Origin: Nitrosopumilus sp.
GTDB lineage: Archaea; Thermoproteota; Nitrososphaeria; Nitrososphaerales; Nitrosopumilaceae
Length of the DNA: 64,000 bases
Assembly (NCBI GenBank): GCA_963667665.2
Contig: OY763927.2
Location: 288,001-352,000 of the forward strand
Reading direction: 5' to 3'
A program made the translations under genes and the position numbers. How positions within the stretch are numbered: position 1 is the stretch's first letter; each line of letters begins with the position of its first letter. This document shows positions 1 to 64,000 of the stretch, in pieces. The notes under the pieces are model-generated. The model worked only from the letters and a program-made list of their open reading frames with translations. It did no database searches and had not been told where the DNA came from.

Positions 1-1
1 T

Positions 2-163
2 CACTACACACTGACAGTCGCATCAGGCAGGCTGCAGGAGACGATCAACGAAATAAACGTGCCCATCTTGCTTGGAATCACAATACATCCGGTGGATACT
101 CGTGGAAAAAAGAGCGTTTGTTACAAATTACAGTTAAAACCAAAGTCGCATGTAAAAGGCTGA
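2..163 (+). CDS. 3' end of hypothetical protein (truncated by window edge)
   Basis: Open frame HYTLTVASGRLQETINEINVPILLGITIHPV...VKG* in a visibly GC-richer segment. Confidence 0.35.
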   Translation, partial: HYTLTVASGRLQETINEINVPILLGITIHPVDTRGKKSVCYKLQLKPKSHVKG

Positions 164-403
164 GTGAGAGCCTCGTGAACCTAACTACGAAATAGTTTTG
201 GCAAAGGGTACCGTCACAGTCGACGAATTCATGCTGGCACTACAGTACGTGCTTGAGCATGTCTGACTGTCTGTCTGTCACGGAAATGCCTGCACGGTAA
301 CTGATCGAGCTCAAAGTGAAAATTAGCGACAATATTCAAAATTGCTCAATTACACACACATCCTCAGAAACATTTAGCCAGTTGATGGAATTGTACCCAA
401 GTT

Positions 404-658
404 TTGACCGACTGCATCCCCAAACTCAAGAGATGTAGTCATGAAAGTGATTATGCCGTACTATACAATTACATGTACATGGAGTACCTGCTGTGTCATT
501 CCTGTTGGAATAAGGAAGATCCGGTACGGATAGACACTGACACAGTGAAGATATTCAGACCCAACCAGATGCGAGCCGTGCTGGTGCGGTGCATGCATTG
601 CAACACCGATGTCACGGCGCAGAAAAACTGCACAAGATGCTTTCAAGACACCAGATGA
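404..658 (+). CDS. Cys-rich Zn-finger-like hypothetical protein
   Basis: CHSC, CMHC and CTRC pairs; GC-richer, possibly foreign segment. Confidence 0.5.
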   Translation: MTDCIPKLKRCSHESDYAVLYNYMYMEYLLCHSCWNKEDPVRIDTDTVKIFRPNQMRAVLVRCMHCNTDVTAQKNCTRCFQDTR

Positions 659-937
659 CCATTTTAGGTTGGGATCCAATCAATGAATCATGAGTATGGA
701 TATCTGGGAAAGATCCCAACTAAGATCAGTTAATGCGATGTATCCTGCTGAGGCGAAAAGTGTGACAGTTATTGGGATGGAGAATTTCTACGTGTCTTCA
801 ATACGTATATGCTATCTGGATACATAATAGAGAAAAGTATGATTATCTCGTAATCGCGTTTGAACCTGAAACATATTGTTTATGCACTGTTTGTAGGGTG
901 TCTTGTTGACATTTTTTGGTAGACCTGGTCTTTGGAT

Positions 938-1028
938 CCGGTCTTTGTTGAGATTTTCGAATGGATCCGGTCATTAAACCGGTCTTTGTTGAGATTTTCG
1001 AATGGATCCGGTCATTAAACCGGTCTTT
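938..1028. repeat. 41-bp tandem repeat, about 2.2 copies
   Basis: CCGGTCTTTGTTGAGATTTTCGAATGGATCCGGTCATTAAA at 938 and 979, partial copy at 1020. Confidence 0.95.
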
Positions 1029-1297
1029 ATGTCACCATGTCATGATATTAGCCCAAAAAGTACCAAAATAGGCTATTTTACCAACATATTTGCCAATCTC
1101 AACCCACTTTTTATGATAGATCCGGTCTTTGGCCTTTTTTCGCATTTTACCTTTCCTCATACTTTTTCGGCTTAATTCCTGATTGGAATTGTGCCAAAAC
1201 TTCCTTCATTGGAAGATTTTGTTAAGGCCCCAAAATCAAAGAAAGATTTTGGTATTCAAACAACCCTTAGAAATATAGAATCCAAATAAAATTCACA

Positions 1298-1363
1298 TTT
1301 CATTCTATATCCCCATAACGTTACAGAACCTTTCATTCTATATCCCCATAACGTTACAGAACC
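1298..1363. repeat. 33-bp tandem duplication
   Basis: TTTCATTCTATATCCCCATAACGTTACAGAACC at 1298 and 1331. Confidence 0.95.
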
Positions 1364-1552
1364 TGGAAATATGTTCGGGGCTTACATACTTGAGTACACG
1401 CCTGTGTTTGTTTCGTCATATTGATTACATTTTCGCTGTTTTGAAGGCCTGTTGATAACTGGATTTGATCTATTTTTTATAATTTTCGTTGTTGTGTACT
1501 TATGTATATAGGTCTCCGAAAATATAATAAAAGATTTTAACGTATGCTCAAT

Positions 1553-2716
1553 ATGGAAACTAAAAACATTGGTTTGCGTGGAATCGAGATTGCAGATACC
1601 AAAATCTCAAATATAGACGGAGAGAAAGGCAAGCTAATTTATCGTGGATATGATATTTTAGATCTTACAAAAAATTCGACTTTTGAGGAAACAGCATATT
1701 TACTAATTTACGATAATCTACCAAACAAAAACCAACTAAATGAATTCAATGCAAAATTGATTGATGCAAGATACATTCCAAAGCAAATGCAAAAGAACAT
1801 GGCAAATTGGAGAAAAGATGCAGATCCTATGGATATGCTTCAAGCATTTGTTGCAGCACTTGCAGGATATTTTGATGAAGAATTTTCAACTAAAGAGGCT
1901 AGTCATGATAGAGCAATCAACCTCATTGCCAAAGTTCCATCAATAATTGCAAGTTGGCAGAGAATTAGAAACGGATTAGAGATTGTAGATCCTGATCCTT
2001 CGTTAAGTCATGCTGCAAATTTTCTATACATGATGTCTGGTGAAAAACCAGCACCTGAAGTTGAGAAAATTTTTGATGTATGTTTAATTCTTCATGCAGA
2101 CCATACTTTCAATGCATCAACATTTACAGCAAGACAAGTTGCATCAACTAGAGCACACATGTATTCAGCAACTAGTGCTGCAATTGGGGCATTAAGTGGG
2201 GAATTACACGGAGGAGCGAATACCGAAGTTATGAAAATGCTAGTGGATATTGGAAAAATAGAAAAAGTTGAAGCATGGATTAAAGAAAAAATGAGTAATG
2301 GTGATAGAATTATGGGAATGGGTCATGCAGTTTACAAAACATTTGATCCACGAGCACAAGTTCTAAAAGAACTATCAAGAAAACTTGCCGATAAAACCAA
2401 AGAGCCATGGTATGCCATAACAGAAAAAGTTGAAACTGTAACTATCTCTGAAATGAAATTACAGAAAGGTAGAGACATTTATCCTAATGTAGATTTGTAC
2501 AGTGCTTCACTCTATTACATGTTAAAAATTCCAGTAGATCTCAATACTCCAATCTTTGCAATCTCACGAGTTGTTGGATGGGCAGCACACATTATTGAGG
2601 AAAAATTTGCAGAGGCAGCACCAAAACCTGCACTATACAGACCAAAAGCAGCATATGTGGGAAAGTATTGCGGCCCAGAAGGATGCGAATACAAAACACT
2701 AGACTTGAGAAAATAA
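1553..2716 (+). CDS. gltA: Citrate synthase
   Basis: GLRG, LHADH, NASTF, LHGGAN, MGMGHAVYK and YPNVD motifs; alternative start at 1544. Confidence 0.95.
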   Translation: METKNIGLRGIEIADTKISNIDGEKGKLIYRGYDILDLTKNSTFEETAYLLIYDNLPNKNQLNEFNAKLIDARYIPKQMQKNMANWRKDADPMDMLQAFVAALAGYFDEEFSTKEASHDRAINLIAKVPSIIASWQRIRNGLEIVDPDPSLSHAANFLYMMSGEKPAPEVEKIFDVCLILHADHTFNASTFTARQVASTRAHMYSATSAAIGALSGELHGGANTEVMKMLVDIGKIEKVEAWIKEKMSNGDRIMGMGHAVYKTFDPRAQVLKELSRKLADKTKEPWYAITEKVETVTISEMKLQKGRDIYPNVDLYSASLYYMLKIPVDLNTPIFAISRVVGWAAHIIEEKFAEAAPKPALYRPKAAYVGKYCGPEGCEYKTLDLRK

Positions 2717-2719
2717 TTT

Positions 2720-2926
2720 TTAATTTCGAGTACTGAGCCACTCTTTTGCTTTAGAGTTTACATCATGCTTGTACAATACTTCAAAAACCATATCATAAAA
2801 TGAAATGCCTTTTTTCTGTGCCTGAGCATCTAGCCACTTTATTCCGTCTGATAATTCAGGATCATATTCTGAGAATTCTACTAATTCATCGACCATCTTT
2901 GAGAAGAATGCGTGGGATTCAAGCAT
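2720..2926 (-). CDS. Conserved hypothetical protein
   Basis: ORF with ATG at 2926 preceded by AAGGTG; shares a G(I/L)SFYD motif with the divergent neighbour. Confidence 0.7.
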   Translation of the reverse strand: MLESHAFFSKMVDELVEFSEYDPELSDGIKWLDAQAQKKGISFYDMVFEVLYKHDVNSKAKEWLSTRN

Positions 2927-3044
2927 GAATACACCTTTCAATCTATGATCATAAGTGACATATTCAAAAAATATAGACAAAAAAGGTAACTACTACTGAC
3001 ATTTTGCTACCCAAATAGTCTAATATGCCAACTTTTATTCATAA

Positions 3045-3260
3045 ATGAAAATTTTTAATCAGAAATTAATGTCTCCAGCAGAGCGAAAAGAATTGCAAAA
3101 ATTAGATGATTTAGTACTTGATGCATCACCTGATGAATTAAAGAAAATTCAGGAAATTGACCATCAAACCCAGATGGAGGGATTATCATTTTATGATGTA
3201 TATCTTGATTCTAGTTCTTTGATTAATCCAAATATCAAAAAGTCTTTTAGAAAATCTTAA
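3045..3260 (+). CDS. Hypothetical protein
   Basis: 71-aa ORF with GLSFYD motif. Confidence 0.65.
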   Translation: MKIFNQKLMSPAERKELQKLDDLVLDASPDELKKIQEIDHQTQMEGLSFYDVYLDSSSLINPNIKKSFRKS

Positions 3261-3304
3261 TTTTTCATTCTTCATTTAAATGAGGGAATAATTTTTCAAC
3301 CGTA

Positions 3305-4360
3305 TTGGCAGTTTCTAAAACCAAAAAATCTACAACTAAAAAAACTGCTACCAAAAAATCTACAACTAAACCTGTAAAGACTAAACGGACCAAAGTTATT
3401 TGCATCTCTCACAAGGAGGATAATGATGGAATCAGTTCTGCTGCATTAATCAGACAAGCCTTTGGTGGTGATGCTATTCTTGTTGATTATCCCGGTCAAA
3501 TGGAGGCACTAAATCAGGTGGTTTTAGATAAAAAACTAAAATCCTTGTACATTTGTGATCTTGGACTAAGCAAAAAGACACAAGATGAATTTATCGATAT
3601 AATGACTACTTTACGAAAAAACAAAGTTGCAGTTACATACATTGATCATCACGACATTGATCCTACTGTTGTAAAATCTTTAAAGAAAATCAAAGTAAAA
3701 GTTATTCATAATATCCATGAATGTACTGCTGTTTTGGTATATGATGCATTCAAATCCAAACTAGATGATCATGCTTCATTCATTGCAACTTGTGCTGCAA
3801 TTACTGATTATATGGAAGATAGACCGATTGGCTCAAAATTACTCCAAATTTATGATAGACAATTTGCACTAATTAGTGCCACAGTAATGACTTACAATAT
3901 CGTTGGACATCAAAAAGAACCTGATTATTTATTATATTTAGTAGAAGAATTAGCAGACTCAAAATTTCCACATGATATTCCAAATACATTCGAGTTTGCA
4001 CAAATCCAAGTTGAAAAGCTTTCTCTTATGATTGACAAAGTGAAAAAAGGAATGAAAATTATGAAAAATCTTGGTTATATGGAAATTCTAGACGCTGGCG
4101 CAAGTGGTGCTGTTAATTTTGTGATGGGATTATCTGGCAAAGATGTTGGTGTTGCATACAAAGAAAGAGTTGATCATGGAATCTATGCTGTATCAGTTAG
4201 AGGCTCTAAGAACTGTAAAGTTCACTTGGGGAGAATTGTTAATATTTTAGCAACTGACCTTGGTGGTTCTGGTGGTGGGCATGATAAGGCATGTGGATGT
4301 ATTATTCCAAAACCAAAAATAAAAAAATTCATTACAGAATTAAATAAAAAAATTAAATAA
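3305..4360 (+). CDS. DHH/DHHA1 phosphoesterase (RecJ/Cdc45-like family)
   Basis: DxDG, CD, YIDHH and GGSGGGHDKAC motifs; K/T-rich N-terminal tail. Confidence 0.88.
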   Translation: MAVSKTKKSTTKKTATKKSTTKPVKTKRTKVICISHKEDNDGISSAALIRQAFGGDAILVDYPGQMEALNQVVLDKKLKSLYICDLGLSKKTQDEFIDIMTTLRKNKVAVTYIDHHDIDPTVVKSLKKIKVKVIHNIHECTAVLVYDAFKSKLDDHASFIATCAAITDYMEDRPIGSKLLQIYDRQFALISATVMTYNIVGHQKEPDYLLYLVEELADSKFPHDIPNTFEFAQIQVEKLSLMIDKVKKGMKIMKNLGYMEILDAGASGAVNFVMGLSGKDVGVAYKERVDHGIYAVSVRGSKNCKVHLGRIVNILATDLGGSGGGHDKACGCIIPKPKIKKFITELNKKIK

Positions 4361-4444
4361 TCACTGTAAAAATCTAGGAATCTTTTTTTGCTATATGTGG
4401 GACTGGGAATAATTTTTGGATTTGCAGGATTGACTGCATTGAAA

Positions 4445-4964
4445 CTAAAAAAAGAGATAAAGTTGAAAAAAATTGCTGTCTCCGCAGTCCTCTTTATTTT
4501 TAAAAATAGATTTTCTTCTAGTACCTAGATCTGCTGTTAATAAAGTTCTGAAATAACTAATTTGATCAAGTACTACTTTGAGTTCATCATCATGTCTAGG
4601 AAATTCTGACTTTTTGCTTTTACTTATTTCTTTTAATCTATCTTTGAGTGTCTGATATCCGTGATCCATAGTTTTACGAGATAACCACATCCCTCCATTT
4701 TCATCATGATACCATTTTCTTATCTCTATTAACAATTCTTCACAATCCATTTTTTTTTACATCTATTCCTGTGTTTTGAATTTTTTTTAATGAATGCAAT
4801 GTCTTCCAAATTTTTTTGTATGGTTCGATTCGATTCTTTTGTAATTCAACATCAAACTTTAATTCTATATTTTTTCGTAGTTTTACAACTGCAATAACAT
4901 AAGTGACTAAAAAAGTCAAAACAATTGAAATGATACTAGTTATTAATGTAAAATCATGTTCCAT
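4445..4964 (-). pseudogene. Membrane-anchored hypothetical protein split by a frameshift in an A9 run
   Basis: ORFs 4740..4964 and 4445..4750 join in frame if one base is removed from the T9 run at 4750-4758. Confidence 0.6.
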
Positions 4965-5011
4965 AATTTTTCATAATTTATGAATTCATAAACATTGCCC
5001 TGAATAATGTC

Positions 5012-5380
5012 TTAATCTACTTTAATTGAAAACGCCAAGAGCTCACCTTTACCTTTGCTTAGAAACTTGGCAATTTTAGCCATTAGTCCGTACTTTTTTT
5101 CTCTCCATTTTACTACATCTTGGGTTTGCTCGTCTGTCAAAATTTCAGCAACACCTGAAATCCATTGACCTTTAATTTTTCCTTTGAAATTACATGTTGC
5201 AATTTTTACCTGCTGATTATTTCTAAGACGTTTTACTTTTCCTGTTTGGTCTCGTGTTACTACATAAATCAAATCATCTTTAATTACAAACCAAACTGGA
5301 GTTTGAACTGACTCATTATTTTTTCTATAAGTTTCAAGTGAAATACATTTTCCTGATTCTAACTCTTCTAAATTGTTCAT
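5012..5380 (-). CDS. PPOX-class F420-dependent oxidoreductase
   Basis: ISLETYRKN...TPVWF and GKVKRLRNN motifs. Confidence 0.85.
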   Translation of the reverse strand: MNNLEELESGKCISLETYRKNNESVQTPVWFVIKDDLIYVVTRDQTGKVKRLRNNQQVKIATCNFKGKIKGQWISGVAEILTDEQTQDVVKWREKKYGLMAKIAKFLSKGKGELLAFSIKVD

Positions 5381-5414
5381 GTAATATTATATTTTTTAAT
5401 TCATTTAGGTTTAT

Positions 5415-5561
5415 TCATAATTTCTTTTTTCGCATTATTTTCTTAATTTGTCTATACCCTAAAACTGGAAGAACACAGAAAACACATCCTATTTGTGATA
5501 TTGAACAGCAACAAAAACACTGGCATTTTCCTTTTTCATGGTTGCATTCTGCGCAATTCAT
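5415..5561 (-). CDS. Cys-rich microprotein (48 aa, 9 Cys), not in ORF track
   Basis: MNCAECNHEKGKCQCFCCCSISQIGCVFCVLPVLGYRQIKKIMRKKKL; overlaps the end of the upstream Zn-finger gene. Confidence 0.55.
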   Translation of the reverse strand: MNCAECNHEKGKCQCFCCCSISQIGCVFCVLPVLGYRQIKKIMRKKKL

Positions 5562-5754
5562 ATTTTTTACTCCTTGGTTTTGTTCTTAGTCTTGTTTTAC
5601 AGCAAGGACATGAATTTTCTTCGGTAATGAAAAATAATGCACACAATGAACACCACTTTTGGCCAATTTTGTAACGTAACTTATTTGTAAATGAATCTGC
5701 TTTTAGACGGTGACATATTCCATTACATGTTTGACCCATGAATGTAATACTCAA
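5536..5754 (-). CDS. Small Zn-finger protein
   Basis: CNGIC, CSLC and CPCC motifs. Confidence 0.75.
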   Translation of the reverse strand: MSITFMGQTCNGICHRLKADSFTNKLRYKIGQKWCSLCALFFITEENSCPCCKTRLRTKPRSKKYELRRMQP

Positions 5755-5784
5755 AAAATCTATTTAAGAAAATTTCCAAATCTT

Positions 5785-6240
5785 TTATTCTGAAATCTCA
5801 ATGACTGCATCAATTTCAGTCATTGAATCTAATGGTAAACTAGCCACTCCAACTGCAATTCTTGAGTGCTTTCCAATGTTCCCAAATATCTCAAAAAACA
5901 AATCAGAAGCTGCATTAATCACTTTTGGTTGTGCTGTAAATTCTGAAACAGAATTTACAAATCCTGATAGTCTTACTATTTTGGAGACTTTATCCAAATT
6001 ACCAACTTCTCTTTTTATTTGTGCTAAAATGTTAATCGCACACATTCTTGCAGATTTTTGAGCAGTTTCTAAATTATCCTCTGAAACCTTTCCTGTAAAG
6101 ATAACTTTACCATCCTCCATTGGAATCTGTCCTGAAATGTAGAGCAAATTTCCAGTTCTAACTACAGGAACATATGATCCTGCAGGTGTTGGAGGATTTG
6201 GTAACTTTATCCCTAATGATTCAAGTTTTTCTTCAATCAA
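5785..6240 (-). CDS. RidA/YjgF family protein
   Basis: LYISGQIP, GFVNS, GKHSRIAVG and EID motifs. Confidence 0.92.
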   Translation of the reverse strand: MIEEKLESLGIKLPNPPTPAGSYVPVVRTGNLLYISGQIPMEDGKVIFTGKVSEDNLETAQKSARMCAINILAQIKREVGNLDKVSKIVRLSGFVNSVSEFTAQPKVINAASDLFFEIFGNIGKHSRIAVGVASLPLDSMTEIDAVIEISE

Positions 6241-6375
6241 GACTCTTGTGCCTATTTAGTCTGATTTTAGTTTTTTCATGAAATTCTTTATTAAAAAAAT
6301 TCTTAGATTTTGAGCATTTGATACATGTTTGTTATGTAGTACCAATGAATATTGAATTTCTGATTTTAAAATAGA

Positions 6376-6483
6376 ATGTTATTTCATGATGAAGAACTAA
6401 ATGAAGAAGAACAGATAAAGTATTTTGAGAAATTAGACCCTAAGACCATTGAATTAATCAAAGAAGAGTATGCTCATGACTAA
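6376..6483 (+). CDS. Small acidic hypothetical protein
   Basis: MLFHDEELNEEEQIKYFEKLDPKTIELIKEEYAHD; overlaps the next ORF by 8 nt. Confidence 0.3.
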   Translation: MLFHDEELNEEEQIKYFEKLDPKTIELIKEEYAHD

Positions 6484-6616
6484 TCAGGAACAATTAGCAA
6501 ATCAAATATCTGAATTTATTGGAAAAAATCTTCGTGGTAACACTCCATTTGCAAGTACATCTGATTTTATTCTGTACATTGCCAATAAAGAATCAAAGAA
6601 AAGAGAAGAAAAATAA
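6476..6616 (+). CDS. Small protein, possibly ribbon-helix-helix-like
   Basis: MTNQEQLANQISEFIGKNLRGNTPFASTSDFILYIANKESKKREEK; FxSxSDFI pattern. Confidence 0.4.
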   Translation: MTNQEQLANQISEFIGKNLRGNTPFASTSDFILYIANKESKKREEK

Positions 6617-6726
6617 ATCCTGAATCTAAAATTATTGTTTTAACATGTTTGTAAACTAACTTACAAGTTGTTTTGCATTTTGTATATGGTTACGTGTTTG
6701 TTCAAATGAACAAACAAAATTGGTAT

Positions 6727-7887
6727 CTAGTTTTTAGTAATCTTAATGTGGACTTTTTCGCCCTTGTTTTGATTATTTTGATATATGGTTCTTGTTTTGT
6801 AGCCTTGTTTTTGAAGGCATTCATCCAAAATTGAGACCCAAGGTAGAGAATGCCCGCTGTTTAGTTTTGACTCTATTGTGATATTTTTGGTGCTTGCCTC
6901 AAAGTTTACGTGCCCAGAGCATGTTATCTGCATTACTGCATCCATTATCTCTATAATATCATCAAGTGATTTTGATTTCAAAGATATTCCATTTTGTTCT
7001 AATAGTTTGAGCATGTTTGATTCTGGTTTTTTTGATACCATCAGAGAATTTAGAATATGCATCAAACCAGTCTCATTGACTGTCTTGATTATTTTGTAAA
7101 TCTCTGCTGCTTCTGTTTTTGTCATATCTGCAAGAGCTTTGGTTTTTGTTGCATTCTTCCAAATATTAGAAAATACTTTTTCTTGGTTTATTCCTAGAAT
7201 TTCAGTTGATGAAAAAATTGCTCCCTTCCCATTAGTGTTGTTTACCAATAATAATTCAGTTTCATCAAAGATAAAGCAATTTTGAGTAATCTCTGATGCT
7301 CTAATCTCTACTCCATCTGGAATTGCTCTATATGATTCAGAACAAATCTGTGTTGGTGATACAAGTAATTTAACATCTAAATTTCTACGCAACACTGATA
7401 GTAACTGTTCTTTACATTCAGCTAGTAATCCAAAACCCCATTGGTCTACCACTATCTTAATTGATGATTTTGATCCTTCAATCATAATTTGAAGTTGGGC
7501 CAATACATTATTTGCACCAATGTGAAAGTATCTTTTTTCTTCAGATCCTCTTGACTTTCTACTCTCCTCACTTGCTTTCTTCAAATTAGATACCAACGTG
7601 TTCATTGCATTTACCTTGTTGATTTGCTCATGAATGATTCCATCAAATGCATCTTCAGGTGCAATTGCTGTGCACATTATTGGTTTACTCTTTGAAATTA
7701 TTGTTAGTTTCTTTTTTTCTAGTTTTAGCAAGGTTGGATAAATTTTAGTTCTAGGAATTTCAGAATAATATGCCAATTCACTTGCAGTAATTGTTCCTTT
7801 GGCAATTAGTGATACATATGCCTGTGCCTCATATTTGCTTAATCCAAATTCTTCTAAACTCACTGTTAATGCATGCTCATTTACCAT
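6727..7887 (-). CDS. TrmB-family transcriptional regulator
   Basis: FGLSKYEAQAYVSL...IPRTKIY wHTH followed by a TrmB-type effector region. Confidence 0.9.
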   Translation of the reverse strand: MVNEHALTVSLEEFGLSKYEAQAYVSLIAKGTITASELAYYSEIPRTKIYPTLLKLEKKKLTIISKSKPIMCTAIAPEDAFDGIIHEQINKVNAMNTLVSNLKKASEESRKSRGSEEKRYFHIGANNVLAQLQIMIEGSKSSIKIVVDQWGFGLLAECKEQLLSVLRRNLDVKLLVSPTQICSESYRAIPDGVEIRASEITQNCFIFDETELLLVNNTNGKGAIFSSTEILGINQEKVFSNIWKNATKTKALADMTKTEAAEIYKIIKTVNETGLMHILNSLMVSKKPESNMLKLLEQNGISLKSKSLDDIIEIMDAVMQITCSGHVNFEASTKNITIESKLNSGHSLPWVSILDECLQKQGYKTRTIYQNNQNKGEKVHIKITKN

Positions 7888-7978
7888 GTTTTTACTTGAT
7901 TTGTTATTAGGTAAAATTGAGAGCTAAATTCCTTTTAACAAGTACTCAAAAAAAATCAAAATTGTATCTACAGAGAGG

Positions 7979-7994
7979 TGTAACTGTGGTTACA
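7979..7994. promoter_or_regulatory. Palindromic operator candidate
   Basis: TGTAAC-TGTG-GTTACA between the divergent trmB-like gene and the ESCRT-III/cdvC operon. Confidence 0.35.
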
Positions 7995-8001
7995 ACACAA
8001 A

Positions 8002-8607
8002 TTGTTACATGGCCCTCAAATACAAAATTTTGATCAACTAGATAGTATGGTTGCTAGATGCAATGTTTGCACATTAGAGTATTCAAACACATCACATTTT
8101 GTTACTTTGGTTCCAAGATTAGAATATTCTACCAATCTATTAGATGAGATTTCAGAGATTCTAAAGAAAAAAAGAGATGAAATAAAAAAATCAAACAAAT
8201 CTTTTGTTGATTTTGATGAAATTGATGATATTACACTTGGAGCAATTAAACTAGAACGAACTGTATCTTTTTCTTTGGAAGTACTCACCCTAATTAAAAA
8301 AAGAACTAAAAAAATATCTAATGTGAATAACATTCCTGTAGTTCTTCCTGCAACTATCCCAATGATTAGAACAATCAGTGCGCAATTATTTGATATTGTT
8401 CCTCATTGTAGTCAAAAACTATCAGAGTTGTCTGTCAATTTAGGTAGTATAGTGTTGGATTCTGCAGCACTGACAAAGGCAAGATTTGATTTTAGCCAAT
8501 CAAATGAAGAATCCTCAATTATGCTTAATGAAGTAAAATTGATGGTAGACTCTAAAATAAGTAAGCAGTACCCTAATCTTGATTTTTTTAAAGTGTTCAA
8601 TACTTGA
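8002..8607 (+). CDS. Divergent ESCRT-III/CdvB (Snf7-like) paralog
   Basis: C-terminal half (LPATIPMIRTI...VP...LSELSVNLGSIV...NEESSIMLNEV...YPNL) follows the thaumarchaeal CdvB pattern; in operon with cdvC; start uncertain. Confidence 0.65.
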   Translation: MLHGPQIQNFDQLDSMVARCNVCTLEYSNTSHFVTLVPRLEYSTNLLDEISEILKKKRDEIKKSNKSFVDFDEIDDITLGAIKLERTVSFSLEVLTLIKKRTKKISNVNNIPVVLPATIPMIRTISAQLFDIVPHCSQKLSELSVNLGSIVLDSAALTKARFDFSQSNEESSIMLNEVKLMVDSKISKQYPNLDFFKVFNT

Positions 8608-9098
8608 TATCACTAAATTCTAAACGTAACTTTTCAAAGGATATTGAACGAATCCGAACTCTTTCATCAAAAATCGACAAAAAAATATCAGATGCAAAAC
8701 CTTCTGATGATGATAAAATTGATAAACTCACGCTAGAGGAACTGCAAGATTTAAACAAAATTGTTGGAATTGCTGATTTTATGTTATGCAAACACGCTGA
8801 CAACAAAGAGATGCGTTCAATTCTGAAACACTTTGTATCAATTATTTCAGAGACTGCAAACTCTTTAGATAATTTAGATGATGAAATCTCAGAATTGATA
8901 ATCTCAGCTGAGGACTCTATTAACAAAGTAAAAGACATGCAATCGCATATCTCTGACAAGTCTGATTTCAAAAAGAAATATCATGATGGGCCTGACTATA
9001 GTGAGGCTGAGACTAGTGGAATTAATTTAACCAATTTTGGCACAGCGGTTAACCCAGTCGAATACCAACAAAATTCTCAAGGACATATTCGTAGGTAA
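8604..9098 (+). CDS. Helical hypothetical protein in the cdv operon
   Basis: Overlaps the previous gene by 4 nt; ends 5 nt before cdvC. Confidence 0.75.
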   Translation: MISLNSKRNFSKDIERIRTLSSKIDKKISDAKPSDDDKIDKLTLEELQDLNKIVGIADFMLCKHADNKEMRSILKHFVSIISETANSLDNLDDEISELIISAEDSINKVKDMQSHISDKSDFKKKYHDGPDYSEAETSGINLTNFGTAVNPVEYQQNSQGHIRR

Positions 9099-9103
9099 TT
9101 AAG

Positions 9104-10297
9104 ATGAGTTTAGCACCGCAAGAATTAGAGAATACTGCTAGTAAGTACGCCTCTGAGGCCATAAAATATGATTCTCAGGGAGCACGTGGTATGGCAATTT
9201 CTCACTATCAGCACGCAATTGATGCTCTTGTAAAACTATTACAATTATACCCTCAAAGCAAACTAAACCAAATTTACAAAGAAAGATGTAACTCTTATCA
9301 TAATCGAATTAATGCATTACAACAGGCTCATGGTGTAGAACCCGCAGTTGATCCTAAAGCATCTGCAGAAGACCAAAAGAAATCTGTTCAAAGACAAGAA
9401 ACTGAAAATGACTTTGAAGACCTTGTAATGAAAGAAAAGCCAGATGTTACATGGGCCCAAGTTATTGGATTAGAAGATGCAAAGAGTGCATTACGTGAAT
9501 CAATCATATATCCTGCTAAAAGACCTGACTTGTTTCCACTTGGATGGCCAAAAGGAATGCTACTGTATGGACCACCAGGTACTGGAAAAACAATGCTAGC
9601 AGCAGCTACTGCAAATGAGATGGATGGTTACTTTATCAATGTAGATGCATCATCTATGATGAGTAAATGGTTAGGTGAAGCAGAAAAGAATGTTTCAAAA
9701 TTATTTACAATGGCTAGACACTATGCAGAAAAAGAAGGCAAACCTGTTATCTTATTTGTTGATGAAGTTGATTCCTTACTAGGTTCACGAAGTAGTGAAG
9801 TTGGTGGAGAGGTAAGAACCAAAAACCAATTTCTAACTGAGATGGACGGTGTTAATCAAAAAGGAAAAGACTTGATGCTTTATGTAATTGGTGCAACAAA
9901 CAAACCATGGAGTCTTGATTGGCCTTTCTTAAGACGATTCCAAAAGAGAATCTATGTTTCATTACCATCCCTAGAAGCAAGAGCGCATCTATTTGAGGAA
10001 TATACTGCTCCTCTGAAAAAAAGTATCAGAGTACATCCTGCTGAATTAGCAAAATTGTTTGATGGATATAGTGCAAGTGATATCAAAGATATCTGTCAGG
10101 CAGCACAAATTAAAACAGTTCATGAAATTTTTAATTCTCCAGATTATCATGAACCAGTAGAAGGCGAAGTGCCAGTACAACCACGAGAACTCACTAATAA
10201 TGATTTCAAGGATATCATGGCAAGAAGAAAACCAAGTGTTTCAACTGAGATGATTCGTGCTTATCACAAATGGAGCGAAGAGTTCAAGGCTCTCTAA
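9104..10297 (+). CDS. cdvC: Cell division AAA ATPase CdvC (Vps4-like)
   Basis: N-terminal MIT domain, GPPGTGKT, SKWLGE, FVDEVD, ATNKPW and RRFQKR motifs. Confidence 0.93.
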   Translation: MSLAPQELENTASKYASEAIKYDSQGARGMAISHYQHAIDALVKLLQLYPQSKLNQIYKERCNSYHNRINALQQAHGVEPAVDPKASAEDQKKSVQRQETENDFEDLVMKEKPDVTWAQVIGLEDAKSALRESIIYPAKRPDLFPLGWPKGMLLYGPPGTGKTMLAAATANEMDGYFINVDASSMMSKWLGEAEKNVSKLFTMARHYAEKEGKPVILFVDEVDSLLGSRSSEVGGEVRTKNQFLTEMDGVNQKGKDLMLYVIGATNKPWSLDWPFLRRFQKRIYVSLPSLEARAHLFEEYTAPLKKSIRVHPAELAKLFDGYSASDIKDICQAAQIKTVHEIFNSPDYHEPVEGEVPVQPRELTNNDFKDIMARRKPSVSTEMIRAYHKWSEEFKAL

Positions 10298-10386
10298 ACA
10301 TTAGATTTTACTGCGATCAAAATCTTTCTGTTTCTTTTCCACACAAAACTTAAATTCATATTCATTCGGACTCTACGAGGGTAACA

Positions 10387-11526
10387 ATAACTACAAAGAA
10401 ATCAAACCACGCAAACAAGTTTGGAAAGCTGGTTTTTGATGACGGTACTGTTATTGATGGTCAAGGTTTTGGTTATTCTACAACTGTTTTTGGTGAAATT
10501 GTCTTTAACACTGGGATGGTTGGGTATCCAGAAGCTCTAACTGATCCATCATATAATGGTCAAATTCTCACACTGACATATCCACTAGTTGGAAATTATG
10601 GCGTTCCTGATCCTTCCATCAAAGATGATGATGGTTTACCAAAATTCTTTGAATCGGACAAAATTCAGGTACGGGGTCTAGTAGTTCATGAATTATCCTT
10701 GTCTGCTAGTCACTGGAATCTTTCAATGACTCTTGATGAATGGATGAATAATGAAAAAGTACCTGGAATATCCGGTATTGATACTCGAGAACTAACAAAG
10801 AAACTCAGGACAGGTGGTGTTATGATGGCAGCCCTTGTGGTATCTGATTCAGAAATTGATGTTGAGGAAATAAAAAAACAACTCTCATCTGCACCTCATT
10901 ATAATTCTGAGCAATTCATGGATGCAGTCTCTACAAAAGAAGAAAAAATTTACGGTGATGGTGACAAATCAGTTGTAGTAATTGATACAGGTGCAAAGAA
11001 TGCAATTTTAAGAAACATTTTACACATGGGTTACAAAGTGATTCTAGTTCCTTGGAATACTACATATGAAAAGATAATGTCGTACAATCCTAAAGGCGTT
11101 GTATTAAGTAGCGGTCCTGGTGATCCACAGAATTGTCCTGATACAATAGATACTACAAAAAAATTAATTGAAAATAATATTCCTACATTAGGAATTTGTT
11201 TGGGTGCGCAAATTATTGGTATTGCAGGAAATACAGAAACTTACAAACTAAAGTATGGACATCGAGGACAAAACAAACCTTGTGTTAATCTAGAAAATAA
11301 TCAAGTTTACGTTACTAGTCAGAATCATGGATATGGAATTACCCCTGAATCCCTTGAGAAATCTGATTTTAATTTATGGTTTACAAATGCAGACGACAAA
11401 ACAATCGAAGGAATAAAACACAAAACAAAAAATTGTATTGCAGTACAGTTTCATCCAGAAGCTTCACCTGGTCCTTATGATTGCAAGTTCGTCTTTGAAG
11501 AACTAAAACACCTAATGGAGAAATGA
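10387..11526 (+). CDS. carA: Carbamoyl-phosphate synthase small subunit
   Basis: KLVFDDGT...GEIVFNTGMVGYPE, GICLG and QFHPEA; the conserved N-terminus lies upstream of the first ATG (10516), so the start is approximate. Confidence 0.95.
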   Translation: MTTKKSNHANKFGKLVFDDGTVIDGQGFGYSTTVFGEIVFNTGMVGYPEALTDPSYNGQILTLTYPLVGNYGVPDPSIKDDDGLPKFFESDKIQVRGLVVHELSLSASHWNLSMTLDEWMNNEKVPGISGIDTRELTKKLRTGGVMMAALVVSDSEIDVEEIKKQLSSAPHYNSEQFMDAVSTKEEKIYGDGDKSVVVIDTGAKNAILRNILHMGYKVILVPWNTTYEKIMSYNPKGVVLSSGPGDPQNCPDTIDTTKKLIENNIPTLGICLGAQIIGIAGNTETYKLKYGHRGQNKPCVNLENNQVYVTSQNHGYGITPESLEKSDFNLWFTNADDKTIEGIKHKTKNCIAVQFHPEASPGPYDCKFVFEELKHLMEK

Positions 11527-11530
11527 ACAA

Positions 11531-14500
11531 ATGCCAAAGAATGAATCGTTAAAGAAAATTCTTGTACTGGGAAGCGGTGCTATTAAAATTGGAGAAGCCG
11601 GTGAATTTGATTACTCTGGAAGTCAATGCCTCAAAGCAATACGTGAAGACGGATTGAAAAGTGTCTTAATCAATCCAAACATTGCAACAATTCAAACAGA
11701 TACTCGATTTGCAGATCAAGTGTATCTTCTTCCAGTAAACCCAGAGTATGTAGAATCAATTATCGAAAAAGAAAGGCCAGATGGAATTATGCTGGCATAT
11801 GGGGGACAAACTGCTCTAAATTGTGGAGTTAAACTAGAGGAATCTGGTATCCTTCAAAAATATGGTGTAAATGTACTTGGAACCTCGATTAAAGGAATTC
11901 AGAAAACCGAAGATAGGCAGCTCTTTAAGGATTCTATGAAGGAATCAGATGTTCCTGTTTTGAATAGTAAAACTGTGAGTAATTTTGATGATGCAAAAAA
12001 AGCAGCAGAAGAACTATGCTACCCAGTAATAATTCGTGTTGCATATACTCTAGGAGGACGAGGAGGTGGAATTGCACATAATGAAATTGAACTACATGAG
12101 ATAGTTGAGCGAGGCCTTCGAGCAAGTATTGTCTGCCAAGTTCTAATTGAGGAATACATTGGACACTGGAAGCAAATAGAATATGAAGTAATGCAGGACT
12201 ATGATGGAAACAACATCATTGTTTGTAATATGGAGAATGTTCTATCTATGAAAGCTCACACTGGTGATAATATTGTAGTTGCACCATCACAAACAATTGA
12301 TAATCATGAATATCACATGTTGCGTTCTGCAGCACTGCGAGCAACCAAACATGTTGGAATTGTTGGTGAATGCAATATTCAATATGCCCTTGAACCAAAC
12401 TCTGATACGTATGTTGCAATTGAAATAAATCCACGACTTTCACGTTCTTCTGCACTTGCAAGCAAAGCAACTGGATATCCACTGGCATACATGTCTGCAA
12501 AAATTGGATTGGGATATAATTTATCAGAACTAGTAAACAGAATTACAAAAAATACTACTGCATGCTTTGAGCCATCACTTGATTACATTGTATGTAAACA
12601 TCCTAGGTGGGACTTTGAAAAGTTTGAACTAGTGAATCGAAAACTAGGACCTGCAATGAAGTCAGTTGGAGAAGTTATGGCAATAGGAAGAACATTTGAG
12701 GAGTCCCTTCAAAAATCAATTCGAATGCTCGATATTGGAAACGATGGACTAGTTCTTAATCGCGCCAATGGAAAAACCTACACCGAAGAAGAAATTGAAA
12801 ACAAACTCACTTACCATGATGATCACATTTTGTATAATGTTGCAATTGCATTAAAGATGGGACTATCAGTTGAGAAAATTTACAAACTATCTACAATAGA
12901 TCCTTGGTTTATTGAAAAGATAAAAAATATTGTAAATGTTGAATCAAAACTAAAAGACTCTGAACTTAATGAATCCCTCCTTTGGGAAGCAAAAAAAATG
13001 GGCTTTTCAGATAAGCAAATTGCTCGTGTTAAAGGCAAAACGCCTGATGACGTGCGTGATTTACGTAAGAAATTAGGCGTAATTCCTTCTGTTAAGCAGA
13101 TTGATACACTAGCTGCTGAATGGCCTGCAGTTACTAACTATCTATATCTCACATATGGTGGTCATTCTCATGACATTGAAATTCCATCAGATGAAAATGG
13201 AATTGTTGTGTTAGGAGCAGGACCCTATAGAATTGGAAGTAGTGTTGAATTTGATTGGGGTACAGTCAACATGGTTTGGGGTCTGCAAGAAAATGGTGAA
13301 AAAAGTATCTCTGTAGTTAATTGTAATCCAGAAACTGTATCGACTGATTATGATATTTGTACACGATTATACTTTGAGGAATTGACACAAGAAAGGATTT
13401 TAGATATTACTGAATTTGAAAACCCTAAAGGAATTATTACATGTGTTGGAGGACAAACTGCAAACAATCTAACTCCTGGTCTTGCAAAGCATGGTGTTAA
13501 CATTTTGGGAACTAGTGCATTTGATGTTGATAGGGCAGAAAACCGTTCAAAGTTTAGTGCAGAGCTTGATAAACTTCACATACAACAACCACGTTGGCAA
13601 GCATTTACAAATCTAAATGAAGCTAAAAACTTTGCACAAGAAGTAGAGTTTCCAGTACTTGTTAGGCCTTCATATGTTCTTTCTGGTGCTGCAATGAAAG
13701 TTGTTTGGTCTCAAACAGAACTAAAAACATATGTTAAAGCAGCAGCTGATGTTTCCCCTGATCATCCAGTTGTAATTTCAAAATTCATGTTAAACTCACT
13801 TGAAGTAGATGTGGACGGAGTTAGTAATGGAAAACAAGTAATCATTGGTGCAATAGTTGAGCACATTGATAGTGCTGGTGTTCATTCTGGTGATGCAATG
13901 ATGTGTATACCCCCATGGCGACTAAATAACAAGATCATTGAGACCATCAATGAATATACAAAAAAAATTGCATTGACTTTCAATGTTATAGGTCCGTTTA
14001 ATCTTCAGTACTTAGTTCATGATGATCATGTCTATGTAATTGAACTAAACATTCGAGCATCCCGTTCTATGCCATTTGTTTCAAAACTTGTTAAAATGAA
14101 CCTAATTTCTCTTGCTTCCAAGGCTATTTTGGATAAACCCTTGCCTAAAATCCCTGAAAACAAGTGGCAAAAGATTCACAACTTTGGAATCAAAGTTCCA
14201 CAGTTCTCCTTTATGCAACTGCAAGGTGCAGATATTACATTAGGAGTTGAGATGCAGTCAACTGGTGAGGCTGCTTGTTTTGGAAATAGTTTCCATGATG
14301 CACTATCAAAAGGTTTGATATCTGTTGGCTATAATCTACCAGTAAAAGGAACTGCACTTGTAACTGTTGGCGGTGAACAAAATAAACAAAAACTAGTTTC
14401 ATCTATTGCAAAACTCAAACAACTTGGGTTTAAAATTTTGGCAACAGAACACACTGCAGAATTCTTTGAAGAAAAAATTGGTGAAATTCAAATAGTTCAC

Positions 14501-14773
14501 AAAATTTCAGAACCTGAACGAAAACCAAACATTGCTGATCTTCTATATGACCAAAAAATTGACTTTATCATAAATATCCCAAGTACTACTACATTGGAAA
14601 AATATGTTGGAATGCTTGATGATGAATATCAGATTAGGCGAAAATCTTTGGAATTGGGAATTCCTGTTTTGACTACAATTGAATTAGCAGATTCTTTTGT
14701 AAAAACTTTGGAGTGGCTAAAAGATAATGAAACAACCAAAGAACCAATTGAACCTTATGATGAATTTGAATAA
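11531..14773 (+). CDS. carB: Carbamoyl-phosphate synthase large subunit
   Basis: GSGAIKIGEAGEFDYSG, duplicated ATP-grasp domains, C-terminal MGS domain. Confidence 0.98.
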   Translation: MPKNESLKKILVLGSGAIKIGEAGEFDYSGSQCLKAIREDGLKSVLINPNIATIQTDTRFADQVYLLPVNPEYVESIIEKERPDGIMLAYGGQTALNCGVKLEESGILQKYGVNVLGTSIKGIQKTEDRQLFKDSMKESDVPVLNSKTVSNFDDAKKAAEELCYPVIIRVAYTLGGRGGGIAHNEIELHEIVERGLRASIVCQVLIEEYIGHWKQIEYEVMQDYDGNNIIVCNMENVLSMKAHTGDNIVVAPSQTIDNHEYHMLRSAALRATKHVGIVGECNIQYALEPNSDTYVAIEINPRLSRSSALASKATGYPLAYMSAKIGLGYNLSELVNRITKNTTACFEPSLDYIVCKHPRWDFEKFELVNRKLGPAMKSVGEVMAIGRTFEESLQKSIRMLDIGNDGLVLNRANGKTYTEEEIENKLTYHDDHILYNVAIALKMGLSVEKIYKLSTIDPWFIEKIKNIVNVESKLKDSELNESLLWEAKKMGFSDKQIARVKGKTPDDVRDLRKKLGVIPSVKQIDTLAAEWPAVTNYLYLTYGGHSHDIEIPSDENGIVVLGAGPYRIGSSVEFDWGTVNMVWGLQENGEKSISVVNCNPETVSTDYDICTRLYFEELTQERILDITEFENPKGIITCVGGQTANNLTPGLAKHGVNILGTSAFDVDRAENRSKFSAELDKLHIQQPRWQAFTNLNEAKNFAQEVEFPVLVRPSYVLSGAAMKVVWSQTELKTYVKAAADVSPDHPVVISKFMLNSLEVDVDGVSNGKQVIIGAIVEHIDSAGVHSGDAMMCIPPWRLNNKIIETINEYTKKIALTFNVIGPFNLQYLVHDDHVYVIELNIRASRSMPFVSKLVKMNLISLASKAILDKPLPKIPENKWQKIHNFGIKVPQFSFMQLQGADITLGVEMQSTGEAACFGNSFHDALSKGLISVGYNLPVKGTALVTVGGEQNKQKLVSSIAKLKQLGFKILATEHTAEFFEEKIGEIQIVHKISEPERKPNIADLLYDQKIDFIINIPSTTTLEKYVGMLDDEYQIRRKSLELGIPVLTTIELADSFVKTLEWLKDNETTKEPIEPYDEFE

Positions 14774-14847
14774 TTCTAAAAAACATAAACGCAAGCAGAA
14801 TATCAAATATTATAGCAAAAAAATTCTCTGATGCTGAACTTGATGAA

Positions 14848-15264
14848 GTGTTAAGTAAGATTGAAAAATTTGCTACTGACGGAATTAGATTTGTACATTT
14901 GGTAGATAATGTTAAGAAAAATTTTGTCAAAGTAAAGATTGCCGAATTTAAGCTCAAAGATATTTTAGTATTTCTTGATGAAAATTCTCTTGTACAGAGA
15001 ATCCCATTTGATGATAGTCCTGGATTTCATGATTTGACCCTCTATAGAATCTCAGACAAGGGACGTGAATTGATGAAGAAATTCACACGAGAACCAAGTG
15101 AGAGTTGGAATAAGAATAGCTATTCTGCAAATATTTCATGCAAAAATTGTGGCTATTCTTATGAAATTCGAATTGCATATTCTGAAAACGTAAAGATTTG
15201 GGCAAAATCTCAACGATGTCCTAACTGTGCACATAAAGCAACATTTGTAACAAAACTTGATTGA
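14848..15264 (+). CDS. Hypothetical protein, wHTH-like with C-terminal Zn ribbon
   Basis: YRISDKG wing motif; CKNC...CPNC. Confidence 0.65.
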   Translation: MLSKIEKFATDGIRFVHLVDNVKKNFVKVKIAEFKLKDILVFLDENSLVQRIPFDDSPGFHDLTLYRISDKGRELMKKFTREPSESWNKNSYSANISCKNCGYSYEIRIAYSENVKIWAKSQRCPNCAHKATFVTKLD

Positions 15265-16017
15265 TCAAATTACTTGATCAATTATTGATTCATCACCAAT
15301 TATTGTTCCATCAAGCGTGACTATTCTTGCATTGGATATTGATTTTATTTTGTTAATGATTGGCGAAATTGATTTTTTGTATTTTTTTCTATGTGTTGCA
15401 TAAAAGTACTTGTTAAATGAAGGAATTACAATTATTTCTAATTCTCCTGATTTGTTTGGGAATATATTTTCTTTTTCAGTCTTAATTGATATCCAAACTC
15501 TTTGTCCATTAATCACAGAGTCTTCTTGAAAAAATACTGGGTGGATATGACCCATGATAATTTTATCAACGTGAGAAAAATTCTCTGATGGCATTGTATG
15601 ACCATGTGTAAGCAAAATGTTTTCATCAACCATTCCAGTTGAACTAATCATTGAAATATTATCTGGAACTAATTTCTGAATATTTGCATCATGATTTCCT
15701 GGAACTAGTATAACATCACATTTTTCTCTAATTTTTTTAAAAAACATTGGAACTTCATCCCATTCATTTCTTGAAATACTCTTAATGCTTGATTTTACAT
15801 CTCCAAGTAAAATCACTGAATCTGGTTTTTCTTTATCTATAATTTCTGATAATTCTTGAATTGTTTCATTTATTGTCGAGTTTTTACCTATGAAAATCTC
15901 GTTTGATGCTAGAGTATTTTCAAATCCTATGTGAATATCAGTAACTATGAGGCTCTTTTTTTCTCCTTCTAGAATTAATGCTGGCTTTGATGGAATTATT
16001 CTTGTTTGTAGCATCAA
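15265..16017 (-). CDS. Metallophosphoesterase (ICC-like)
   Basis: DIH, GD, GNHD, HGH and GHIHP motifs. Confidence 0.9.
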   Translation of the reverse strand: MMLQTRIIPSKPALILEGEKKSLIVTDIHIGFENTLASNEIFIGKNSTINETIQELSEIIDKEKPDSVILLGDVKSSIKSISRNEWDEVPMFFKKIREKCDVILVPGNHDANIQKLVPDNISMISSTGMVDENILLTHGHTMPSENFSHVDKIIMGHIHPVFFQEDSVINGQRVWISIKTEKENIFPNKSGELEIIVIPSFNKYFYATHRKKYKKSISPIINKIKSISNARIVTLDGTIIGDESIIDQVI

Positions 16018-16048
16018 AGTTATACTACAGATATCTGATTAAATCGTT

Positions 16049-16351
16049 GTGAACAATGACTTTGATAGGATTGAAACATTAGTTTCTGAAAGACGTGTAA
16101 AACTACACATTTTTGAGCCCAGCCAAAGAAAAATTTGGACAGTTGTAGGAAAAGGTGAAGAACACTGGATTGATCCTGATGGTCGTTATTGTGCTTGTCC
16201 TGGATTTTATTTTGGTAGCATGAATGGAAAAACTACTTGTTATCACTTGGAATCCGCAGACCTTGCTAAAAAAGAAAATAAAATTGAAAAAATTATTTTT
16301 TCTGATGATGAATTTACTGATTTTCTTTCAGGATTGCTTTCTGATTTGTAA
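16049..16351 (+). CDS. SWIM zinc-finger protein
   Basis: CAC...CYH motif. Confidence 0.8.
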   Translation: MNNDFDRIETLVSERRVKLHIFEPSQRKIWTVVGKGEEHWIDPDGRYCACPGFYFGSMNGKTTCYHLESADLAKKENKIEKIIFSDDEFTDFLSGLLSDL

Positions 16352-16397
16352 CTTTGTTCTTCGAATGTGTTAATAACTAGAAATTATATGAAAAATT

Positions 16398-16649
16398 ATG
16401 GATGAGGAAAAACATAATTCTGAAATTGAAAAAATTGCAAATCTAATGGTTCATGATAATGTCACACTAGATGAAGAAGATGTCATAAAACTAGAAAAAT
16501 ACAAAAACATTATCAAAGAAGATTGCAGCCTTGATGATGAAAATGCAATGAATTTAGTTTATGAAACTCTTCTTTATCGGAAATTAAAAAATTCAGAATC
16601 TGGAGATATATTAGAAAAAGGTAATGATTTCGGTGCTGGTTTTAGTTGA
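16398..16649 (+). CDS. Hypothetical protein
   Basis: 83-aa ORF, abuts the convergent gene. Confidence 0.75.
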   Translation: MDEEKHNSEIEKIANLMVHDNVTLDEEDVIKLEKYKNIIKEDCSLDDENAMNLVYETLLYRKLKNSESGDILEKGNDFGAGFS

Positions 16650-16946
16650 CTATAATGGAATAGAATCAATATCGTCTTTTGAAACACCTTTCCAACTACC
16701 AGTCACATCAGTTGATTCCACTTCTTCAACTTTGGTAATTTGTTGAATCTTAATGTGGTCCGGATTTGGTGGCATCCATAACATTGCCATGTAATCCCCT
16801 ACATTTCCAACTTTATCTGGCAAGGCCATGATGACTTTCTCAGCTGCAAATCCTTTTGCAGTAAGTGCACTCATTGCTTTATCTTTCAGATCCATTCTTC
16901 CATGTAGGAACAGATAGATTTCTTTTTGATTATCAATTTCTGCCAT
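16650..16946 (-). CDS. Conserved hypothetical protein
   Basis: 98-aa ORF with typical codon usage. Confidence 0.75.
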   Translation of the reverse strand: MAEIDNQKEIYLFLHGRMDLKDKAMSALTAKGFAAEKVIMALPDKVGNVGDYMAMLWMPPNPDHIKIQQITKVEEVESTDVTGSWKGVSKDDIDSIPL

Positions 16947-17035
16947 GAATCCGTTGATTTTTCAAGCTAAATCAATCTTTCCTAAACTAGTGCCTTCCAA
17001 AAAGGGTTAAATTAGAATGGACGAAAATTTTAACT

Positions 17036-17329
17036 ATGAAAGTTTTCACTGTTGGCAACAAATCATTTGTAACTAGTTTCCAATTAGCTGGAGTTCCAGG
17101 TATCATTTCTGAAACACCACAAAAGGCTATGGATGAAATTAGGAAATTAACTGATGATTCTGATGTTGGCTTGGTTCTAGTTAGTGATGATATTTCAGAA
17201 TCAATTGATGATGAATTAACTGCGCTACGAGCTGAAAAAGAAACTCTAGTCTTTGCATTACCTTCAATTGGAAGTAAAAAATCTGAAGTCGATTACAGAG
17301 TAATGCTCAAGAAGATTCTTGGTGTTTAA
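17036..17329 (+). CDS. atpF: A/V-type ATP synthase subunit F
   Basis: MKVFTVG...FQLAGV...DVGLVLV...KKILGV. Confidence 0.88.
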   Translation: MKVFTVGNKSFVTSFQLAGVPGIISETPQKAMDEIRKLTDDSDVGLVLVSDDISESIDDELTALRAEKETLVFALPSIGSKKSEVDYRVMLKKILGV

Positions 17330-17366
17330 TTTAATCTACTTATAATCAACATTTCAATATCTTACC

Positions 17367-18395
17367 ATGAAAACAGCATCTGTAAAAGAACCATCCGTAA
17401 TTTCAGTTGATGATATAGAAAAACCAACGTTGGAATCTGGTGATATTTTAGTACAGATGAATGCTTGCGGAATTTGTGGCTCTGATGTGGAAAAAGTTTT
17501 TGGAGAATATGGACAACCCTCCATGCGTTTAGGCCATGAACCTGCAGGTGTAATTTTAGATGTTGGCACTGATGTAACTGATTTTAAAAAAGGTGATAGA
17601 GTATTTACTCATCATCATGTTCCTTGTTATAATTGTCATTTGTGTATTCATGGCAATGAAACAATGTGTGCAAAATATTCTGAAACTAATCTATCTCCTT
17701 GTGGTTTGTCTGAAGAATATGTTGTACCTGCATGGAATGTATCTCATAGTGGAGTTTTAAAAATTTCTGATTCTCTAAGCTTTGAAGAAGCTGCAATGAT
17801 TGAACCCTTAGCTTGTTGTGTAAGAGCATGGACTAAATTTCGTTCTTACGAAGGTGACTCTACTGCAATTTTCGGTGTTGGTCCTACAGGAATGATGCAT
17901 GTAATGTTGGCAAAAGCAAAGAAACTATCAAAAATTATCTGTCTTGATGTTAATGACTTTAGATTAGATTTTGCAAAAAAATTCAACATTACTGAATCAA
18001 TTAATTCGATGGATGAAGGCAGAAAACAAAAGATTTTGAATCATACTGAGAATAGAGGTGTAGATGTGGCAATAGTTGCAACTAGTAGTATGAGTGCACT
18101 AGAAGATGCAATAGATGTTGTACGTAAAGGCGGCGTTGTTATGATGTTTGGCGTTCCATCAAAAGGTGCAAAACTGGATTTGGATATGGGTAAAATCTAT
18201 TCTAAAGAGATTACTCTTGTTACTAGTTATGCTGCATCAGACAAAGATACCAAAGATGCACTAGACCTCATTGAATCTTCCCAAATTGATGTAAAGCAAC
18301 TAATCACGCATACATATCCAATTATTGATTCTCAAAAAGCATTTGATCATGCACGCACCGGAGAGAATGCAATGAAAATAATCATTACAAAATAA
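17367..18395 (+). CDS. Zn-dependent medium-chain dehydrogenase (iditol/threonine DH-like)
   Basis: CGICGSD, GHE, structural Zn Cys cluster, GVGPTG. Confidence 0.92.
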   Translation: MKTASVKEPSVISVDDIEKPTLESGDILVQMNACGICGSDVEKVFGEYGQPSMRLGHEPAGVILDVGTDVTDFKKGDRVFTHHHVPCYNCHLCIHGNETMCAKYSETNLSPCGLSEEYVVPAWNVSHSGVLKISDSLSFEEAAMIEPLACCVRAWTKFRSYEGDSTAIFGVGPTGMMHVMLAKAKKLSKIICLDVNDFRLDFAKKFNITESINSMDEGRKQKILNHTENRGVDVAIVATSSMSALEDAIDVVRKGGVVMMFGVPSKGAKLDLDMGKIYSKEITLVTSYAASDKDTKDALDLIESSQIDVKQLITHTYPIIDSQKAFDHARTGENAMKIIITK

Positions 18396-18441
18396 GAAAG
18401 GCTTAAGAAAGGTATTTCAATTCTTTCAAAATCGAAGAGAA

Positions 18442-19458
18442 ATGGACTGGGGATTAAAAAATAGAATATCACAAATCATTAAACCACAAAATAATCGTGC
18501 ATTAATGTTAGCAGTTGATCATGGATACTTTCTTGGTCCAACTGAAAAACTAGAGAACCCAAAAAAGGTTATTGCACCACTTTTGAAATATTGTGACTCT
18601 TTGATGGTTACAAGAGGCGTTCAGAGAACATGTGTTCCTGCAACTACAAACACTCCCATGGTCTTGCGTGTGTCTGGCGGTTCAAGTATTATTGGTGAGG
18701 ATTTGTCTCAAGAAGAAATTACTGTATCTATTCAAGATGCAATTAGACTCAATGCTAGTGCACTTGCAATGTCTATCTTTGTTGGCTCTAAATATGAACA
18801 TCAAACTATTGTAAATCTTGGAAAATTAGTAAGTAAGGCAGAAAAATATGGAATTCCTGTTTTAGCTGTAACTGCAGTTGGAAAAGAATTGGGCAAAGAT
18901 GCAAGATATCTCTCCTTGGCATGCAGAATTGCAGCTGAGCAAGGAGCACATATTGTCAAAACATACTATTGTGAAAATTTCGAAAAAGTTGTTCAATCAT
19001 GTCCTGTTCCAATTATTGTTGCAGGTGGAAAGAAAATTCCAGAACGTGATGCATTACAATTAACATACAACTCCATCAAAGGTGGTGCAGTTGGCGTTGA
19101 TATGGGACGAAACATCTGGCAGTCAGAACATCCTGTTGCAATGATTAAAGCAATACGATCCATAGTTCATGGAAATTCAAATGTTGATCAAGCATATAGC
19201 TATTACCAAAAACTAGTCAGTGAAGGTCCAAAAAGAAAAAACAAACTAAACAAACCTGATCAAAACAAACCTGATCAAAACAAACCAAACAAACCAAAGA
19301 AACCTGATCAAAACAAACTAAACAAACCTGATCAAAACAAACCTGATCAAAACAAACCTGATCAAAACAAACCTGATCAAAACAAACCTGATCAAAACAA
19401 ACCTGATCAAAACAAACCAAAAACCCCACAAAACAAACCTAACAAATCAAAGAAATAG
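18442..19458 (+). CDS. lsrF: Class I aldolase, LsrF/DhnA family, with repetitive C-terminal tail
   Basis: MDWGLKNR, AVDHG, VKTYY, AGGKK and GVDMGRNIWQ motifs. Confidence 0.85.
   Translation: MDWGLKNRISQIIKPQNNRALMLAVDHGYFLGPTEKLENPKKVIAPLLKYCDSLMVTRGVQRTCVPATTNTPMVLRVSGGSSIIGEDLSQEEITVSIQDAIRLNASALAMSIFVGSKYEHQTIVNLGKLVSKAEKYGIPVLAVTAVGKELGKDARYLSLACRIAAEQGAHIVKTYYCENFEKVVQSCPVPIIVAGGKKIPERDALQLTYNSIKGGAVGVDMGRNIWQSEHPVAMIKAIRSIVHGNSNVDQAYSYYQKLVSEGPKRKNKLNKPDQNKPDQNKPNKPKKPDQNKLNKPDQNKPDQNKPDQNKPDQNKPDQNKPDQNKPKTPQNKPNKSKK
19249..19443 (+). repeat. 15-bp coding minisatellite (NKPDQ)n
   Basis: Tandem AACAAACCTGATCAA units at the 3' end of the aldolase gene. Confidence 0.95.
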
Positions 19459-19462
19459 ACTA

Positions 19463-19879
19463 TCACTCAATCTTTGAGAGATGAATGTGTGCAATTTTCC
19501 ATGTTGGTTGCTTTACTAGTACAAATGTTGCGCGTCCCTTAATTTTCATGTGCTCTCCTGTGAATGCTTTGTTGTCTACTAGCATTCCTTGTTGAATTAA
19601 CTCTAATGCAACAATTGCAGTATTCCCAAAAATACTGATTTTGGGATTTTTGATTTCATAACTATAATCTGAAATGCTAATGAATCTTAATTCTTCTAAT
19701 TCTATTGTGGTTTGATAGTCTTTTAGATCATATGGTGGTAAATCACTAAAGCTTGAAAATCTAGAATCATCAAGATGTATCTCTTTTAGTTTCGTCAGAT
19801 CTTTTGATACTCCTGCTTGAAATAATGTCTCGATAATTTTTATGATTTCTTCACTATCTTGCAAAACAATCAGTTTCAA
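19463..19879 (-). CDS. NTF2/SnoaL-like protein
   Basis: C-terminal GRATFVLVK..WKIAHIHLS. Confidence 0.8.
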   Translation of the reverse strand: MKLIVLQDSEEIIKIIETLFQAGVSKDLTKLKEIHLDDSRFSSFSDLPPYDLKDYQTTIELEELRFISISDYSYEIKNPKISIFGNTAIVALELIQQGMLVDNKAFTGEHMKIKGRATFVLVKQPTWKIAHIHLSKIE

Positions 19880-20100
19880 ATATGAAAATTATCAGTTTAA
19901 GTCTTCTGTACAATGTGGGCTCAACCAACGATTATTTTTCTGGGAATCTTTATTAATTATCAATTAGATTTGTTTTTGATTTCAATGAGTACAAAATTAA
20001 CTGGACCAGTTAGCAAGAATTTGCAAATTGTTGTTCTACTGTAAAGTGTGCTCAAATTTTTAACTTCATTAAAATTATGGCGATTGATTTGATAAATAAA

Positions 20101-21789
20101 ATGGAAACTATGACAGGTGCAAAGGCCTTGATGACGGCTATGGAAAAAGAAGGCGTCAAACAAGTGTTTGGTATACCCGGAGGTGCAAATCTTCCGATGT
20201 ATGATGAATTTGCTAGATGCAATATTAGACATATCTTGGCAAGACATGAGCAATCAGCATCTCATATGGCTGATGGGTTTGGTAGGGTAAGCAGAAAGCC
20301 TGGTGTTTGCTTTGCAACATCGGGACCAGGTGCTACTAACATATTGACCGGCCTTGCAACAGCGCAAGCTGATTCTGCACCAATGGTTGCAGTAACTGGT
20401 CAAGTACCAGTAAATATGATTGGACGAGATGCATTTCAGGAAAGTGATATTATTGGAATGTCAAACCCTGTTGTAAAATATGCATTTCAACCAAGAACGC
20501 CAGGCGAAATTCCAGAAGCTGTTAGAAAAGGATTCTACATTGCAGAAACAGGAAGACCCGGACCTGTATTAATTGATATTCCAAAAGATGTTCAAACAGG
20601 AAAAGCAGAGATGACATTTCCTGATGAATTTAAAATTCAAGGATATCATCCATGGGCTGATCCTGATATTGTTGCATGTGAGAAAGCAATTGATATGTTA
20701 CTTAATTCAGAAAAACCAATCATCTTAGCTGGTGGTGGAACTATTATCTCATCAGCGTTTGCAGAATTGCAAGCTATCGCTGAAACTCTTATGCTTCCAG
20801 TAGTTACTACTTTTAAAGGAAAGGGGGCGTTTCCTGAAACTCATCCTTTGTCCTTAGGACCAATTGGAATGCATGGACATGCAGAGGCAAACAAAATGAT
20901 GACAGAAGCTGACTGTGTATTGGCAATAGGAACTCGATTCTCTGATAGATCAGTTGGAACCTTTGAGGCATTTGAAAAGAGGCTCAAAATCATTCACTTG
21001 GATGTAGATCCTGCAGAGATTGGTAAAAACCAAACAGCACAAGTTGCAGTAGTTGGAGATGTTAAAGCATCACTTCGAATAATGATAAAGTTACTTTTGC
21101 AAAGAGCAATTAAAAAAACTGAAGAGTCTACTTGGATAAAGCATGTAAAAGAAACTAAAGCTTACTGGCAAGAAAACTTGAAAATTCATCCAGGAGAAAT
21201 GGGTGCTGCAAAAATTTTACGTAAGCTAAGAGAGTTGTTACCTGCTGAATCAATTATCACTACCGAAGTAGGACAACACCAAATGTGGGCATCATTATTT
21301 TATGATGTAATTCAACCTGGTACTTTCTTTAGCTCTACTGGTTTGGGTACTATGGGTTGGGGATTTCCAGCATCAATTGGTGCCAAAGTTGCAAGACCTG
21401 ATGTTCCTGTAGTGGATATTGCAGGAGATGGTAGCTTTGCAATGACTGAAAACTCACTTGCAACTGCAGTCTTAGAGGATATTCCAGTAATCGTGTTTAT
21501 CTTAAATAATTTCACATTAGGAATGGTTGCTCAATGGCAAAGAACATTCTATGATAGAAGAATGATTGGAGTAGACCAAAAACACTGTCCTGATTATGTA
21601 AAATTAGCTGAATCATACGGAGCTCAAGGAATTAGAGCACAATCAATGGATGAGCTTGACAAAGCAATCAAAGCTGCATTATCAAGTGATGTTGCAACTG
21701 TAATTGATATTCCAATTGACCCTGAAGAAGACGTGTTACCATTTGTAGCTCCTGGAACTCCACTTGAGGATATGGTCTTACCATCATAG
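20101..21789 (+). CDS. ilvB: Acetolactate synthase large subunit
   Basis: FGIPGG, RHEQ, TSGPGATN, and GDG...NN TPP-binding motif; alternative start at 20077. Confidence 0.96.
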   Translation: METMTGAKALMTAMEKEGVKQVFGIPGGANLPMYDEFARCNIRHILARHEQSASHMADGFGRVSRKPGVCFATSGPGATNILTGLATAQADSAPMVAVTGQVPVNMIGRDAFQESDIIGMSNPVVKYAFQPRTPGEIPEAVRKGFYIAETGRPGPVLIDIPKDVQTGKAEMTFPDEFKIQGYHPWADPDIVACEKAIDMLLNSEKPIILAGGGTIISSAFAELQAIAETLMLPVVTTFKGKGAFPETHPLSLGPIGMHGHAEANKMMTEADCVLAIGTRFSDRSVGTFEAFEKRLKIIHLDVDPAEIGKNQTAQVAVVGDVKASLRIMIKLLLQRAIKKTEESTWIKHVKETKAYWQENLKIHPGEMGAAKILRKLRELLPAESIITTEVGQHQMWASLFYDVIQPGTFFSSTGLGTMGWGFPASIGAKVARPDVPVVDIAGDGSFAMTENSLATAVLEDIPVIVFILNNFTLGMVAQWQRTFYDRRMIGVDQKHCPDYVKLAESYGAQGIRAQSMDELDKAIKAALSSDVATVIDIPIDPEEDVLPFVAPGTPLEDMVLPS

Positions 21790-21798
21790 TGATTAATC

Positions 21799-22281
21799 AT
21801 GTGGGCGATAATTTCTCTTTTAGTTGAAAACAAAACTGGGATCTTGTTTAAGATAACTCATCTTTTCAGGTCTAGAAATTTCAATATTGATAGTATTTCA
21901 GTTGGGGTAACTGAGAATCCGGATTATTCTAGAATGACTATTACTACTAATAGTGATGAAAAGCGAGTTGCACAAATTGTAAAACAATTAGAAAAAATGA
22001 TTGATACCGTAGAAGTTAAGCAATTAGACGAGCACAAAACAGTGTATAGAGAACTCTGTCTTTTTATGATAAAACTCAGCAACGCTAATGACAGTATGGA
22101 AATTAACAAGATAGTTAATGCATATGGCGGCAAAGTACATGATGTGAAAAAAGAATCACTTATGGTTGAATTGACTGCAACACCATACCAAATCCAAGCA
22201 TTTGAGGAATTGATAAAGCCATTTGGTATTATTGATGTGGCACGAACTGGAGTTGCTGCATTACAGAGGAGTGGATCATGA
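21799..22281 (+). CDS. ilvN: Acetolactate synthase small subunit
   Basis: ACT domain with RNFNIDSISVG; C-terminal ARTG. Confidence 0.95.
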   Translation: MWAIISLLVENKTGILFKITHLFRSRNFNIDSISVGVTENPDYSRMTITTNSDEKRVAQIVKQLEKMIDTVEVKQLDEHKTVYRELCLFMIKLSNANDSMEINKIVNAYGGKVHDVKKESLMVELTATPYQIQAFEELIKPFGIIDVARTGVAALQRSGS

Positions 22282-23777
22282 AAGTTAGAATATTTGATAC
22301 AACATTAAGGGATGGAGAGCAAACACTTGGTGTTTCATTGTCACCTGATCAAAAATTATCAATTGCAAAAAAACTTGATGAATTAGGAGTTGATGCAATA
22401 GAGGCAGGCTTTCCTGTAATTTCTGATGGTGAATTCAAAGGAGTACAAATGATAACTGCAGAAGGATTATCTGCAGAAATAGTTGGATTAACTAGAACTA
22501 TCAAAACTGATATTGATTCTGCAATTGATGCAGGACTAAATTCTATTCACACATTCATTGCAACCTCTGATATTCATTTAGAGTATAAACTCAAAATGAC
22601 AAGAGAGCAAGCACTTGAAAAAGCAATTGAAGCAGTAGAGTATGGAAAATCACGTGGTATCAAAGTTGAGTTCTCAGCTGAAGATGCAACTAGAACTGAT
22701 AGAGAATTCTTAAAAAAAGTATTCGGCGAAGTTGCAAAAGCAGGAGCTGATAGAATTGATATTCCTGATACTGTAGGATATTCCACACCAGAGTATATGG
22801 CAGAAATTACTCGTGATGCTGTAATTGCATCAAAACTTCCAGTAAGTGTTCATTGTCATAATGACTTTGGATTAGCAGTTGCAAACGCATTATCTGGAAT
22901 TCATGCAGGTGCAGTATGTGCACATGTTACAATTAATGGAATTGGAGAACGTGCAGGAAATGCATCATTAGAAGAATTATCCATGGCATTGCAATGTTTA
23001 CCATATGAGCAAAAATATGAAACAAATATCAAATCTGAATTAATCTATGATACATCAAGGTATATCTCAAAAATTGCAGGCATCAAAGTGCAGCCAAACA
23101 AGGCAATAGTTGGAGACAATGCATTTGGACATGAATCGGGAATTCATACTCATGGTGTATTGAATAATCCATTAACATACGAACCAATCAGTCCAGAGTT
23201 AGTAGGACGAAAGAGAAGACTTCGTGTTGGAAAACATGCAGGAATTCATGGAATGAATGCAATGCTTGCAGAATTTGGAGTAAAACCAACTGAGAAACAA
23301 TCAGAGCAAATCTTGGAAAAAGTCAAAGTATTGGGTGACCAAGGAAAGCAAATCTCAGATGTAGAGTTGTTAAGTATAGCAAGTGATGTTCTTGGAGACA
23401 AAGGCATCAAAAGAATTGTACAGTTAACTGGATTCTCAGTATCTACTGGAATTGGAACAATGCCTTATGCATTTGTAAAATTAACCATCGATGGAAAAGA
23501 GTATTCAGGAACTGATCATGGTGTTGGTCCAGTTGATGCATCACTTAATGCTATACAAAAAATTACAGGGCAAATCTCAGAAATTCGAATCAAAGATTAT
23601 TCTTTAGCATCAATTTCTGGTGGTGCCAATGCATTATGTGAAGTAACAATTAGTGTAGAGGATGCACAAGGAAATCGTGTTTCTGCAAAGTCAGTTGGTG
23701 AGGATATCGTAATTACCAGTGTTCAAGCAGTTATTGATGGGATAAATAGAATTATGCTCAAAAAGATGCTTAAATAA
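22278..23777 (+). CDS. leuA: 2-isopropylmalate synthase (LeuA/CimA family)
   Basis: DTTLRDGEQ, HCHND, GIGERAGN and regulatory domain GVGPVDA. Confidence 0.88.
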   Translation: MKVRIFDTTLRDGEQTLGVSLSPDQKLSIAKKLDELGVDAIEAGFPVISDGEFKGVQMITAEGLSAEIVGLTRTIKTDIDSAIDAGLNSIHTFIATSDIHLEYKLKMTREQALEKAIEAVEYGKSRGIKVEFSAEDATRTDREFLKKVFGEVAKAGADRIDIPDTVGYSTPEYMAEITRDAVIASKLPVSVHCHNDFGLAVANALSGIHAGAVCAHVTINGIGERAGNASLEELSMALQCLPYEQKYETNIKSELIYDTSRYISKIAGIKVQPNKAIVGDNAFGHESGIHTHGVLNNPLTYEPISPELVGRKRRLRVGKHAGIHGMNAMLAEFGVKPTEKQSEQILEKVKVLGDQGKQISDVELLSIASDVLGDKGIKRIVQLTGFSVSTGIGTMPYAFVKLTIDGKEYSGTDHGVGPVDASLNAIQKITGQISEIRIKDYSLASISGGANALCEVTISVEDAQGNRVSAKSVGEDIVITSVQAVIDGINRIMLKKMLK

Positions 23778-23805
23778 AAACGGGTTAGCTAATCTTTGAT
23801 GTATC

Positions 23806-24819
23806 ATGTACAAAATATCATTAATCACTGGTGATGGGATTGGCCCTGAAATCTCAGATTCTGCAGTATCTGTATTAAATAAAATAAATGAAAATTATGA
23901 TTTAGAATTTGAGATTACAAAATTGTTAGCTGGCGATAAAGCACTTGAAATTACAGGAAATCCACTTCCTTCTGAGACTATCAATATAATCAAAGACTCT
24001 GATGCATGCTTGAAAGCTCCAGTTGGGGAGACAGCTGCTGATGTTATTGTAGTATTAAGAAGAATGCTTGATCTTTATGCCAATATCAGACCTGCAAAAT
24101 CCTATCCGCACATGCCCGCACTTCGTGATGATATTGATATGGTAATAGTTCGTGAAAATACTGAAGATCTTTACAAGGGAGAAGAGTTTCGTATAGACGG
24201 TGCAGCAGTTGCATTAAGAACAATTTCAGAGAAAGCATCTACTAGAATTGCTAAATATGCATTTGAGATGGCAACACAACGCGGTAATATGAAAAAAGTA
24301 ACTTGTGTTCATAAAAGTAACGTAATGCGAATCACTGATGGATTATTTTCTAAATGTTGTGAAGATGTATCAAAAGTGTATCCAGATATAACATTTGAGC
24401 AGATGTATGTTGATGCTGCTGCAATGAATTTAATTCGTCAACCAGAACAGTTTGATGTAATAGTAACTACGAATTTGTTTGGAGATATTCTCTCTGATGA
24501 ATCATCTCAAGTAGTTGGCGGATTGGGAATGGCACCTGCTGCTAATCTTGGAGATAATTTTGCATTATTTGAGCCAGTTCATGGCGCAGCATTTGATATT
24601 GCAGGACAAAATATAGCAAATCCATCTTCATTTTTGTTATCAATTAAGATGATGTTTGATTGGCTTGGTGCTAAACATAATGATAAAAAATGTGTAGATG
24701 TTGGAGCAAAACTAGAATCTGTAATCTTTGATTTAGTCAAAACAGGCTCTAAAACTAAGGACATTGGTGGTACCATGAGTACTGTAGAGTTTACAAAAGC
24801 GATTACTGATAATCTCTAA
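23806..24819 (+). CDS. leuB: 3-isopropylmalate dehydrogenase
   Basis: GDGIGPE, RENTE, NLFGDILSD and EPVHG motifs; operon context. Confidence 0.88.
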   Translation: MYKISLITGDGIGPEISDSAVSVLNKINENYDLEFEITKLLAGDKALEITGNPLPSETINIIKDSDACLKAPVGETAADVIVVLRRMLDLYANIRPAKSYPHMPALRDDIDMVIVRENTEDLYKGEEFRIDGAAVALRTISEKASTRIAKYAFEMATQRGNMKKVTCVHKSNVMRITDGLFSKCCEDVSKVYPDITFEQMYVDAAAMNLIRQPEQFDVIVTTNLFGDILSDESSQVVGGLGMAPAANLGDNFALFEPVHGAAFDIAGQNIANPSSFLLSIKMMFDWLGAKHNDKKCVDVGAKLESVIFDLVKTGSKTKDIGGTMSTVEFTKAITDNL

Positions 24820-24837
24820 AATCTATAATTTTTAAAT

Positions 24838-25047
24838 TTATTCTGTGCCTTTTTCCAACTTTATTTTTCTAATAACTTCTTTAACCAAATCCTCATCTTT
24901 AATGACTAATTCTTGCAGTTTTTTCTTGTATTCTTCATCACCCCATCTGTCTGATGCAAACATTTCTTTCACTAATTTTACAATTTCAGATTTATTTCTC
25001 TGATGGTCACGTTTGGCTATTTCTGCACCTTCCATAACTATTCTCAA
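24838..25047 (-). CDS. Hypothetical protein
   Basis: 69-aa charged ORF. Confidence 0.55.
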   Translation of the reverse strand: MRIVMEGAEIAKRDHQRNKSEIVKLVKEMFASDRWGDEEYKKKLQELVIKDEDLVKEVIRKIKLEKGTE

Positions 25048-25106
25048 ATAATTATCAACTTAAGTTCTTCTTTAAATTCAACAACGACGTAATCTATAGT
25101 GATATC

Positions 25107-25373
25107 ATGAGTGAAACCTGGAGAGAAAGACTAAGCAGAAGAAGATTAGAAATAGGAATTGAAGGACCAGAATACAATTACATTCAAAGTTACATAGAAT
25201 TCTACTGCTCAGAAGCTGACCGTCGATGCAAAGAAATCGATATGGAGAAAACCGTAGATGAAGTAATTGATTCTATGAAAGATGAAAAGTTTGATAAATT
25301 TACAAGGTCAGTAATTGACTCTGTTCACAAAAAACAAGGATATGATGGGCAAGCTCCTGCTCAGATGACTTGA
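25107..25373 (+). CDS. Hypothetical protein
   Basis: 88-aa ORF coupled to the next gene. Confidence 0.65.
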   Translation: MSETWRERLSRRRLEIGIEGPEYNYIQSYIEFYCSEADRRCKEIDMEKTVDEVIDSMKDEKFDKFTRSVIDSVHKKQGYDGQAPAQMT

Positions 25374-25690
25374 TCAATCTAGGAAAAATCCTCCTTCAAC
25401 TAGTGTATGATTGTACCAGTAAAGATACTAAAAATCTTGAATCATTACAAAAGCAAATCCAAGAACGAATCTATTTTCTTAACGAAGAAAATATGAACAG
25501 TTTCAATGATCCTACCCTTTTAGAATATTATGAATTATACAATCAAATTCAGCAATGTCTTTTTGCAGATCACTCAAGCCAATACTTGCTTTATGCCGGA
25601 ATTATTCTAAGTGTTTCACTTTTTGTGGGGTTTCGTTGGTATATGATAAGAAAAGTAGAGGCTAAAAAGAAATTAAATTTCAAGGAATAG
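25370..25690 (+). CDS. Hypothetical protein with C-terminal TM helix
   Basis: YLLYAGIILSVSLFVGF hydrophobic segment. Confidence 0.6.
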   Translation: MINLGKILLQLVYDCTSKDTKNLESLQKQIQERIYFLNEENMNSFNDPTLLEYYELYNQIQQCLFADHSSQYLLYAGIILSVSLFVGFRWYMIRKVEAKKKLNFKE

Positions 25691-25713
25691 TCTATGGAAA
25701 AAATGATTAAATT

Positions 25714-25806
25714 ATGACTGAAGGCCAAATCATTGTACCCCTAGTGATAATTCTTGGAGTGGGAATTTTAGTCGGAACTAGAATCTGGTTGATGTTTAGA
25801 AAATAA
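25714..25806 (+). CDS. Single-TM microprotein (30 aa)
   Basis: MTEGQIIVPLVIILGVGILVGTRIWLMFRK. Confidence 0.45.
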   Translation: MTEGQIIVPLVIILGVGILVGTRIWLMFRK

Positions 25807-25826
25807 AGAGTTTAGATTCTATCGAA

Positions 25827-26204
25827 TCAGTTTGCCCAACCGCGTTGAATTAATTTTTCTGCAGTTTCAGGTTTTACACATGCAGGAGAATTATCAAATG
25901 CTTTGAAAATTAATTCAAATCCATTATTACAGGTTAGAGCATCTGGAGTTATGCCATTTTTTATTTGAGTTTTTAGTGATGTCATTGAAGGTTCATTTTT
26001 TATTGTGAATGGTATGGTTTCTTTATTTTCCCATGCATCTCTACCTCCAGGGATCTCAGAGCATAGTCTATCGCCACAAACGCGTGGATCAGGTTTGCCC
26101 CCTCCACCGCCTCCCCCACCTCCATATCCAAAAGATAGAGGAGTCAAGACAACAGAAAAGATCAAAATAGAAAATATCATCGTGCAAATGATTTTTAGTT
26201 TCAC
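25827..26204 (-). CDS. Secreted protein with poly-Gly tract and thaumarchaeal C-terminal PACVK...RGW domain
   Basis: Signal peptide, poly-Gly run, VCGDRLCSE, SPACVKPETAEKLIQRGW. Confidence 0.8.
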   Translation of the reverse strand: MKLKIICTMIFSILIFSVVLTPLSFGYGGGGGGGGGKPDPRVCGDRLCSEIPGGRDAWENKETIPFTIKNEPSMTSLKTQIKNGITPDALTCNNGFELIFKAFDNSPACVKPETAEKLIQRGWAN

Positions 26205-26373
26205 AAATTCTCTACACTAAACTAAGAATTAAAAATTTCAAGGAATAATCCATGTAATTTGAAATTACACACGTCTTCTTATGTTTCAAATTCACGTAGT
26301 TAATGCACGAATGTCCTAATTCGTGTGTTACTCGTTGTGACAGGATAGTGCATTGTTTCAACGAGATTCTAAA

Positions 26374-26544
26374 TCAACAGTTCATTTCATCAGAAAGTAT
26401 TCTTTTTCCATTGGATTTTACCTCAAAAGCACGAGAACATCGTTTGCATACAAGTAACATAGATTCAGTTAGTTCTAATTTTATAGAATGTCCATCATGT
26501 AGACATAATGGGCACAAATTGGAATTGTTGACATCAAATATCAT
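26374..26544 (-). CDS. Zn-ribbon microprotein (56 aa), not in ORF track
   Basis: MIFDVNNSNLCPLCLHDG...LVCKRCSRAFEV... Confidence 0.55.
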   Translation of the reverse strand: MIFDVNNSNLCPLCLHDGHSIKLELTESMLLVCKRCSRAFEVKSNGKRILSDEMNC

Positions 26545-26586
26545 CGTATAATATTTTACAATTATAGCATAAACCTTTTTCCAAGA

Positions 26587-26991
26587 TTAAGGAGTAAATA
26601 GTGCTTCTTGTGATTTTGTTGTTTTCTTTATTTTTCCTAATTTTAGTTTGGTTGCTTTCTTTGCGATTTTACTATGATCTGCATTTTTAGATGTAGTCAT
26701 ATACAATAGGTGATCATTACCCATTGGAATAACAATACGTGCTATCTTGCCGTATTGTGCAATTACAAATTCACCTTTACCAATCTTTGAGGCAAATTCA
26801 TTTCGTACCGACCAAGCTCGTGTAGCTGATTCAATTGATTTTAGACTTTCTCTATGTGTCAGAAGATTTTTTGCATTTTTTCTATGTTCACTATACTTTA
26901 CTTCCCCTAACATATTACACACTGTGGCAAATCTAATGTCTGGACTAATTTTTAGGGCCTTTTCTACCAAATCAAGATAAGGAAATCCCAT
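26587..26991 (-). CDS. Roadblock/profilin-like DUF6659-type protein
   Basis: IRFATVCN..G....S..R pattern; GKGEFVIAQYGKI. Confidence 0.7.
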   Translation of the reverse strand: MGFPYLDLVEKALKISPDIRFATVCNMLGEVKYSEHRKNAKNLLTHRESLKSIESATRAWSVRNEFASKIGKGEFVIAQYGKIARIVIPMGNDHLLYMTTSKNADHSKIAKKATKLKLGKIKKTTKSQEALFTP

Positions 26992-27026
26992 AAGACGGTT
27001 ATGTGATACAAAAACTTAAAGGATCT

Positions 27027-27698
27027 TTAAGAGTTAGAAACTAATCTCTTTGCTTTTGTAAATACTGCAGACCATTGCTTCCATGTTAATCGTCCTGTCT
27101 GCGTGTTTTGTTTTGATGGGTGATAAGATGTTAGAATCTGATAGTTATCATATCTGAATACTTTGTTGTGTCCAAATTTTTCTTGTTTTATTTGTAGTAA
27201 CTTACATGTAGCATCATATGCAATTTTTCCAAGACACAAAATCACTGAAATGTTTTTGAGAATTTTTAATTCGTCTTGTAGATACACAAAACAGTTTTCC
27301 ATTTCCTCTCGTGTTGGCTTGTTTTGTGGAGGAGCGCATCTAACTGCTGCTGTAATGTATGCATTATACAGTATCAATCCGTCATCTTTGTTTAGGCTTG
27401 TCGGAATGGAGGCAAATCCGTACTTGTACATTACCCTTGTAACCCAATCTCCTGATGAATCCCCTGTAAACATCCTTCCTGTTCTGTTTCCTCCATGAGC
27501 AGCTGGGGCCAATCCTACAATCAATAATTTAGCATTGAAGTCGCCAAATCCTGAAAGTGGTTTGCCATAATATTTCTCATCTTTGAATCGCCTTACCTTG
27601 TTTTTTGCAACATCTCTGATGTATACTGCAAGTCTGGGACATTTTTTACATCTTACAATCTTTTTGTTTAGAGATTCAATTGATTTCATATGGACCAA
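27027..27698 (-). CDS. Uracil-DNA glycosylase family 5 (UdgB-like)
   Basis: CxxCPRL, GLAPAAHGGNRTGRMFTGD and YHPSKQN motifs. Confidence 0.92.
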   Translation of the reverse strand: MVHMKSIESLNKKIVRCKKCPRLAVYIRDVAKNKVRRFKDEKYYGKPLSGFGDFNAKLLIVGLAPAAHGGNRTGRMFTGDSSGDWVTRVMYKYGFASIPTSLNKDDGLILYNAYITAAVRCAPPQNKPTREEMENCFVYLQDELKILKNISVILCLGKIAYDATCKLLQIKQEKFGHNKVFRYDNYQILTSYHPSKQNTQTGRLTWKQWSAVFTKAKRLVSNS

Positions 27699-27744
27699 TT
27701 TTAGTTGGTATCAATAAAAATACTCTACTGATTTTCTTTGATAA

Positions 27745-27846
27745 TCATTCTGGTTCGTCTTGTCCTCTATCCAGTCCACAATGAGGACAGATTCGTTGGT
27801 TTTCCCATAATTCTTTCCCACATTTTCTACATGATTGGGGTTTCAT
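27745..27846 (-). CDS. Zn-ribbon microprotein (33 aa)
   Basis: MKPQSCRKCGKELWENQRICPHCGLDRGQDEPE. Confidence 0.6.
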   Translation of the reverse strand: MKPQSCRKCGKELWENQRICPHCGLDRGQDEPE

Positions 27847-27986
27847 GAAATAATTACCACATTATTAGATTTAAGAGATAATCAAAGTAATTAATAGAAA
27901 ATCTGTTTAATTTTTTTCAATTATCTTTACAATCATTAAGAAATCCAAGAATCAAAGTTATTTTCAATAATATCTTTCAAATACTA

Positions 27987-28241
27987 ATGCAAAATGACAT
28001 TCGTCATGATATCCTAAAGTTAGAAGATGATATTTTAGAAATAGAGGACAGCATTATAGAATTTTTGAGACCAAACAATGATCTACAACTCAAAAAAGCA
28101 CTTCATGAATTAAAGATGGATCTGAAACATCTAAGCATTCTTGCAAACGGAGCTCCTCTTGATAAAACTGAAGCCAGAAACACTATGGATTTTTTAAGAA
28201 CTCATTATAATCATCTGCAAGAACTATCCCTTCTTGCATAG
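27987..28241 (+). CDS. Hypothetical helical protein
   Basis: 84-aa ORF. Confidence 0.7.
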   Translation: MQNDIRHDILKLEDDILEIEDSIIEFLRPNNDLQLKKALHELKMDLKHLSILANGAPLDKTEARNTMDFLRTHYNHLQELSLLA

Positions 28242-28279
28242 ACGGTCTCTTTTTTAGTAATGAATTGTTAATTTTACTA

Positions 28280-28355
28280 CGGAAGCTGACTAGAGGTTAT
28301 GGTTACCAAAACCTTGATGGCGATTCAACATCCACTTTGCCACACTCAGCTTCCG
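28280..28355. ncRNA. Candidate structured RNA (three-way junction)
   Basis: Perfect 10-bp closing stem CGGAAGCTGA/TCAGCTTCCG plus two internal hairpins; GC-rich island in an AT-rich intergenic region. Confidence 0.45.
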
Positions 28356-28468
28356 AAAATTAATCCTGTAGAATATCATTTTTGGAATTAGTAAAACAAA
28401 AACAATCCTATAGTCATTAAGAATAATCCAATTATTGCTAATGCTTTTTCTTTATTTGAAATCAGATG

Positions 28469-28573
28469 TTATACACCAAATCTCTGAGGTCCACATTTTA
28501 GGCACTTTAGTCCTCTTGTTTCTTGTCCACACTTTTTACAATGCATAACAATTCCTGCTAGTGCTAGTACCAT
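28469..28573 (-). CDS. Zn-ribbon microprotein (34 aa)
   Basis: MVLALAGIVMHCKKCGQETRGLKCLKCGPQRFGV. Confidence 0.5.
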   Translation of the reverse strand: MVLALAGIVMHCKKCGQETRGLKCLKCGPQRFGV

Positions 28574-28660
28574 ACATTCTATACTGTATCATTTCTTAAA
28601 AATCACTACATAATGTTCAGAAAATAAAATGATATTAACCTGCAAAAAAAAAAATTATTA

Positions 28661-28990
28661 GTGTTTTATTCAGTAAAAGCCAGATTCATTGAAAACAATA
28701 TGGGAGAATTTTATCAAAAACTAACTGATGGGACAATTAAAAATCAAAAACCTGATGGTGAGGAGATAATTAACTCTATGAAGCGTGCTAAAATTATTGA
28801 ACCAAACGTCATTCAATGGTCTGAAATGTGTTTTTGCCCAACTCCATTAAAACATGAACGAGAAACCATATATGATAATTATCTAATAGACATGGAGACT
28901 ATCCAAATAGATGATTATGTAGAGTATGCAGGCGAGTTTTTTATGGATTTTTTAGCAAAAAATAAAGAAAACCTTAGAGAATACAAATAA
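28661..28990 (+). CDS. Conserved hypothetical protein
   Basis: LTDGTIKNQKPDG and WSEMCFCPTPLKHER motifs. Confidence 0.75.
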   Translation: MFYSVKARFIENNMGEFYQKLTDGTIKNQKPDGEEIINSMKRAKIIEPNVIQWSEMCFCPTPLKHERETIYDNYLIDMETIQIDDYVEYAGEFFMDFLAKNKENLREYK

Positions 28991-29223
28991 TGAATCATCA
29001 ATGTACTCATTGTGGTAAAACATTTGAAAATCTACGACTGCTAAATAATCATTACAATCAACATGGAATAGATAATCTTGAAGAGAAAGGATTTTTTGAT
29101 GAATACAAAAAAACTATGATTAAACAAAAAGAAGATTATGATAAAATGAAACAAAGAAAAGGTGATTCTGATCTAATCTTTAATGAAAAAGATAACAAGA
29201 AAACAGAATCAAACCAGGAATAA
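28990..29223 (+). CDS. C2H2 zinc-finger protein
   Basis: CTHCGKTF..L..LNNHYNQH. Confidence 0.8.
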   Translation: MNHQCTHCGKTFENLRLLNNHYNQHGIDNLEEKGFFDEYKKTMIKQKEDYDKMKQRKGDSDLIFNEKDNKKTESNQE

Positions 29224-29247
29224 TTATAATAAAAAATGACTCTGCCT

Positions 29248-29895
29248 CTAGCATCCGTGTTTGATGGCCCAAGACTCTTCTGCAAATTCACTGGAATCAC
29301 AAAATTGATTCTCCAAATATCCTAAATCTGCATCAAGTAATTCTTGATTTAGATTCAAGCCATTACAATAAACTACTCCGATAATTCTACCATAACTCCC
29401 TTCAGTCTGGCTGTCATCTTCATCAACTATGACATCAGAACCAACAGGACAAATTGTCTCTATAAAATTCCTAGAATCTACTCCTCCAAATCCTTTTAGT
29501 TCAGGGGCAGAAGATAATGCAAATCTAACTGATTCCCCATCAACATGAATTGTATCTCCATCAACAATTTTAGTTACCGAACCTTCCACACATCTGGCAA
29601 TACCTGAGCATTTTCCTGAAGTTACTTTTATCTCTGTATTTGACATGTCCATTTTCATTTCTGGTGTTGACATATCCATTTTCATATCAGAGCAATTCTC
29701 CATGAAATGTGTATGAAATTCTATATGCATGTCGATATCTAGTGCAGTGTGCTCTTCAGAGGCACTAAAGTCAAGCATCTCATTACAATCAAGACCTGTC
29801 CAAGGCTTTGCATCAACTGTTTCTTGTGAAATTGCTAATCCTGCAGCAACAGCTACAATCCCAGCAATAATTGAGATAATTATGATCTGCTTCAC
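29248..29895 (-). CDS. Membrane-anchored thermonuclease (SNase)-family protein with His/Met-rich linker
   Basis: KIVDGDT, APE and YGR motifs; N-terminal TM; MKMDMS twice. Confidence 0.82.
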   Translation of the reverse strand: MKQIIIISIIAGIVAVAAGLAISQETVDAKPWTGLDCNEMLDFSASEEHTALDIDMHIEFHTHFMENCSDMKMDMSTPEMKMDMSNTEIKVTSGKCSGIARCVEGSVTKIVDGDTIHVDGESVRFALSSAPELKGFGGVDSRNFIETICPVGSDVIVDEDDSQTEGSYGRIIGVVYCNGLNLNQELLDADLGYLENQFCDSSEFAEESWAIKHGC

Positions 29896-29934
29896 AATAG
29901 ATGCTGAAATTTTCTAAGAATTAAAATTAATTGA

Positions 29935-30171
29935 TTATCGATAATCTTCTGGAATCCATGGATTCTCATCTGACCATCTATACAGTAAAGTATGCTCAGG
30001 CATAAAAAATTCAAAATAATTTACTGCAGCCCTACCATATTTTTCTATGATATGCCAGTGTGCCTCACTAGGTTCCATCTGTGCAATTTTGAAAAACTCT
30101 TTTTGTGAAAAATTAGGATTTTTTGGCTTTACTGAATAAGTGAAACCCATATTTGCACTAAATTTCCTCAA
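29935..30171 (-). CDS. Hypothetical protein
   Basis: 78-aa ORF; start uncertain. Confidence 0.6.
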   Translation of the reverse strand: MRKFSANMGFTYSVKPKNPNFSQKEFFKIAQMEPSEAHWHIIEKYGRAAVNYFEFFMPEHTLLYRWSDENPWIPEDYR

Positions 30172-30258
30172 TGTAAATTGAAAAAGATTATAATTTTTTC
30201 ACAAACTGGCAAAAAAACTTCAAAGTTTTCAATATTTGAGATGATTGGATAAAATATT

Positions 30259-30369
30259 TCACTCTGATATCTGAGTCATTTTCTTATCACAATTAGGACA
30301 TGATACATTTGTAATGTTTTCAGCCAAAGTCATCGACATGTCACAATTTGTACAAATCCAAATAGGCAT
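30259..30369 (-). CDS. Zn-ribbon microprotein (36 aa)
   Basis: MPIWICTNCDMSMTLAENITNVSCPNCDKKMTQISE. Confidence 0.6.
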   Translation of the reverse strand: MPIWICTNCDMSMTLAENITNVSCPNCDKKMTQISE

Positions 30370-30483
30370 TAGAAATATGTTATGAATTTTTGATTTAATC
30401 ATATATGGAATTTCTCAAAAATGGGAAATATTTTTTTTACCAAATTTGGGAATTTTTATTAATCACATTTTTTACCATCATTC

Positions 30484-30615
30484 ATGGTAGTATGTTGTAT
30501 TTGCAAGGCAGTTCAAGGAACGCTCAAAATTAAAGATGGAAATCCAAAATACAAAGGAAAACCAATTTGCAAAGAATGTGAAGGTTATCGCAAACTACTA
30601 AGAAATACAAAATAA
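30484..30615 (+). CDS. Zn-finger microprotein (43 aa)
   Basis: MVVCCICKAVQGTLKIKDGNPKYKGKPICKECEGYRKLLRNTK. Confidence 0.6.
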   Translation: MVVCCICKAVQGTLKIKDGNPKYKGKPICKECEGYRKLLRNTK

Positions 30616-30669
30616 AATTCACTTGTTGATTTTTAGAATTAGAATCTGATCTCTAGATTTTAGTCATAT

Positions 30670-30912
30670 TTACTTTTTTGGCTTGTTTTTCTTTGCCCAT
30701 TCTTCGTACATTTTGATTAGTTCATCAACGTCTTTGCCATCTTCTGAATAAGTAATGATTACCCCAAATTTTCCCTTAGTGTCATGTCCTCGTGCAAAAT
30801 ATCCCCAAAAAGAGTCTGGCAGTTTTACATAATTATTTGAATCATGTGATACTCCAATCAGATTATTTCCAATAACTTCAACTACTTTTTTTGCATCACT
30901 AGCTTCAATCAT
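30670..30912 (-). CDS. Conserved hypothetical protein
   Basis: Starts 2 nt after the aspS stop. Confidence 0.75.
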   Translation of the reverse strand: MIEASDAKKVVEVIGNNLIGVSHDSNNYVKLPDSFWGYFARGHDTKGKFGVIITYSEDGKDVDELIKMYEEWAKKNKPKK

Positions 30913-30914
30913 GA

Positions 30915-32201
30915 TTATGGGCTCAACCTATCAGGATCTCTAGGATACAATACAACTTCACGTACATTATCAACACCAATTAGTGTCGTCATTAACCTGT
31001 CTAATCCCATTCCCCAACCAGAGTGTGGTGGCATTCCCCAATCAAATGTTTTTAGATGGTCTGTAAATTGTGCAGGATCCAAACCTTGCTCTGCTAGTCT
31101 TGACTTTAACAACTCTGAATCATGTAAACGAGTTCCACCAGAGGATAGTTCTAAAAATCCATATTGCAAATCAAATGAACGAGACAATGTTGCATCATCA
31201 TCTTTTTCTCTAATGTAAAATGGTTTTAACTTCATTGGCCAGTCCATCAAAAAGTAAAATCCTGGATGATTCTTACCAATTATTCTAAGATGCGAATCAA
31301 GCAAGTCATCACCAAATTCTACTTTCTCACCTTCTTTTTTTAATTCTTCAATACAATCTTTGTAGGTGATTCTCTCAAATGGAGATGTGGGAACCTCTAT
31401 TGTGTGACCAATAACTTCTTGCTCTTTCTTACAGTTTTCTGAGACAAACTTGTAAACTTCAAGTACTAAATATTCTAAAATATCCATGACATCCTCATAG
31501 TCCATAAATGCAGCTTCAATGTCGATACTGGTAAATTCAGTTAGATGGCGTCCTGTGTGAGAATTCTCTGCACGATAAAAGTTTGAAATCTCAAAGACTC
31601 GCTCAAGACCAATTGTCATTTGTTCTTTGTATAGTTGAGGACTTTGTGCCAAGTAAGCTGTTTTTCCAAAATAATCTAATGAAAACAAGTCTGCACCACC
31701 TTCACTTGCACTACCGATAATTTTTGGTGTAGTAATTTCCAAGAATTTTTTCTCTGATAGTGTTTTACGTAATGATTGCAATACATGGTGTCGTAATTTA
31801 AAAATCGATGCAGTTTTTTGGTTTCGCATGTCTAGTGCTCGATGGTTTAGTCTTGTGTCAATGTTACTTTCTAGTCTACCAATTGGATCAATTGGCAATG
31901 GATGGATTGCTTTACCTAAAACTTCAATCTCTTCTGCTTTTACCTCAAATGAAAAATCCCTAGCTTTGGTTTCCTGTACTATTCCTTTTACTCGAACTAC
32001 ACTTTGACGATTAATTTCACCTAGTGTGTCATTTAGTTCCCCCTTGACTATAACTTGAGAAATTCCTGATATATCACGTATGGTAATGAATGTCATCTTT
32101 CCTAATTTTCGAAGGTCTTCAATCCAGCCTCCTAATACTACTTGTTTTCCAATTAATTCTGTAGTTAATTCTGAAATATCGTGAGTTTTTATAAAAACCA
32201 T
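30915..32201 (-). CDS. aspS: Aspartate--tRNA(Asp/Asn) ligase, archaeal type
   Basis: OB fold, LAQSPQLYK, YRAE...RHLTEF and GMPPHSGWGMGLDR motifs. Confidence 0.96.
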   Translation of the reverse strand: MVFIKTHDISELTTELIGKQVVLGGWIEDLRKLGKMTFITIRDISGISQVIVKGELNDTLGEINRQSVVRVKGIVQETKARDFSFEVKAEEIEVLGKAIHPLPIDPIGRLESNIDTRLNHRALDMRNQKTASIFKLRHHVLQSLRKTLSEKKFLEITTPKIIGSASEGGADLFSLDYFGKTAYLAQSPQLYKEQMTIGLERVFEISNFYRAENSHTGRHLTEFTSIDIEAAFMDYEDVMDILEYLVLEVYKFVSENCKKEQEVIGHTIEVPTSPFERITYKDCIEELKKEGEKVEFGDDLLDSHLRIIGKNHPGFYFLMDWPMKLKPFYIREKDDDATLSRSFDLQYGFLELSSGGTRLHDSELLKSRLAEQGLDPAQFTDHLKTFDWGMPPHSGWGMGLDRLMTTLIGVDNVREVVLYPRDPDRLSP

Positions 32202-32288
32202 ACCTATCTTGTATCCTCAAATTCTATATCAATGTCAAGGTTTCGGTATGTCGTAAATTTTTAATTCCTAGTTTAGTTCAAAGATATC

Positions 32289-33227
32289 ATGACTTTTCTT
32301 TCCGTAAAGGGGTTGTCTGCAAAATACACTTCATCTCAAGGTCCAGTTTATGCAGTTGATGATGTAGATTTCCATCTAGAAGATGGAGAATCAATGGGAA
32401 TTGCAGGTGAGAGTGCATGTGGTAAAAGTACATTGGGGTTATCCCTAATTCGAATGCTTTCAGGTGGTAAAACTGATGGTGAAATTGAATTTGATGGAGA
32501 ATCAATCTTAGAAATGAAAGAATCTGATTTTGATGAAAAATATAGGTGGAAAAAAATCTCCATGGTTTTTCAAGGAGCTATGAATTCACTAGATCCTGTT
32601 TTTACAATTAATGAACAATTCCTTGAAATTCTAAAAGAACACAATTTTGATGGTGATACTAAAGAAATAATCTCTAATACTATCCATTCAGTTAGTCTTG
32701 ATGAACAAGTTCTGAAAAAATATCCTCATGAGCTAAGTGGTGGAATGAAACAAAGAGTAGTTATTGCAATGGCATTGCTTCTAAAACCAAAATTTGTAAT
32801 TGCTGATGAGCCAACTACTGCACTTGATGTATTGATCCAAGCACAGATTGTAAATTTATTAAAAAATCTCAAAAAAAATGACATGTCCTTTATGCTAATT
32901 ACACATGATTTGGCAGTACTCTCTGAAATTGCAGATAAGATTGGTATCATGTATGGTGGACATATGGTAGAGTTTGGCTCATCACAAGAAATCTACAAAA
33001 ATCCAAAGCATCCATACACCCAAGGACTCTTAGAATCAATTCCAACACTGAAAGGCGGTACTCCAAAATATATCAAGGGAATTCCTCCAAGCTTACTTGA
33101 TGCACCAACTCAATGTCGATTTATAGACAGATGTCCTTTAGTAATTGAGAAATGCAAACAAGTTCCTCCAAAATTTAAAACCAAAACTGGATATGTTAGA
33201 TGTTGGCTTTATGAAGAAGAAAAATAA
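32289..33227 (+). CDS. Oligopeptide/dipeptide ABC transporter ATP-binding subunit (OppD/DppD-like)
   Basis: GESACGKST, LSGGMKQR, DEPTTALD, HPYT and C-terminal Cys motif. Confidence 0.92.
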   Translation: MTFLSVKGLSAKYTSSQGPVYAVDDVDFHLEDGESMGIAGESACGKSTLGLSLIRMLSGGKTDGEIEFDGESILEMKESDFDEKYRWKKISMVFQGAMNSLDPVFTINEQFLEILKEHNFDGDTKEIISNTIHSVSLDEQVLKKYPHELSGGMKQRVVIAMALLLKPKFVIADEPTTALDVLIQAQIVNLLKNLKKNDMSFMLITHDLAVLSEIADKIGIMYGGHMVEFGSSQEIYKNPKHPYTQGLLESIPTLKGGTPKYIKGIPPSLLDAPTQCRFIDRCPLVIEKCKQVPPKFKTKTGYVRCWLYEEEK

Positions 33228-33252
33228 TTCTAACTTCTCAACAATAAATTGT

Positions 33253-33627
33253 TTAAGAGTGTATTTTTACAATTGGCAAACATGAATCTATAATTCTTAA
33301 CATTTCAGTTCTTAGAACTTTTTTATCAACTGATATCCATACTCTAACCTTTTTAATTGCAAAAGCAATGATCTGCACTTTACTTCGCTCTTCCCACACA
33401 AATTCAATCTCTCCTAAATTCTTATCAAAGAATCCTTCAAGATCCGTCTTTATTGCAATGTGTGAGAATTGATATTTTGTATTTTTGGCATCCAACAGAG
33501 GTTCTAGGTCATCTCTTCTTCTATGGGCTAGTAACTCTCCGCTCTCATTAATTACGCCTACAAATCTGACAAATGGGCTAATGCCTGCTATATTTCCACA
33601 AATTTTTTCATAGTCATTGTTTGTCAT
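33253..33627 (-). CDS. Roadblock/profilin-like DUF6659-type protein
   Basis: VRFVGVINESGELLA..RR...PLL pattern. Confidence 0.7.
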   Translation of the reverse strand: MTNNDYEKICGNIAGISPFVRFVGVINESGELLAHRRRDDLEPLLDAKNTKYQFSHIAIKTDLEGFFDKNLGEIEFVWEERSKVQIIAFAIKKVRVWISVDKKVLRTEMLRIIDSCLPIVKIHS

Positions 33628-33740
33628 TTAATTTGGTTGCAAAAATATGATATTTTAATGATTGTCTCAATATCTGCGTGAACTATTTTCCTAAATCTTT
33701 TTAACATCGACGTTAATCATACATTTTTTGAAATATTTAA

Positions 33741-34247
33741 TCAAAAGACTAATGCGAATCCAGACACTACAGCAATTGTCTTTACCATTTTACCTGTGAC
33801 CATAAATACAATGAATTTACTAAATTTCATTTTCTTTACACCAGCAGAAATCAAAATAAAATCTCCAATTACTGGAATCCATGATGCAAAAAATACTGCA
33901 CCCCAACCAAATTTATCAAGCAGTTTGTTGCCTTTCTTTTCATGTTTAACCTCATTTCCGTTTTTCTTTTTTCGTAATTTGTTGATTAGTTTGTTTCCTC
34001 CAAATCCAATAAAATAATTCAGCACCCCACCGATTATAGATCCTAGACCCAATACAAAACCAACAAGAAATACATTTTCTCCTCCAATCAATAATGCTGA
34101 TGTCAGAATTTCAGTAGGCAATGGTATTGCCGTAGCTGATAACAATGAATTAAGAAATAACCCAATTATTCCATAATCCTGAAATACATTGTTGGCTAGG
34201 ATTTCCTGCGTCATTTGGTAATATTCCATAATTAATTCATAACTCAT
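33741..34247 (-). CDS. YqaA/DedA (VTT) membrane protein
   Basis: LSATAIPLPTE, GSIIGG..NYFIG and WIPVIGD motifs. Confidence 0.85.
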   Translation of the reverse strand: MSYELIMEYYQMTQEILANNVFQDYGIIGLFLNSLLSATAIPLPTEILTSALLIGGENVFLVGFVLGLGSIIGGVLNYFIGFGGNKLINKLRKKKNGNEVKHEKKGNKLLDKFGWGAVFFASWIPVIGDFILISAGVKKMKFSKFIVFMVTGKMVKTIAVVSGFALVF

Positions 34248-34369
34248 GATTACTACCTTGTTTTGTAAGAGTCAAAATAAAACCATCTCTGATATTACTT
34301 ATTTTCAATTGTTTAAAGCCTTGAAAAATATTCGTTTTCAATAAATAATGCCTGAAAATAGTTTGAATA

Positions 34370-35007
34370 TTGAATTTTTCTGATTTATTCCCATTTGCTG
34401 CAGGTGATGGTTATCTGATTTTAGCTTTAGTCAATTTCTTTGGGTCCCTTATCCCATTTGTCCCATTACAGGGATTTTTGTTGCTTGCTACAATGTCTGT
34501 TGGAAATGAATATGATTTACATGTTTTGGATTGGTATCTGCCATCACTGCTGCTGTCGCAAAACAAATGATCTTTTTTGTTAGCTTTAGCGGTAGGAAAA
34601 TCATGAATGAAAAAACTCAAAAAAGAATGCGCCCATTTGAAAGATTAGTGAAAAGATATGGCGTAGCTGCTGCATTTGTTGCTGCAGCAACTCCAATGCC
34701 TGATGATATAATATTTGTTCCATTAGGACTGGCAAAATATAATCCAAAAAGATTTTTTGTTGCAACCCTTACTGGAAAAATTGTTCTTAGTTACATCATT
34801 GTTTTTATTTCTCACTATGTTGGATTGTCTTTCATTGAACCTTTCTTAGAAAATATTGATGATGCTACACCTGTTTACATTGGAATTATTGTTTTTGGAG
34901 CAATAATGACTGCAATTATAGTTCTACTTTTAAAATTGGATTGGCAAAGAATTATGGGAAAATTTGCTCCATGGACATTAGATGAAAATAATCCAGAAGA
35001 AGATTAA
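34370..35007 (+). pseudogene. DedA/VTT membrane protein split by a 1-nt deletion
   Basis: ORFs 34370..34570 and 34531..35007 join as HVLx-LVSAITAA if one base is restored near 34528; ATPMPDD motif. Confidence 0.75.
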
Positions 35008-35561
35008 ATTTTTATTTTAAAATTCCACAACTTGTCTGTTGCTTCTTTAATTCCTATTCTTGGTGATTTGGTAATCATTACTGGTTTTATTCCATCTGTG
35101 ATGAATAACTTTGAATGTTTTGTCAAATCTATACCATAATGCTCTTTAGTTATTTTCAATGCTTGAGTTAATTTCGCTGGCCCATTTGTGAGATTTACAA
35201 AATTTACCCCTTTTCTGTTTTCTTGAATTAATTTAATTCCTTTTTCGGGTTGGATTGCACGAATTAAAACAGCCCCTGCTTTAATTTTTGGATTTTTTGC
35301 TACTACATTAAAACAATAATGCATTCCATATGTAAAATAGACGTAAGCGATTCCTACATCTCCAAACATCACTCTGTTTCTTTCAGTAATTTTTCTAAAT
35401 GCATGACTTGCAGGATCATCTTTGTGCCTATATGCTTCAGTTTCTATAATGATTCCTGATATTTCATGTCTACCTATTTTTCTGACAATTCTTTTTCCAA
35501 GAAGGTTTTTTGCAACAGTTACTGTATTTTTTAAATAAAATTTCCTAGGAAGTATATTCAA
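35004..35561 (-). CDS. 3-methyladenine DNA glycosylase (MPG/AAG)
   Basis: IETEAY, DPASH, YVYFTYGMHYC, AVLIRA, GPAKL and RIGI motifs. Confidence 0.93.
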   Translation of the reverse strand: MNILPRKFYLKNTVTVAKNLLGKRIVRKIGRHEISGIIIETEAYRHKDDPASHAFRKITERNRVMFGDVGIAYVYFTYGMHYCFNVVAKNPKIKAGAVLIRAIQPEKGIKLIQENRKGVNFVNLTNGPAKLTQALKITKEHYGIDLTKHSKLFITDGIKPVMITKSPRIGIKEATDKLWNFKIKI

Positions 35562-36138
35562 TATCTACTGTAACCTCTTTGTCATTTTTTAAATCTCTAA
35601 TCAAATCAAACAGTTTTACAATGTCATTTTTTAGCACATCAATTAATTTTTGATTGTATATTGTAGCTGCTGGATGAATAGTTAAAAAATATAATAAATT
35701 ATCTTTTCGTACTACTTTACCTCTATGTTTTGTAATCTCTGATCCACCTAAAATTGAATTAAATGCAGTATTTCCTAAAATACAAATAAGTTTTGGTTTG
35801 ATTGTGGCAATTTCTTGTTTTAGATATTCTTTACAAGTGTCTCGCTCATTAGCGGTGGGAACTCTATTGTTTGGAGGTCTACACTTTACAATATTTGTAA
35901 TGTAAATGTCGTCTCTTGAAATCCCTGCCTCATCAAGTGCAACTGAGAGTTTTTTTCCTGCAACTCCAATGAATGGCTCTCCGTTTTGGTCCTCATTTTT
36001 TCCTGGTGCTTCACCGACAAAGATCACATCTGATTGAAAATTTCCTTTTCCTGGCACTGCATTTATTCGTGTTTTACACAAATTACACTTTGTACATTTT
36101 ATGACATTTTGTTTTACTATTTCTAATTCTTGGGTCAT
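35545..36138 (-). CDS. Uracil-DNA glycosylase family 4
   Basis: CTKCNL, GEAPG, KCRPPNNR and HPAA motifs. Confidence 0.93.
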   Translation of the reverse strand: MTQELEIVKQNVIKCTKCNLCKTRINAVPGKGNFQSDVIFVGEAPGKNEDQNGEPFIGVAGKKLSVALDEAGISRDDIYITNIVKCRPPNNRVPTANERDTCKEYLKQEIATIKPKLICILGNTAFNSILGGSEITKHRGKVVRKDNLLYFLTIHPAATIYNQKLIDVLKNDIVKLFDLIRDLKNDKEVTVDIEYTS

Positions 36139-36141
36139 TTT

Positions 36142-37563
36142 CTAATTTACACTCTTTACTGTTGCAATTCCTCGAATTGATGGTCCACCATTACCCATTA
36201 TCATTGATTGCATAGGATCACCTTTCCCACAATTAGTTATTGGTCGTATGGTGAAATCATTTCCACAAGCATCAATTGATTCAAAAAATTCTGGGGCTAT
36301 TCCCATTACAATTACATCTCTAAGTAAATCCGTAATTTCTCCATTCTCAATTTTTTGGGCATATTGGCATGAAATACTCCAGTTGTATCGTTTCATGTCA
36401 ATTGAAGGAATTTTCATATTGGATATGTAATATCCATTTTTGACTCCTTTTATCATCTCATTTACGCCCCAATCCCCATTTCCAATACATGTGCATGCCA
36501 TACGAATTAGAGGCATGAATCTGTAGTTTGTCGCCCTCATATTTCCAGTGGATGGTGTATTGAAAATTTCTGCAGTTTCTCTATTTTGCATATGATTTTT
36601 TAAAACTCCGTTCTCAACTAGAGTTGTTTTTTTTGTTTCAACTCCTTCATCATCAAAATAATACCATCCTAAACTTTCTTTGATGGTTGGGTCATCAAAC
36701 ACATTTAATTTCTCTGATCCAATTTTTTCTCCAATTTTTCCTTTCCACCATGCACCTCCAGCCCATGCCATCTCTTTTCCCAAAACTCTGTCTGCTTCTG
36801 ATGGATGACCTAATATTTCATGTGTAAGTAATGATACAAAATCTGGATTCATTACAACTGTAGCTTTTTCTTCCTTTGCAGGTTTTGCATCAATTAACTG
36901 TGATGCTTTTAGTGCAATCTCTTTTGCACTTTGGTGAATCATATTTTCATTGGTAATTTGCTCCATTCCTCCTCTCCCCCCTTCTGTTATGTTTATTGAC
37001 TGTGTAAGTCCTGATTCATGAGCAGTAGCTATCATGTCTACTACTACATCTGTAAAGTTTTGTATAATTTCTGAACCTTCACTGTTTACAAAATATTTTG
37101 AATTAATTGTATACCATGGGTTGACAACTGATTTGATTATTCTTGGAGTGTCTGAAATAATTTTGTCACATTCAAACCCAATCTTCATTAATTCTTCTAG
37201 TTCAGGTTTTTTTAAAACTGGAAAATCTATCTTGGTTTTGTTAATTGTATTTGGATATAGTTTGATTTTATTTTTTTTATTTTCTGCATAGTGTAAAGAA
37301 TTTCTTAGAGCATCATCTATAATTTCTTTTATTTGTTCTATGGACTTTGGATTTGTAATTGAACAAAAACTCCATACTCCATCTTTTACTAGTCTAATCC
37401 CAATTCCTTCATCCTTGTTGGTTCTAACATGTTCTATCTCTCCATTTTCTATGAGTGCTGATTTTCTTTCTTGTAGTTCTGCTCTTGCATCGCAATATTG
37501 GGCTCCTGAATCAATTGCATATCTTATTACATTATCTGCCAATTCTTGTAGGCGTGAATCCAT
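36142..37563 (-). CDS. tldD: TldD/PmbA family metalloprotease
   Basis: HEILGHPSEADR, DDEG and CGK motifs. Confidence 0.9.
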   Translation of the reverse strand: MDSRLQELADNVIRYAIDSGAQYCDARAELQERKSALIENGEIEHVRTNKDEGIGIRLVKDGVWSFCSITNPKSIEQIKEIIDDALRNSLHYAENKKNKIKLYPNTINKTKIDFPVLKKPELEELMKIGFECDKIISDTPRIIKSVVNPWYTINSKYFVNSEGSEIIQNFTDVVVDMIATAHESGLTQSINITEGGRGGMEQITNENMIHQSAKEIALKASQLIDAKPAKEEKATVVMNPDFVSLLTHEILGHPSEADRVLGKEMAWAGGAWWKGKIGEKIGSEKLNVFDDPTIKESLGWYYFDDEGVETKKTTLVENGVLKNHMQNRETAEIFNTPSTGNMRATNYRFMPLIRMACTCIGNGDWGVNEMIKGVKNGYYISNMKIPSIDMKRYNWSISCQYAQKIENGEITDLLRDVIVMGIAPEFFESIDACGNDFTIRPITNCGKGDPMQSMIMGNGGPSIRGIATVKSVN

Positions 37564-37844
37564 GATTAATGAAATTCAGAGAGGTTCCTAAATCTTCTGT
37601 ATTGTACTAATTTGAAATTGCAGGCATTGTAAAGTAGTATTCGTCTTCAAATTCATAGTCTGATATGCCTTTTTTACGCAGAAATTCAAAATACTCTGTG
37701 CAATTTTTGTAAAATTCGCTATTTTTACTATATTCTTGCGTCATACTTTCTTTCTCTAAATCTACATTATTTCAAGAGAGTGAGAAATTTTAGTTCTGAG
37801 AGTTTGTTTTCTTTAAGCAGAATTTATGGCTCATTTTGTTTGCT

Positions 37845-39706
37845 TTATGATTTAGGAATTGTAAATGAAAATGTGGCTCCTTGATTTAGAACACTCTCCA
37901 TAGATATGTTACCTTTATGACTTTCAATAATTCCTTTACAAATTGCAAGACCTAGCCCACTTCCCCCTCTTTCTCTTGTAAGTGTAGCATCAACTTGGTA
38001 GAATTTTTTGAATAATTCTTTTTGCTTGTCTTGCTGAATTCCTATTCCGTTATCTTTTATGCTGATTTTTATTTCTGAAGGAAGATCTTCCATTGAAATT
38101 TCAATTTTACCTGTATTGGATTTTGTTGCAACTAAACTATTTTTGATTAGATTTGTCATAACTTGTCTTATTCTTTCTTGATCATGATCGATTGTCAAGT
38201 CTACTACATTGGATTTAATTTTAATATTATTTTCTTCTGCTTCTGGTTTTAATGATTCAATTGCTTTATCTACTGTTTCTTTGATGTTGGTATTTGATAT
38301 TTTCATACTTAGTTGACCTAATTCTAATTTTTGTGCATCAAGTAAATCTGAAATAATTGATAACAATGATTCAGAACTAGATTTGATAATTTGTATTCTT
38401 TCTTTTTGTTTATCGTTTAGTTTTCCTAAATGTTCACCAAGTAAAATATCTGAATATCCTTGAATTGGAACTAGCGGTGTTTTTAATTCGTGAGTGATCA
38501 TTGCAAGAAATTCATCTTTTGCAATATCAGTTTTCTTTGCTTCTTCTTCTTTCTCTTTGATGGTGTTGGACATTATGTTGAAAGTTTGAACTAATTGCCC
38601 TACTTCATCAGTTCCTGAATATTCAATTTTTTCACCATATGCTCCTTCTTTTACTCTAGATAGAGCCTGTGTGATTGTTGCAAGAGGCGATAGTGATTTT
38701 CTAATTACAAATAACACCAAAAAGAATACTGCAATGTCCGCAACTAAAATTAACTGAATTATTGTTTCTTCTTCAGAACCTTGTGCTGTGATAATTAAAT
38801 TCCACTTTTCTAAAAGTTTGTCAATATCAGTATAAAGTAATTCTTTTTGGGCGTTCATCTCCTTTTTTGCAATATTAAACTCAGGTGATAATAGTGCCCT
38901 TTCTTCTAGAATTGAAATTTTTACTTGCATTGATTCCCATAATGGATCTAATTGGCGTAATGCATTCGAATTTTCTCTAGGTACTGGAATTAATTCTTCA
39001 TGTTCTTTTCCTACACTTTCAACGTCTAGTTCCACTGTATCGATCTGAAGTAATTTTCTAATTCCTATTTCAAATTCTAATCTATTTTCTTTTAATTTAT
39101 TTTGAGAGCCCTCTTCTTCTCCAATTGATATCAGCAAAGTTTGTTGTCCTATAACATTGACATTTTCAGCTAAATCTTTGGCAATCTGTTTATGTTTGTT
39201 ATAATCTCTTCCTAGATTTTCAAATTCATTAACCATATTATTACTAAGTAAAACTAATTCATTGTTTTTCTCTAAAATATAATTCACAGCTTTTATGGCT
39301 TCTGGATCAAAAACTGATGTATTTTCTGCATGCTGAGCTTTTGATTTGTAAGACTCCCATGATGTTACTACTTTGTTATAGTCTGTAGTTAATGCTAATG
39401 GAATTTTTTCTAATGATTGACCTTTGATAGATCCTCCATTTTTTATTACATACACTATGTTTTCCACTTCTATAATCTGTTATCTAATTGTTCTTTGTCT
39501 TCTTGATTACCACTTGCTACTGATGTAGCTAATGATGAAATAGATTCTGCAGCTACTTTGACATCTCCTACTCTGATAATTGAATATGATTGTGTAGTCT
39601 GTGAATTACTATCTTGATAAAATAAGAATAAATTAAGTGCAGCAGCTGAAATCAAAATTGCTACCAATAAGTATGTCTTACTGATTAGTTTCACAATAAA
39701 ACTCAC
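37845..39706 (-). CDS. Membrane HAMP sensor histidine kinase (frameshift near 39478)
   Basis: HELKTPL, N box, DNGIG and GSGLGL motifs; N-terminal TM ORF 39470..39706 joins in frame if one base is restored. Confidence 0.85.
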
Positions 39707-39755
39707 TTAGCACAGGGTATAAAAATAATAGGTGAATTTTGTTTATACACACATC

Positions 39756-40115
39756 ATGTCTGATGAATTTATTGAAATTGCTACAAAAGAAATTAATGAA
39801 GAAATATCTGGGATGGAACAATTATTGTCTGCATGTCAAAATGACGCTGATGTTTTTTCTAGTGCTGGTAAATTTCAAAAACACACTCACAAAATCAAGG
39901 GATTAGCACCAATGATGGGCAAAGAGGAACTTGGCAGTTTTTCTGCAATATTAGATTCAATTTTGAAAAAAATGATTGATGGCGTTATAATTGATGGCAT
40001 TTTTAATGACATGACTGATTCTATTTCTTTAATGAAAAAATCCATGTCTGAGCCTAAGTGTGATTTGGCAGAAATTAAAAATAGAATTTCCCAAATTCTG
40101 AATAACCTAAAATAG
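39756..40115 (+). CDS. Hpt (histidine phosphotransfer) domain protein
   Basis: HKIKGLAPMMG motif; alternative GTG start at 39732. Confidence 0.85.
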   Translation: MSDEFIEIATKEINEEISGMEQLLSACQNDADVFSSAGKFQKHTHKIKGLAPMMGKEELGSFSAILDSILKKMIDGVIIDGIFNDMTDSISLMKKSMSEPKCDLAEIKNRISQILNNLK

Positions 40116-40150
40116 CTAATATTTTTAATCACTTTTTCTCATATTTTAGA

Positions 40151-40513
40151 ATGGGAAAAATAATGATTGCAGATGATTCTGATGCAATCCGATTAGTGCT
40201 CACTGATATTTTGTCAATTGGTGAACATGAGATAGTTTCAGAAGCTAATGATGGTGCAGAAGCAGTTGATTTTTACCAAAAAAGTAATCCTGAAATACTT
40301 TTGTTAGATTTGGCGATGCCAAAAAAAGATGGATTAACTGTAGTTAAAGAAGTAATGGCATTTGATCCTAATGCAAAAATTATTCTAATTACTGCTAGTG
40401 ATGATCAAAAAGTAATCAAAGCATGTTTAGATTGTGGTGCAACATCCTACATTTCAAAACCATTTGATTTTAAAGCTGTCTTAAAAGCAATTAGTGGTAT
40501 TTTAGCAAAGTAA
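40151..40513 (+). CDS. CheY-like response regulator
   Basis: ADDS, LDLAMPKKDG and KPF motifs. Confidence 0.92.
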   Translation: MGKIMIADDSDAIRLVLTDILSIGEHEIVSEANDGAEAVDFYQKSNPEILLLDLAMPKKDGLTVVKEVMAFDPNAKIILITASDDQKVIKACLDCGATSYISKPFDFKAVLKAISGILAK

Positions 40514-40550
40514 TTTAGGGAATAAATTTATTACAAAATAGATAGAAAAC

Positions 40551-42371
40551 TTGTCAAAAATTGTTACTGATACTAGTGTTATAATTAATGGTCAACTAAT
40601 TGCACAAATAGAAGCAGGTTCAATTAAAAATTCTGAAATTATTATCCCTCAAGCAGTTTTTGATGAATTGCAATCTCAAGCATCAAGTAAAAAGGAACAG
40701 GGTTTTGTAGGATTGGAGAAAATTAAAAAACTTAAAGATTTGTCTGGGAGTTATGGTTTGAATATTGTTTTGAAGGGATCACATCCTTCTACTGATGATA
40801 TTAGACTTGCAAACAGCGGTAGAATTGATGCTCTTATCACTGATATGGCTAAACAAAATGATGCTGTTCTTTACACATCGGATCGTGTTCAACATCTAGT
40901 TGCACAAGCTGAAGATGTAGAAACAGTATTTCTCAAAGTTGTTATTAAAAATGAAACATTAGAATTTCTGAAATTCTTTGATGCTGAGACAATGAGTGTT
41001 CATCTGAAAGAAAACCAACATCCTTTAGCAAAAAAAGGAAAACCTGGAAATTTTTTATTAACTACCCTTAGTGATGAAATTCTCTCTAAAGACTATTTGG
41101 AGTTAATTTCATCACAAATCTTGAATATTGCGCATGCATCTGATTCAAGTCATATTGAGATCTCAAAGACTGGTGCATCAGTAATTCAACATGGTGACTA
41201 CAGAATAGCAATCACTCATCCTCCTTTTTCTGAATCATTTGAAATAACCATTGTTCATCCCATCGTAAAGTTATCCCTTGAAGATTATGATATTTCAGAA
41301 GAGTTGATGCAACGTTTCACTGATAGAGCAGAAGGAATTGTGATTTCTGGTGCTCCAGGTTCTGGGAAAAGTACTCTTGCATCAGGATTAGCAAATTTTT
41401 ATTATAATAAAGGAAAAATTGTTAAAACATTTGAATCCCCACGTGATTTACAAGTTGATTCTGGAGTTACTCAGTATGGTAAATTAGATGGAAGTTTTGA
41501 TAACAGTGCTGACATTTTGTTACTTGTACGTCCAGATTATACTATTTTTGATGAAGTAAGGAGGCAAGAAGATTTTAGAACCTTTGCTGATTTACGATTA
41601 ACTGGTGTGGGTATGGTTGGGGTAGTTCATGGAAATTCTCCTATAGATGCAATTCAACGTTTTATTGGCAAGATTGAACTTGGTATAATTCCAAGTGTCT
41701 TAGATACTGTAGTCTTTGTAAAAGATGGTGTTATTGAAAAAGTTCTTGACTTGGAATTAAAAGTAAAAGTACCTTCTGGAATGACTGAATCTGATCTTGC
41801 AAGACCTGTAATTGAAATCCGGAATTTTGTAGATAATGTATTAGAGCATGAAATTTACACATTTGGAGAAGAAAATGTAATTGTTCCTATTGCAAAAAGA
41901 ATTCAAAAAGTTGGAATTGAAAAGCTTGCTGAAGATAAAGTAAGAGAAACTTTCAAAAGATATGATCCTAATGCAGAAGTTGAAATTTTATCTGCTAATA
42001 GAGTTAAGGTACTAGTAGATGAGCAGTGCATTGCATCCATTATAGGAAAAGGAGGCTCAAATATTAGTGAAATTGAAAAATTTCTCAAAGTCCATATTGA
42101 TGTAGTTCAAAAGGATTCTAACCATTCATCTGCAATGATAAGTGATCTGCCTTTTACTTATTCTGAATCAAAAACTGCTCTGCTTCTAACTGTTGATAGA
42201 GAATACACTTCAATGCATGCTGATATTTCTGTTAATAATGAATATGTTACATCCGTAAGAATTGGTAAAAAAGGGCAGATAAAAATTCCAAAACGTTCTG
42301 ATGCTGCAAGAAATCTTTTGAATTTTGCATCATCACAAAACGATATTCAAATATCTATCAAAGATTTTTAA
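40551..42371 (+). CDS. PIN-domain ATPase with KH domain (PINA type)
   Basis: DTSV PIN domain, GAPGSGKST, ESPRDL, DEVR and IIGKGG KH motif. Confidence 0.9.
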   Translation: MSKIVTDTSVIINGQLIAQIEAGSIKNSEIIIPQAVFDELQSQASSKKEQGFVGLEKIKKLKDLSGSYGLNIVLKGSHPSTDDIRLANSGRIDALITDMAKQNDAVLYTSDRVQHLVAQAEDVETVFLKVVIKNETLEFLKFFDAETMSVHLKENQHPLAKKGKPGNFLLTTLSDEILSKDYLELISSQILNIAHASDSSHIEISKTGASVIQHGDYRIAITHPPFSESFEITIVHPIVKLSLEDYDISEELMQRFTDRAEGIVISGAPGSGKSTLASGLANFYYNKGKIVKTFESPRDLQVDSGVTQYGKLDGSFDNSADILLLVRPDYTIFDEVRRQEDFRTFADLRLTGVGMVGVVHGNSPIDAIQRFIGKIELGIIPSVLDTVVFVKDGVIEKVLDLELKVKVPSGMTESDLARPVIEIRNFVDNVLEHEIYTFGEENVIVPIAKRIQKVGIEKLAEDKVRETFKRYDPNAEVEILSANRVKVLVDEQCIASIIGKGGSNISEIEKFLKVHIDVVQKDSNHSSAMISDLPFTYSESKTALLLTVDREYTSMHADISVNNEYVTSVRIGKKGQIKIPKRSDAARNLLNFASSQNDIQISIKDF

Positions 42372-42822
42372 AATTTTCAATTACCTTTGGATTTGCTTTA
42401 AGAAAAGTAATGAATTTTCTTAACTGCTTTATTGTTTTTGGATTAAGATGGTGTTCAATTCCTTCGGTGTCTTGATTTGCAGTATCATATCCAACTCCTA
42501 AGATTTCAAAAAATTCTAATAAGATTCCATGTTTTTGTCTAATTCCCTCAGCTATTTGTATTCCTTTATCTGTAAGATTAATTCCATGATATTTTTCATA
42601 TTCTAAAAACCCATTCTCGTCTAGTCTTTGAAGCATCTTAGTAACACTAGGTGCACTTACATCCATGTATCTTGAAATGTCTAGTGTAGTTGCATAACCT
42701 TTCAATTCGACTAGTTCTGATATTATTTCCAAATAATCCTCCATTCTTGTACTTGATTGGGTTCTCTCTGATTGATGAGCAGCTTTAATGGAATCCAATC
42801 TTTTGGAATTTTTAGGTTTCAT
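42358..42822 (-). CDS. DtxR/MntR-family metal-dependent regulator
   Basis: MEDYLE, VSAPSVTKML and EGIEHH motifs. Confidence 0.92.
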   Translation of the reverse strand: MKPKNSKRLDSIKAAHQSERTQSSTRMEDYLEIISELVELKGYATTLDISRYMDVSAPSVTKMLQRLDENGFLEYEKYHGINLTDKGIQIAEGIRQKHGILLEFFEILGVGYDTANQDTEGIEHHLNPKTIKQLRKFITFLKANPKVIENFKNL

Positions 42823-42956
42823 GTAATCTTTGTATCTAAATCAAATCTAGTATAATTGGATTCTCTTCTGTTGATTTTAGTTACTCTTTGTTGACTTGGA
42901 TGTTACAGTAATTGATCTTTGAATCTTAACTAACTTCTTCTAAATCATAGGCTGGA

Positions 42957-43307
42957 ATGGTTGATCCCTTAAAGGTACGACTTGAAAAATTACAAAAATC
43001 TGCTGAATCAGCTAAACGCAGAGCAAATTTGTACACAGATGTGGCTAAAATGAATGAAGGACCTAATACTAGTTCGTTAGGTGCTCTTCAGAAAGCTTCT
43101 GCACCTGGTAAAAAACTTCAAAAAATTGGATTTTTGATGTTATGGGTTCCTGAACCTACTGGTGTTACTTGTGCAGTAGGCGCTCCGTTGATAGTTGCAG
43201 GTAGATATCTTGACAAAAAATACAATGGTGCCACTATTCATGATATTGGTCATGAGACAAAACATGCCTTTACATCAATACGTGATTTTAAGAATTTTAT
43301 AATATAA
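42957..43307 (+). CDS. Hypothetical protein
   Basis: 116-aa ORF with PEPTG hydrophobic hairpin. Confidence 0.7.
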   Translation: MVDPLKVRLEKLQKSAESAKRRANLYTDVAKMNEGPNTSSLGALQKASAPGKKLQKIGFLMLWVPEPTGVTCAVGAPLIVAGRYLDKKYNGATIHDIGHETKHAFTSIRDFKNFII

Positions 43308-43417
43308 CACTATTAGTTTTTAAAATATCTATTACAGACTTTTCATTCCTACTACTGCCCTAAAGCAGGGTAATAGATAGGGTAATAAGAAAAAATTTGT
43401 TTTTAGTCATGGCGGTA

Positions 43418-43506
43418 TAGCTCTATCCGTGCCTAGCTTTTGAGCTATTGTAGAGCTACATTTGTAATTCTAGTCGTGGAATGTAGAGCTACAATGGAGC
43501 TACATA
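43418..43506. repeat. Cluster of short GAGCTA/TAGCT repeats
   Basis: TGTAGAGCTACA at 43449 and 43482 plus several partial copies in both orientations. Confidence 0.6.
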
Positions 43507-43665
43507 GTGCCCTACTAATCCCTGCTAAACAAAAAGGCAGAGATGTATGCACTGTCAAATATCTATTAAAAAAATAACAGTGCGTAGCTTTTCTGTTATA
43601 GTATAGAGGTAGGAATTAGTAGAGATTAGAATTATCTAAAATACTGGATTGCATTAAAGAAAATT

Positions 43666-45213
43666 ATGAAACCTGTAATAATTATCACAATAGCGTTTGT
43701 TTTGTTAATTCCACTATCTGCTTTTTCAGATATATTTGGTGAACCAACGTTAAAGGTTAAAGATCTAGTTGTTGAAAAATATGTGTCAAATTTGTGTTGC
43801 ATGATTACTACCATGACTTTTGTTGAAGATGATATTTTATTTTTACAAAAAACTGATGGAGTGGTTCGTTTAATTCGAGATGGAGTTTTACAAGATAAAC
43901 CTGTACTTGATGTAAGTGTTGATTCAATTGGAGAAAAAGGCATGTTGGGAATTACCAGTGTTGATTCATCAGTATATCTCTATTTTACAGAAGCAGAAAA
44001 GGACGGAGGTGAATCATTAGGAAATAAAATTTACAAATATGAATGGGATGGGGATTCTTTGTTAAATCCAGTATTACTAAAAGAACTTCCTTCAAATGTT
44101 TCTCATAATGGGGGAGCAATGGTTACAGGATTGGATAATCAAGTCTATGCAGTAATTGGAGATACATTACACTATGGTCTTCTTCAAAACAAGCCTATAG
44201 AATGGTTGAAAGGAGACGATATTGATTTTAAAGATAATGGAGTAATTTTACAATTAGAAACAGAAAAACCATATTTTGCTATGGGAATTCGAAATAGTTT
44301 TGGATTAGCAATTGATCCTGTTACTGGGAATTTATGGGCAACTGAAAACGGTGATGATGATTTTGATGAAATCAATTTGATTCCAGAGAAGTTTAACAGT
44401 GGATGGATAGTCATAATGGGACCTGCAACTGAATCAGAACTTGCTAGCCTTCCAGGTTATGAAGATTATGTTTATGGTGATCCGGAATTTACTTGGGAAG
44501 CAGTTGTCGCACCAACTGGATTAGATTTTGCAAAATTTCAAGAAACCAATGCTTATGATAATTCTCTTTTTGTAGGAGACTGTAATACTGGGAATCTTTA
44601 CAAATTTGAATTAAATGAAAATAGAGATGGTTTTGAATTTACTAGCCCATTTCTTCAAGATAATGTAATTAACTTTGATGAAAATATGGATGAAATTATC
44701 ATAGGTACTGGATTTGGGTGTATCACTGATATTGAACGAGGACCGGATGGTTTTCTTTATGTAGTATCATTAAGTGAAAGTACAATTTTTAGAATTCTTC
44801 CTACTGCAAGTGCATCTAATGTAATAGACTCGAATGGAGGAGGTTGCCTAATTGCTACTGCAACATATGGTTCAGAATTATCACCACAAATACAACAACT
44901 CAGAGAACTACGAGATAATTCATTACTAAACACAGAATCAGGAACTGCATTCATGGAATCATTTAACGAATTTTACTATTCATTTAGCCCATACATTGCA
45001 GATTTAGAGCGTGAAAATCCCGTATTCAAAGAGATAGTAAAGATTGCAATTACACCAATGATTTCATCTCTATCAATTTTGAATTATGTGAATATGGATT
45101 CAGAAGAATCAGTATTAGGATATGGAATTTCTTTGATTATACTTAATGGATTGATGTATGCTGGTATTCCTGCAAGTGTGATTGTTGTGATTAGGAATAG
45201 AAATAAGATATGA
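43666..45213 (+). CDS. PQQ-dependent sugar dehydrogenase (GSDH) with CFI-box-CTERM domain
   Basis: HNGG, GIRNSFGLA, ENG..DEIN; C-terminal GGCLIATATYGS...YYSFSP plus TM. Confidence 0.9.
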   Translation: MKPVIIITIAFVLLIPLSAFSDIFGEPTLKVKDLVVEKYVSNLCCMITTMTFVEDDILFLQKTDGVVRLIRDGVLQDKPVLDVSVDSIGEKGMLGITSVDSSVYLYFTEAEKDGGESLGNKIYKYEWDGDSLLNPVLLKELPSNVSHNGGAMVTGLDNQVYAVIGDTLHYGLLQNKPIEWLKGDDIDFKDNGVILQLETEKPYFAMGIRNSFGLAIDPVTGNLWATENGDDDFDEINLIPEKFNSGWIVIMGPATESELASLPGYEDYVYGDPEFTWEAVVAPTGLDFAKFQETNAYDNSLFVGDCNTGNLYKFELNENRDGFEFTSPFLQDNVINFDENMDEIIIGTGFGCITDIERGPDGFLYVVSLSESTIFRILPTASASNVIDSNGGGCLIATATYGSELSPQIQQLRELRDNSLLNTESGTAFMESFNEFYYSFSPYIADLERENPVFKEIVKIAITPMISSLSILNYVNMDSEESVLGYGISLIILNGLMYAGIPASVIVVIRNRNKI

Positions 45214-45229
45214 AAATCATCCATATTCA

Positions 45230-45421
45230 TTGAACGCTACTAGAGATAAAGTTAACATCAGAATAATGGTTCAGATAATACAAAAACAAGATCAGCGTAC
45301 AGGAAAATTAACTGAAGGAATTGTCAAGAGGATTCTCACTTCAAGTAATTTTCATCCTCATGGGATTAAAGTTGAATTAGAGAATGGGAAAATAGGCCGT
45401 ATTCAAAACATAGTAGAATAG
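45230..45421 (+). CDS. YwbE/DUF2196 family protein
   Basis: KQDQRTGKLTEG...ILT..HPHGIKV.L..G.IGR. Confidence 0.88.
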   Translation: MNATRDKVNIRIMVQIIQKQDQRTGKLTEGIVKRILTSSNFHPHGIKVELENGKIGRIQNIVE

Positions 45422-45475
45422 TCTTGTTAATTTGACATTTGGGATTTGCAATTCTAGATTTGAATAATCTATATT

Positions 45476-45511
45476 GGATTTTGTAATTCTATGTGATTAA
45501 TTGGGCTCAAA
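45476..45511 (+). repeat. Island boundary motif, copy 1
   Basis: GGATTTTGTAATTCT-ATGTGATTAATTGGGCTCAAA. Confidence 0.7.
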
Positions 45512-45515
45512 TTCA

Positions 45516-46271
45516 TTAATCATTTTTTACTTCGATTTTATTTTTATTAAATTTGTTGTATCCATCTTTGTTGTATCCCTCTTTGTTGTAACCTATGTGA
45601 TCATATCCAAGTCTATCATACCCCTCTTTGTTATACCCAATACTATCATATCCATCTAAGTCATACCCAATACTATCATATCCATCTAAGTCATACCCAT
45701 TACTGTCATATCCAAGTCTATCATATCCGTCTTTGTTATACCCGTCTTTGTTGTATCCGTTTTTGTTATGCCCATCTAGGTCATACCCGTCTTTGTTGTA
45801 ACCCTTTTTGTTGTATCCATTACTATCATACCCATTTTTGTTGTAACCCTTTTTGTTGTATCCATCTTTGTTGTAACCCTTTTTGTTATACCCGTCTTTA
45901 TCAAAATTTATTTTTGTATCAATGTGAATTCCATCAAGATAAAAACCATGATTATCATACCCATTTTTGTCATACCCCTTTTTGTTGTATCCATTTTTGT
46001 TGTAACCCTTTTTGTCATACCCCTTTTTGTTGTATCCATCTAGGTCATACCCATTTTTGTTGTATCCATTTTTGTTATACTCCTCTTTGTTATACCCGTC
46101 TTTATCATACCCATCTTTGTTGTAACCCTTTTTGTTGTATCCATCTTTGTTGTACCCATCTTTGTTGTAACCCTTTTTGTTATACCCGTCTTTATCATAC
46201 CCATTACAATCATACCCATCTTTGTCGTATCCAAACTTGTCAAATTTTTTAAATTTATCAAATAATCCCAT
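45516..46271 (-). CDS. Pentapeptide GY[DN]xx repeat protein
   Basis: Dozens of GYNKK/GYDKD/GYDLD units encoded by 15-bp repeats; likely start MGLFDK at 46271. Confidence 0.8.
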   Translation of the reverse strand: MGLFDKFKKFDKFGYDKDGYDCNGYDKDGYNKKGYNKDGYNKDGYNKKGYNKDGYDKDGYNKEEYNKNGYNKNGYDLDGYNKKGYDKKGYNKNGYNKKGYDKNGYDNHGFYLDGIHIDTKINFDKDGYNKKGYNKDGYNKKGYNKNGYDSNGYNKKGYNKDGYDLDGHNKNGYNKDGYNKDGYDRLGYDSNGYDLDGYDSIGYDLDGYDSIGYNKEGYDRLGYDHIGYNKEGYNKDGYNKFNKNKIEVKND

Positions 46272-46327
46272 ATTATTTTCATAAATTGCTAGCAAATAAA
46301 ACCGATCATGTAATTTTGTATTATGCT

Positions 46328-46427
46328 CTAAAGCGTGTATGCCCAACCTTCTTGGTCGCAAAATTCTTTATAGTAAATTTCTCCTAAAGAACCTCTTGAG
46401 TTTGTTTGTGATTCTAGGTGTAACCAA
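46328..46427 (-). pseudogene. Truncated, frameshifted gene remnant, possibly a PD-(D/E)xK nuclease N-terminus
   Basis: MVTPRITNKLK / GSLGEIYYKEFCDQEGWAY read across a 1-nt shift. Confidence 0.4.
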
Positions 46428-46456
46428 GGATATACTATACTCACTCCATAGATTCA

Positions 46457-46490
46457 GGATTTTGTAATCCTCATGTGATTAATTGAGCTT
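46457..46490 (+). repeat. Island boundary motif, copy 2
   Basis: GGATTTTGTAATCCTC-ATGTGATTAATTGAGCTT. Confidence 0.7.
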
Positions 46491-46551
46491 GCTAAATCAT
46501 GGGTAATTTCACACCTATTTTCATAAATATTATGAATTTCCCACATTAGGA

Positions 46552-47223
46552 ATGAGTCTATGTAATGATCCTAAATGTCCTCTAAATAGACAGGGAGTTA
46601 CTCATGAAATTCACGAATTAATTGAAAATCGACCAGTGAAAAATCCATGCAATGATCCTCGATGTGCAATGAATAGAATGGGAATGAGTCATGAGATACA
46701 TGATGGAAAACAAGTTAATGATAGTGAACCTATACAAGAAAAAACATCAAAACAATATGTTGTAGATGATGAAGATACAGAATCAACTAATGAAACTTTA
46801 CAAGAATTAGGTAAACGGGTTTACAGAGATAATCCAAATAAAATATCTAGAGAAAAAATACTTGCAGAGCGAAGAAAAAGAGGAAGACAAAAAATAGAAC
46901 AAGAAGCTCAAGAAGTCAATAGAAGACAAAAGATTAAAGAAAAAACATCTACAAAATCTGAAACGGTTTCACAAACAAGAAACAAAAAAGAAATTCCATC
47001 AGTTAATCAAATTTTACATTGCAATGATCCATATTTGACATTTAACTTGACACAAGATACAACGTGTGATGAAATTAAATCAACATACAGAATACTAAGT
47101 AAAAATTACAATGCATCTCGTGGAAGTGCTAATAGATCACAAGATGAACAAGAACGACTCACCAAGACACAAAGTAAAATAAACATTGCATATGACATCT
47201 TAAGAAAAAAACATTGTGGTTGA
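46552..47223 (+). CDS. Atypical J-domain protein lacking HPD, with two N-terminal C2H2-like repeats
   Basis: DPY..F....EIKSTYR.LSKNY-NAS...KINIAYDIL; CNDPxC...HEIH twice. Confidence 0.75.
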   Translation: MSLCNDPKCPLNRQGVTHEIHELIENRPVKNPCNDPRCAMNRMGMSHEIHDGKQVNDSEPIQEKTSKQYVVDDEDTESTNETLQELGKRVYRDNPNKISREKILAERRKRGRQKIEQEAQEVNRRQKIKEKTSTKSETVSQTRNKKEIPSVNQILHCNDPYLTFNLTQDTTCDEIKSTYRILSKNYNASRGSANRSQDEQERLTKTQSKINIAYDILRKKHCG

Positions 47224-49285
47224 TATGGTAGTTTTAGGAATTGATTTAGGTACTAATAGTTCTGCAGCAGCTGCAATGATTGATGGTAAAGTACAACTCA
47301 TTTCATTTTCTGATAAAAACTCTACAGATGTAAAGCCATTTTATTCTGTTGTCTCTTTTTTTGAAGATGGCAGTTGCCTCATTGGAAAGCCAGCACTGGA
47401 GCAAGCATCATACAATCCAAAAGGAACTGTGTTTAATGTCAAAAGAATGATGGGAACCGGAGAACCCATTCATGTTTTAAAGAAAAGCTATCTTCCACAA
47501 TTTATCTCAGCATTACTAATTATGGAAATGAAGATTAAAGCAGAGAAACTTTTGAATGAAACTATCACAAAGGCAGTCATTACAGTTCCAGCATATTTTA
47601 ACGATAATCAGCGTCAAGCAACGAGAGATGCTGGAAAAATCGCAGGTTTGAACGTAATTCAGGTGTTAAATGAGCCTGTCGCTGCATCAATTGCCTATGG
47701 TCTAAACAGACTAGAAGAGCCCACAAAAATTCTAGTATTTGACATGGGGGCTGGAACTTTGGATGTATCAATTTTAGAAGTTGATAATAATTTCTTTGAG
47801 GTATTATGTACTACAGGAGATACAAATCTTGGTGGAATTAATGCCGATGAAATTATTTCAGAGATGATTTTAGAAGAAATTAAAAAAATAAAACCAAATG
47901 AAACAATTGATGAACTCTCAAAGTTACAGATAATGCAGTTAGCTGAATCAATTAAAATCAGATTATCTGAAAATACAGAACTTGATTTTGTTGAAGATAT
48001 TGCATTAACTGATTCGCATATTGATTTACCAATATCAATTAGTAGAGAAAAGTTTGATTCTATGATAGAATCAATTTTAGATAAATGCAAAGTATGCATA
48101 TCTGATGCGCTAAAAGGTGCAAATCTTACTTCAGATAAAATAGATAAAGTAGTGTTAGTTGGAGGATCAGTTAAAATTCCTGCCATTAAAAAAATGGTTT
48201 CAGAATTTATTCGAGAACCAGAATCAAACATTGATTCTACATTTACTGTTGCATCAGGTGCTGCAATTCAAGGTGCAGTGTTGTCTGATGATCGAAATTT
48301 GCCTGTGATTTTTCAGAATTTAGTACTATTAAACAAAACACCATTAGATTTAGGGGAGCATGCCATAAAAAAAAGACAGGAATTTATACAATTAATGATT
48401 CCAAAGAATACTACTTATCCAACTGAATTCACTGAAGTATTTTATGTAAATAAAATTATGCAAACTGAAGTCTCAATTAGTGTTTGGCAAGGAGATTTTG
48501 AAAAGAATCCAGATTTTCCAGGTAATGTAAACATTGGACAATTTTGGTTACGTGGTTTACGTGAAGGAATAGAAAAAGAGATTGAAGTTACATACAAAAT
48601 TGATGCAGATGGAATAATTTCAGTTACTGCATATGAGATAGAAGGAAATGCCCATGATGAATTAACCATAGATAAAATGGGAAATTCAGTAATTTCACCA
48701 CCTGAACTTGAATTTGCGCACGAAGAAATCGAGAAAATTGAGAAAAAGCACAAACGGGACATTATGAGTCCATATGAAACTCCAGTTGATGATTATGAAT
48801 TTGCATCACCAAAAGTATCTGAAGAATACACCAAGGATTATGGATGGGTTTGCAATTGTTTGGCAAAAGCAATAGAGATTATCAAAACACATCATAACCA
48901 TCCAGAATATCATCCGGATTTTTTCAAGACTGCAAGATTTGAGATATATCTACAATTAGACATGCAGTATGCTTATGCATATATTCAATTGACAGGTGGA
49001 CCTGTTTACCCAATTCACATTCATAATGCTCTAAAAGAGAATTCAGAGCAAAATAATAGAATTTTGGTAGTAACATTAGTTCATGAATTACTTCATGCAA
49101 TACATCCTGATTGGGGACATAATAAAATACGTCCAGCTGAAAGAAGGCTAGCAAACTTGGCAATGTACTTTGATGCATACAGAGAGATGGAAATTAAATT
49201 TCTCAGTGGAAAAATGTCTTTGTGTAATAATACTATGACGCGAAGAGACCAAAAAGTTAGAATTCAATGCAAGAGTGAAGACTAG
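47216..49285 (+). CDS. Divergent Hsp70 fused to a C-terminal zincin-like (HExxH) domain
   Basis: GIDLGT, TVPAYFNDNQRQAT, NEPVAA, DMGAGTLD, LVGG and IDADGI motifs; then TLVHELLHAIHPDWGH. Confidence 0.88.
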   Translation: MVDMVVLGIDLGTNSSAAAAMIDGKVQLISFSDKNSTDVKPFYSVVSFFEDGSCLIGKPALEQASYNPKGTVFNVKRMMGTGEPIHVLKKSYLPQFISALLIMEMKIKAEKLLNETITKAVITVPAYFNDNQRQATRDAGKIAGLNVIQVLNEPVAASIAYGLNRLEEPTKILVFDMGAGTLDVSILEVDNNFFEVLCTTGDTNLGGINADEIISEMILEEIKKIKPNETIDELSKLQIMQLAESIKIRLSENTELDFVEDIALTDSHIDLPISISREKFDSMIESILDKCKVCISDALKGANLTSDKIDKVVLVGGSVKIPAIKKMVSEFIREPESNIDSTFTVASGAAIQGAVLSDDRNLPVIFQNLVLLNKTPLDLGEHAIKKRQEFIQLMIPKNTTYPTEFTEVFYVNKIMQTEVSISVWQGDFEKNPDFPGNVNIGQFWLRGLREGIEKEIEVTYKIDADGIISVTAYEIEGNAHDELTIDKMGNSVISPPELEFAHEEIEKIEKKHKRDIMSPYETPVDDYEFASPKVSEEYTKDYGWVCNCLAKAIEIIKTHHNHPEYHPDFFKTARFEIYLQLDMQYAYAYIQLTGGPVYPIHIHNALKENSEQNNRILVVTLVHELLHAIHPDWGHNKIRPAERRLANLAMYFDAYREMEIKFLSGKMSLCNNTMTRRDQKVRIQCKSED

Positions 49286-49287
49286 AA

Positions 49288-49911
49288 TTGAGTGGAGAAT
49301 ATCTAATTGAAATTAGAATTAGAGGAGATATTAGAGATTTATGTAAAAAATTAATCTATGATATTTTTTATAAATTTCGTGTTTCTAATGTAGCAAGTAA
49401 AAGACCAGTTCCACATATTTCATTGTTTGGTCCATTTGATTGCAAATCAATTAAACCAGTAATTCATGAAATAAAAAAAACAGGAAAAAATTATACAAAA
49501 TTAGAATACAAAGTAAGTGGCTTTGATTATTTTGAATTAAAGAAAAAATTTCTATTCATTACTACATCTACAAAGAAAAATGTACTCTATCTCAAAATTG
49601 AAGCAAGCGAAGATCTTAAAGAATTCAGACATTCATTATCTAAAAAATTACTAAAAATTACAAAATCAGTAAATATTGATAATGATTCTAAAGAAGACTT
49701 CAAATTTCATGCAACTATTGCCATGAGGGATATTGATAGAAAATTTGACCGAATATGGGATTATCTCAAAAAATACAAAATTCACAAAAATGGAACATCA
49801 TATAGAATTACTTTGCTTAGAAAAGGGAGAATTGTGTGTGAATATGACCTGTATGAGCAGAGATTTTTGAAAAGAACTCAAGCATTAAGGCGTAAACCCA
49901 GAAGGAGATAA
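49288..49911 (+). CDS. 2H phosphoesterase (2'-5' RNA ligase-like)
   Basis: Two HxS/T motifs: PHISL and FHATI. Confidence 0.82.
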   Translation: MSGEYLIEIRIRGDIRDLCKKLIYDIFYKFRVSNVASKRPVPHISLFGPFDCKSIKPVIHEIKKTGKNYTKLEYKVSGFDYFELKKKFLFITTSTKKNVLYLKIEASEDLKEFRHSLSKKLLKITKSVNIDNDSKEDFKFHATIAMRDIDRKFDRIWDYLKKYKIHKNGTSYRITLLRKGRIVCEYDLYEQRFLKRTQALRRKPRRR

Positions 49912-49961
49912 TATTTGAAAAACAAAGGAAATCTTAAGTTCATACAAAATTCTAATTAATT

Positions 49962-50207
49962 GTGAGGCATCGTCGAAGACGAAATTATGGAAGTCGTAGA
50001 AGTTCTGGAAAAAGTTTGAAGATTTGGATTAAATTAATAATTGCAGGAATCATACTTTTCTTTGTAGGAGTTTTTTACATTACAGCAACAGGTGGTCCTA
50101 CAATTGCATCACCTGGCATGATAATTAGTCTCATTGGAGTTATTCTTGTAGTAGTAGGAGTATTATCTGGAATTGCGCGTGGCTTTAATCGAATGATGAG
50201 TGAATGA
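49962..50207 (+). CDS. Small two-TM membrane protein
   Basis: Basic N-terminus and two hydrophobic helices; ATGA overlap with the HNH gene. Confidence 0.7.
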   Translation: MRHRRRRNYGSRRSSGKSLKIWIKLIIAGIILFFVGVFYITATGGPTIASPGMIISLIGVILVVVGVLSGIARGFNRMMSE

Positions 50208-51131
50208 CTTCAGAATTTAATAGATTTTTCTCATCAAAAACTCTAGCTAGTACATACAAACCAACATTTGTAAAATGTCTTTTAGATTTAGGAGATTTTC
50301 AAAAAGATGAAGGCGAACAATGGGTAAAAAAACATGAAGATTATCTTACAGTTGATCTAAATTTCATAGCAGTAAGATTTCTTAGATATTATCATCCTTT
50401 AAAATTCAAGTTTAAATTAAAACAAGAGGCAACAGCAAAAAGAATTGTCATATATAGAATTTTAGAAGATTTTAAAGAACTTGTAGGAATAAAGACTGCT
50501 CCATCAAAGAAGACATTATGTTCAGAACATTTTTCTGAAATGCGACAAATAACAATCAAAGAGGGAATCAAACCACAAGTTCTCAAGAAATTATTAAACG
50601 ATTGTAATATCTATTCTATAAACAAAGGCTCCAACAGTATTGAGATTAAAACAGATGTTGTAAAGTTCATGAAAGAAAACAAAAAAGTTCTTGAATCTGC
50701 ATTAAATCACATGATTGCAAAATATTTAGAAAATTGTAATGCATCCCCAAATATCTCTACTGCATTAGAAGAAATTATTCCAAGAAAAAAACTTAGTGTA
50801 CCGATATTTGATACAATAATTGATTTGCAATCTTCTCGATGTTTTTATTGTAACCAGAAATTTGATAGAAAAGAGTTTGCACAAGAACATTTCATCCCTT
50901 GGAATTTCATCAGACAAACAGAACCTTACAACATCATTGCAGCGTGTACCCCCTTGTAATTCTAGTGAAAATGATCGATTGGCCAGTGAAAAATACCTTG
51001 AAAACATCATTAAACGAAACAAGACTCTGGAGAAACTCCCTATGGGGTATTCTGAAGAGTTCATGAGAAACATGTATGGTATGTGTAGAATAGAATATCA
51101 CGGAATTAGTGAGAAACTATGGGAACTGTAA
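50204..51131 (+). pseudogene. HNH endonuclease split by an extra C in a C5 run
   Basis: STYK N-terminal motif, CFYC, EHFIPW and NIIAAC-TP-CNSS restored by removing one C at 50949-50953. Confidence 0.8.
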
Positions 51132-51448
51132 ATCACAATAAAGCAATCAGAGACAAAATTCCTGAAATAATCCGAGAATCCGGAAAAGAATGTAATGTAA
51201 AGACATTATCAGATGAAGAATTTTTGGAGAAATTAGAAGCAAAACTACATGAAGAAGTTTCTGAATACCAAGAAAGTAAATCTCTTGAGGAATTGGCAGA
51301 TATTTTAGAAGTAATTAACAGAATTTTAGAAATTAAAGGAATTCCAAAAAAGAAACTAGAAGAGATTAGAATAATGAAAAAAGATGAGCGTGGTGGCTTT
51401 GAGGAGAATTTGTTTTTAATTGATACTGAAGAAAAGAAAAAGGGATGA
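51119..51448 (+). CDS. MazG-like nucleoside triphosphate pyrophosphohydrolase
   Basis: NKAIRDKIPEII, KLHEEVSE, EELADILEV and K..ERGGF motifs. Confidence 0.9.
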   Translation: MGTVNHNKAIRDKIPEIIRESGKECNVKTLSDEEFLEKLEAKLHEEVSEYQESKSLEELADILEVINRILEIKGIPKKKLEEIRIMKKDERGGFEENLFLIDTEEKKKG

Positions 51449-52434
51449 AACCATACCATACATTCAAGAGTATTTCGCACATAGTTTATCAAGAAATTAA
51501 AGATTTTATCCAATTAAATTACAAAATTCAGATTTCTGCAAAAACTTCACCAGGCCTTGAAGAATCTTTTGACATTTTATCAGAGTCTATCAAAGTTCAT
51601 TACTATAAGAAAGGAAAATTACTTTTTCAATCAAGCCCAACAAACAAAACATATGCAAATTTGGTTTCTGATATTAATAAAAAATTTTCATTAAATACAT
51701 TTGATGAAATAGAAGAAAAACCAACTGAAATTCCTTCTGATGTAAAATATTACATCGGTTGTGATGAGTCTGGTGCTGGAGAAACCTTTGGATCAATGTT
51801 TCTAGGGTGTGTTATAGTTGATGCTGATAATTTAAAAAATATTCAACAAATTTTTGATATCCAAAATATCAAGATACTTGAAGAGCATGAAATACTTGAA
51901 AAATATGATGCAATCAAAAAGTACTGTAAAATTTTTGAAAAAAAATGTGATGCATCAGAAATTGATGAAACAAGCAAAAACACGCTTCTTGATCGAAAAT
52001 ACAAAGAATTGATAAATGATGCAATTTCGGGAAAAGAAAATGTATGTGTAATAATTGATGACTATGGAATTCAAAGAGAGTTAAAATTATTTTTGGATAA
52101 CCTTCGTTCTCAAGGAAATACAGTAATTATAGAACACAAGGCTGATGAAAAATATGCAGTATGTCAAGCTGCTTCAGTAGTTGCAAGAAAAGAAAGATTT
52201 GAAGAAATGAGAAATATCAATAAAGAATTTAGTGTGCAAGATGAAACAGGGGAAAAAATTTATCCAGGATCTGGTAATGCTGGAAACCCACAAACTGCAC
52301 AATATTTAGAAGCATTCATGAATCTATATCCCGGTAAAGAACTTCCAACTTTTGTAAGAAAGAAATGGAGTAATGCAAAAAAAATATTGAAAGAAAAATC
52401 TAATCAGAAAATTTCAAGATTTTTTAAAGAATAA
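51445..52434 (+). CDS. Ribonuclease HII/HIII family protein with TBP-like N-terminal domain and PIP box
   Basis: YKKGKLLFQ, IGCDESG.GE.FG, IDD, KADEKY..QAASVVAR and GSG motifs; C-terminal QKISRFF. Confidence 0.85.
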   Translation: MKPYHTFKSISHIVYQEIKDFIQLNYKIQISAKTSPGLEESFDILSESIKVHYYKKGKLLFQSSPTNKTYANLVSDINKKFSLNTFDEIEEKPTEIPSDVKYYIGCDESGAGETFGSMFLGCVIVDADNLKNIQQIFDIQNIKILEEHEILEKYDAIKKYCKIFEKKCDASEIDETSKNTLLDRKYKELINDAISGKENVCVIIDDYGIQRELKLFLDNLRSQGNTVIIEHKADEKYAVCQAASVVARKERFEEMRNINKEFSVQDETGEKIYPGSGNAGNPQTAQYLEAFMNLYPGKELPTFVRKKWSNAKKILKEKSNQKISRFFKE

Positions 52435-52451
52435 CTCTTTTGTTCTTTCAG

Positions 52452-52472
52452 ATGTGATTAATTGGGCTCAAA
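52452..52472 (+). repeat. Island boundary motif, copy 3
   Basis: ATGTGATTAATTGGGCTCAAA, identical to 45491-45511. Confidence 0.75.
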
Positions 52473-52532
52473 AACATGGATGTTAAAAGAAATCTTAAGT
52501 TCATATAAAATTTAGAATAAAGATGAGAAATA

Positions 52533-54743
52533 ATGTCTGAACAACTAGAAAAAATTTTTACATTTCCAGATGAATTTCCACCAATAACTACAGGATTATT
52601 ACTCGATGATGGGATAATTATTACAGGTCATTATAATGGATTTGTAGTAAAATGGAAAATTGGCTCAACGAAATATGATATACTTCATGATTGTGGCGAT
52701 AAAGTAGAAACTCTATCTAAATCTCCTACAAACCAAATTTTAGTTGGTTGTAATTCGGGGTTTCTATTCCATTTTGATCTTAATAATCCTACAGATAAAA
52801 TTATAATTCAAAAAGGAACAAATACAATATCATCTCGTATTTGGAGATCTGTATGGCCAACTGATGACACAATTCTAACAACTTCTACTTACGGTGGATT
52901 AAATTTATTCAATAAAACAGATTCAAAATGGAATAATGAATTATTATCAGGTCATTATCATAGCATTTTTGGAATTACTAATAAAAATGATAGATATGTT
53001 GTTTCAGGTGATTATAAAGGAAAAATAATAATTTGGGAAAAACATGATGATGGTTACAAATCTATTGATGAAGTAAATATTCAAGGCTCTGTAGAAGATA
53101 TTTCATGGATTAAAGAAGAGTCTTTTTCAGCAATTGATAATCTTGGCCACATCAATATTTTTGAATTAGATTCTACATCTGGATTATGGAAATCAATTGT
53201 TGGAGCTGATGTAGCTACTAGTAGAGGACATTGCATACATGTTATTAACAATGGAAAAACAGTTTTTGCTGGTACTGATACCGAGCTTATTCAATTTGAT
53301 CTTGATTCCCAACAAATTCAAACAAGTAATTTAGAAAAAATTAGAAAAATTTTTTCAGAAGGCAATCGAGTTTATGTACTTTCTGTAATTGGACTCTACT
53401 CATTTGAACCAAATAAAATACAAGTGCCTGTTGAACTTGTCAAATATCAATATGCTAAAGTTAGCCTCATTGGTCACACAGGAGTAGGTAAAAGTACATT
53501 ATGCAGTTCTATTGTTACTGGTTCAACGGATAATGTCAAATCTACTTTTGGAAAAAAGATTTGGACATGGAACTTACCCGATAACAATGATGGACCTGAA
53601 CAAAGAATAATTTTTCATGATCATGGTGGTCAAGAGACAGTTCTGGGTACATTTCTCCCGTTTCTCTCAGATTCAAATATAATTTTGGTATTTTTCAAAC
53701 AAACAGATAAAACTACATTTGATAAAGCCTATGAAATTATTAACGAATTAAAATCAATAGTTACCAAAAAATCTAAAATTTATCTTGTCCAGACACACAT
53801 CGATGAAGAGATTATCGATGTTGATGAAAGCCATATAGCTCAACTTATTGAATTAGGAGAAATTGTCAATTGCTTCAAAATATCACCAAAAACGGGTGAA
53901 GGAGTAGAAGAATTTTTGAAACAATTACAGAATGAAATTGACTGGTTGGAATCTAAAACGATGGCGCAATCTGAATATGTAGAAGGTCTCATGAAAACTA
54001 TCACCGATTTATCCATATTCGATGGTACAGTTGTAAGCTTTAATTCTGTAAAAAACTCTTTTCAAGAAAAAACATCTTTGAATATAACTACTGGTCATTT
54101 GAATTTTCTTTTAACTAACTTTAGTAATCAAGGATTTATTGAATATTATCCTGATGTTTTGAAATCAGTAATTTTCAATAATGATGAGTATAATAAACTA
54201 CGAAGTAATGTACCGATTTTGGTAGATCAGGCAAATGGAATTATTTCAATAAAAGAAATTGAATCTGTCTTCAAACCTTCAACGTACTTGCAGATCTTAG
54301 ATAATGTTTATTTGAGTTATTCTATTGCGATAAAAGATAACGATGTACGAATTTTTCCTGATAAACTTAAAACTGAAGGAAGTACTGTTAAGAAACCTTA
54401 TGAAGATTTTTTGAAAAAACCTAGTCATCAATTCGAGTATCTCTTTCCATTACAAAAAATAAAATTGTATAATCTAATTGGACCCTTAATTGAATTAAAA
54501 TTAAAATGCATTGATGCGTCTAAGTTTGATGGATTATTCGCCTGGGAAACAAATGCTTGTCTTTATTACTCAATTGGAGAAGTAGGTAATTCAATTACTG
54601 GAAGAAATTCTAAGATATCTTATTTTATAGGGGGAACTGATAAAAAAATTTGTGATAGACTAAACAATGAATTTTCATCTATATTGATGCGTCTCTTTGG
54701 TCATAACATTTCTCAAGACACACAAACTAGTACATTAAACTAA
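52533..54743 (+). CDS. WD40 beta-propeller + Roc GTPase + COR-like protein (ROCO family)
   Basis: WD-like repeats (GH...VSGDYKGKIIIW); G1 GHTGVGKS, G2 STFG, G3 DHGGQE, G4 THID, G5 SPK; COR-like QGFIEYY...VIF. Confidence 0.85.
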   Translation: MSEQLEKIFTFPDEFPPITTGLLLDDGIIITGHYNGFVVKWKIGSTKYDILHDCGDKVETLSKSPTNQILVGCNSGFLFHFDLNNPTDKIIIQKGTNTISSRIWRSVWPTDDTILTTSTYGGLNLFNKTDSKWNNELLSGHYHSIFGITNKNDRYVVSGDYKGKIIIWEKHDDGYKSIDEVNIQGSVEDISWIKEESFSAIDNLGHINIFELDSTSGLWKSIVGADVATSRGHCIHVINNGKTVFAGTDTELIQFDLDSQQIQTSNLEKIRKIFSEGNRVYVLSVIGLYSFEPNKIQVPVELVKYQYAKVSLIGHTGVGKSTLCSSIVTGSTDNVKSTFGKKIWTWNLPDNNDGPEQRIIFHDHGGQETVLGTFLPFLSDSNIILVFFKQTDKTTFDKAYEIINELKSIVTKKSKIYLVQTHIDEEIIDVDESHIAQLIELGEIVNCFKISPKTGEGVEEFLKQLQNEIDWLESKTMAQSEYVEGLMKTITDLSIFDGTVVSFNSVKNSFQEKTSLNITTGHLNFLLTNFSNQGFIEYYPDVLKSVIFNNDEYNKLRSNVPILVDQANGIISIKEIESVFKPSTYLQILDNVYLSYSIAIKDNDVRIFPDKLKTEGSTVKKPYEDFLKKPSHQFEYLFPLQKIKLYNLIGPLIELKLKCIDASKFDGLFAWETNACLYYSIGEVGNSITGRNSKISYFIGGTDKKICDRLNNEFSSILMRLFGHNISQDTQTSTLN

Positions 54744-54745
54744 AA

Positions 54746-55162
54746 ATGTTTGAATTTGATGTTGCACTTTCATTTGCAGGTGAGCAAAGAGTTTATGTTG
54801 AAAAAGTTGCATATTTTTTGCAAAACAAAGGACTCACTGTGTTTTATGATAAGTTTCATCAATCTCATCTGTGGGGTAAAGATTTATCGATATATCTTCA
54901 TGATGTTTTTTCTAACAAATCAAAATTTTGTATAATGTTTATTTCTAAAGAGTATATTGAAAAAGCTTGGCCTAGTCATGAAAGAGAAGCAGCGCTTCAA
55001 AAGCAAGTTGAAGTTGGAGGCGGTTATATTCTACCAGTGCGATTTGATGATACAGTGGTTCCTGGTCTTCCTGACAGTATCTCATATATTGATGCAAATA
55101 CCTACACCCCAGAAAATATTGCCAAAATGTTTTTAGAAAAATATGAGAATAAAAATACATAA
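54746..55162 (+). CDS. TIR domain protein
   Basis: FDVALSFAGE, VFYD, FISKEY, WPSHE (catalytic Glu position) and ILPV motifs. Confidence 0.92.
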   Translation: MFEFDVALSFAGEQRVYVEKVAYFLQNKGLTVFYDKFHQSHLWGKDLSIYLHDVFSNKSKFCIMFISKEYIEKAWPSHEREAALQKQVEVGGGYILPVRFDDTVVPGLPDSISYIDANTYTPENIAKMFLEKYENKNT

Positions 55163-55191
55163 TTTTCAATCATTATAATCAAATATCTTTA

Positions 55192-56400
55192 CTAACGAAT
55201 AATTTCCAAAATTTTCTCAGGTGGAATTTGCCCATAACTTTTTTTTAATTCATCAATGGTATGCCATTCTCCAACTTCTGCAATAATTCCATAGTTGTAG
55301 TTAGTTTTGGATAACCAGTAATGAGCACCAATATGCCTGAGTACGTGCGTAGAATGACTGAGAAAATAGTTAGTGTTTTTCCCCAAATGTTTGTAGATTT
55401 GAATTAATTTTTTTCTTATATCTATTTGAAATGCATATCTTGATTCATTTGATTCATAAATTTTATTGCAGCCTCTTGCACGAAGTAAATCAATACTTTG
55501 TTGTGTTTCTTTTTTTGTGATGTACTTTGTCCATTTTCCTCCTCTAATGTGTGATGTCTTTGATTCAATCGCAGACATAACATAGATTATTTTTTCACGG
55601 TTGTTGTATGTGGTATAGTCATTTGTCATTGTATATAGTGCACCAAATCTTGCACAAGATTCTATTCCAATCCAGAACCATCTGTAAATATCAGAATCAA
55701 TTCCCCATCTTTCTTTGATAAATGAATCAGCTTGCTCTAGTTCTGTAGTTGTTAGTCTAATGTCTGCATACAGTCCATGTGATAATACTTTTTGTGACAT
55801 TATTCCCCCAACTCCTTTTCTCCATGTAATGTTGTAAAATCCACAAAAGTCTCTTACTGCTTGTACTCTGGTATATACAACCCACTTTATTCCGTTAGGT
55901 CTGTTTCCTCTGGGATCTCTTGTATCTTTTTTTTGTGAACATAGTTGTGCAAAACTTCGCATAATTTTTTCAGTATTTCTTTGAGAGACTAACAAATCTG
56001 ATGGATGAATTGAACACGTATTGCATACTGATTCTAGTGAACGTAGACGAACTTTCCAGTTTCTTAGTGGTTCGACTCCCTTTCGAGTTATCAGATCATC
56101 TATCCATTCGGCAACTAGTATCTCTGATGTTATTGGATGATCTTTGTTGAATTGACGGAACTTTTTCTCTGATGGAATCTTTGGTAGAATGAATCTTCCT
56201 GTGTTAGTTTTCTCTAACTTCATTCTTTTCATATAGTTGTAGACTGTTTTTCTACACACTCCGAGCATCTTTGCTACCTCTGTCATTGGTATGGGATATG
56301 GTCTGGAACCTGTACCGTGAACCATATCTGATATCTCTGTAATTATCTGAGATTCAGATGCTCTCTTGCCGTGCAGGCGCATTCTGGGAACAAACTTCAC
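55192..56400 (-). CDS. Tyrosine recombinase/integrase with N-terminal HTH
   Basis: EVAKMLGVCRKTVYNY HTH; catalytic R (SCAR), HVLRH, W and Y (KSYG). Confidence 0.82.
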   Translation of the reverse strand: MKFVPRMRLHGKRASESQIITEISDMVHGTGSRPYPIPMTEVAKMLGVCRKTVYNYMKRMKLEKTNTGRFILPKIPSEKKFRQFNKDHPITSEILVAEWIDDLITRKGVEPLRNWKVRLRSLESVCNTCSIHPSDLLVSQRNTEKIMRSFAQLCSQKKDTRDPRGNRPNGIKWVVYTRVQAVRDFCGFYNITWRKGVGGIMSQKVLSHGLYADIRLTTTELEQADSFIKERWGIDSDIYRWFWIGIESCARFGALYTMTNDYTTYNNREKIIYVMSAIESKTSHIRGGKWTKYITKKETQQSIDLLRARGCNKIYESNESRYAFQIDIRKKLIQIYKHLGKNTNYFLSHSTHVLRHIGAHYWLSKTNYNYGIIAEVGEWHTIDELKKSYGQIPPEKILEIIR

Positions 56401-56527
56401 CTACTTACACCTCAGGCCAAGCCTCGAATTTTTTTTAGAAATTACTTTGTGTGTGCTATTTTCTAGAACCAACGAAAGTTAGTACCCAAATTAACGTATT
56501 TTAAAAGGACTTGAGATAAATTAACTT

Positions 56528-57019
56528 ATGACTACTAGAACCCAGGTAATCCTTCCTATTTTCATTGCAGCTGTAATAGTTGGAGTTGTTGGTTTGGCTA
56601 CTCTTCCAAGTGATATTAAATTAGAATCTGTTGAATTTCCTGTGGGCATCATCAAAGTTGATGATGTTCCTCTTCAAGTACAGATTGCTGATACTGAACC
56701 TAGACGCGTTCGTGGATTAATGTTTCAAGATCAACTTCCTTTAGATCAGGGAATGATCTTTGTGTTTCAACAATCTGGTCTTCATTCTCTATGGATGCTT
56801 AACATGCAATTCTCTCTTGATATGATTTGGTTTGATCAAGACGGAAAAGTTGTGCATATTGAAAAAGATGTTCCACCATGTAAAAATGCATTAGAAATTA
56901 TAACCTGTCAAAGTATTATTCCTGAAGGTGAATCAGTTTATGTTCTTGAGGTTACTTCAGGATTTGTTGAAGAAAATAACATTACAAAAGATTCAATTTT
57001 GAGTATTATCTCCATTTAG
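56528..57019 (+). CDS. DUF192 family protein
   Basis: IADT..RR.RGLMF, GMIFVF, WM.NM.F.LD and YVLE motifs. Confidence 0.92.
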   Translation: MTTRTQVILPIFIAAVIVGVVGLATLPSDIKLESVEFPVGIIKVDDVPLQVQIADTEPRRVRGLMFQDQLPLDQGMIFVFQQSGLHSLWMLNMQFSLDMIWFDQDGKVVHIEKDVPPCKNALEIITCQSIIPEGESVYVLEVTSGFVEENNITKDSILSIISI

Positions 57020-57060
57020 AATTGCAAAAACTTATCATAGAATGATAAAATCTGTATTTT

Positions 57061-57693
57061 ATGAACAAGTTGATTTTAATTTTCGTTATTGTTGGTATTG
57101 CAGTAATAATTTCTGCCTCATTGCTTTTAATTTCTGAAAACCCATCAGTTCCTCAATCAAAACCAATCTATGAAGTGGGTTTTACTTTTAATGATGTTGA
57201 CAAAATTAAAAAATCTCTGTCAACACAAAAAATTTTCATGTCTTCTCCAATCGAAATCACTGATCATACTATAGGTAAATATTGTCCCTCCTTTGCCGAT
57301 ATTCAAAACCCCATTAATCATTGTGCTACTACTGTTATCACAGACATTAATGGAAACTCTCTCGGAAATATCAACATGGGTGGAACTACTGATGGCCCAA
57401 TTATGGCATTAGCCATTATTGACTCATCTCCATTTTTAGATTCAAAACAAGATACAGTTAACTATGTTTTTCAAACAATGATTGAAACCTTGGTGTGTGA
57501 TTGCTGGGAAGAAAAACAGCCTGGAGGCTTTGAATCAGTTAGTGCATGGCTAGATGTTGCTGCAGAAAAATATGCTGAATCTCCTCAAAGTACACTCACA
57601 TCAAAAATTGAAGGCCTAGAAAATATGAAAGTGATTTTGAAGATAAAATCTACAAATGAAAATTATCTATGGACATTAATTGTACTCAAGTAA
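57061..57693 (+). CDS. Membrane-anchored hypothetical protein
   Basis: N-terminal TM; 210-aa ORF. Confidence 0.75.
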   Translation: MNKLILIFVIVGIAVIISASLLLISENPSVPQSKPIYEVGFTFNDVDKIKKSLSTQKIFMSSPIEITDHTIGKYCPSFADIQNPINHCATTVITDINGNSLGNINMGGTTDGPIMALAIIDSSPFLDSKQDTVNYVFQTMIETLVCDCWEEKQPGGFESVSAWLDVAAEKYAESPQSTLTSKIEGLENMKVILKIKSTNENYLWTLIVLK

Positions 57694-57758
57694 GTCTAAT
57701 TAGACATCACAAAGTGTTAGTAATAACGTAACAAAATCTGCCAAAATTGATGGTTTAC

Positions 57759-57793
57759 CAATATGTTTCGAGCCTAAAATGTTTTTCAATCTA
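57759..57793 (+). repeat. Imperfect 35-bp direct repeat, left copy
   Basis: CAATATGTTTCGAGCCTAAAATGTTTTTCAATCTA; 29/35 identical to 59125-59159. Confidence 0.55.
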
Positions 57794-57871
57794 GTAGATG
57801 TATAGAGGATTTTTCTCTCTTTATTGATCCAAGTTAAGTAAAAGATTCACGTTATTTTGTTGATTGTGAAA

Positions 57872-58249
57872 ATGAGTGAAATTCTACAGTTACTCAATAT
57901 TGTAAAAGAAGCATCTTGTGATATTTACCAGGACTTAGGAGCTGGATATAATGAAACTGTCTATGAAGAAGCATTAGCAGTATAGTTTAGAGCTCGAAAG
58001 CTAAAGTACAATGTAGAAGCAAATGCAGAAATTTTCTATAAAGGTATCAAGGTCGGTATTCATAGACTTGATTTTATTGTAGAGAAGAAATTAGTTGTAG
58101 AACTAAAGGCTCAACCTAAACTAACTGCATCCCATGTAGGACAAACTATTTCATATCTGAAAACACTTAATCTACCAAATGGAATTTTAGTTAATTTTCC
58201 TTATCCAGATAAACCAAAACCTGTTTTCAAAGAAGTTAATGTGTTTTAA
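57872..58249 (+). pseudogene. GxxExxY family protein with an in-frame TAG
   Basis: LGAGYNETVYEEALAV*FR...RLDFIVE...VELKA...SYL...GILVNF; TAG at 57983. Confidence 0.85.
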
Positions 58250-58278
58250 TTAATTCTAAATGTACAGGTTATTATGTT

Positions 58279-58548
58279 CTATTTTAATGGAAGAGTATCA
58301 ACAATGTGAATTTGTTTTTCTTTCATGAAATATGCACATCGCAAAACGACGTCTTCTTCTTCAACATAGACTTTGAAACCTTCTCCACAAGAATAGTAAT
58401 TCATTGACCCCATAGATCTTGTCATGTTTCTAATAGCTTCTATCTCTCTTACGTAATACGCAAAAGTTTTTCCGTCTTCTGAACCACGTGCTCGGATCCA
58501 GCTGATAATTTGTGAACTGATGTAAACAATCCAACCATTAGATGACAT
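58279..58548 (-). CDS. Hypothetical protein, possibly RelE/ParE-like
   Basis: WIVYIS N-terminal strand and LRCAYFMKEKQIHIV C-terminal pattern. Confidence 0.5.
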   Translation of the reverse strand: MSSNGWIVYISSQIISWIRARGSEDGKTFAYYVREIEAIRNMTRSMGSMNYYSCGEGFKVYVEEEDVVLRCAYFMKEKQIHIVDTLPLK

Positions 58549-58655
58549 GCAAATTTCTTGACGTTAAGTTCCAGTTAAACGTTATGTGTAATCACGCCAA
58601 GTGTATTGACATTTCTGACAACGATAAAATCTGTTTGTAGTAAGATAGTAAGTGT

Positions 58656-58787
58656 TTAGGCGTCTAGAATTTCTTTTAGATCCCCAGTGTATTTCATTGG
58701 AGTTATGGTGCCATTTCTGACTTTTTCTTTGTATGCTTGCATAGCTTTGGTATCCTCATTTTCCCATGTTATGTTTTGTTTTTGCAT
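58656..58787 (-). CDS. Small protein (43 aa), possible antitoxin
   Basis: MQKQNITWENEDTKAMQAYKEKVRNGTITPMKYTGDLKEILDA; upstream of the RelE-like ORF. Confidence 0.4.
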   Translation of the reverse strand: MQKQNITWENEDTKAMQAYKEKVRNGTITPMKYTGDLKEILDA

Positions 58788-58955
58788 ATTAAATCGAATG
58801 CCATATAGCATATAATGATTTAGATTTTAAAATCAGTGAATCTGATCAGATTTCCTTAGGTAGTTCTAGTCGTAAAGTGGTAAAGTGTACTTAAAGAAAT
58901 CCATAAATTCTTAATTTCAGGATCAACAGTTACTTCGATGCTCTGTTACTCTATT

Positions 58956-59015
58956 ACTACTTAGGCGTTAAGACTACTTAGACACCTAAGTGGTAAGACT
59001 ACTTAGATACCTAAG
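58956..59015. repeat. Tandem palindromic units with 25-bp period
   Basis: TAAGACTACTTAGA(C/T)ACCTAAG at 58969 and 58994, plus partial ACTACTTAGGCGTTAAG. Confidence 0.75.
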
Positions 59016-59124
59016 AAAAAAGTGGAAGTTTGCCTCTTTGCTAGCTGAGGGGACCTCACTAGAACATCTCTTTGAGTACGTGATTATAATATTTACAAAT
59101 TTGAGGCTCAATGTCCTGGGTTGG

Positions 59125-59159
59125 CAATATGTTTTGAGTGTAAATTATTCTTCAATCTA
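59125..59159 (+). repeat. Imperfect 35-bp direct repeat, right copy
   Basis: CAATATGTTTTGAGTGTAAATTATTCTTCAATCTA. Confidence 0.55.
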
Positions 59160-59229
59160 ACTAATCCAAATTATTATTATTAACAAACTGTATCTAGTAA
59201 GTCTAATTATATACAACAAAATTCTTTGA

Positions 59230-60015
59230 TTGGCGATTACAATGATTGATCATCTGTGGTTAATTCCTCTGGGATTTGTTGCAGGAGTATTGGGTTCTAT
59301 GATTGGTCTTGGTGGTGGAATTATAGTAGTTCCTGTATTGACCTTTCTAGGATTTTCTCCAACAGCTGCTGCAAGTAACAGTCTTTTTGCTGCATTAAGC
59401 AATGCTATTGCATCAACCATTTCCTATTCTAGACAAAAAAGAATTGAATATTCATTAGGTCTAAAACTTGGATTACTTACAATTCCTGGAACCATTCTCG
59501 GTGCAGTTATTTCTACTGATGTATCTCCTGATATTTTTAAAATATTATTTGGTTTTGTGTTGATTGCATCTGCAGCTTACATATTTTTGAGAAAAAAAAT
59601 TGAAACAAAAGAAAAAACACTATCCACACAAATGATGGTTTTTGCGATTGGTGCTAGTTTCTTTGCAGGAATAATTTCTTCATTTTTTGGAATAGGTGGT
59701 GGGATAATCTTTGTGCCTTTGATGGTGGTTGGAATGGGGGTGGCAATGAAAAAAGCTGCTCCTACTTCTCAAATGATTTTATTATTTGCATCATTATCTG
59801 GAGTGATAGCTCATAGTATTTTGGGGCATCCTGATTTTACTCAGGCAGGATTTTTAGCAATTGGTTCTTTTCTTGGTGGATTAGTTGGTGCAAGATTATC
59901 TTTAGATATCAAAGAACGATATTTGAAAATCATAGTATCTGTTGTAATCTTGATTGCAGCTGCAAAACTGTTTTTTGATTCTATATCTGATGGTACAACC
60001 ATCTTTGGATTTTAG
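59230..60015 (+). CDS. Sulfite exporter TauE/SafE family
   Basis: Duplicated GLGGG/GIGGG..VP motifs; multiple TMs. Confidence 0.92.
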   Translation: MAITMIDHLWLIPLGFVAGVLGSMIGLGGGIIVVPVLTFLGFSPTAAASNSLFAALSNAIASTISYSRQKRIEYSLGLKLGLLTIPGTILGAVISTDVSPDIFKILFGFVLIASAAYIFLRKKIETKEKTLSTQMMVFAIGASFFAGIISSFFGIGGGIIFVPLMVVGMGVAMKKAAPTSQMILLFASLSGVIAHSILGHPDFTQAGFLAIGSFLGGLVGARLSLDIKERYLKIIVSVVILIAAAKLFFDSISDGTTIFGF

Positions 60016-60067
60016 CCTCGAATCCTTTCTTGTGTTTTTATAATAATTTTGTAATGTATGTTGTTCA

Positions 60068-60113
60068 TTAGGTCCTTGACCTAAAGGGCTGGAGAGACCA
60101 GTCGGCTCTCCGG
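60068..60113. other. GC-rich double hairpin between convergent genes
   Basis: TTAGGTC-CTT-GACCTAA and CTGGAGAG...CTCTCCGG. Confidence 0.45.
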
Positions 60114-60143
60114 TATTTTACTCACTAAAATAACCAATCTCTC

Positions 60144-60707
60144 TTAAGAATTATTTTTTAACCATTCTAAAATTTCAAAAATATGCTTGTCAGGTGGAAA
60201 CACTGGATAAAACACTTTGATAATTTTAGAATTTTTAACAATTAACGTTAATCGTTTGTATAATGTCTTGTCCTCTACATTAAACGTTGGAATGTTGAGT
60301 TTTTTTTGAAATTCTAATTTATTATCTGATACCAAGATTTGTGATAATTTTCTTAGTGAATACAATTGCTCGAGTTCATAAATTGATTGAGATGTTATTC
60401 CAATTGGTGTTGCATCATATTTTTCTAATGCCTTTTTATGTTCACTAAATGAAATATTTTGAGGAGTACATCCACGTGCTCCTGGAATATCATTCCATCC
60501 TGAAGGTAAACTTTTTTCTGGAACAGACATCATTGGGAAAAAATACAAAATACCATATTGTCGGCTAATGTTTGATAAATCCAAAAAACTATCATTTGTA
60601 GATGGTAAAATGATGTCAGGAATTTGTCGTCCTAAAAGATGATTACATACACCGTCATTATCTGGCTGAGGGAGATCATCTGGAAGTTTTATTATATCTT
60701 CGTCCAT
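60144..60707 (-). CDS. Peroxiredoxin (BCP/redoxin family)
   Basis: LP.DLP.P.ND, W..IPGARGCTPQ and KRLTL...YPVFPPD motifs. Confidence 0.88.
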   Translation of the reverse strand: MDEDIIKLPDDLPQPDNDGVCNHLLGRQIPDIILPSTNDSFLDLSNISRQYGILYFFPMMSVPEKSLPSGWNDIPGARGCTPQNISFSEHKKALEKYDATPIGITSQSIYELEQLYSLRKLSQILVSDNKLEFQKKLNIPTFNVEDKTLYKRLTLIVKNSKIIKVFYPVFPPDKHIFEILEWLKNNS

Positions 60708-60783
60708 TTACTATCTGAATATTACTCTTTTATCTATAGAATTGCAATACCAAGATTTGAACTCTAAAGACAAATCTCTATGT

Positions 60784-61410
60784 TTATATTAAAATAACTA
60801 ACATTACCAACGCCAAAAATGCCATACCCCAGTCTTCAATTAGTGTTACTTTAGTTAATGGAACTTTAAGGAATGTTCCAAGACATGAACATTGGAATTG
60901 TTCTTTCTTCAATAATTTTATTGTAACACCTATACCGCTAAAGGTCATGACAAATAATTCTACAAACAGGAGAGTGCGTGATTCTGGAATTAGTATCATA
61001 CTTAGACCAAAAAACAATTCAATAAATGGATAAATGTATCCATAGGAGAAGAATTTTTTTGCTAACAAGTCATATGTGAAATATCCTTGTGCAAATCCTT
61101 TCAAGTCAAACAACTTGAAACCCGCAAAGGTAAGGAAAAATCCTATCATGAAATAAGATAATGTTTTGTTAATTGTGAAAGTGCCTTCTCTATAATCCCC
61201 AATGGTAATTGCTATTGTTGTGAGTAGTAACAAACCAAAAACCACCAATAATGGCGTGTAATCTTTCCATGTTGTATCTTTAGTTTGTGGGGAGTCAGAT
61301 TCCGCTTTATCATTTGATGGTTTTGATTCCACAAGATCCATCCCACATTTTGAGCACCTAGCAGGTTTGTCTTCTGTTATTTCTGGATGCATTGGACATA
61401 TGTAATTCAT
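60784..61410 (-). CDS. Heavy-metal-binding domain + MauE/DoxX-like membrane protein
   Basis: YICPMHPE...CSKCGMDL; F..YDLLA, YPFIE, CSCLG and IED motifs. Confidence 0.85.
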   Translation of the reverse strand: MNYICPMHPEITEDKPARCSKCGMDLVESKPSNDKAESDSPQTKDTTWKDYTPLLVVFGLLLLTTIAITIGDYREGTFTINKTLSYFMIGFFLTFAGFKLFDLKGFAQGYFTYDLLAKKFFSYGYIYPFIELFFGLSMILIPESRTLLFVELFVMTFSGIGVTIKLLKKEQFQCSCLGTFLKVPLTKVTLIEDWGMAFLALVMLVILI

Positions 61411-61442
61411 ATATCATTATGATCTAATGACATAGTTATAGA

Positions 61443-61468
61443 CTGTAGTTTACAATTGTAAACTACAG
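61443..61468. promoter_or_regulatory. Perfect 26-bp palindrome containing a cop-box-like TACAnnTGTA
   Basis: CTGTAGTTTACAATTGTAAACTACAG, 32 nt upstream of the heavy-metal gene start. Confidence 0.6.
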
Positions 61469-61688
61469 AATTGTTGGTCATAATCCTATACAAATTGAAT
61501 CATTGGGATTTACAAAGTCAAGAATAGTTTCTCTCTATTTTGTGACGGCTTCCATCTGTATGAATACATTGATCTCCAATGTGAATTAGTCTCTTGTGAA
61601 AAGAGGCAGGACAATTATCTCCACAATTGCATAAATGGGTTTCATTCATTCTAATTTACATAAATTAAAAAAAATCGGGGCATGATCA

Positions 61689-61940
61689 TTAACTACGTCG
61701 CTCTAATTCAGTAACACGGTTTTGTAGATCTGTTATATCAGATCGGAGCAATGATGGTTTACAATCAAATCCGTTATGACCATGTGCACAGGTTTCAGAA
61801 TATCTAGGTGCAGTTGATTTTTCTGAAGGTTCGCCTGATGCATCAACAAATGCAGTGGATGCTGCAATCATGCTTACAGCAAATATAGCCACAAATCCTG
61901 CTATCAAAACTGATTTTTTATTCATTACTATACTATACAC
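61689..61940 (-). CDS. Small secreted protein
   Basis: Signal peptide; CAHGHNGFDC; C-terminal coiled coil; start probably at the second Met. Confidence 0.7.
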   Translation of the reverse strand: MYSIVMNKKSVLIAGFVAIFAVSMIAASTAFVDASGEPSEKSTAPRYSETCAHGHNGFDCKPSLLRSDITDLQNRVTELERRS

Positions 61941-61968
61941 TTGGTATTATTTATTATTTCTTAAATTA

Positions 61969-61990
61969 TAGAAATAGTATACTATTTCTA
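61969..61990. promoter_or_regulatory. Perfect 22-bp palindrome (operator candidate)
   Basis: TAGAAATAGTATACTATTTCTA between divergent genes, one of them a wHTH regulator. Confidence 0.55.
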
Positions 61991-62033
61991 GTAAAACGAT
62001 ATTTTATATCTCATTACTAGATAATGATACATA

Positions 62034-62636
62034 ATGAATTCATTAGATAGAGTTGTGGCAAAAGGTGTAAGATCTGTTTTAGAAGAAGATTTGGGTAAAG
62101 TCACGTACAAAAAAATAGAAAAACAAGTATTTGAGGTATATGGAATTACAGTGTTAGAGGCAGTAAGTGATTTTTCTAAACTAGATTTAGTTCTACGAAA
62201 GTTCTTTGGCAAACATACTACAAACATTGAATCAAAGATTTTCAAGAAAATATTATCAGTAAATAATGAAACTAAAACTGAATCAGTAATTACAATTAAA
62301 GATACTGGTGTTGCAAAAGATGTATTTGAAGCTTATGGAGATCCTGCAAAAAAGATAATCTTAGATTTATTGTTACATGAATCCAAATCAATTCCAGAAG
62401 CTATTGCAAAATCAAAACTACCAAAGGCATCCACATATAACAGAATAAAGGAACTAATTCAAGATGGATTGTTAACCATGGTTGGATTTACCAACGCAAG
62501 TGATGGTCGAAAGGTAAACGAGTATGCAACTACTTTTAACAAAACAATATTTGAAATTCAAGATGAAAATATTTTGATTAACGCAAATGTACAATCAAAA
62601 TTTCTTAAAGATAGCTTTGCATACAATTCAATTTAA
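62034..62636 (+). CDS. Winged-helix transcriptional regulator
   Basis: GDPAKKIIL...LPKASTYNRIKELIQDGLL...DGRK...Y. Confidence 0.85.
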   Translation: MNSLDRVVAKGVRSVLEEDLGKVTYKKIEKQVFEVYGITVLEAVSDFSKLDLVLRKFFGKHTTNIESKIFKKILSVNNETKTESVITIKDTGVAKDVFEAYGDPAKKIILDLLLHESKSIPEAIAKSKLPKASTYNRIKELIQDGLLTMVGFTNASDGRKVNEYATTFNKTIFEIQDENILINANVQSKFLKDSFAYNSI

Positions 62637-62651
62637 ATGTCGTAAGGTGAT

Positions 62652-63414
62652 ATGATGCTAACTTTTTCAAATGAATTAAAAAAGTCATACAAAATTCCTG
62701 TAATGATTTTTGCAGCAAGTGTTGTATTCTATATGGTAAGTATTTCAACTGAATCACTTGACTTGTCTTTGATTACTAGAATTGGCATAGTTAACCCCAC
62801 TTGCAGTATCTACTTCATGCTTTTTAATATCCAAAAACTATGGTAATTCAAAAATATTTGGAAAATCATACCTGATTTTGGGATTAGGATTTCTTGCCAC
62901 ATTTGTAGGCGAGTTGGTCTTTTTTTACTATGTTGATTTTTTGTATTTTGAGGAGTATACGGCCTTGGGAGATATTCTCATATTTTCAGGCTATCCTTTC
63001 ATGATAGCACACATAATCATCAATGTAAGATATTTTGTAGAAAAACTGGAGATTTTTCAAAAAATCATGCTTGTAATAATCCCTGGAGTAATAATTCTTG
63101 GATATTCACTTGTTCTAACAGGAATCCCTCTTGAGGATAGTAGTGATTTTTACTATTATCTACCATTTGTCTCAGCATCATCAATCGTATTGGGATTGGC
63201 AACTGTGGCATTTACTCTATTTAGACAGACTGCTTTAACTTCGGCATGGTTTGTATTGTTAATTGGAATTACAATTGGAACAATTGGAGATATTCTGTAT
63301 AATTATGCAGCAACTTTAGGAGTCTATAGTTTTGGTGACTTTTCAAACGTGTTGTGGATTGCTTCTCCTTTGATCATGATTTATGCTTTGTATAAACACC
63401 AAAAATCAATATAG
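62652..63414 (+). pseudogene. Multi-TM sensor-like membrane protein split by an extra C
   Basis: ORFs 62652..62846 and 62878..63414 join (IVN-PLAVSTSCFL...GKSYLILGLG) if one C is removed at 62795-62798. Confidence 0.7.
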
Positions 63415-63427
63415 GAATGGAAAATTG

Positions 63428-63613
63428 GTGAATAGAAAAATTTTGATGATGTTAGTCATTGCAAGCTTTGGATTGCCAATACAATTTGTAATTACTTCTG
63501 TGTATCCTGCATCTGAATTTAGTTTTGTATATGGTTTGAGTTTGGCAATATTTGGAATAATAGTTGTAATCATGATTGTGTTGTACAGTAAGGTAAGAAA
63601 GGAGATTGGATAA
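63428..63613 (+). CDS. Small two-TM membrane protein
   Basis: Two hydrophobic helices; start uncertain. Confidence 0.55.
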   Translation: MNRKILMMLVIASFGLPIQFVITSVYPASEFSFVYGLSLAIFGIIVVIMIVLYSKVRKEIG

Positions 63614-63654
63614 TGTCTATACAAGATTTGAGATGCAAATAATCGTACTATGAA

Positions 63655-63999
63655 TTAATCCATAGTTCTAACTTCAGCATCAAATTGTATATTCCATTTC
63701 TTGGACCATTTTCTAACCAAATAAATTGAAATAGCATAACTAATTACTATCATTGGAATTTGTAAAGCCCAATCGACAGGATCCATAGCAAAATTCGGAT
63801 CATAGTTGGCGTTAAAAAACCAAGATTCAGATGTTATTATCATTGAATATGCTGTACCTGCAATCCCCGCAACACCAACATACATTATTAGCAAGTATTT
63901 CCGTAGATGTTTTATTTTATATAATGCAATCAGATCCAATACAGGAAATAGAACATAAATTGTTTGTCGAGTTAAACTCACTTTTCCTTTTGCAGGCAT
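63655..63999 (-). CDS. Hypothetical membrane protein
   Basis: Hydrophobic helices; W.KKWN C-terminal motif. Confidence 0.7.
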   Translation of the reverse strand: MPAKGKVSLTRQTIYVLFPVLDLIALYKIKHLRKYLLIMYVGVAGIAGTAYSMIITSESWFFNANYDPNFAMDPVDWALQIPMIVISYAISIYLVRKWSKKWNIQFDAEVRTMD

Positions 64000-64000
64000 G

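Follow-up and report, generated by a model that had tools for sequence, protein, structure and literature searches.

An island-borne gene pair of the ammonia-oxidising archaeon Nitrosopumilus sp. encodes what looks like an undescribed chaperone-driven protease, made up of an Hsp70 with a zincin metallopeptidase domain where the helical lid would lie (hereafter Hsp70-protease) and a J-like helper. We give about an even chance to the proposal that the two form a mobile machine, in which a J-like adaptor serves an Hsp70 with a small zinc endopeptidase for a lid, which would cut the client held in the clamp. A search of the literature found no description of an Hsp70 with an enzyme built in at the lid position. 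The window analysed is a stretch of 64,000 nucleotides, and all coordinates refer to it.

Gene organization

The J-like and Hsp70-protease reading frames overlap by 8 nt if the GTG start of the latter is used, or are separated by 1 nt if translation begins at the in-frame ATG (codon 4); a further 2 nt separate the Hsp70-protease gene from that of a 2H phosphoesterase (Table 1). This coupling and the motifs quoted in the original prediction were all recovered in the ORF translations (GIDLGTNS, FDMGAGTLD, QNLVLLNKTP, VHELLHAIHPDWGH, two CNDPxC...HEIH repeats and YNASRG). Because the fusion protein is represented by at least 100 clusters and dN/dS lies at 0.02-0.25 across the folded parts (window versus two orthologous loci), the three ORFs are genes under selection, and chance ORFs are excluded. 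A 43-nt element follows, and both it and its second copy sit just 5' of a start codon; it probably serves the following transcription unit as promoter or leader, which suggests that the three genes form a unit ending at 49911.

Table 1. Features of the island and the gene pair, with the basis of each assignment
Feature	Position	Strand	Basis
13.2-kb insertion (genomic island) carrying the module	43326..56498	.	Empty sites in same-genus genomes
J-like adaptor protein gene, 223 aa	46552..47223	+	ORF list, family scans, family profile
Two CNDPxC-x8-H-x2-H zinc-knuckle repeats (putative), adaptor N-terminus	46552..46722	+	Translation
J-like domain, residues ~150-223, NAS-RG replacing HPD	46999..47220	+	Weak Pfam DnaJ; family profile
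Hsp70-protease gene, 689 aa, GTG start	47216-49285	+	ORF list, family scans
Hsp70 nucleotide-binding domain, residues 1-375	47216..48340	+	Family scans; 41% identity to own DnaK
Linker and beta-sandwich substrate-binding domain, residues 376-500	48341..48715	+	Pfam HSP70 to residue 513
Zincin (minigluzincin-like) metallopeptidase domain in place of helical lid	48836..49282	+	Structure model; HELLH at 49082-49096
2H phosphoesterase gene, 207 aa, optional accessory	49288..49911	+	PF13563; HxS and HxT motifs
43-nt element upstream of next start codon	49924..49966	+	Repeat family D5, 79% identity to 52485-52527
402-aa HTH protein, island right end	55192..56400	-	HTH_17 at 9.2e-6, sole Pfam match

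A second Hsp70 with a zincin in place of its lid

Residues ~1-513 of the Hsp70-protease match PF00012 (E 1.8e-121; 406.7 bits against a cut-off of 20.6), and its alignment with the organism's own DnaK reaches residue 507. A canonical DnaK-DnaJ pair is encoded elsewhere in the same genome, which makes this a second Hsp70, separate from the host copy as had been supposed; it misses the NCBIfam DnaK equivalog cut-offs NF001413 (402 versus 648 bits) and TIGR02350 (400 versus 823 bits). Across 20 aligned homologs, K76, E153, D176, G178-T181 and D183 are invariant and D10, G12 and T13 are at least 90% conserved, positions to which we presume the catalytic roles known from other Hsp70s apply. The linker and beta-sandwich domain evolves at a dN/dS of 0.10-0.11 (two orthologous loci). 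The Hsp70 part thus retains the residues for ATP hydrolysis and the beta-sandwich peptide clamp. No helical lid was found, the Pfam HSP70 match ending at model position 522 of 599, and the C-terminal domain indeed occupies the lid position.

The domain assignment on which the original prediction had staked its refutation also held, as residues 541-689 fold as a zincin in the structure prediction, with the helix, mixed sheet, active-site helix and downstream helix of that fold. HELLH (residues 623-627) falls within predicted helix 611-629 (101-119 in the domain model), and candidate third zinc ligands are H630 and, in the next helix, E642, each at least 90% conserved. The best structural match is to the minigluzincins, with SprT/WLM proteins ranking lower and no match of the domain to the SprT (PF10263) or WLM family profiles; of the label SprT/WLM-like, then, the zincin type stands and the closer kinship is not supported. 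HtpX, Ste24 and BepA are also among the structural neighbours. A search of PDB sequences with the domain profile gave chance-level matches only, PHROGs holds no family for it, a pattern search of viral contigs found none that encodes it, and the ESM Atlas offered look-alikes at 0.90-0.91 only, without usable names. With 46 representatives among 1.84 billion, the domain constitutes a new zincin family, confined to ammonia-oxidising archaea.

The catalytic glutamate is lost in 23 of the 27 genome copies not fused to Hsp70; these relatives still have the three histidines and the C-terminal cysteine, and the fold must therefore have a conserved non-catalytic role. One could accordingly read the C-terminal domain as no working protease at all, but as a metal-binding lid or a module for interactions, in a specialised Hsp70 that is ordinary in other respects. 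However, HExxH is invariant, with the glutamate kept, in all 33 Hsp70-fused copies, and by dN/dS no other part of the Hsp70-protease is as constrained as the zincin domain; we deem this alternative highly improbable.

Among the 32 representatives scanned, the domain is also fused to CDC48_N+CDC48_2 (3), zf-AN1 (8) and TPR (2). At least 19 Nitrosotalea-type loci carry the AN1-fused form as a chromosomal gene in synteny, with NDH-2, a flavodoxin-like reductase, ADH and a universal stress protein encoded around it. These fusions, this setting and the structural kinship with HtpX, Ste24 and BepA lend weight to an accessory quality-control or stress module, which would remove misfolded or mislocalised proteins and travel as island cargo for stress tolerance, not immunity. 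Against it, the syntenic AN1-fused copies have HQLLH or HHLLH and probably lack protease activity.

The J-like adaptor

In every one of the 32 loci that could be evaluated, the gene immediately upstream of the Hsp70-protease is J-like. The window protein scores below the Pfam DnaJ (PF00226) cut-off (1.9e-4; 21.9 versus 27.8 bits), but relatives exceed it (92 bits in L012, 60.6 bits in L062), and all 40 of 40 matches of the family profile to the PDB are J-domain chains (best 1.2e-9). On the strength of these profile comparisons the adaptor domain is judged homologous to J domains.

The tripeptide HPD had been noted as missing, and in its place, between helices II and III, the window protein reads NAS followed by an inserted RG. 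Loss of HPD appeared universal in the first loci (17 of 17), a view overturned by the metagenome loci, so that HPD is absent from 28 and kept in four of the 32 partner genes. J proteins of this type without HPD were also found on their own, in four genomes that yielded no Hsp70-protease. The postulated insulation from the host DnaK/DnaJ system is weakened both by the partners that keep HPD and by these solitary J proteins.

The adaptor N-terminus varies. The window protein is soluble and carries two zinc-knuckle repeats, whose Cys/His spacing points to metal binding; they are conserved in L009, L010, L012 and L013 (dN/dS 0.08-0.16), and the CNDP module is present in 10 of 301 family genomes. 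Many relatives are instead two-pass membrane proteins, some with a CAP ectodomain, and the knuckles are missing from most adaptors. Under the quality-control reading such membrane adaptors would direct the machine to membrane or secretory clients; yet the diversification of the adaptors and their often receptor-like form, along with the frequent conflict-type neighbours, suit sensing better than bulk quality control.

An optional accessory gene for a 2H phosphoesterase

The third gene is a 2H phosphoesterase, as predicted, since it matches PF13563 (2_5_RNA_ligase2) at 6.9e-15 (55.8 bits against a cut-off of 27) and both motifs can be read (HISL within PHISL and HATI within FHATI). Taken as an obligate immune system of all three genes, the original prediction would give the protease the task of sensing a target of viral origin, and the 2H enzyme that of processing a 2',3'-cyclic or 2'-5' nucleotide signal or an RNA end. 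Several observations are in keeping with this: the tight coupling in the window; a TIR gene 5 kb downstream; the recurrence of 2H genes near the pair in L103 and in L014, where three copies occur, one directly downstream and fused to a metallophosphatase, another joined with a double AAA+ ATPase; and an operon in G201 with the order zf-AN1, 78-aa ORF, CAP, 2H and CNDP-type J protein. Neighbourhood comparison nevertheless speaks against a three-gene module, as only three of 33 Hsp70-protease loci contain a 2H gene (30 do not), and of the 18 with at least 1.5 kb of downstream sequence only two have one immediately downstream, 16 lacking it. The DNA match in G329 spans the J-like and Hsp70 genes and ends at the Hsp70 stop codon. 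2H homologs occur in 26 of 301 family genomes, for the most part away from the Hsp70-protease, and the closest of them (57-65% identity) directly follow a CAP-domain gene in four of five loci inspected. PADLOC-DB 2.0 gave no match for the J-like or 2H protein and only a weak one for the Hsp70 (PDC-M61B, E 0.0022), a result that lends no support to the claimed defence role either. The 2H phosphoesterase is thus an optional accessory outside the two-gene core, and the obligate three-gene immune system is improbable.

We consider very unlikely a Wss1/SPRTN-like repair protease, in which the knuckle adaptor would guide the Hsp70-protease to DNA- or RNA-crosslinked proteins while the 2H enzyme tidied RNA ends, as no scan detected a nucleic-acid-binding domain, most adaptors lack knuckles and many are membrane proteins, and no repair genes are conserved nearby.

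Genomic context and distribution

The module lies in an inserted island, defined by at least 18 of 40 further genomes of the genus in which the matches to window positions 42001-43325 and 56499-57700 abut (for example G183, G229, G254, G291, G303, G312, G315, G323, G324 and G328). There is no tRNA in the window and no Rfam family at 42-58 kb to mark the island ends, and no flanking direct repeat was found among the repeats listed. The HTH protein at the right end, of which G195 encodes a homolog in the same chromosomal position, is a suspected recombinase; it has no PDB sequence match, and comparison with four Phage_integrase proteins from related loci showed no significant similarity. That the whole island is one GTPase-centred system, as in PMC7159879, was considered and rejected, the other island genes never recurring near the pair in eight genome loci.

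The conflict-type setting that had been anticipated is borne out by the TIR gene and other conflict-type genes of the island. The quality-control alternative can in turn point to TPR genes flanking the pair in L084, L086, L097 and L108, to a CDC48 gene upstream of it in L012 and at the start of L013, and to the stress-response genes reported for thaumarchaeal integrated elements (PMC6563490). Against it stand the very patchy spread of the fusion (frames of fusion size in six of 301 genomes) and the DnaK-DnaJ pair that the genome already has. On balance we favour regulated proteolysis as part of conflict or defence, to which we give somewhat less than an even chance, over stress or quality-control proteolysis, which we hold to be rather unlikely.

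Proposed mechanism and relationship to known systems

We posit that the adaptor would choose the client or sense a signal, upon which its J-like domain would trigger ATP hydrolysis by the Hsp70 part, the clamp would seize an extended stretch of the client, and the peptidase, tethered where the lid would close, would cut the clamped chain. The conserved near-C-terminal cysteine may hold the peptidase latent, by analogy with the cysteine switch described for Wss1 (PMC4559962).

The archaeal minigluzincins (selecase, proabylysin and projannalysin) align structurally with the zincin domain at 14-19% identity, but a profile search of PDB sequences detected no relation in sequence, and the present domain differs in being Hsp70-fused, in its additional conserved histidine (HExxHxxH) and C-terminal cysteine and in forming a family of its own. 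Wss1 and SPRTN (WLM and SprT zincins) are of the same broad fold type and have an ATP-driven remodeller, Cdc48/p97, as partner, which recalls the fusion of relatives of our domain to CDC48 N-domains. With the canonical DnaK-DnaJ-GrpE system the Hsp70-protease shares the ATPase and beta-sandwich domains, at 41% identity to the organism's own DnaK, and an adjoining J-type partner; unlike that system it lacks the helical lid, its partner is usually without HPD, it falls below the NCBIfam DnaK cut-offs, and it is an accessory, island-borne gene in a module with no exchange-factor gene.

E. coli HscC with DjlB/DjlC is a dedicated Hsp70/J pair. Such pairs, and the Hsp70s of predicted conflict systems, likewise present a second Hsp70 with its own adjoining, often membrane-anchored, J-type partner. 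Among the latter, GAP1-N2 GTPase systems, predicted to act in conflict, carry HSP70, GrpE and DnaJ-fused proteins (PMC7159879), and the CoCoNuT systems have CnuD (PMC11090510), Hsp70 homologs being assigned in both papers to mobile conflict loci; these systems are GTPase- or McrBC-centred, and the portions of the two papers available to us describe no lid-replacing peptidase, archaeal system or adaptor family of this kind.

A remodeller-protease fusion of another kind is FtsH, which joins an AAA+ ATPase to an HExxH zinc protease. The proposed logic would be the same, a gripping ATPase covalently joined to a zinc endopeptidase, but its motor is a ring translocase, whereas here it would be an Hsp70 clamp, so that single cuts would be likelier than processive degradation.

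Implications

Hsp70s are among the best-studied proteins, and if the peptidase cuts the chain held by the clamp, it would link the Hsp70 cycle directly and physically to proteolysis, and the pair would offer a compact, testable model of J-type adaptors handing clients to an effector. We tentatively suggest, with rather less assurance than for the machine itself, that this is the founding example of a new ATP-dependent class of Hsp70-powered proteases, in which the clamp would present a chosen chain to a built-in, latent zinc endopeptidase, and exchangeable J-like adaptors, some of them receptor-like and membrane-spanning, would translate a signal from inside the cell or from its envelope, virus attack for instance, into a single decisive cleavage. 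The fusions of the zincin family to Hsp70, the Cdc48 N-domain, the AN1 finger and TPR echo eukaryotic Wss1/SPRTN-p97 and ZFAND biology, and the locus adds an archaeal case to a putative recurring theme, in which mobile DNA rich in defence genes carries private Hsp70/J-like pairs.

Gene organization and the Hsp70 component

The three forward-strand genes under study lie exactly as the original prediction had them, the J-like ORF overlapping the Hsp70-protease ORF by 8 nt (an alternative ATG at codon 4 would leave a 1-nt gap) and the latter being separated from the 2H phosphoesterase ORF by 2 nt, and every motif it quoted is found in their translations. Pfam HSP70 covers residues ~1-513 of the Hsp70-protease (1.8e-121) and 2_5_RNA_ligase2 matches the 2H protein (6.9e-15); the DnaJ match at the J-like C-terminus is sub-threshold (21.9 bits against a cut-off of 27.8).

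Coordinates of features in the window and in three of the compared loci
Source	Feature	Position	Strand	Size	Remarks
Window	Left flank	42001-43325
Window	Insertion	43326-56498		13.2 kb
Window	GTAGAGCTACA-like word	43400-43520			three close copies; non-coding left island end
Window	ATGTGATTAATTGGGCT, first copy	45491-45516		26 nt
Window	Gly-Tyr repeat ORF	45516-46361	-	281 aa	G-Y-[ND]-K-x units
Window	ATGTGATTAATTGGGCT, second copy	46473-46489		17 nt
Window	J-like ORF	46552-47223	+	223 aa
Window	Hsp70-protease ORF	47216-49285	+	689 aa	GTG start
Window	2H phosphoesterase ORF	49288-49911	+	207 aa
Window	HNH-like ORF	50204-51131	+	251 aa	stops within nuclease motif; interval also takes in the 103-aa ORF
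Window	Second ORF, other frame	50820-51131		103 aa	CN..N-like continuation of HNH-like motif
Window	All-helical-looking ORF and RNase HII/HIII-like gene	51119-52434	+	109 and 329 aa	4-nt overlap
Window	ATGTGATTAATTGGGCT, third copy	52452-52477		26 nt
Window	WD40 beta-propeller/Roc-type GTPase and TIR genes	52533-55162	+	736 and 138 aa	2 nt apart
Window	Right flank	56499-57700
L014	2H-AAA+ fusion	12332-14725		797 aa
L016	Second atypical cassette	10793-16158			also in L110
L086	J protein and Hsp70 ATPase-J domain fusion	426-5197		458 and 453 aa	upstream of Hsp70-protease

Because the 1.89 Mb host genome (Nitrosopumilaceae) encodes a canonical DnaK (713 bits) with an adjoining DnaJ gene, the Hsp70 of the window is a second, divergent copy; it falls far under the NCBIfam DnaK cut-offs (402 vs 648 bits) and shares 41% identity with the host's own DnaK from residue 6 to residue 507, with no similarity beyond. 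Besides that DnaJ, three further J-domain proteins of the host exceed the cut-off. Both the ATPase and the clamp are intact, with dN/dS against two orthologs of 0.11 and 0.10-0.11, respectively.

The C-terminal domain and its other homes

Pfam, searched at a threshold as lax as E = 10, has no match for residues 511-689 of the Hsp70-protease, and a domain profile run against PDB sequences gave no genuine hit. The structural model (pLDDT 89.9, pTM 0.85; 54-sequence alignment) comprises a long helix, three strands, the HELLH-bearing helix and two more helices, and thus folds as a zincin, as had been proposed; among solved folds the minigluzincins come closest to the modelled domain, and the SprT/WLM-like affinity suggested originally is a fair label, though second-best. 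Wss1 has itself been termed minigluzincin-like (PMC4559962). A Wss1/SPRTN-like role in crosslink repair is one of the readings that we consider less likely. A non-catalytic lid is likewise a less likely reading of a domain in which HELLHA[IVL]HPDW.H is invariant in 33/33 Hsp70-fused sequences, E642 and C670 are invariant in all 32 that extend to them, and dN/dS against two orthologs is 0.02-0.05: the catalytic motif is preserved in a domain that occupies the place of the lid. H630 and E642 are candidates for the third zinc ligand.

Only 46 relatives of the domain came out of an exhaustive search through 1.84 billion representatives, and by record titles all 38 reference-genome loci come from Nitrososphaerota. 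Among the 32 of these 46 covered by a Pfam scan, the fusion partners were zf-AN1 (8), CDC48_N/CDC48_2 (3), TPR (2), Hsp70 (2) and SHOCT (1), while 16 had no Pfam domain at all and three gave weak peptidase matches (M48, M91, M78). The AN1-fused copy, of about 200-270 aa, has a conserved neighborhood in at least 19 loci (Nitrosotalea-type genomes) alongside NDH-2-like, flavodoxin-like, alcohol dehydrogenase and universal stress protein genes. As 23 of the 27 non-Hsp70 genome copies carry HQLLH (22) or HHLLH (one), retention of the catalytic glutamate is specific to copies joined to an ATPase. The fusions to CDC48_N, AN1 and TPR favor stress or quality-control proteolysis as the role, as do the stress genes on thaumarchaeal mobile elements described in PMC6563490, the main text of which lacks the words DnaK, DnaJ and chaperone; we regard this role as a strong rival to the conflict-type role discussed below, albeit less likely than not.

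The J-like partner

Small profiles built from our own sequences were run over the window, 8 genome loci and 57 metagenome loci, many of the last being short. The Hsp70-protease occurs in 33 loci, and a same-strand J-like ORF lies directly upstream in 32 of the 32 with at least 150 nt of upstream sequence, although several are near-duplicates (roughly 27 are distinct) and phylogenetic relatedness means that such counts overstate independence. The J-like neighbor is obligatory and its front ends vary: two CNDPxC...H..H knuckles are present in the adaptors of the window, L009, L010, L012 and L013, a crude hydropathy scan predicts two membrane spans in many, a CAP profile matches those of L104 and L108, and one has a CarboxypepD_reg domain. 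Against PDB, the family profile retrieved J-domain structures only (40/40).

The HPD position reads NAS, NAT, NSS, NLS, NLT, DPS, HPS or similar in 28 loci and is canonical in four, representing two distinct sequences. The proposed insulation of the pair from DnaK/DnaJ is weakened by the 4 of 32 partners that keep HPD, and also by HPD-less CNDP-type J proteins standing alone in G259, G287, G110 and G089, genomes in which the Hsp70-protease was not found; these speak against a strictly private pair. The Hsp70 position aligned to R167 of E. coli DnaK is R in 22, Q in 9 and H in 2 sequences; Q or H always accompanies an HPD-less partner and an HPD partner always accompanies R, a consistent pattern to which we attach no statistic as the loci are related. 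The L086 proteins upstream of the Hsp70-protease were assigned by Pfam.

The 2H and CAP genes as proposed accessories

The window 2H gene is intact, since it retains its two HxT/S motifs, and its dN/dS of 0.25-0.30 indicates purifying selection. The co-conservation expected of a three-gene module nevertheless extends to the J-like gene and not to 2H, which is present in 3/33 Hsp70-protease loci (window, L014, L103), directly downstream in 2 of the 18 whose downstream sequence is at least 1.5 kb long, and hence not core. A DNA match in G329 (80% identity) includes the J and Hsp70 genes only, ending at the Hsp70 stop codon, and the 2H family occurs in 26/301 family genomes mostly apart from the pair, with a second copy in the host genome. 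An obligate three-gene immune system, to which the tight spacing in the window would be congenial, is accordingly less likely.

CAP denotes the cysteine-rich secretory protein family. A zinc-ribbon/membrane/CAP-domain gene precedes close 2H homologs in 4/5 loci inspected, and the pair has CAP genes beside it in L097 and L102. In L014 the order is CAP, J-like, Hsp70-protease and 2H-metallophosphatase; a further two 2H fusions lie close by, one of which includes a double AAA+ ATPase. The G201 operon comprises zf-AN1, a small ORF, CAP, 2H and a CNDP-type J protein having HPD. In our reading, 2H and CAP belong to a single functional neighborhood, in which both are optional accessories. In the 797-aa L014 protein an N-terminal 2H domain precedes two Cdc48-like AAA+ domains, and its 394-aa neighbor joins 2H to a calcineurin-like phosphoesterase. 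In loci L062-L065 (G201, G003, G244) the gene for a zinc-ribbon membrane-spanning CAP protein recurs with a 2H phosphoesterase gene no more than 10 nt downstream; the pair adjoins ABC-3C components, ThiF/DUF6791/DUF6527 genes or an integrase.

The genomic island

When 40 other genomes of the same genus were searched with 20 kb of DNA as the query, the left and right flanks proved to abut directly in at least 18, and the segment between is therefore an insertion. It holds a GSDH-like gene, DUF2196, the Gly-Tyr repeat protein, the three genes, a small membrane protein and HNH-like ORF, the 109-aa ORF and RNase HII-like gene, and the WD40-Roc GTPase and TIR protein. Another island gene encodes an HTH protein of 402 aa, which could not be confirmed as a recombinase. 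A 43-nt element repeated just upstream of two start codons downstream of the three genes suggests separate transcription units after 49911. The TIR protein (PADLOC PDC-S66, 9.6e-17) and the GTPase likely form a separate two-gene conflict module.

The repeat ORF consists almost wholly of 5-residue units, 22 of them in register at 15-nt spacing, and matched no Pfam or PHROG family. The HNH-like ORF (weak HNH and PtuB matches) shares 4 nt with the 81-aa membrane ORF before it and, with the 103-aa ORF, looks like a frameshifted gene. The 109-aa ORF matched no family; the RNase HII/HIII-like protein has a ~100-aa N-terminal extension, and copies of its gene occupy different sites in four genomes of the genus. 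The ATGTGATTAATTGGGCT word (17 nt; 26 nt in two copies) is intergenic or at gene ends, once 63 nt upstream of the J-like start, and may be a shared regulatory site; the GTAGAGCTACA-like words are candidate binding sites for a recombinase or a regulator. The L016/L110 cassette, 2.3 kb downstream of the Hsp70-protease, encodes an 839-aa Hsp70 (Pfam: ATPase part only), a 584-aa protein with a J-like-looking N-terminus devoid of Pfam matches, and an AAA+ ATPase.

The zincin domain occurs in 26/301 family genomes, with fusion-size frames in 6. Defence-type neighbors by PADLOC or Pfam, as raw occurrences, were seen in the window (TIR), L010, L012/L013, L015, L101, L112 and L117 and not in L009; integrases occur in L015, L108 and L112.

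Proposed mechanism and role

Our literature searches found no paper on an Hsp70 with a peptidase in the lid's place or on this J-like adaptor family, and the parts consulted of PMC3564930, on the DnaK system in Archaea, make no mention of an Hsp70-peptidase architecture. Precedents for Hsp70 in conflict loci are GTPase-centred systems with HSP70, GrpE and DnaJ-fused proteins (PMC7159879) and Hsp70-like units fused to McrBC parts (PMC11090510), although their architectures differ from that of the Hsp70-protease. We posit that the adaptor would choose the client or signal and trigger hydrolysis, that the clamp would grip an extended client segment, and that the tethered peptidase would cut the segment so held, a picture to which we give about even chances; C670, the conserved cysteine towards the C-terminus, may keep the peptidase latent. 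Its place on an island, its patchy distribution, its diversifying adaptors and its neighbors incline us towards conflict-type regulated proteolysis as the role of this predicted chaperone-linked peptidase.

Follow-up and report, generated by a model that had tools for sequence, protein, structure and literature searches.

A WD40-Roc-COR GTPase and a TIR protein form a probable split gene pair in an archaeon, at a break point that carries an A9 tract in fused relatives

Introduction

ROCO GTPases have been studied chiefly owing to LRRK2. Kaur et al. (2020; PMC7159879) note that a ROCO-type GTPase with a COR domain is a rare kind of switch module, seen in cyanobacteria and verrucomicrobia, and a passage of another article (PMC11378527) states that the functions of prokaryotic ROCO proteins are unknown. 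Defence systems are little known in ammonia-oxidising archaea and their sponge-associated relatives.

Here we analysed a gene pair in a 64,000-nucleotide stretch of DNA from Nitrosopumilus sp. (the whole of this stretch is called the window). An earlier note, made from the letters alone, had read the pair as a WD40-Roc-COR GTPase with a TIR effector one frame away, and had offered a split pair, a programmed frameshift or a sequencing indel as the cause of the separation. The features of the locus are collected in Table 1. In the literature searched, outside of which lay most subscription journals and supplements, neither this family nor the A9 tract treated below was found described.

Table 1. 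Features of the gene pair and its surroundings, in positions of the window.
Feature	Positions	Strand	Basis and remarks
Direct repeat D2 with TATA-like ATATAAAAT about 27 nt before the ATG	52485..52527	+	second copy at 49924-49966
WD40-Roc-COR gene	52533..54743	+	ORF list, 736 aa; stop TAA at 54741-54743
Seven-bladed WD40-type beta-propeller, residues 1 to ~305	52533..53447	+	AF2, Foldseek
Roc GTPase domain, residues ~309-469	53457..53939	+	Pfam Roc and Ras, G motifs
COR-like C-terminal region, residues ~470-725, then short variable tail	53940..54743	+	fold
Junction TTA AAC TAA AA ATG	54731..54748	+	apparent A5 remnant at 54742-54746; T-A9-G at this place in fused relatives
Stand-alone TIR_2 effector gene	54746..55162	+	ORF list, 138 aa
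Convergent HTH protein, 402 aa, probably tyrosine recombinase	55192..56400	-	HTH_17, atlas

Results

Domain architecture of the two proteins

The beta-propeller claimed for the N-terminus of the upstream protein was borne out by its predicted fold. The AF2 model (pLDDT 94.0, pTM 0.90) contained 28 strands forming seven four-stranded blades, and the best Foldseek matches were G-beta, the alpha-COPI WD40 domain, Lis1 and the prokaryotic WD40 protein 5yzv (TM 0.72-0.82). Pfam propeller and WD40 matches all fell under their cut-offs, and the propeller is therefore identified by fold; we presume that it acts as the sensor. The following domain was recognised by Pfam as Roc (PF08477, 46.7 bits, cut-off 27, residues 309-424) and, also above the cut-off, as Ras (43.0 bits). 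The complete set of G1-G5 motifs reported before could be read from the sequence, with G1 as GHTGVGKS (314-321), G3 as DHGGQ (363-367), G4 as THID (421-424) and G5 as SPKTG (451-455). Eight residues in G1, G2, G3 and G4 were invariant in 40 homologues (G319, K320, T338, D363, G366, Q367, T421 and D424).

Pfam COR gave no match at E<=0.01 in the upstream protein, and the COR-like region of the earlier reading was upheld by fold. The model of residues 300-736 (AF2 pLDDT 90.0, pTM 0.83) had LRRK1 (8e05), M. barkeri Roco2 RocCORdC (4wnr), LRRK2 and C. tepidum RocCOR (3dpu and 6hlu) as top Foldseek matches, and the RocCOR alignments covered 329-502 columns with E values of 1e-17 to 1e-15, TMq of 0.52-0.67 and a probability of 1.00. 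Judged by the predicted fold, by which alone COR is recognised, the protein is a true Roc-COR tandem with COR directly C-terminal to Roc.

The downstream protein matched Pfam TIR_2 (PF13676, 64.4 bits, cut-off 28) over its residues 6-125. The WxxxE motif that had been claimed is present as WPSHE at residues 75-79, with the putative catalytic Glu79 encoded at 54980-54982; W75, E79 and R80 were invariant in 43 of 43 TIR sequences, split forms included, and all 12 invariant TIR residues are kept in the window. The protein aligned with the NAD+ hydrolase AbTIR (8g83) and with TcpB, and WPSHE fell on WTNYE of AbTIR, the Glu of which we take to be catalytic. Among defence models, PADLOC PDC-S66 (59.3 bits) and RT-TIR_XII (24.8 bits) and NCBIfam Retron_TIR_antiphage (42.5 bits) matched the TIR at domain level only, with scores far under the whole-protein cut-offs. 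A complex prediction for the 736-aa protein and the TIR protein gave scores of 0.00 and 0.10 against a mark of 0.32, which permits no verdict either way.

Split and fused forms in the family

The upstream ORF ends with ACA TTA AAC TAA, followed by AA and the TIR ATG at 54746. The offset between the two starts (54746-52533 = 2213 = 3x737+2) places the TIR ORF in the -1 frame, which has a TAG at 54728-54730 and is open from 54731, five codons ahead of the TIR ATG. Base for base, this agreed with the ORFs, the 2-nt gap and the frame relation given earlier. Reading the -1 frame after TTA (AAA CTA AAA ATG TTT GAA TTT GAT) also reproduced the product ...TLKLKMFEFD that the earlier note had derived from a -1 slip, and by the same reading one A added in TTAAAC would fuse both frames.

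The TIR was fused in one ORF in 67 of 119 family members. The pairing of Roc-COR with TIR is therefore not due to chance, and the statement that ROCO-TIR fusions occur in prokaryotes holds for this family. Whether homologues are fused or split, a check proposed by the earlier note, thus has a double answer: both forms exist, and the window belongs to the split group. In a tree of 101 family rows, it was placed in an all-split clade of six rows (support 100), which is nested in a larger group (support 99) with 14 split rows in all and one fused row, P0009. The split state is common to these 14 sequences, among which identity falls to about 47-57%. For P0002-P0006, the closest relatives at 62-82% identity, the joints are known from protein ends and starts only, and scans of genomes, metagenomes and viruses gave nothing closer than 56-57% identity.

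All 37 of the closest stand-alone TIR clusters (P0120-P0156; 55-100% identity, 137-228 aa, 35 of them 137-143 aa) start with Met 2-9 residues ahead of FDVALSFAGEQR, a count that is biased because gene callers require a start codon. For 14 of these clusters, co-location with a Roc protein of about 730 aa is suggested solely by longest contigs of equal size.

At DNA level, relatives join the two genes in several ways: L004 and L043 have an ATGA overlap, L015 and L016 an 11-nt spacer with an own ATG, and L039 an ATG that overlaps; in L020 no ATG, GTG or TTG precedes the TIR motif, and the upstream ORF ends with GCA AAA TAA. With these overlaps and spacers, and with the group of 14 split rows, the split pair is the option of the earlier note that is upheld. 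All 12 split loci were out of frame and none was interrupted by an in-frame stop. Five further split loci share the -1 frame of the TIR with the window, L015 and L016; the spacers of the window (2 nt) and of L015 and L016 (11 nt) differ by 9. A -1 frame shared by these three has a chance of one in three and would also be expected from a conserved frameshift. The C-terminal domain itself is swapped within the family, with AlbA_2 in P0115, P0117, P0118, L013 and L042 and DUF4263 in P0100.

An invariant A9 tract in fused relatives

In the fused ROCO-TIR genes, a run of exactly nine A was found in the COR-TIR linker, at about residue 740 of 875. It was present in 30 of 30 fused loci (28 distinct), which come from several archaeal phyla. 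The base before the run was T in 27 of the 28 distinct loci, while other flanking positions reached a majority of just 32-57%. The same loci contain 21 further KKK tripeptides, none of which is coded as A9, and other A/T runs of at least nine occurred only three times in 238,618 bp. In L025 and L040 the run lies in other codon phases. Several of the relatives counted as split turned out to be A8 or A10 variants of the tract, and these tips are scattered among fused relatives in the tree. The earlier note had missed this tract at the break point.

One additional A would lead to a stop at most 9 codons past the run in all 28 distinct loci, and one A fewer to a stop at most 8 codons past it in 27 of 28. 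The background median to a stop in the same genes is, however, 8 codons, and the Val-Asp/Glu codons that follow account for many of the stops, so that these stops give no independent support. An A/T run of at least nine with stops nearby, the sequence criterion of the dnaX type, characterises the fused relatives; the window has A5.

Transcription and replication are known to slip readily on runs of this length. From the comparison of sequences, the locus appears to carry a hard-wired fission at a site that was slippage-prone in the ancestor. A farther-reading proposal is that T-A9-G constitutes a built-in slippage switch of the archaeal WD40-Roc-COR-TIR family, which the window lineage turned into two translationally coupled genes; we regard this as possible, with the odds somewhat against it. 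Slippage of this kind might occur in transcription, like that of Thermus dnaX, or in replication, like that behind phase variation. Its outcome might be a TIR-bearing receptor together with a TIR-less Roc-COR isoform, or an effector toggled on and off.

Recoding at the junction

According to the first of the rival explanations, ribosomes would shift to the -1 frame at TTA AAC TAA, by a programmed frameshift or a shifty stop, and make some full-length WD40-Roc-COR-TIR protein beside the separate products. It can draw on the -1 frame that is open before the TIR ATG, on the stop that comes directly after the candidate site, on the same frame relation in the other split loci named above and on L020, which lacks a start codon. 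A slip from AAC to AAA in the A site is a known half of a site of the type U_UUA_AAC. However, A_TTA_AAC is no X_XXY_YYZ slippery heptamer, because TTA in the P site cannot re-pair in the -1 frame (ATT). The 117 nt downstream folded no better than shuffled sequences (z +0.96; 171 of 200 shuffles folded at least as well), and no Rfam family matched. The joint sequence is moreover not conserved in L004, L015, L016 and L043, each of which has its own ATG, and the window TIR likewise has an ATG, with the Met kept at the TIR start within the clade. The programmed frameshift entertained by the earlier note is accordingly improbable.

Genomic context and distribution

Judged from its sequence, the D2 repeat region probably holds the promoter from which a leaderless Roc mRNA starts, and the repeat probably also forms the border of a cassette. 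The contigs from other strains stop at 52474/52486. On the other side, the 402-aa neighbour scored 26.3 bits with Pfam HTH_17, just under the cut-off of 27; it had no NCBIfam or PDB match and one weak, unnamed match in PHROGs (phrog_4494, E 0.00045), and was thus not identified as an integrase by Pfam, NCBIfam, PHROGs or PDB sequence searches. In a language-model atlas, which we treat as a lead only, its nearest clusters were tyrosine recombinases/integrases (score 0.95). It is probably a tyrosine recombinase, forming a mobile-element flank of the cassette. The GC content of the cassette (about 0.30, compared to 0.33 for the window) differs too little to be used, and the window holds no tRNA gene as an integration target.

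The Roc-COR locus is single copy. No match was obtained in 98 genomes of the same genus, and 3 of 400 genomes of the same family had weak matches, none of them a close homologue; in a phylum sample, 0 of 400 genomes had a match at E<=1e-20. Approximately 13 of 26 homologue loci, for which no control set was scored, had a Pfam family of defence or mobile elements within 4-6 kb (R-M, Cas1, ThsB_TIR, CAP12 TIR, TOTE AEP, DndB, integrase, transposase), and the remaining ones had housekeeping or uncharacterised neighbours. The context of the locus is apparently variable or mobile.

These surroundings bear on a second rival, in which the pair serves signalling or housekeeping through its GTPase, and the TIR is not an immune NADase but an adaptor for protein interactions. 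The statement on prokaryotic ROCO functions in PMC11378527 leaves room for it, as do the housekeeping neighbourhoods at many homologues. No whole-system model of PADLOC fits the pair, and the Roc protein reached only an unconvincing 17.9 bits with mad8. Against such a role stand the invariance of the catalytic-type Glu and its alignment with the Glu of a known NAD+ hydrolase, the sporadic occurrence of the gene across genomes, the swapping of the C-terminal effector domain among family members, and a cassette that adjoins a probable recombinase and has strain-variable borders. We therefore consider this rival very unlikely.

The junction in other strains

The junction at 54730-54750 was crossed with 0 gaps by contigs from four runs, each of a different study; one run may be the source of the window. 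These contigs (X1, X5, X6 and X9, with word depths of 824, 7, 41 and 4733) differed from the window by single-base changes only, which varied between runs; X6 and X9 therefore represent other strains. In the strains of all four studies both reading frames were kept.

This is difficult to reconcile with a recent inactivating mutation that left a decaying pseudogene pair without function. An HNH-like gene in the neighbourhood is itself frameshifted at a C5 run, and the scattered A8 and A10 tips could be seen as similar accidents. Here, however, both ORFs are intact, the split is shared by the 14 sequences described above, and no invariant TIR residue has been lost, so that decay is just as unlikely as an adaptor role. 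A sequencing or assembly error, with one more A in the true genome and a single fused gene as in the fused relatives, is refuted for practical purposes by the gap-free contigs, in which rare variants can nevertheless hide, and by an A run of just 3-5 at the junction, unlike a typical error site.

Discussion

The architecture and the split pair of the earlier interpretation have stood, and its indel and programmed frameshift have not. With a probability of about 0.78, the locus is a genuine two-gene operon that arose when a single ancestral gene for WD40-Roc-COR-TIR split in two. In the course of this fission, the window lineage would have exchanged the T-A9-G tract, now A5, for a fixed stop and start. 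The first gene would provide sensor and switch, with the propeller, the Roc GTPase and the COR region for dimerisation, and the second a free TIR with a catalytic-type Glu. Translational coupling of both genes can be inferred from PMC10666635: the gap between stop and start suits termination-reinitiation, by which the TIR would be started two bases past the stop of gene 1 on a probably common transcript.

By analogy with other sensor-NTPase-TIR proteins, a ligand derived from an invader would bind the propeller and thereby change the nucleotide and dimer state of Roc-COR. The two proteins would bind one another, and the TIR domains thus brought together would hydrolyse NAD+, in a defence of the abortive-infection type. 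From such systems it is fair to infer an NLR-like logic, in which a repeat sensor acts through a nucleotide switch on a TIR effector, and an immune function of the module would be in line with it.

What is new here is the invariance of A9 in the fused loci. The module itself is a rare two-gene, immune-like pair in an archaeon of the ammonia-oxidising type. The widespread archaeal family that couples Roc-COR to a TIR offers a testable role for ROCO proteins as GTPase-switched, NLR-like immune sensors, and its proteins, which are small and fold well, lend themselves to work on the control of an output domain by Roc-COR. Owing to the natural split, sensor and effector can be expressed separately and their association probed. 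Should the A9 tract have a function, it would be a rare conserved case of slippage-based recoding or phase variation in archaea and would show how the dose of an immune effector is limited. The slippage switch, if true, would provide a conserved recoding or contingency signal in an immune receptor of several archaeal phyla, and the locus in the window would illustrate how a gene can split at a slippery site.

Thermus thermophilus dnaX, with transcriptional slippage on an A9 run, is the closest parallel to the tract: the fused ROCO-TIR relatives also carry A9. In contrast to dnaX, slippage in the ROCO-TIR genes is a proposal from sequence, and the window has lost the tract.

The upstream protein resembles prokaryotic ROCO proteins (C. 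tepidum Roco LRR-Roc-COR, 3dpu/6hlu; M. barkeri Roco2, 4wnr) and LRRK1/LRRK2 in the COR that directly follows Roc, and it shares with ROCO/LRRK a G4 of the form THxD and a repeat domain N-terminal to Roc. Unlike in these proteins, the repeat domain is a WD40 propeller and not LRR; unlike LRRK, the protein has no kinase, and its output would be a TIR from a separate gene. Compared to the ROCO modules of PMC7159879, the present family is archaeal and has the order WD40-Roc-COR-TIR.

The TIR protein belongs to the TIR_2 fold family of bacterial and archaeal TIR NADases and effectors (AbTIR, 8g83/7uwg; TcpB/BtpA, 4lzp; PdTIR, 3h16), and the comparison set also included Thoeris ThsB, the PADLOC candidate PDC-S66 and retron RT-TIR. 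In contrast to Thoeris, no ThsA-like signal receiver was seen near the window pair. As a whole, the module shares its logic with the STAND/NLR-like sensors (Avs, bNACHT and NTPase conflict systems), with a repeat sensor, a P-loop switch, a TIR or nuclease effector and effector swapping. It departs from them in its switch, which is a Ras-like Roc GTPase; NB-ARC reached 19.1 bits, under its cut-off.

Two adjacent genes and their joint

We read the locus as a sensor-effector pair made of two proteins under the control of a GTPase switch, with a single-chain receptor as its ancestor; the probability of this reading is roughly 0.78. The propeller would serve as sensor and the Roc-COR part as switch, and the TIR protein would cleave NAD+. 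Two bases (AA) separate the Roc stop from the TIR ATG. With respect to the Roc ORF, the TIR ORF occupies the -1 frame, in which a TAG at 54728-54730 limits the open stretch to 54731 onwards. The earlier note had offered a split pair, a programmed frameshift or a sequencing indel for this joint; its coordinates and readings there were all correct against the ORF table and the sequence.

An indel is no longer tenable, as contigs from four runs of four different studies span 54730-54750 with 0 gaps, even if one run is possibly the source of the assembly and rare variants can stay hidden in contigs. The contigs differed from the window by single-base changes only (54585, 54950, 54967, 55061), which varied between runs, and at least some of them therefore represent other strains. 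At 54967 the window has T and all four runs have C, a synonymous change in the third base of the Ala74 codon of the TIR gene, beside the Trp75 codon.

For FRAMESHIFTING at the window's joint, a programmed frameshift is not supported. A hypothetical -1 shift after TTA would read ...TLKLKMFEFD; A_TTA_AAC is without the first triplet of a slippery heptamer, folding of the 117 nt past the stop has no advantage over shuffled sequence (z +0.96), no Rfam family matched 54400-55200 at E<=1, and the joint sequence is not conserved among relatives with DNA. A 2-nt stop-start gap is, according to one study, within the range of working termination-reinitiation coupling in an archaeon and a bacterium, and such tight gene pairs are enriched there for subunits of complexes (PMC10666635). 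By eye, a TATA-like ATATAAAAT was seen about 27 nt ahead of the Roc ATG and no comparable element ahead of the TIR ATG in this AT-rich DNA. For the split pair we infer translational coupling, association of the Roc-COR and TIR proteins, and TIR activity.

Features of the window and joints read in the DNA of split relatives
Feature	Position	Kind	Detail
Roc ORF	52533-54743 (+)	WD40-Roc-COR	736 aa; last codons ACA TTA AAC TAA
TIR ORF	54746-55162 (+)	TIR	138 aa; opens with ATG
Direct repeat, first kind	45491-45516, 46473-46489, 52452-52477
Direct repeat, second kind	49924-49966, 52485-52527
L004 (Nitrososphaera)		real two-gene joint	ATGA overlap
L043		real two-gene joint	ATGA overlap
L015, L016		real two-gene joint	TAA, 11 nt, ATG; CAAAA ahead of ATG as in the window
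L039		real two-gene joint	overlapping ATG
L011		two-gene joint	TTG start possible
L006		off-by-one homopolymer, without start codon	A8; A9 would fuse the frames
L032, L052		off-by-one homopolymer, without start codon	A10; A9 would fuse the frames
L044, L054		off-by-one homopolymer, without start codon	A7 run, one A short

Domains of the two proteins

In the 736-aa protein, Pfam detected the Roc domain at residues 309-424 (46.7 bits, cut-off 27; a Ras match overlaps). Propeller families scored under their Pfam cut-offs and no COR model matched at E<=0.01, and the protein was therefore folded in two parts (1-305 and 300-736) from alignments of 53 family members. The model of residues 1-305 (pLDDT 94.0, pTM 0.90) has 28 strands forming seven four-stranded blades; its best PDB matches were G-beta subunits, alpha-COPI, Lis1 and a prokaryotic WD40 domain (TM 0.72-0.82). 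The 300-736 model (pLDDT 90.0, pTM 0.83) best matched LRRK1, the M. barkeri Roco2 RocCORdC fragment, LRRK2 and the C. tepidum RocCOR tandem over 329-502 columns, while plain Rab GTPases cover just about 170. As the match to RocCOR structures runs well past the Rab span, the region after Roc is by its modelled fold a COR domain, and the product is a true ROCO protein, Roc followed by COR. Key residues of the G motifs (GHTGVGKS 314-321, DHGGQ 363-367, THID 421-424, SPKTG 451-455) were invariant in 40 homologues. The proposed WD40-Roc-COR architecture was thus borne out, Roc by Pfam and G motifs, propeller and COR by fold.

The TIR ORF carries a TIR_2 domain at residues 6-125 (Pfam, 64.4 bits, cut-off 28) alignable to the AbTIR NAD+ hydrolase, TcpB and PdTIR. 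Its WPSHE (residues 75-79) aligns onto WTNYE of AbTIR, whose Glu we take to be catalytic. W75, E79 and R80 were invariant in 43 TIR homologues, so that the WxxxE Glu is indeed kept.

Fused and split relatives

The 736-aa query found 119 relatives. As the earlier note had said of prokaryotes, ROCO-TIR fusions do occur: 67 of the 119 have the TIR within the same ORF (full-length ones about 866-915 aa), with the linker pattern ...LYGP-x(7-10)-KKK-x(6-9)-FDVALSFAGEQR, and about 40 end at 729-763 aa, that is, at the linker. Archaea (Nitrososphaera, Bathyarchaeia, Hadarchaeota, Thermoplasmatales, Asgard lineages) account for nearly all named sources and genome records; one record carries the label Thermodesulfobacteriota. 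A fused homologue (loci L026 and L059) lies on a 9.5-kb contig that is viral according to IMG/VR. Some family members have AlbA_2 (PF04326) or DUF4263 (PF14082) in place of the TIR on the same WD40-Roc-COR body (proteins P0100, P0115, P0117, P0118; loci L013:1224-1724, L042:5624-6142), a C-terminal replacement typical of conflict systems; the two AlbA_2 loci with DNA had no A run >=7 at the joint.

A FastTree tree was built from 101 near-full-length rows, of which 64 are fused and 37 split; it omits 18 of the 119 relatives (<690 aa, other C-terminus or broken TIR). The split state has to change no fewer than 17 times on this tree, and well-supported branches compel 13 of those changes. The window falls inside a six-row all-split clade (support 100), itself nested in a larger group (support 99) whose members are 14 split rows and one fused row, P0009. 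The split in the window's lineage is old and stable; many other split rows are single tips next to near-identical fused sequences.

Scans of genome and metagenome contigs yielded 52 loci: 30 fused, 12 split, 2 with another C-terminal domain and 8 cut by the contig end ahead of the joint. All 12 split loci were out of frame (8 at -1, 4 at +1), and an in-frame stop at the joint occurred in none of them. L015 and L016 are 56-57% identical to the window, and L032 matches the fused protein P0073 around its joint. One locus, L020 (6119-6232), fits neither kind of joint, having neither a start of its own (no ATG, GTG or TTG ahead of YDVALSY in the TIR frame) nor an A9 off-by-one; its Roc frame ends GCA AAA TAA, possibly a shifty stop.

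The TIR ORF matched 188 short proteins. Among the best 120 of these, the closest 37 clusters (P0120-P0156; 55-100% identity) were 137-228 aa long, 35 of them 137-143 aa, and in all 37 a Met 2-9 residues ahead of FDVALSFAGEQR was the start; the 14 nearest begin M-x-x-FDVALS, exactly as in the window. Gene callers need a start codon, which makes this Met evidence partly circular, but no such circularity affects the unchanging place of the Met across 67-100% identity. For 14 of the 37 clusters the longest contig was the same size as that of a ~730-aa Roc protein, which suggests that the two are neighbours.

An invariant A9 tract in fused genes

Exactly nine A's occurred in the linker of 30/30 fused loci (28 distinct). 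When loci were anchored on the run, its conservation was 100%, T preceded it in 27/28 and G followed in 78%, and at the other 34 flanking positions the majority base reached merely 32-75%. L025 and L040 keep the run in a different codon phase (L-K-K-N, Q-K-K-T), and the constraint therefore lies on the nucleotides and not on Lys-Lys-Lys. Long open frames of the 28 loci (238,618 bp) held 47 KKK tripeptides, of which 26 were coded AAAAAAAAA, every one a linker KKK, against 0 of the 21 others; lysine codons in gene bodies were 953 AAA and 593 AAG. Only three other A/T runs >=9 were present in this DNA, one being a second A9 run in a propeller-coding part (L009:6357). No probability is attached to the A9 counts because the loci are related, at about 35-60% protein identity and across several phyla.

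Two papers report that selection against A/T runs becomes evident at length nine in many bacterial genomes, and that in Thermus thermophilus dnaX transcriptional slippage on an A9 run gives a shorter product, with nearby stops in the other frames (PMC1088944, PMC5009743). The fused ROCO-TIR genes resemble dnaX in their nine-A run. In a transcript or genome with one A more, a stop follows <=9 codons past the run in 28/28 loci (14 read KKKS-stop), and with one A fewer <=8 codons past it in 27/28; the background median in the same genes is just 8 codons, so these stops are compatible with slippage and no proof of it. At the equivalent place the window has A5 only (CTAAAAATG). Its ATG stands directly after this remnant, as an ATG follows the run in L043 (A9 + TGA), L015 and L016.

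Genome context

The genome (1.89 Mb, 2 contigs) has one copy of the pair. Among 98 other species of the genus the Roc query matched nothing; 400 genomes of the family gave three weak matches (best 28% identity), and a sample of 400 genomes from the phylum gave none at E<=1e-20. On its two sides the pair has an RNase HII-like gene (71.2 bits) and a convergent HTH protein of 402 aa, whose nearest atlas clusters are tyrosine recombinases (score 0.95; no more than a lead). Contigs of other strains from the same samples leave the window at 52474/52486 and 55199-55294, and the pair thus acts like a cassette that can be swapped. Immediately ahead of successive gene groups, the Roc gene among them, stand short direct repeats of two kinds; repeats and break points may represent common promoters or the borders at which such cassettes recombine.

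Upstream, a co-directional group (46552-49911) comprises a weakly DnaJ-like ORF, a 689-aa Hsp70-like protein (406.7 bits, yet under the DnaK cut-offs of NCBIfam) and a 2H phosphoesterase, possibly another conflict-type module. An HNH/PtuB-like ORF (50204-51131 region) has a stop within its HNH motif right past a C5 run (ACCCCCTTGTAA, ~50949-50959), and the rest of the motif (..PPCNSSEND..) lies in another frame (ORF 50820-51131); the gene is either frameshifted or in error at the homopolymer. A 15-nt-period array of 22 in-register copies (45510-46286) lies inside ORF 45516-46361 (-), which had no Pfam match.

Within 4-6 kb of the homologue, about 13 of 26 loci had restriction-modification genes, Cas1, ThsB-type or CAP12-type TIRs, a TOTE primase, DndB, integrases or transposases, an uncontrolled count from 150 of 179 called flanking ORFs at 26 of 31 loci; housekeeping or unknown genes surrounded the others.

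Comparison with known systems

In our literature search the archaeal WD40-Roc-COR-TIR family was nowhere described, nor was its recurrent fission or the invariant A9 tract, the part most worth following up. Already known are ROCO proteins, TIR NADases and immune proteins of the sensor-NTPase-TIR type. ROCO-type switches are noted as rare in bacterial conflict systems (PMC7159879), and for eukaryotes the literature mentions combinations of ROCO with TIR (PMC11378527, PMC4104024).
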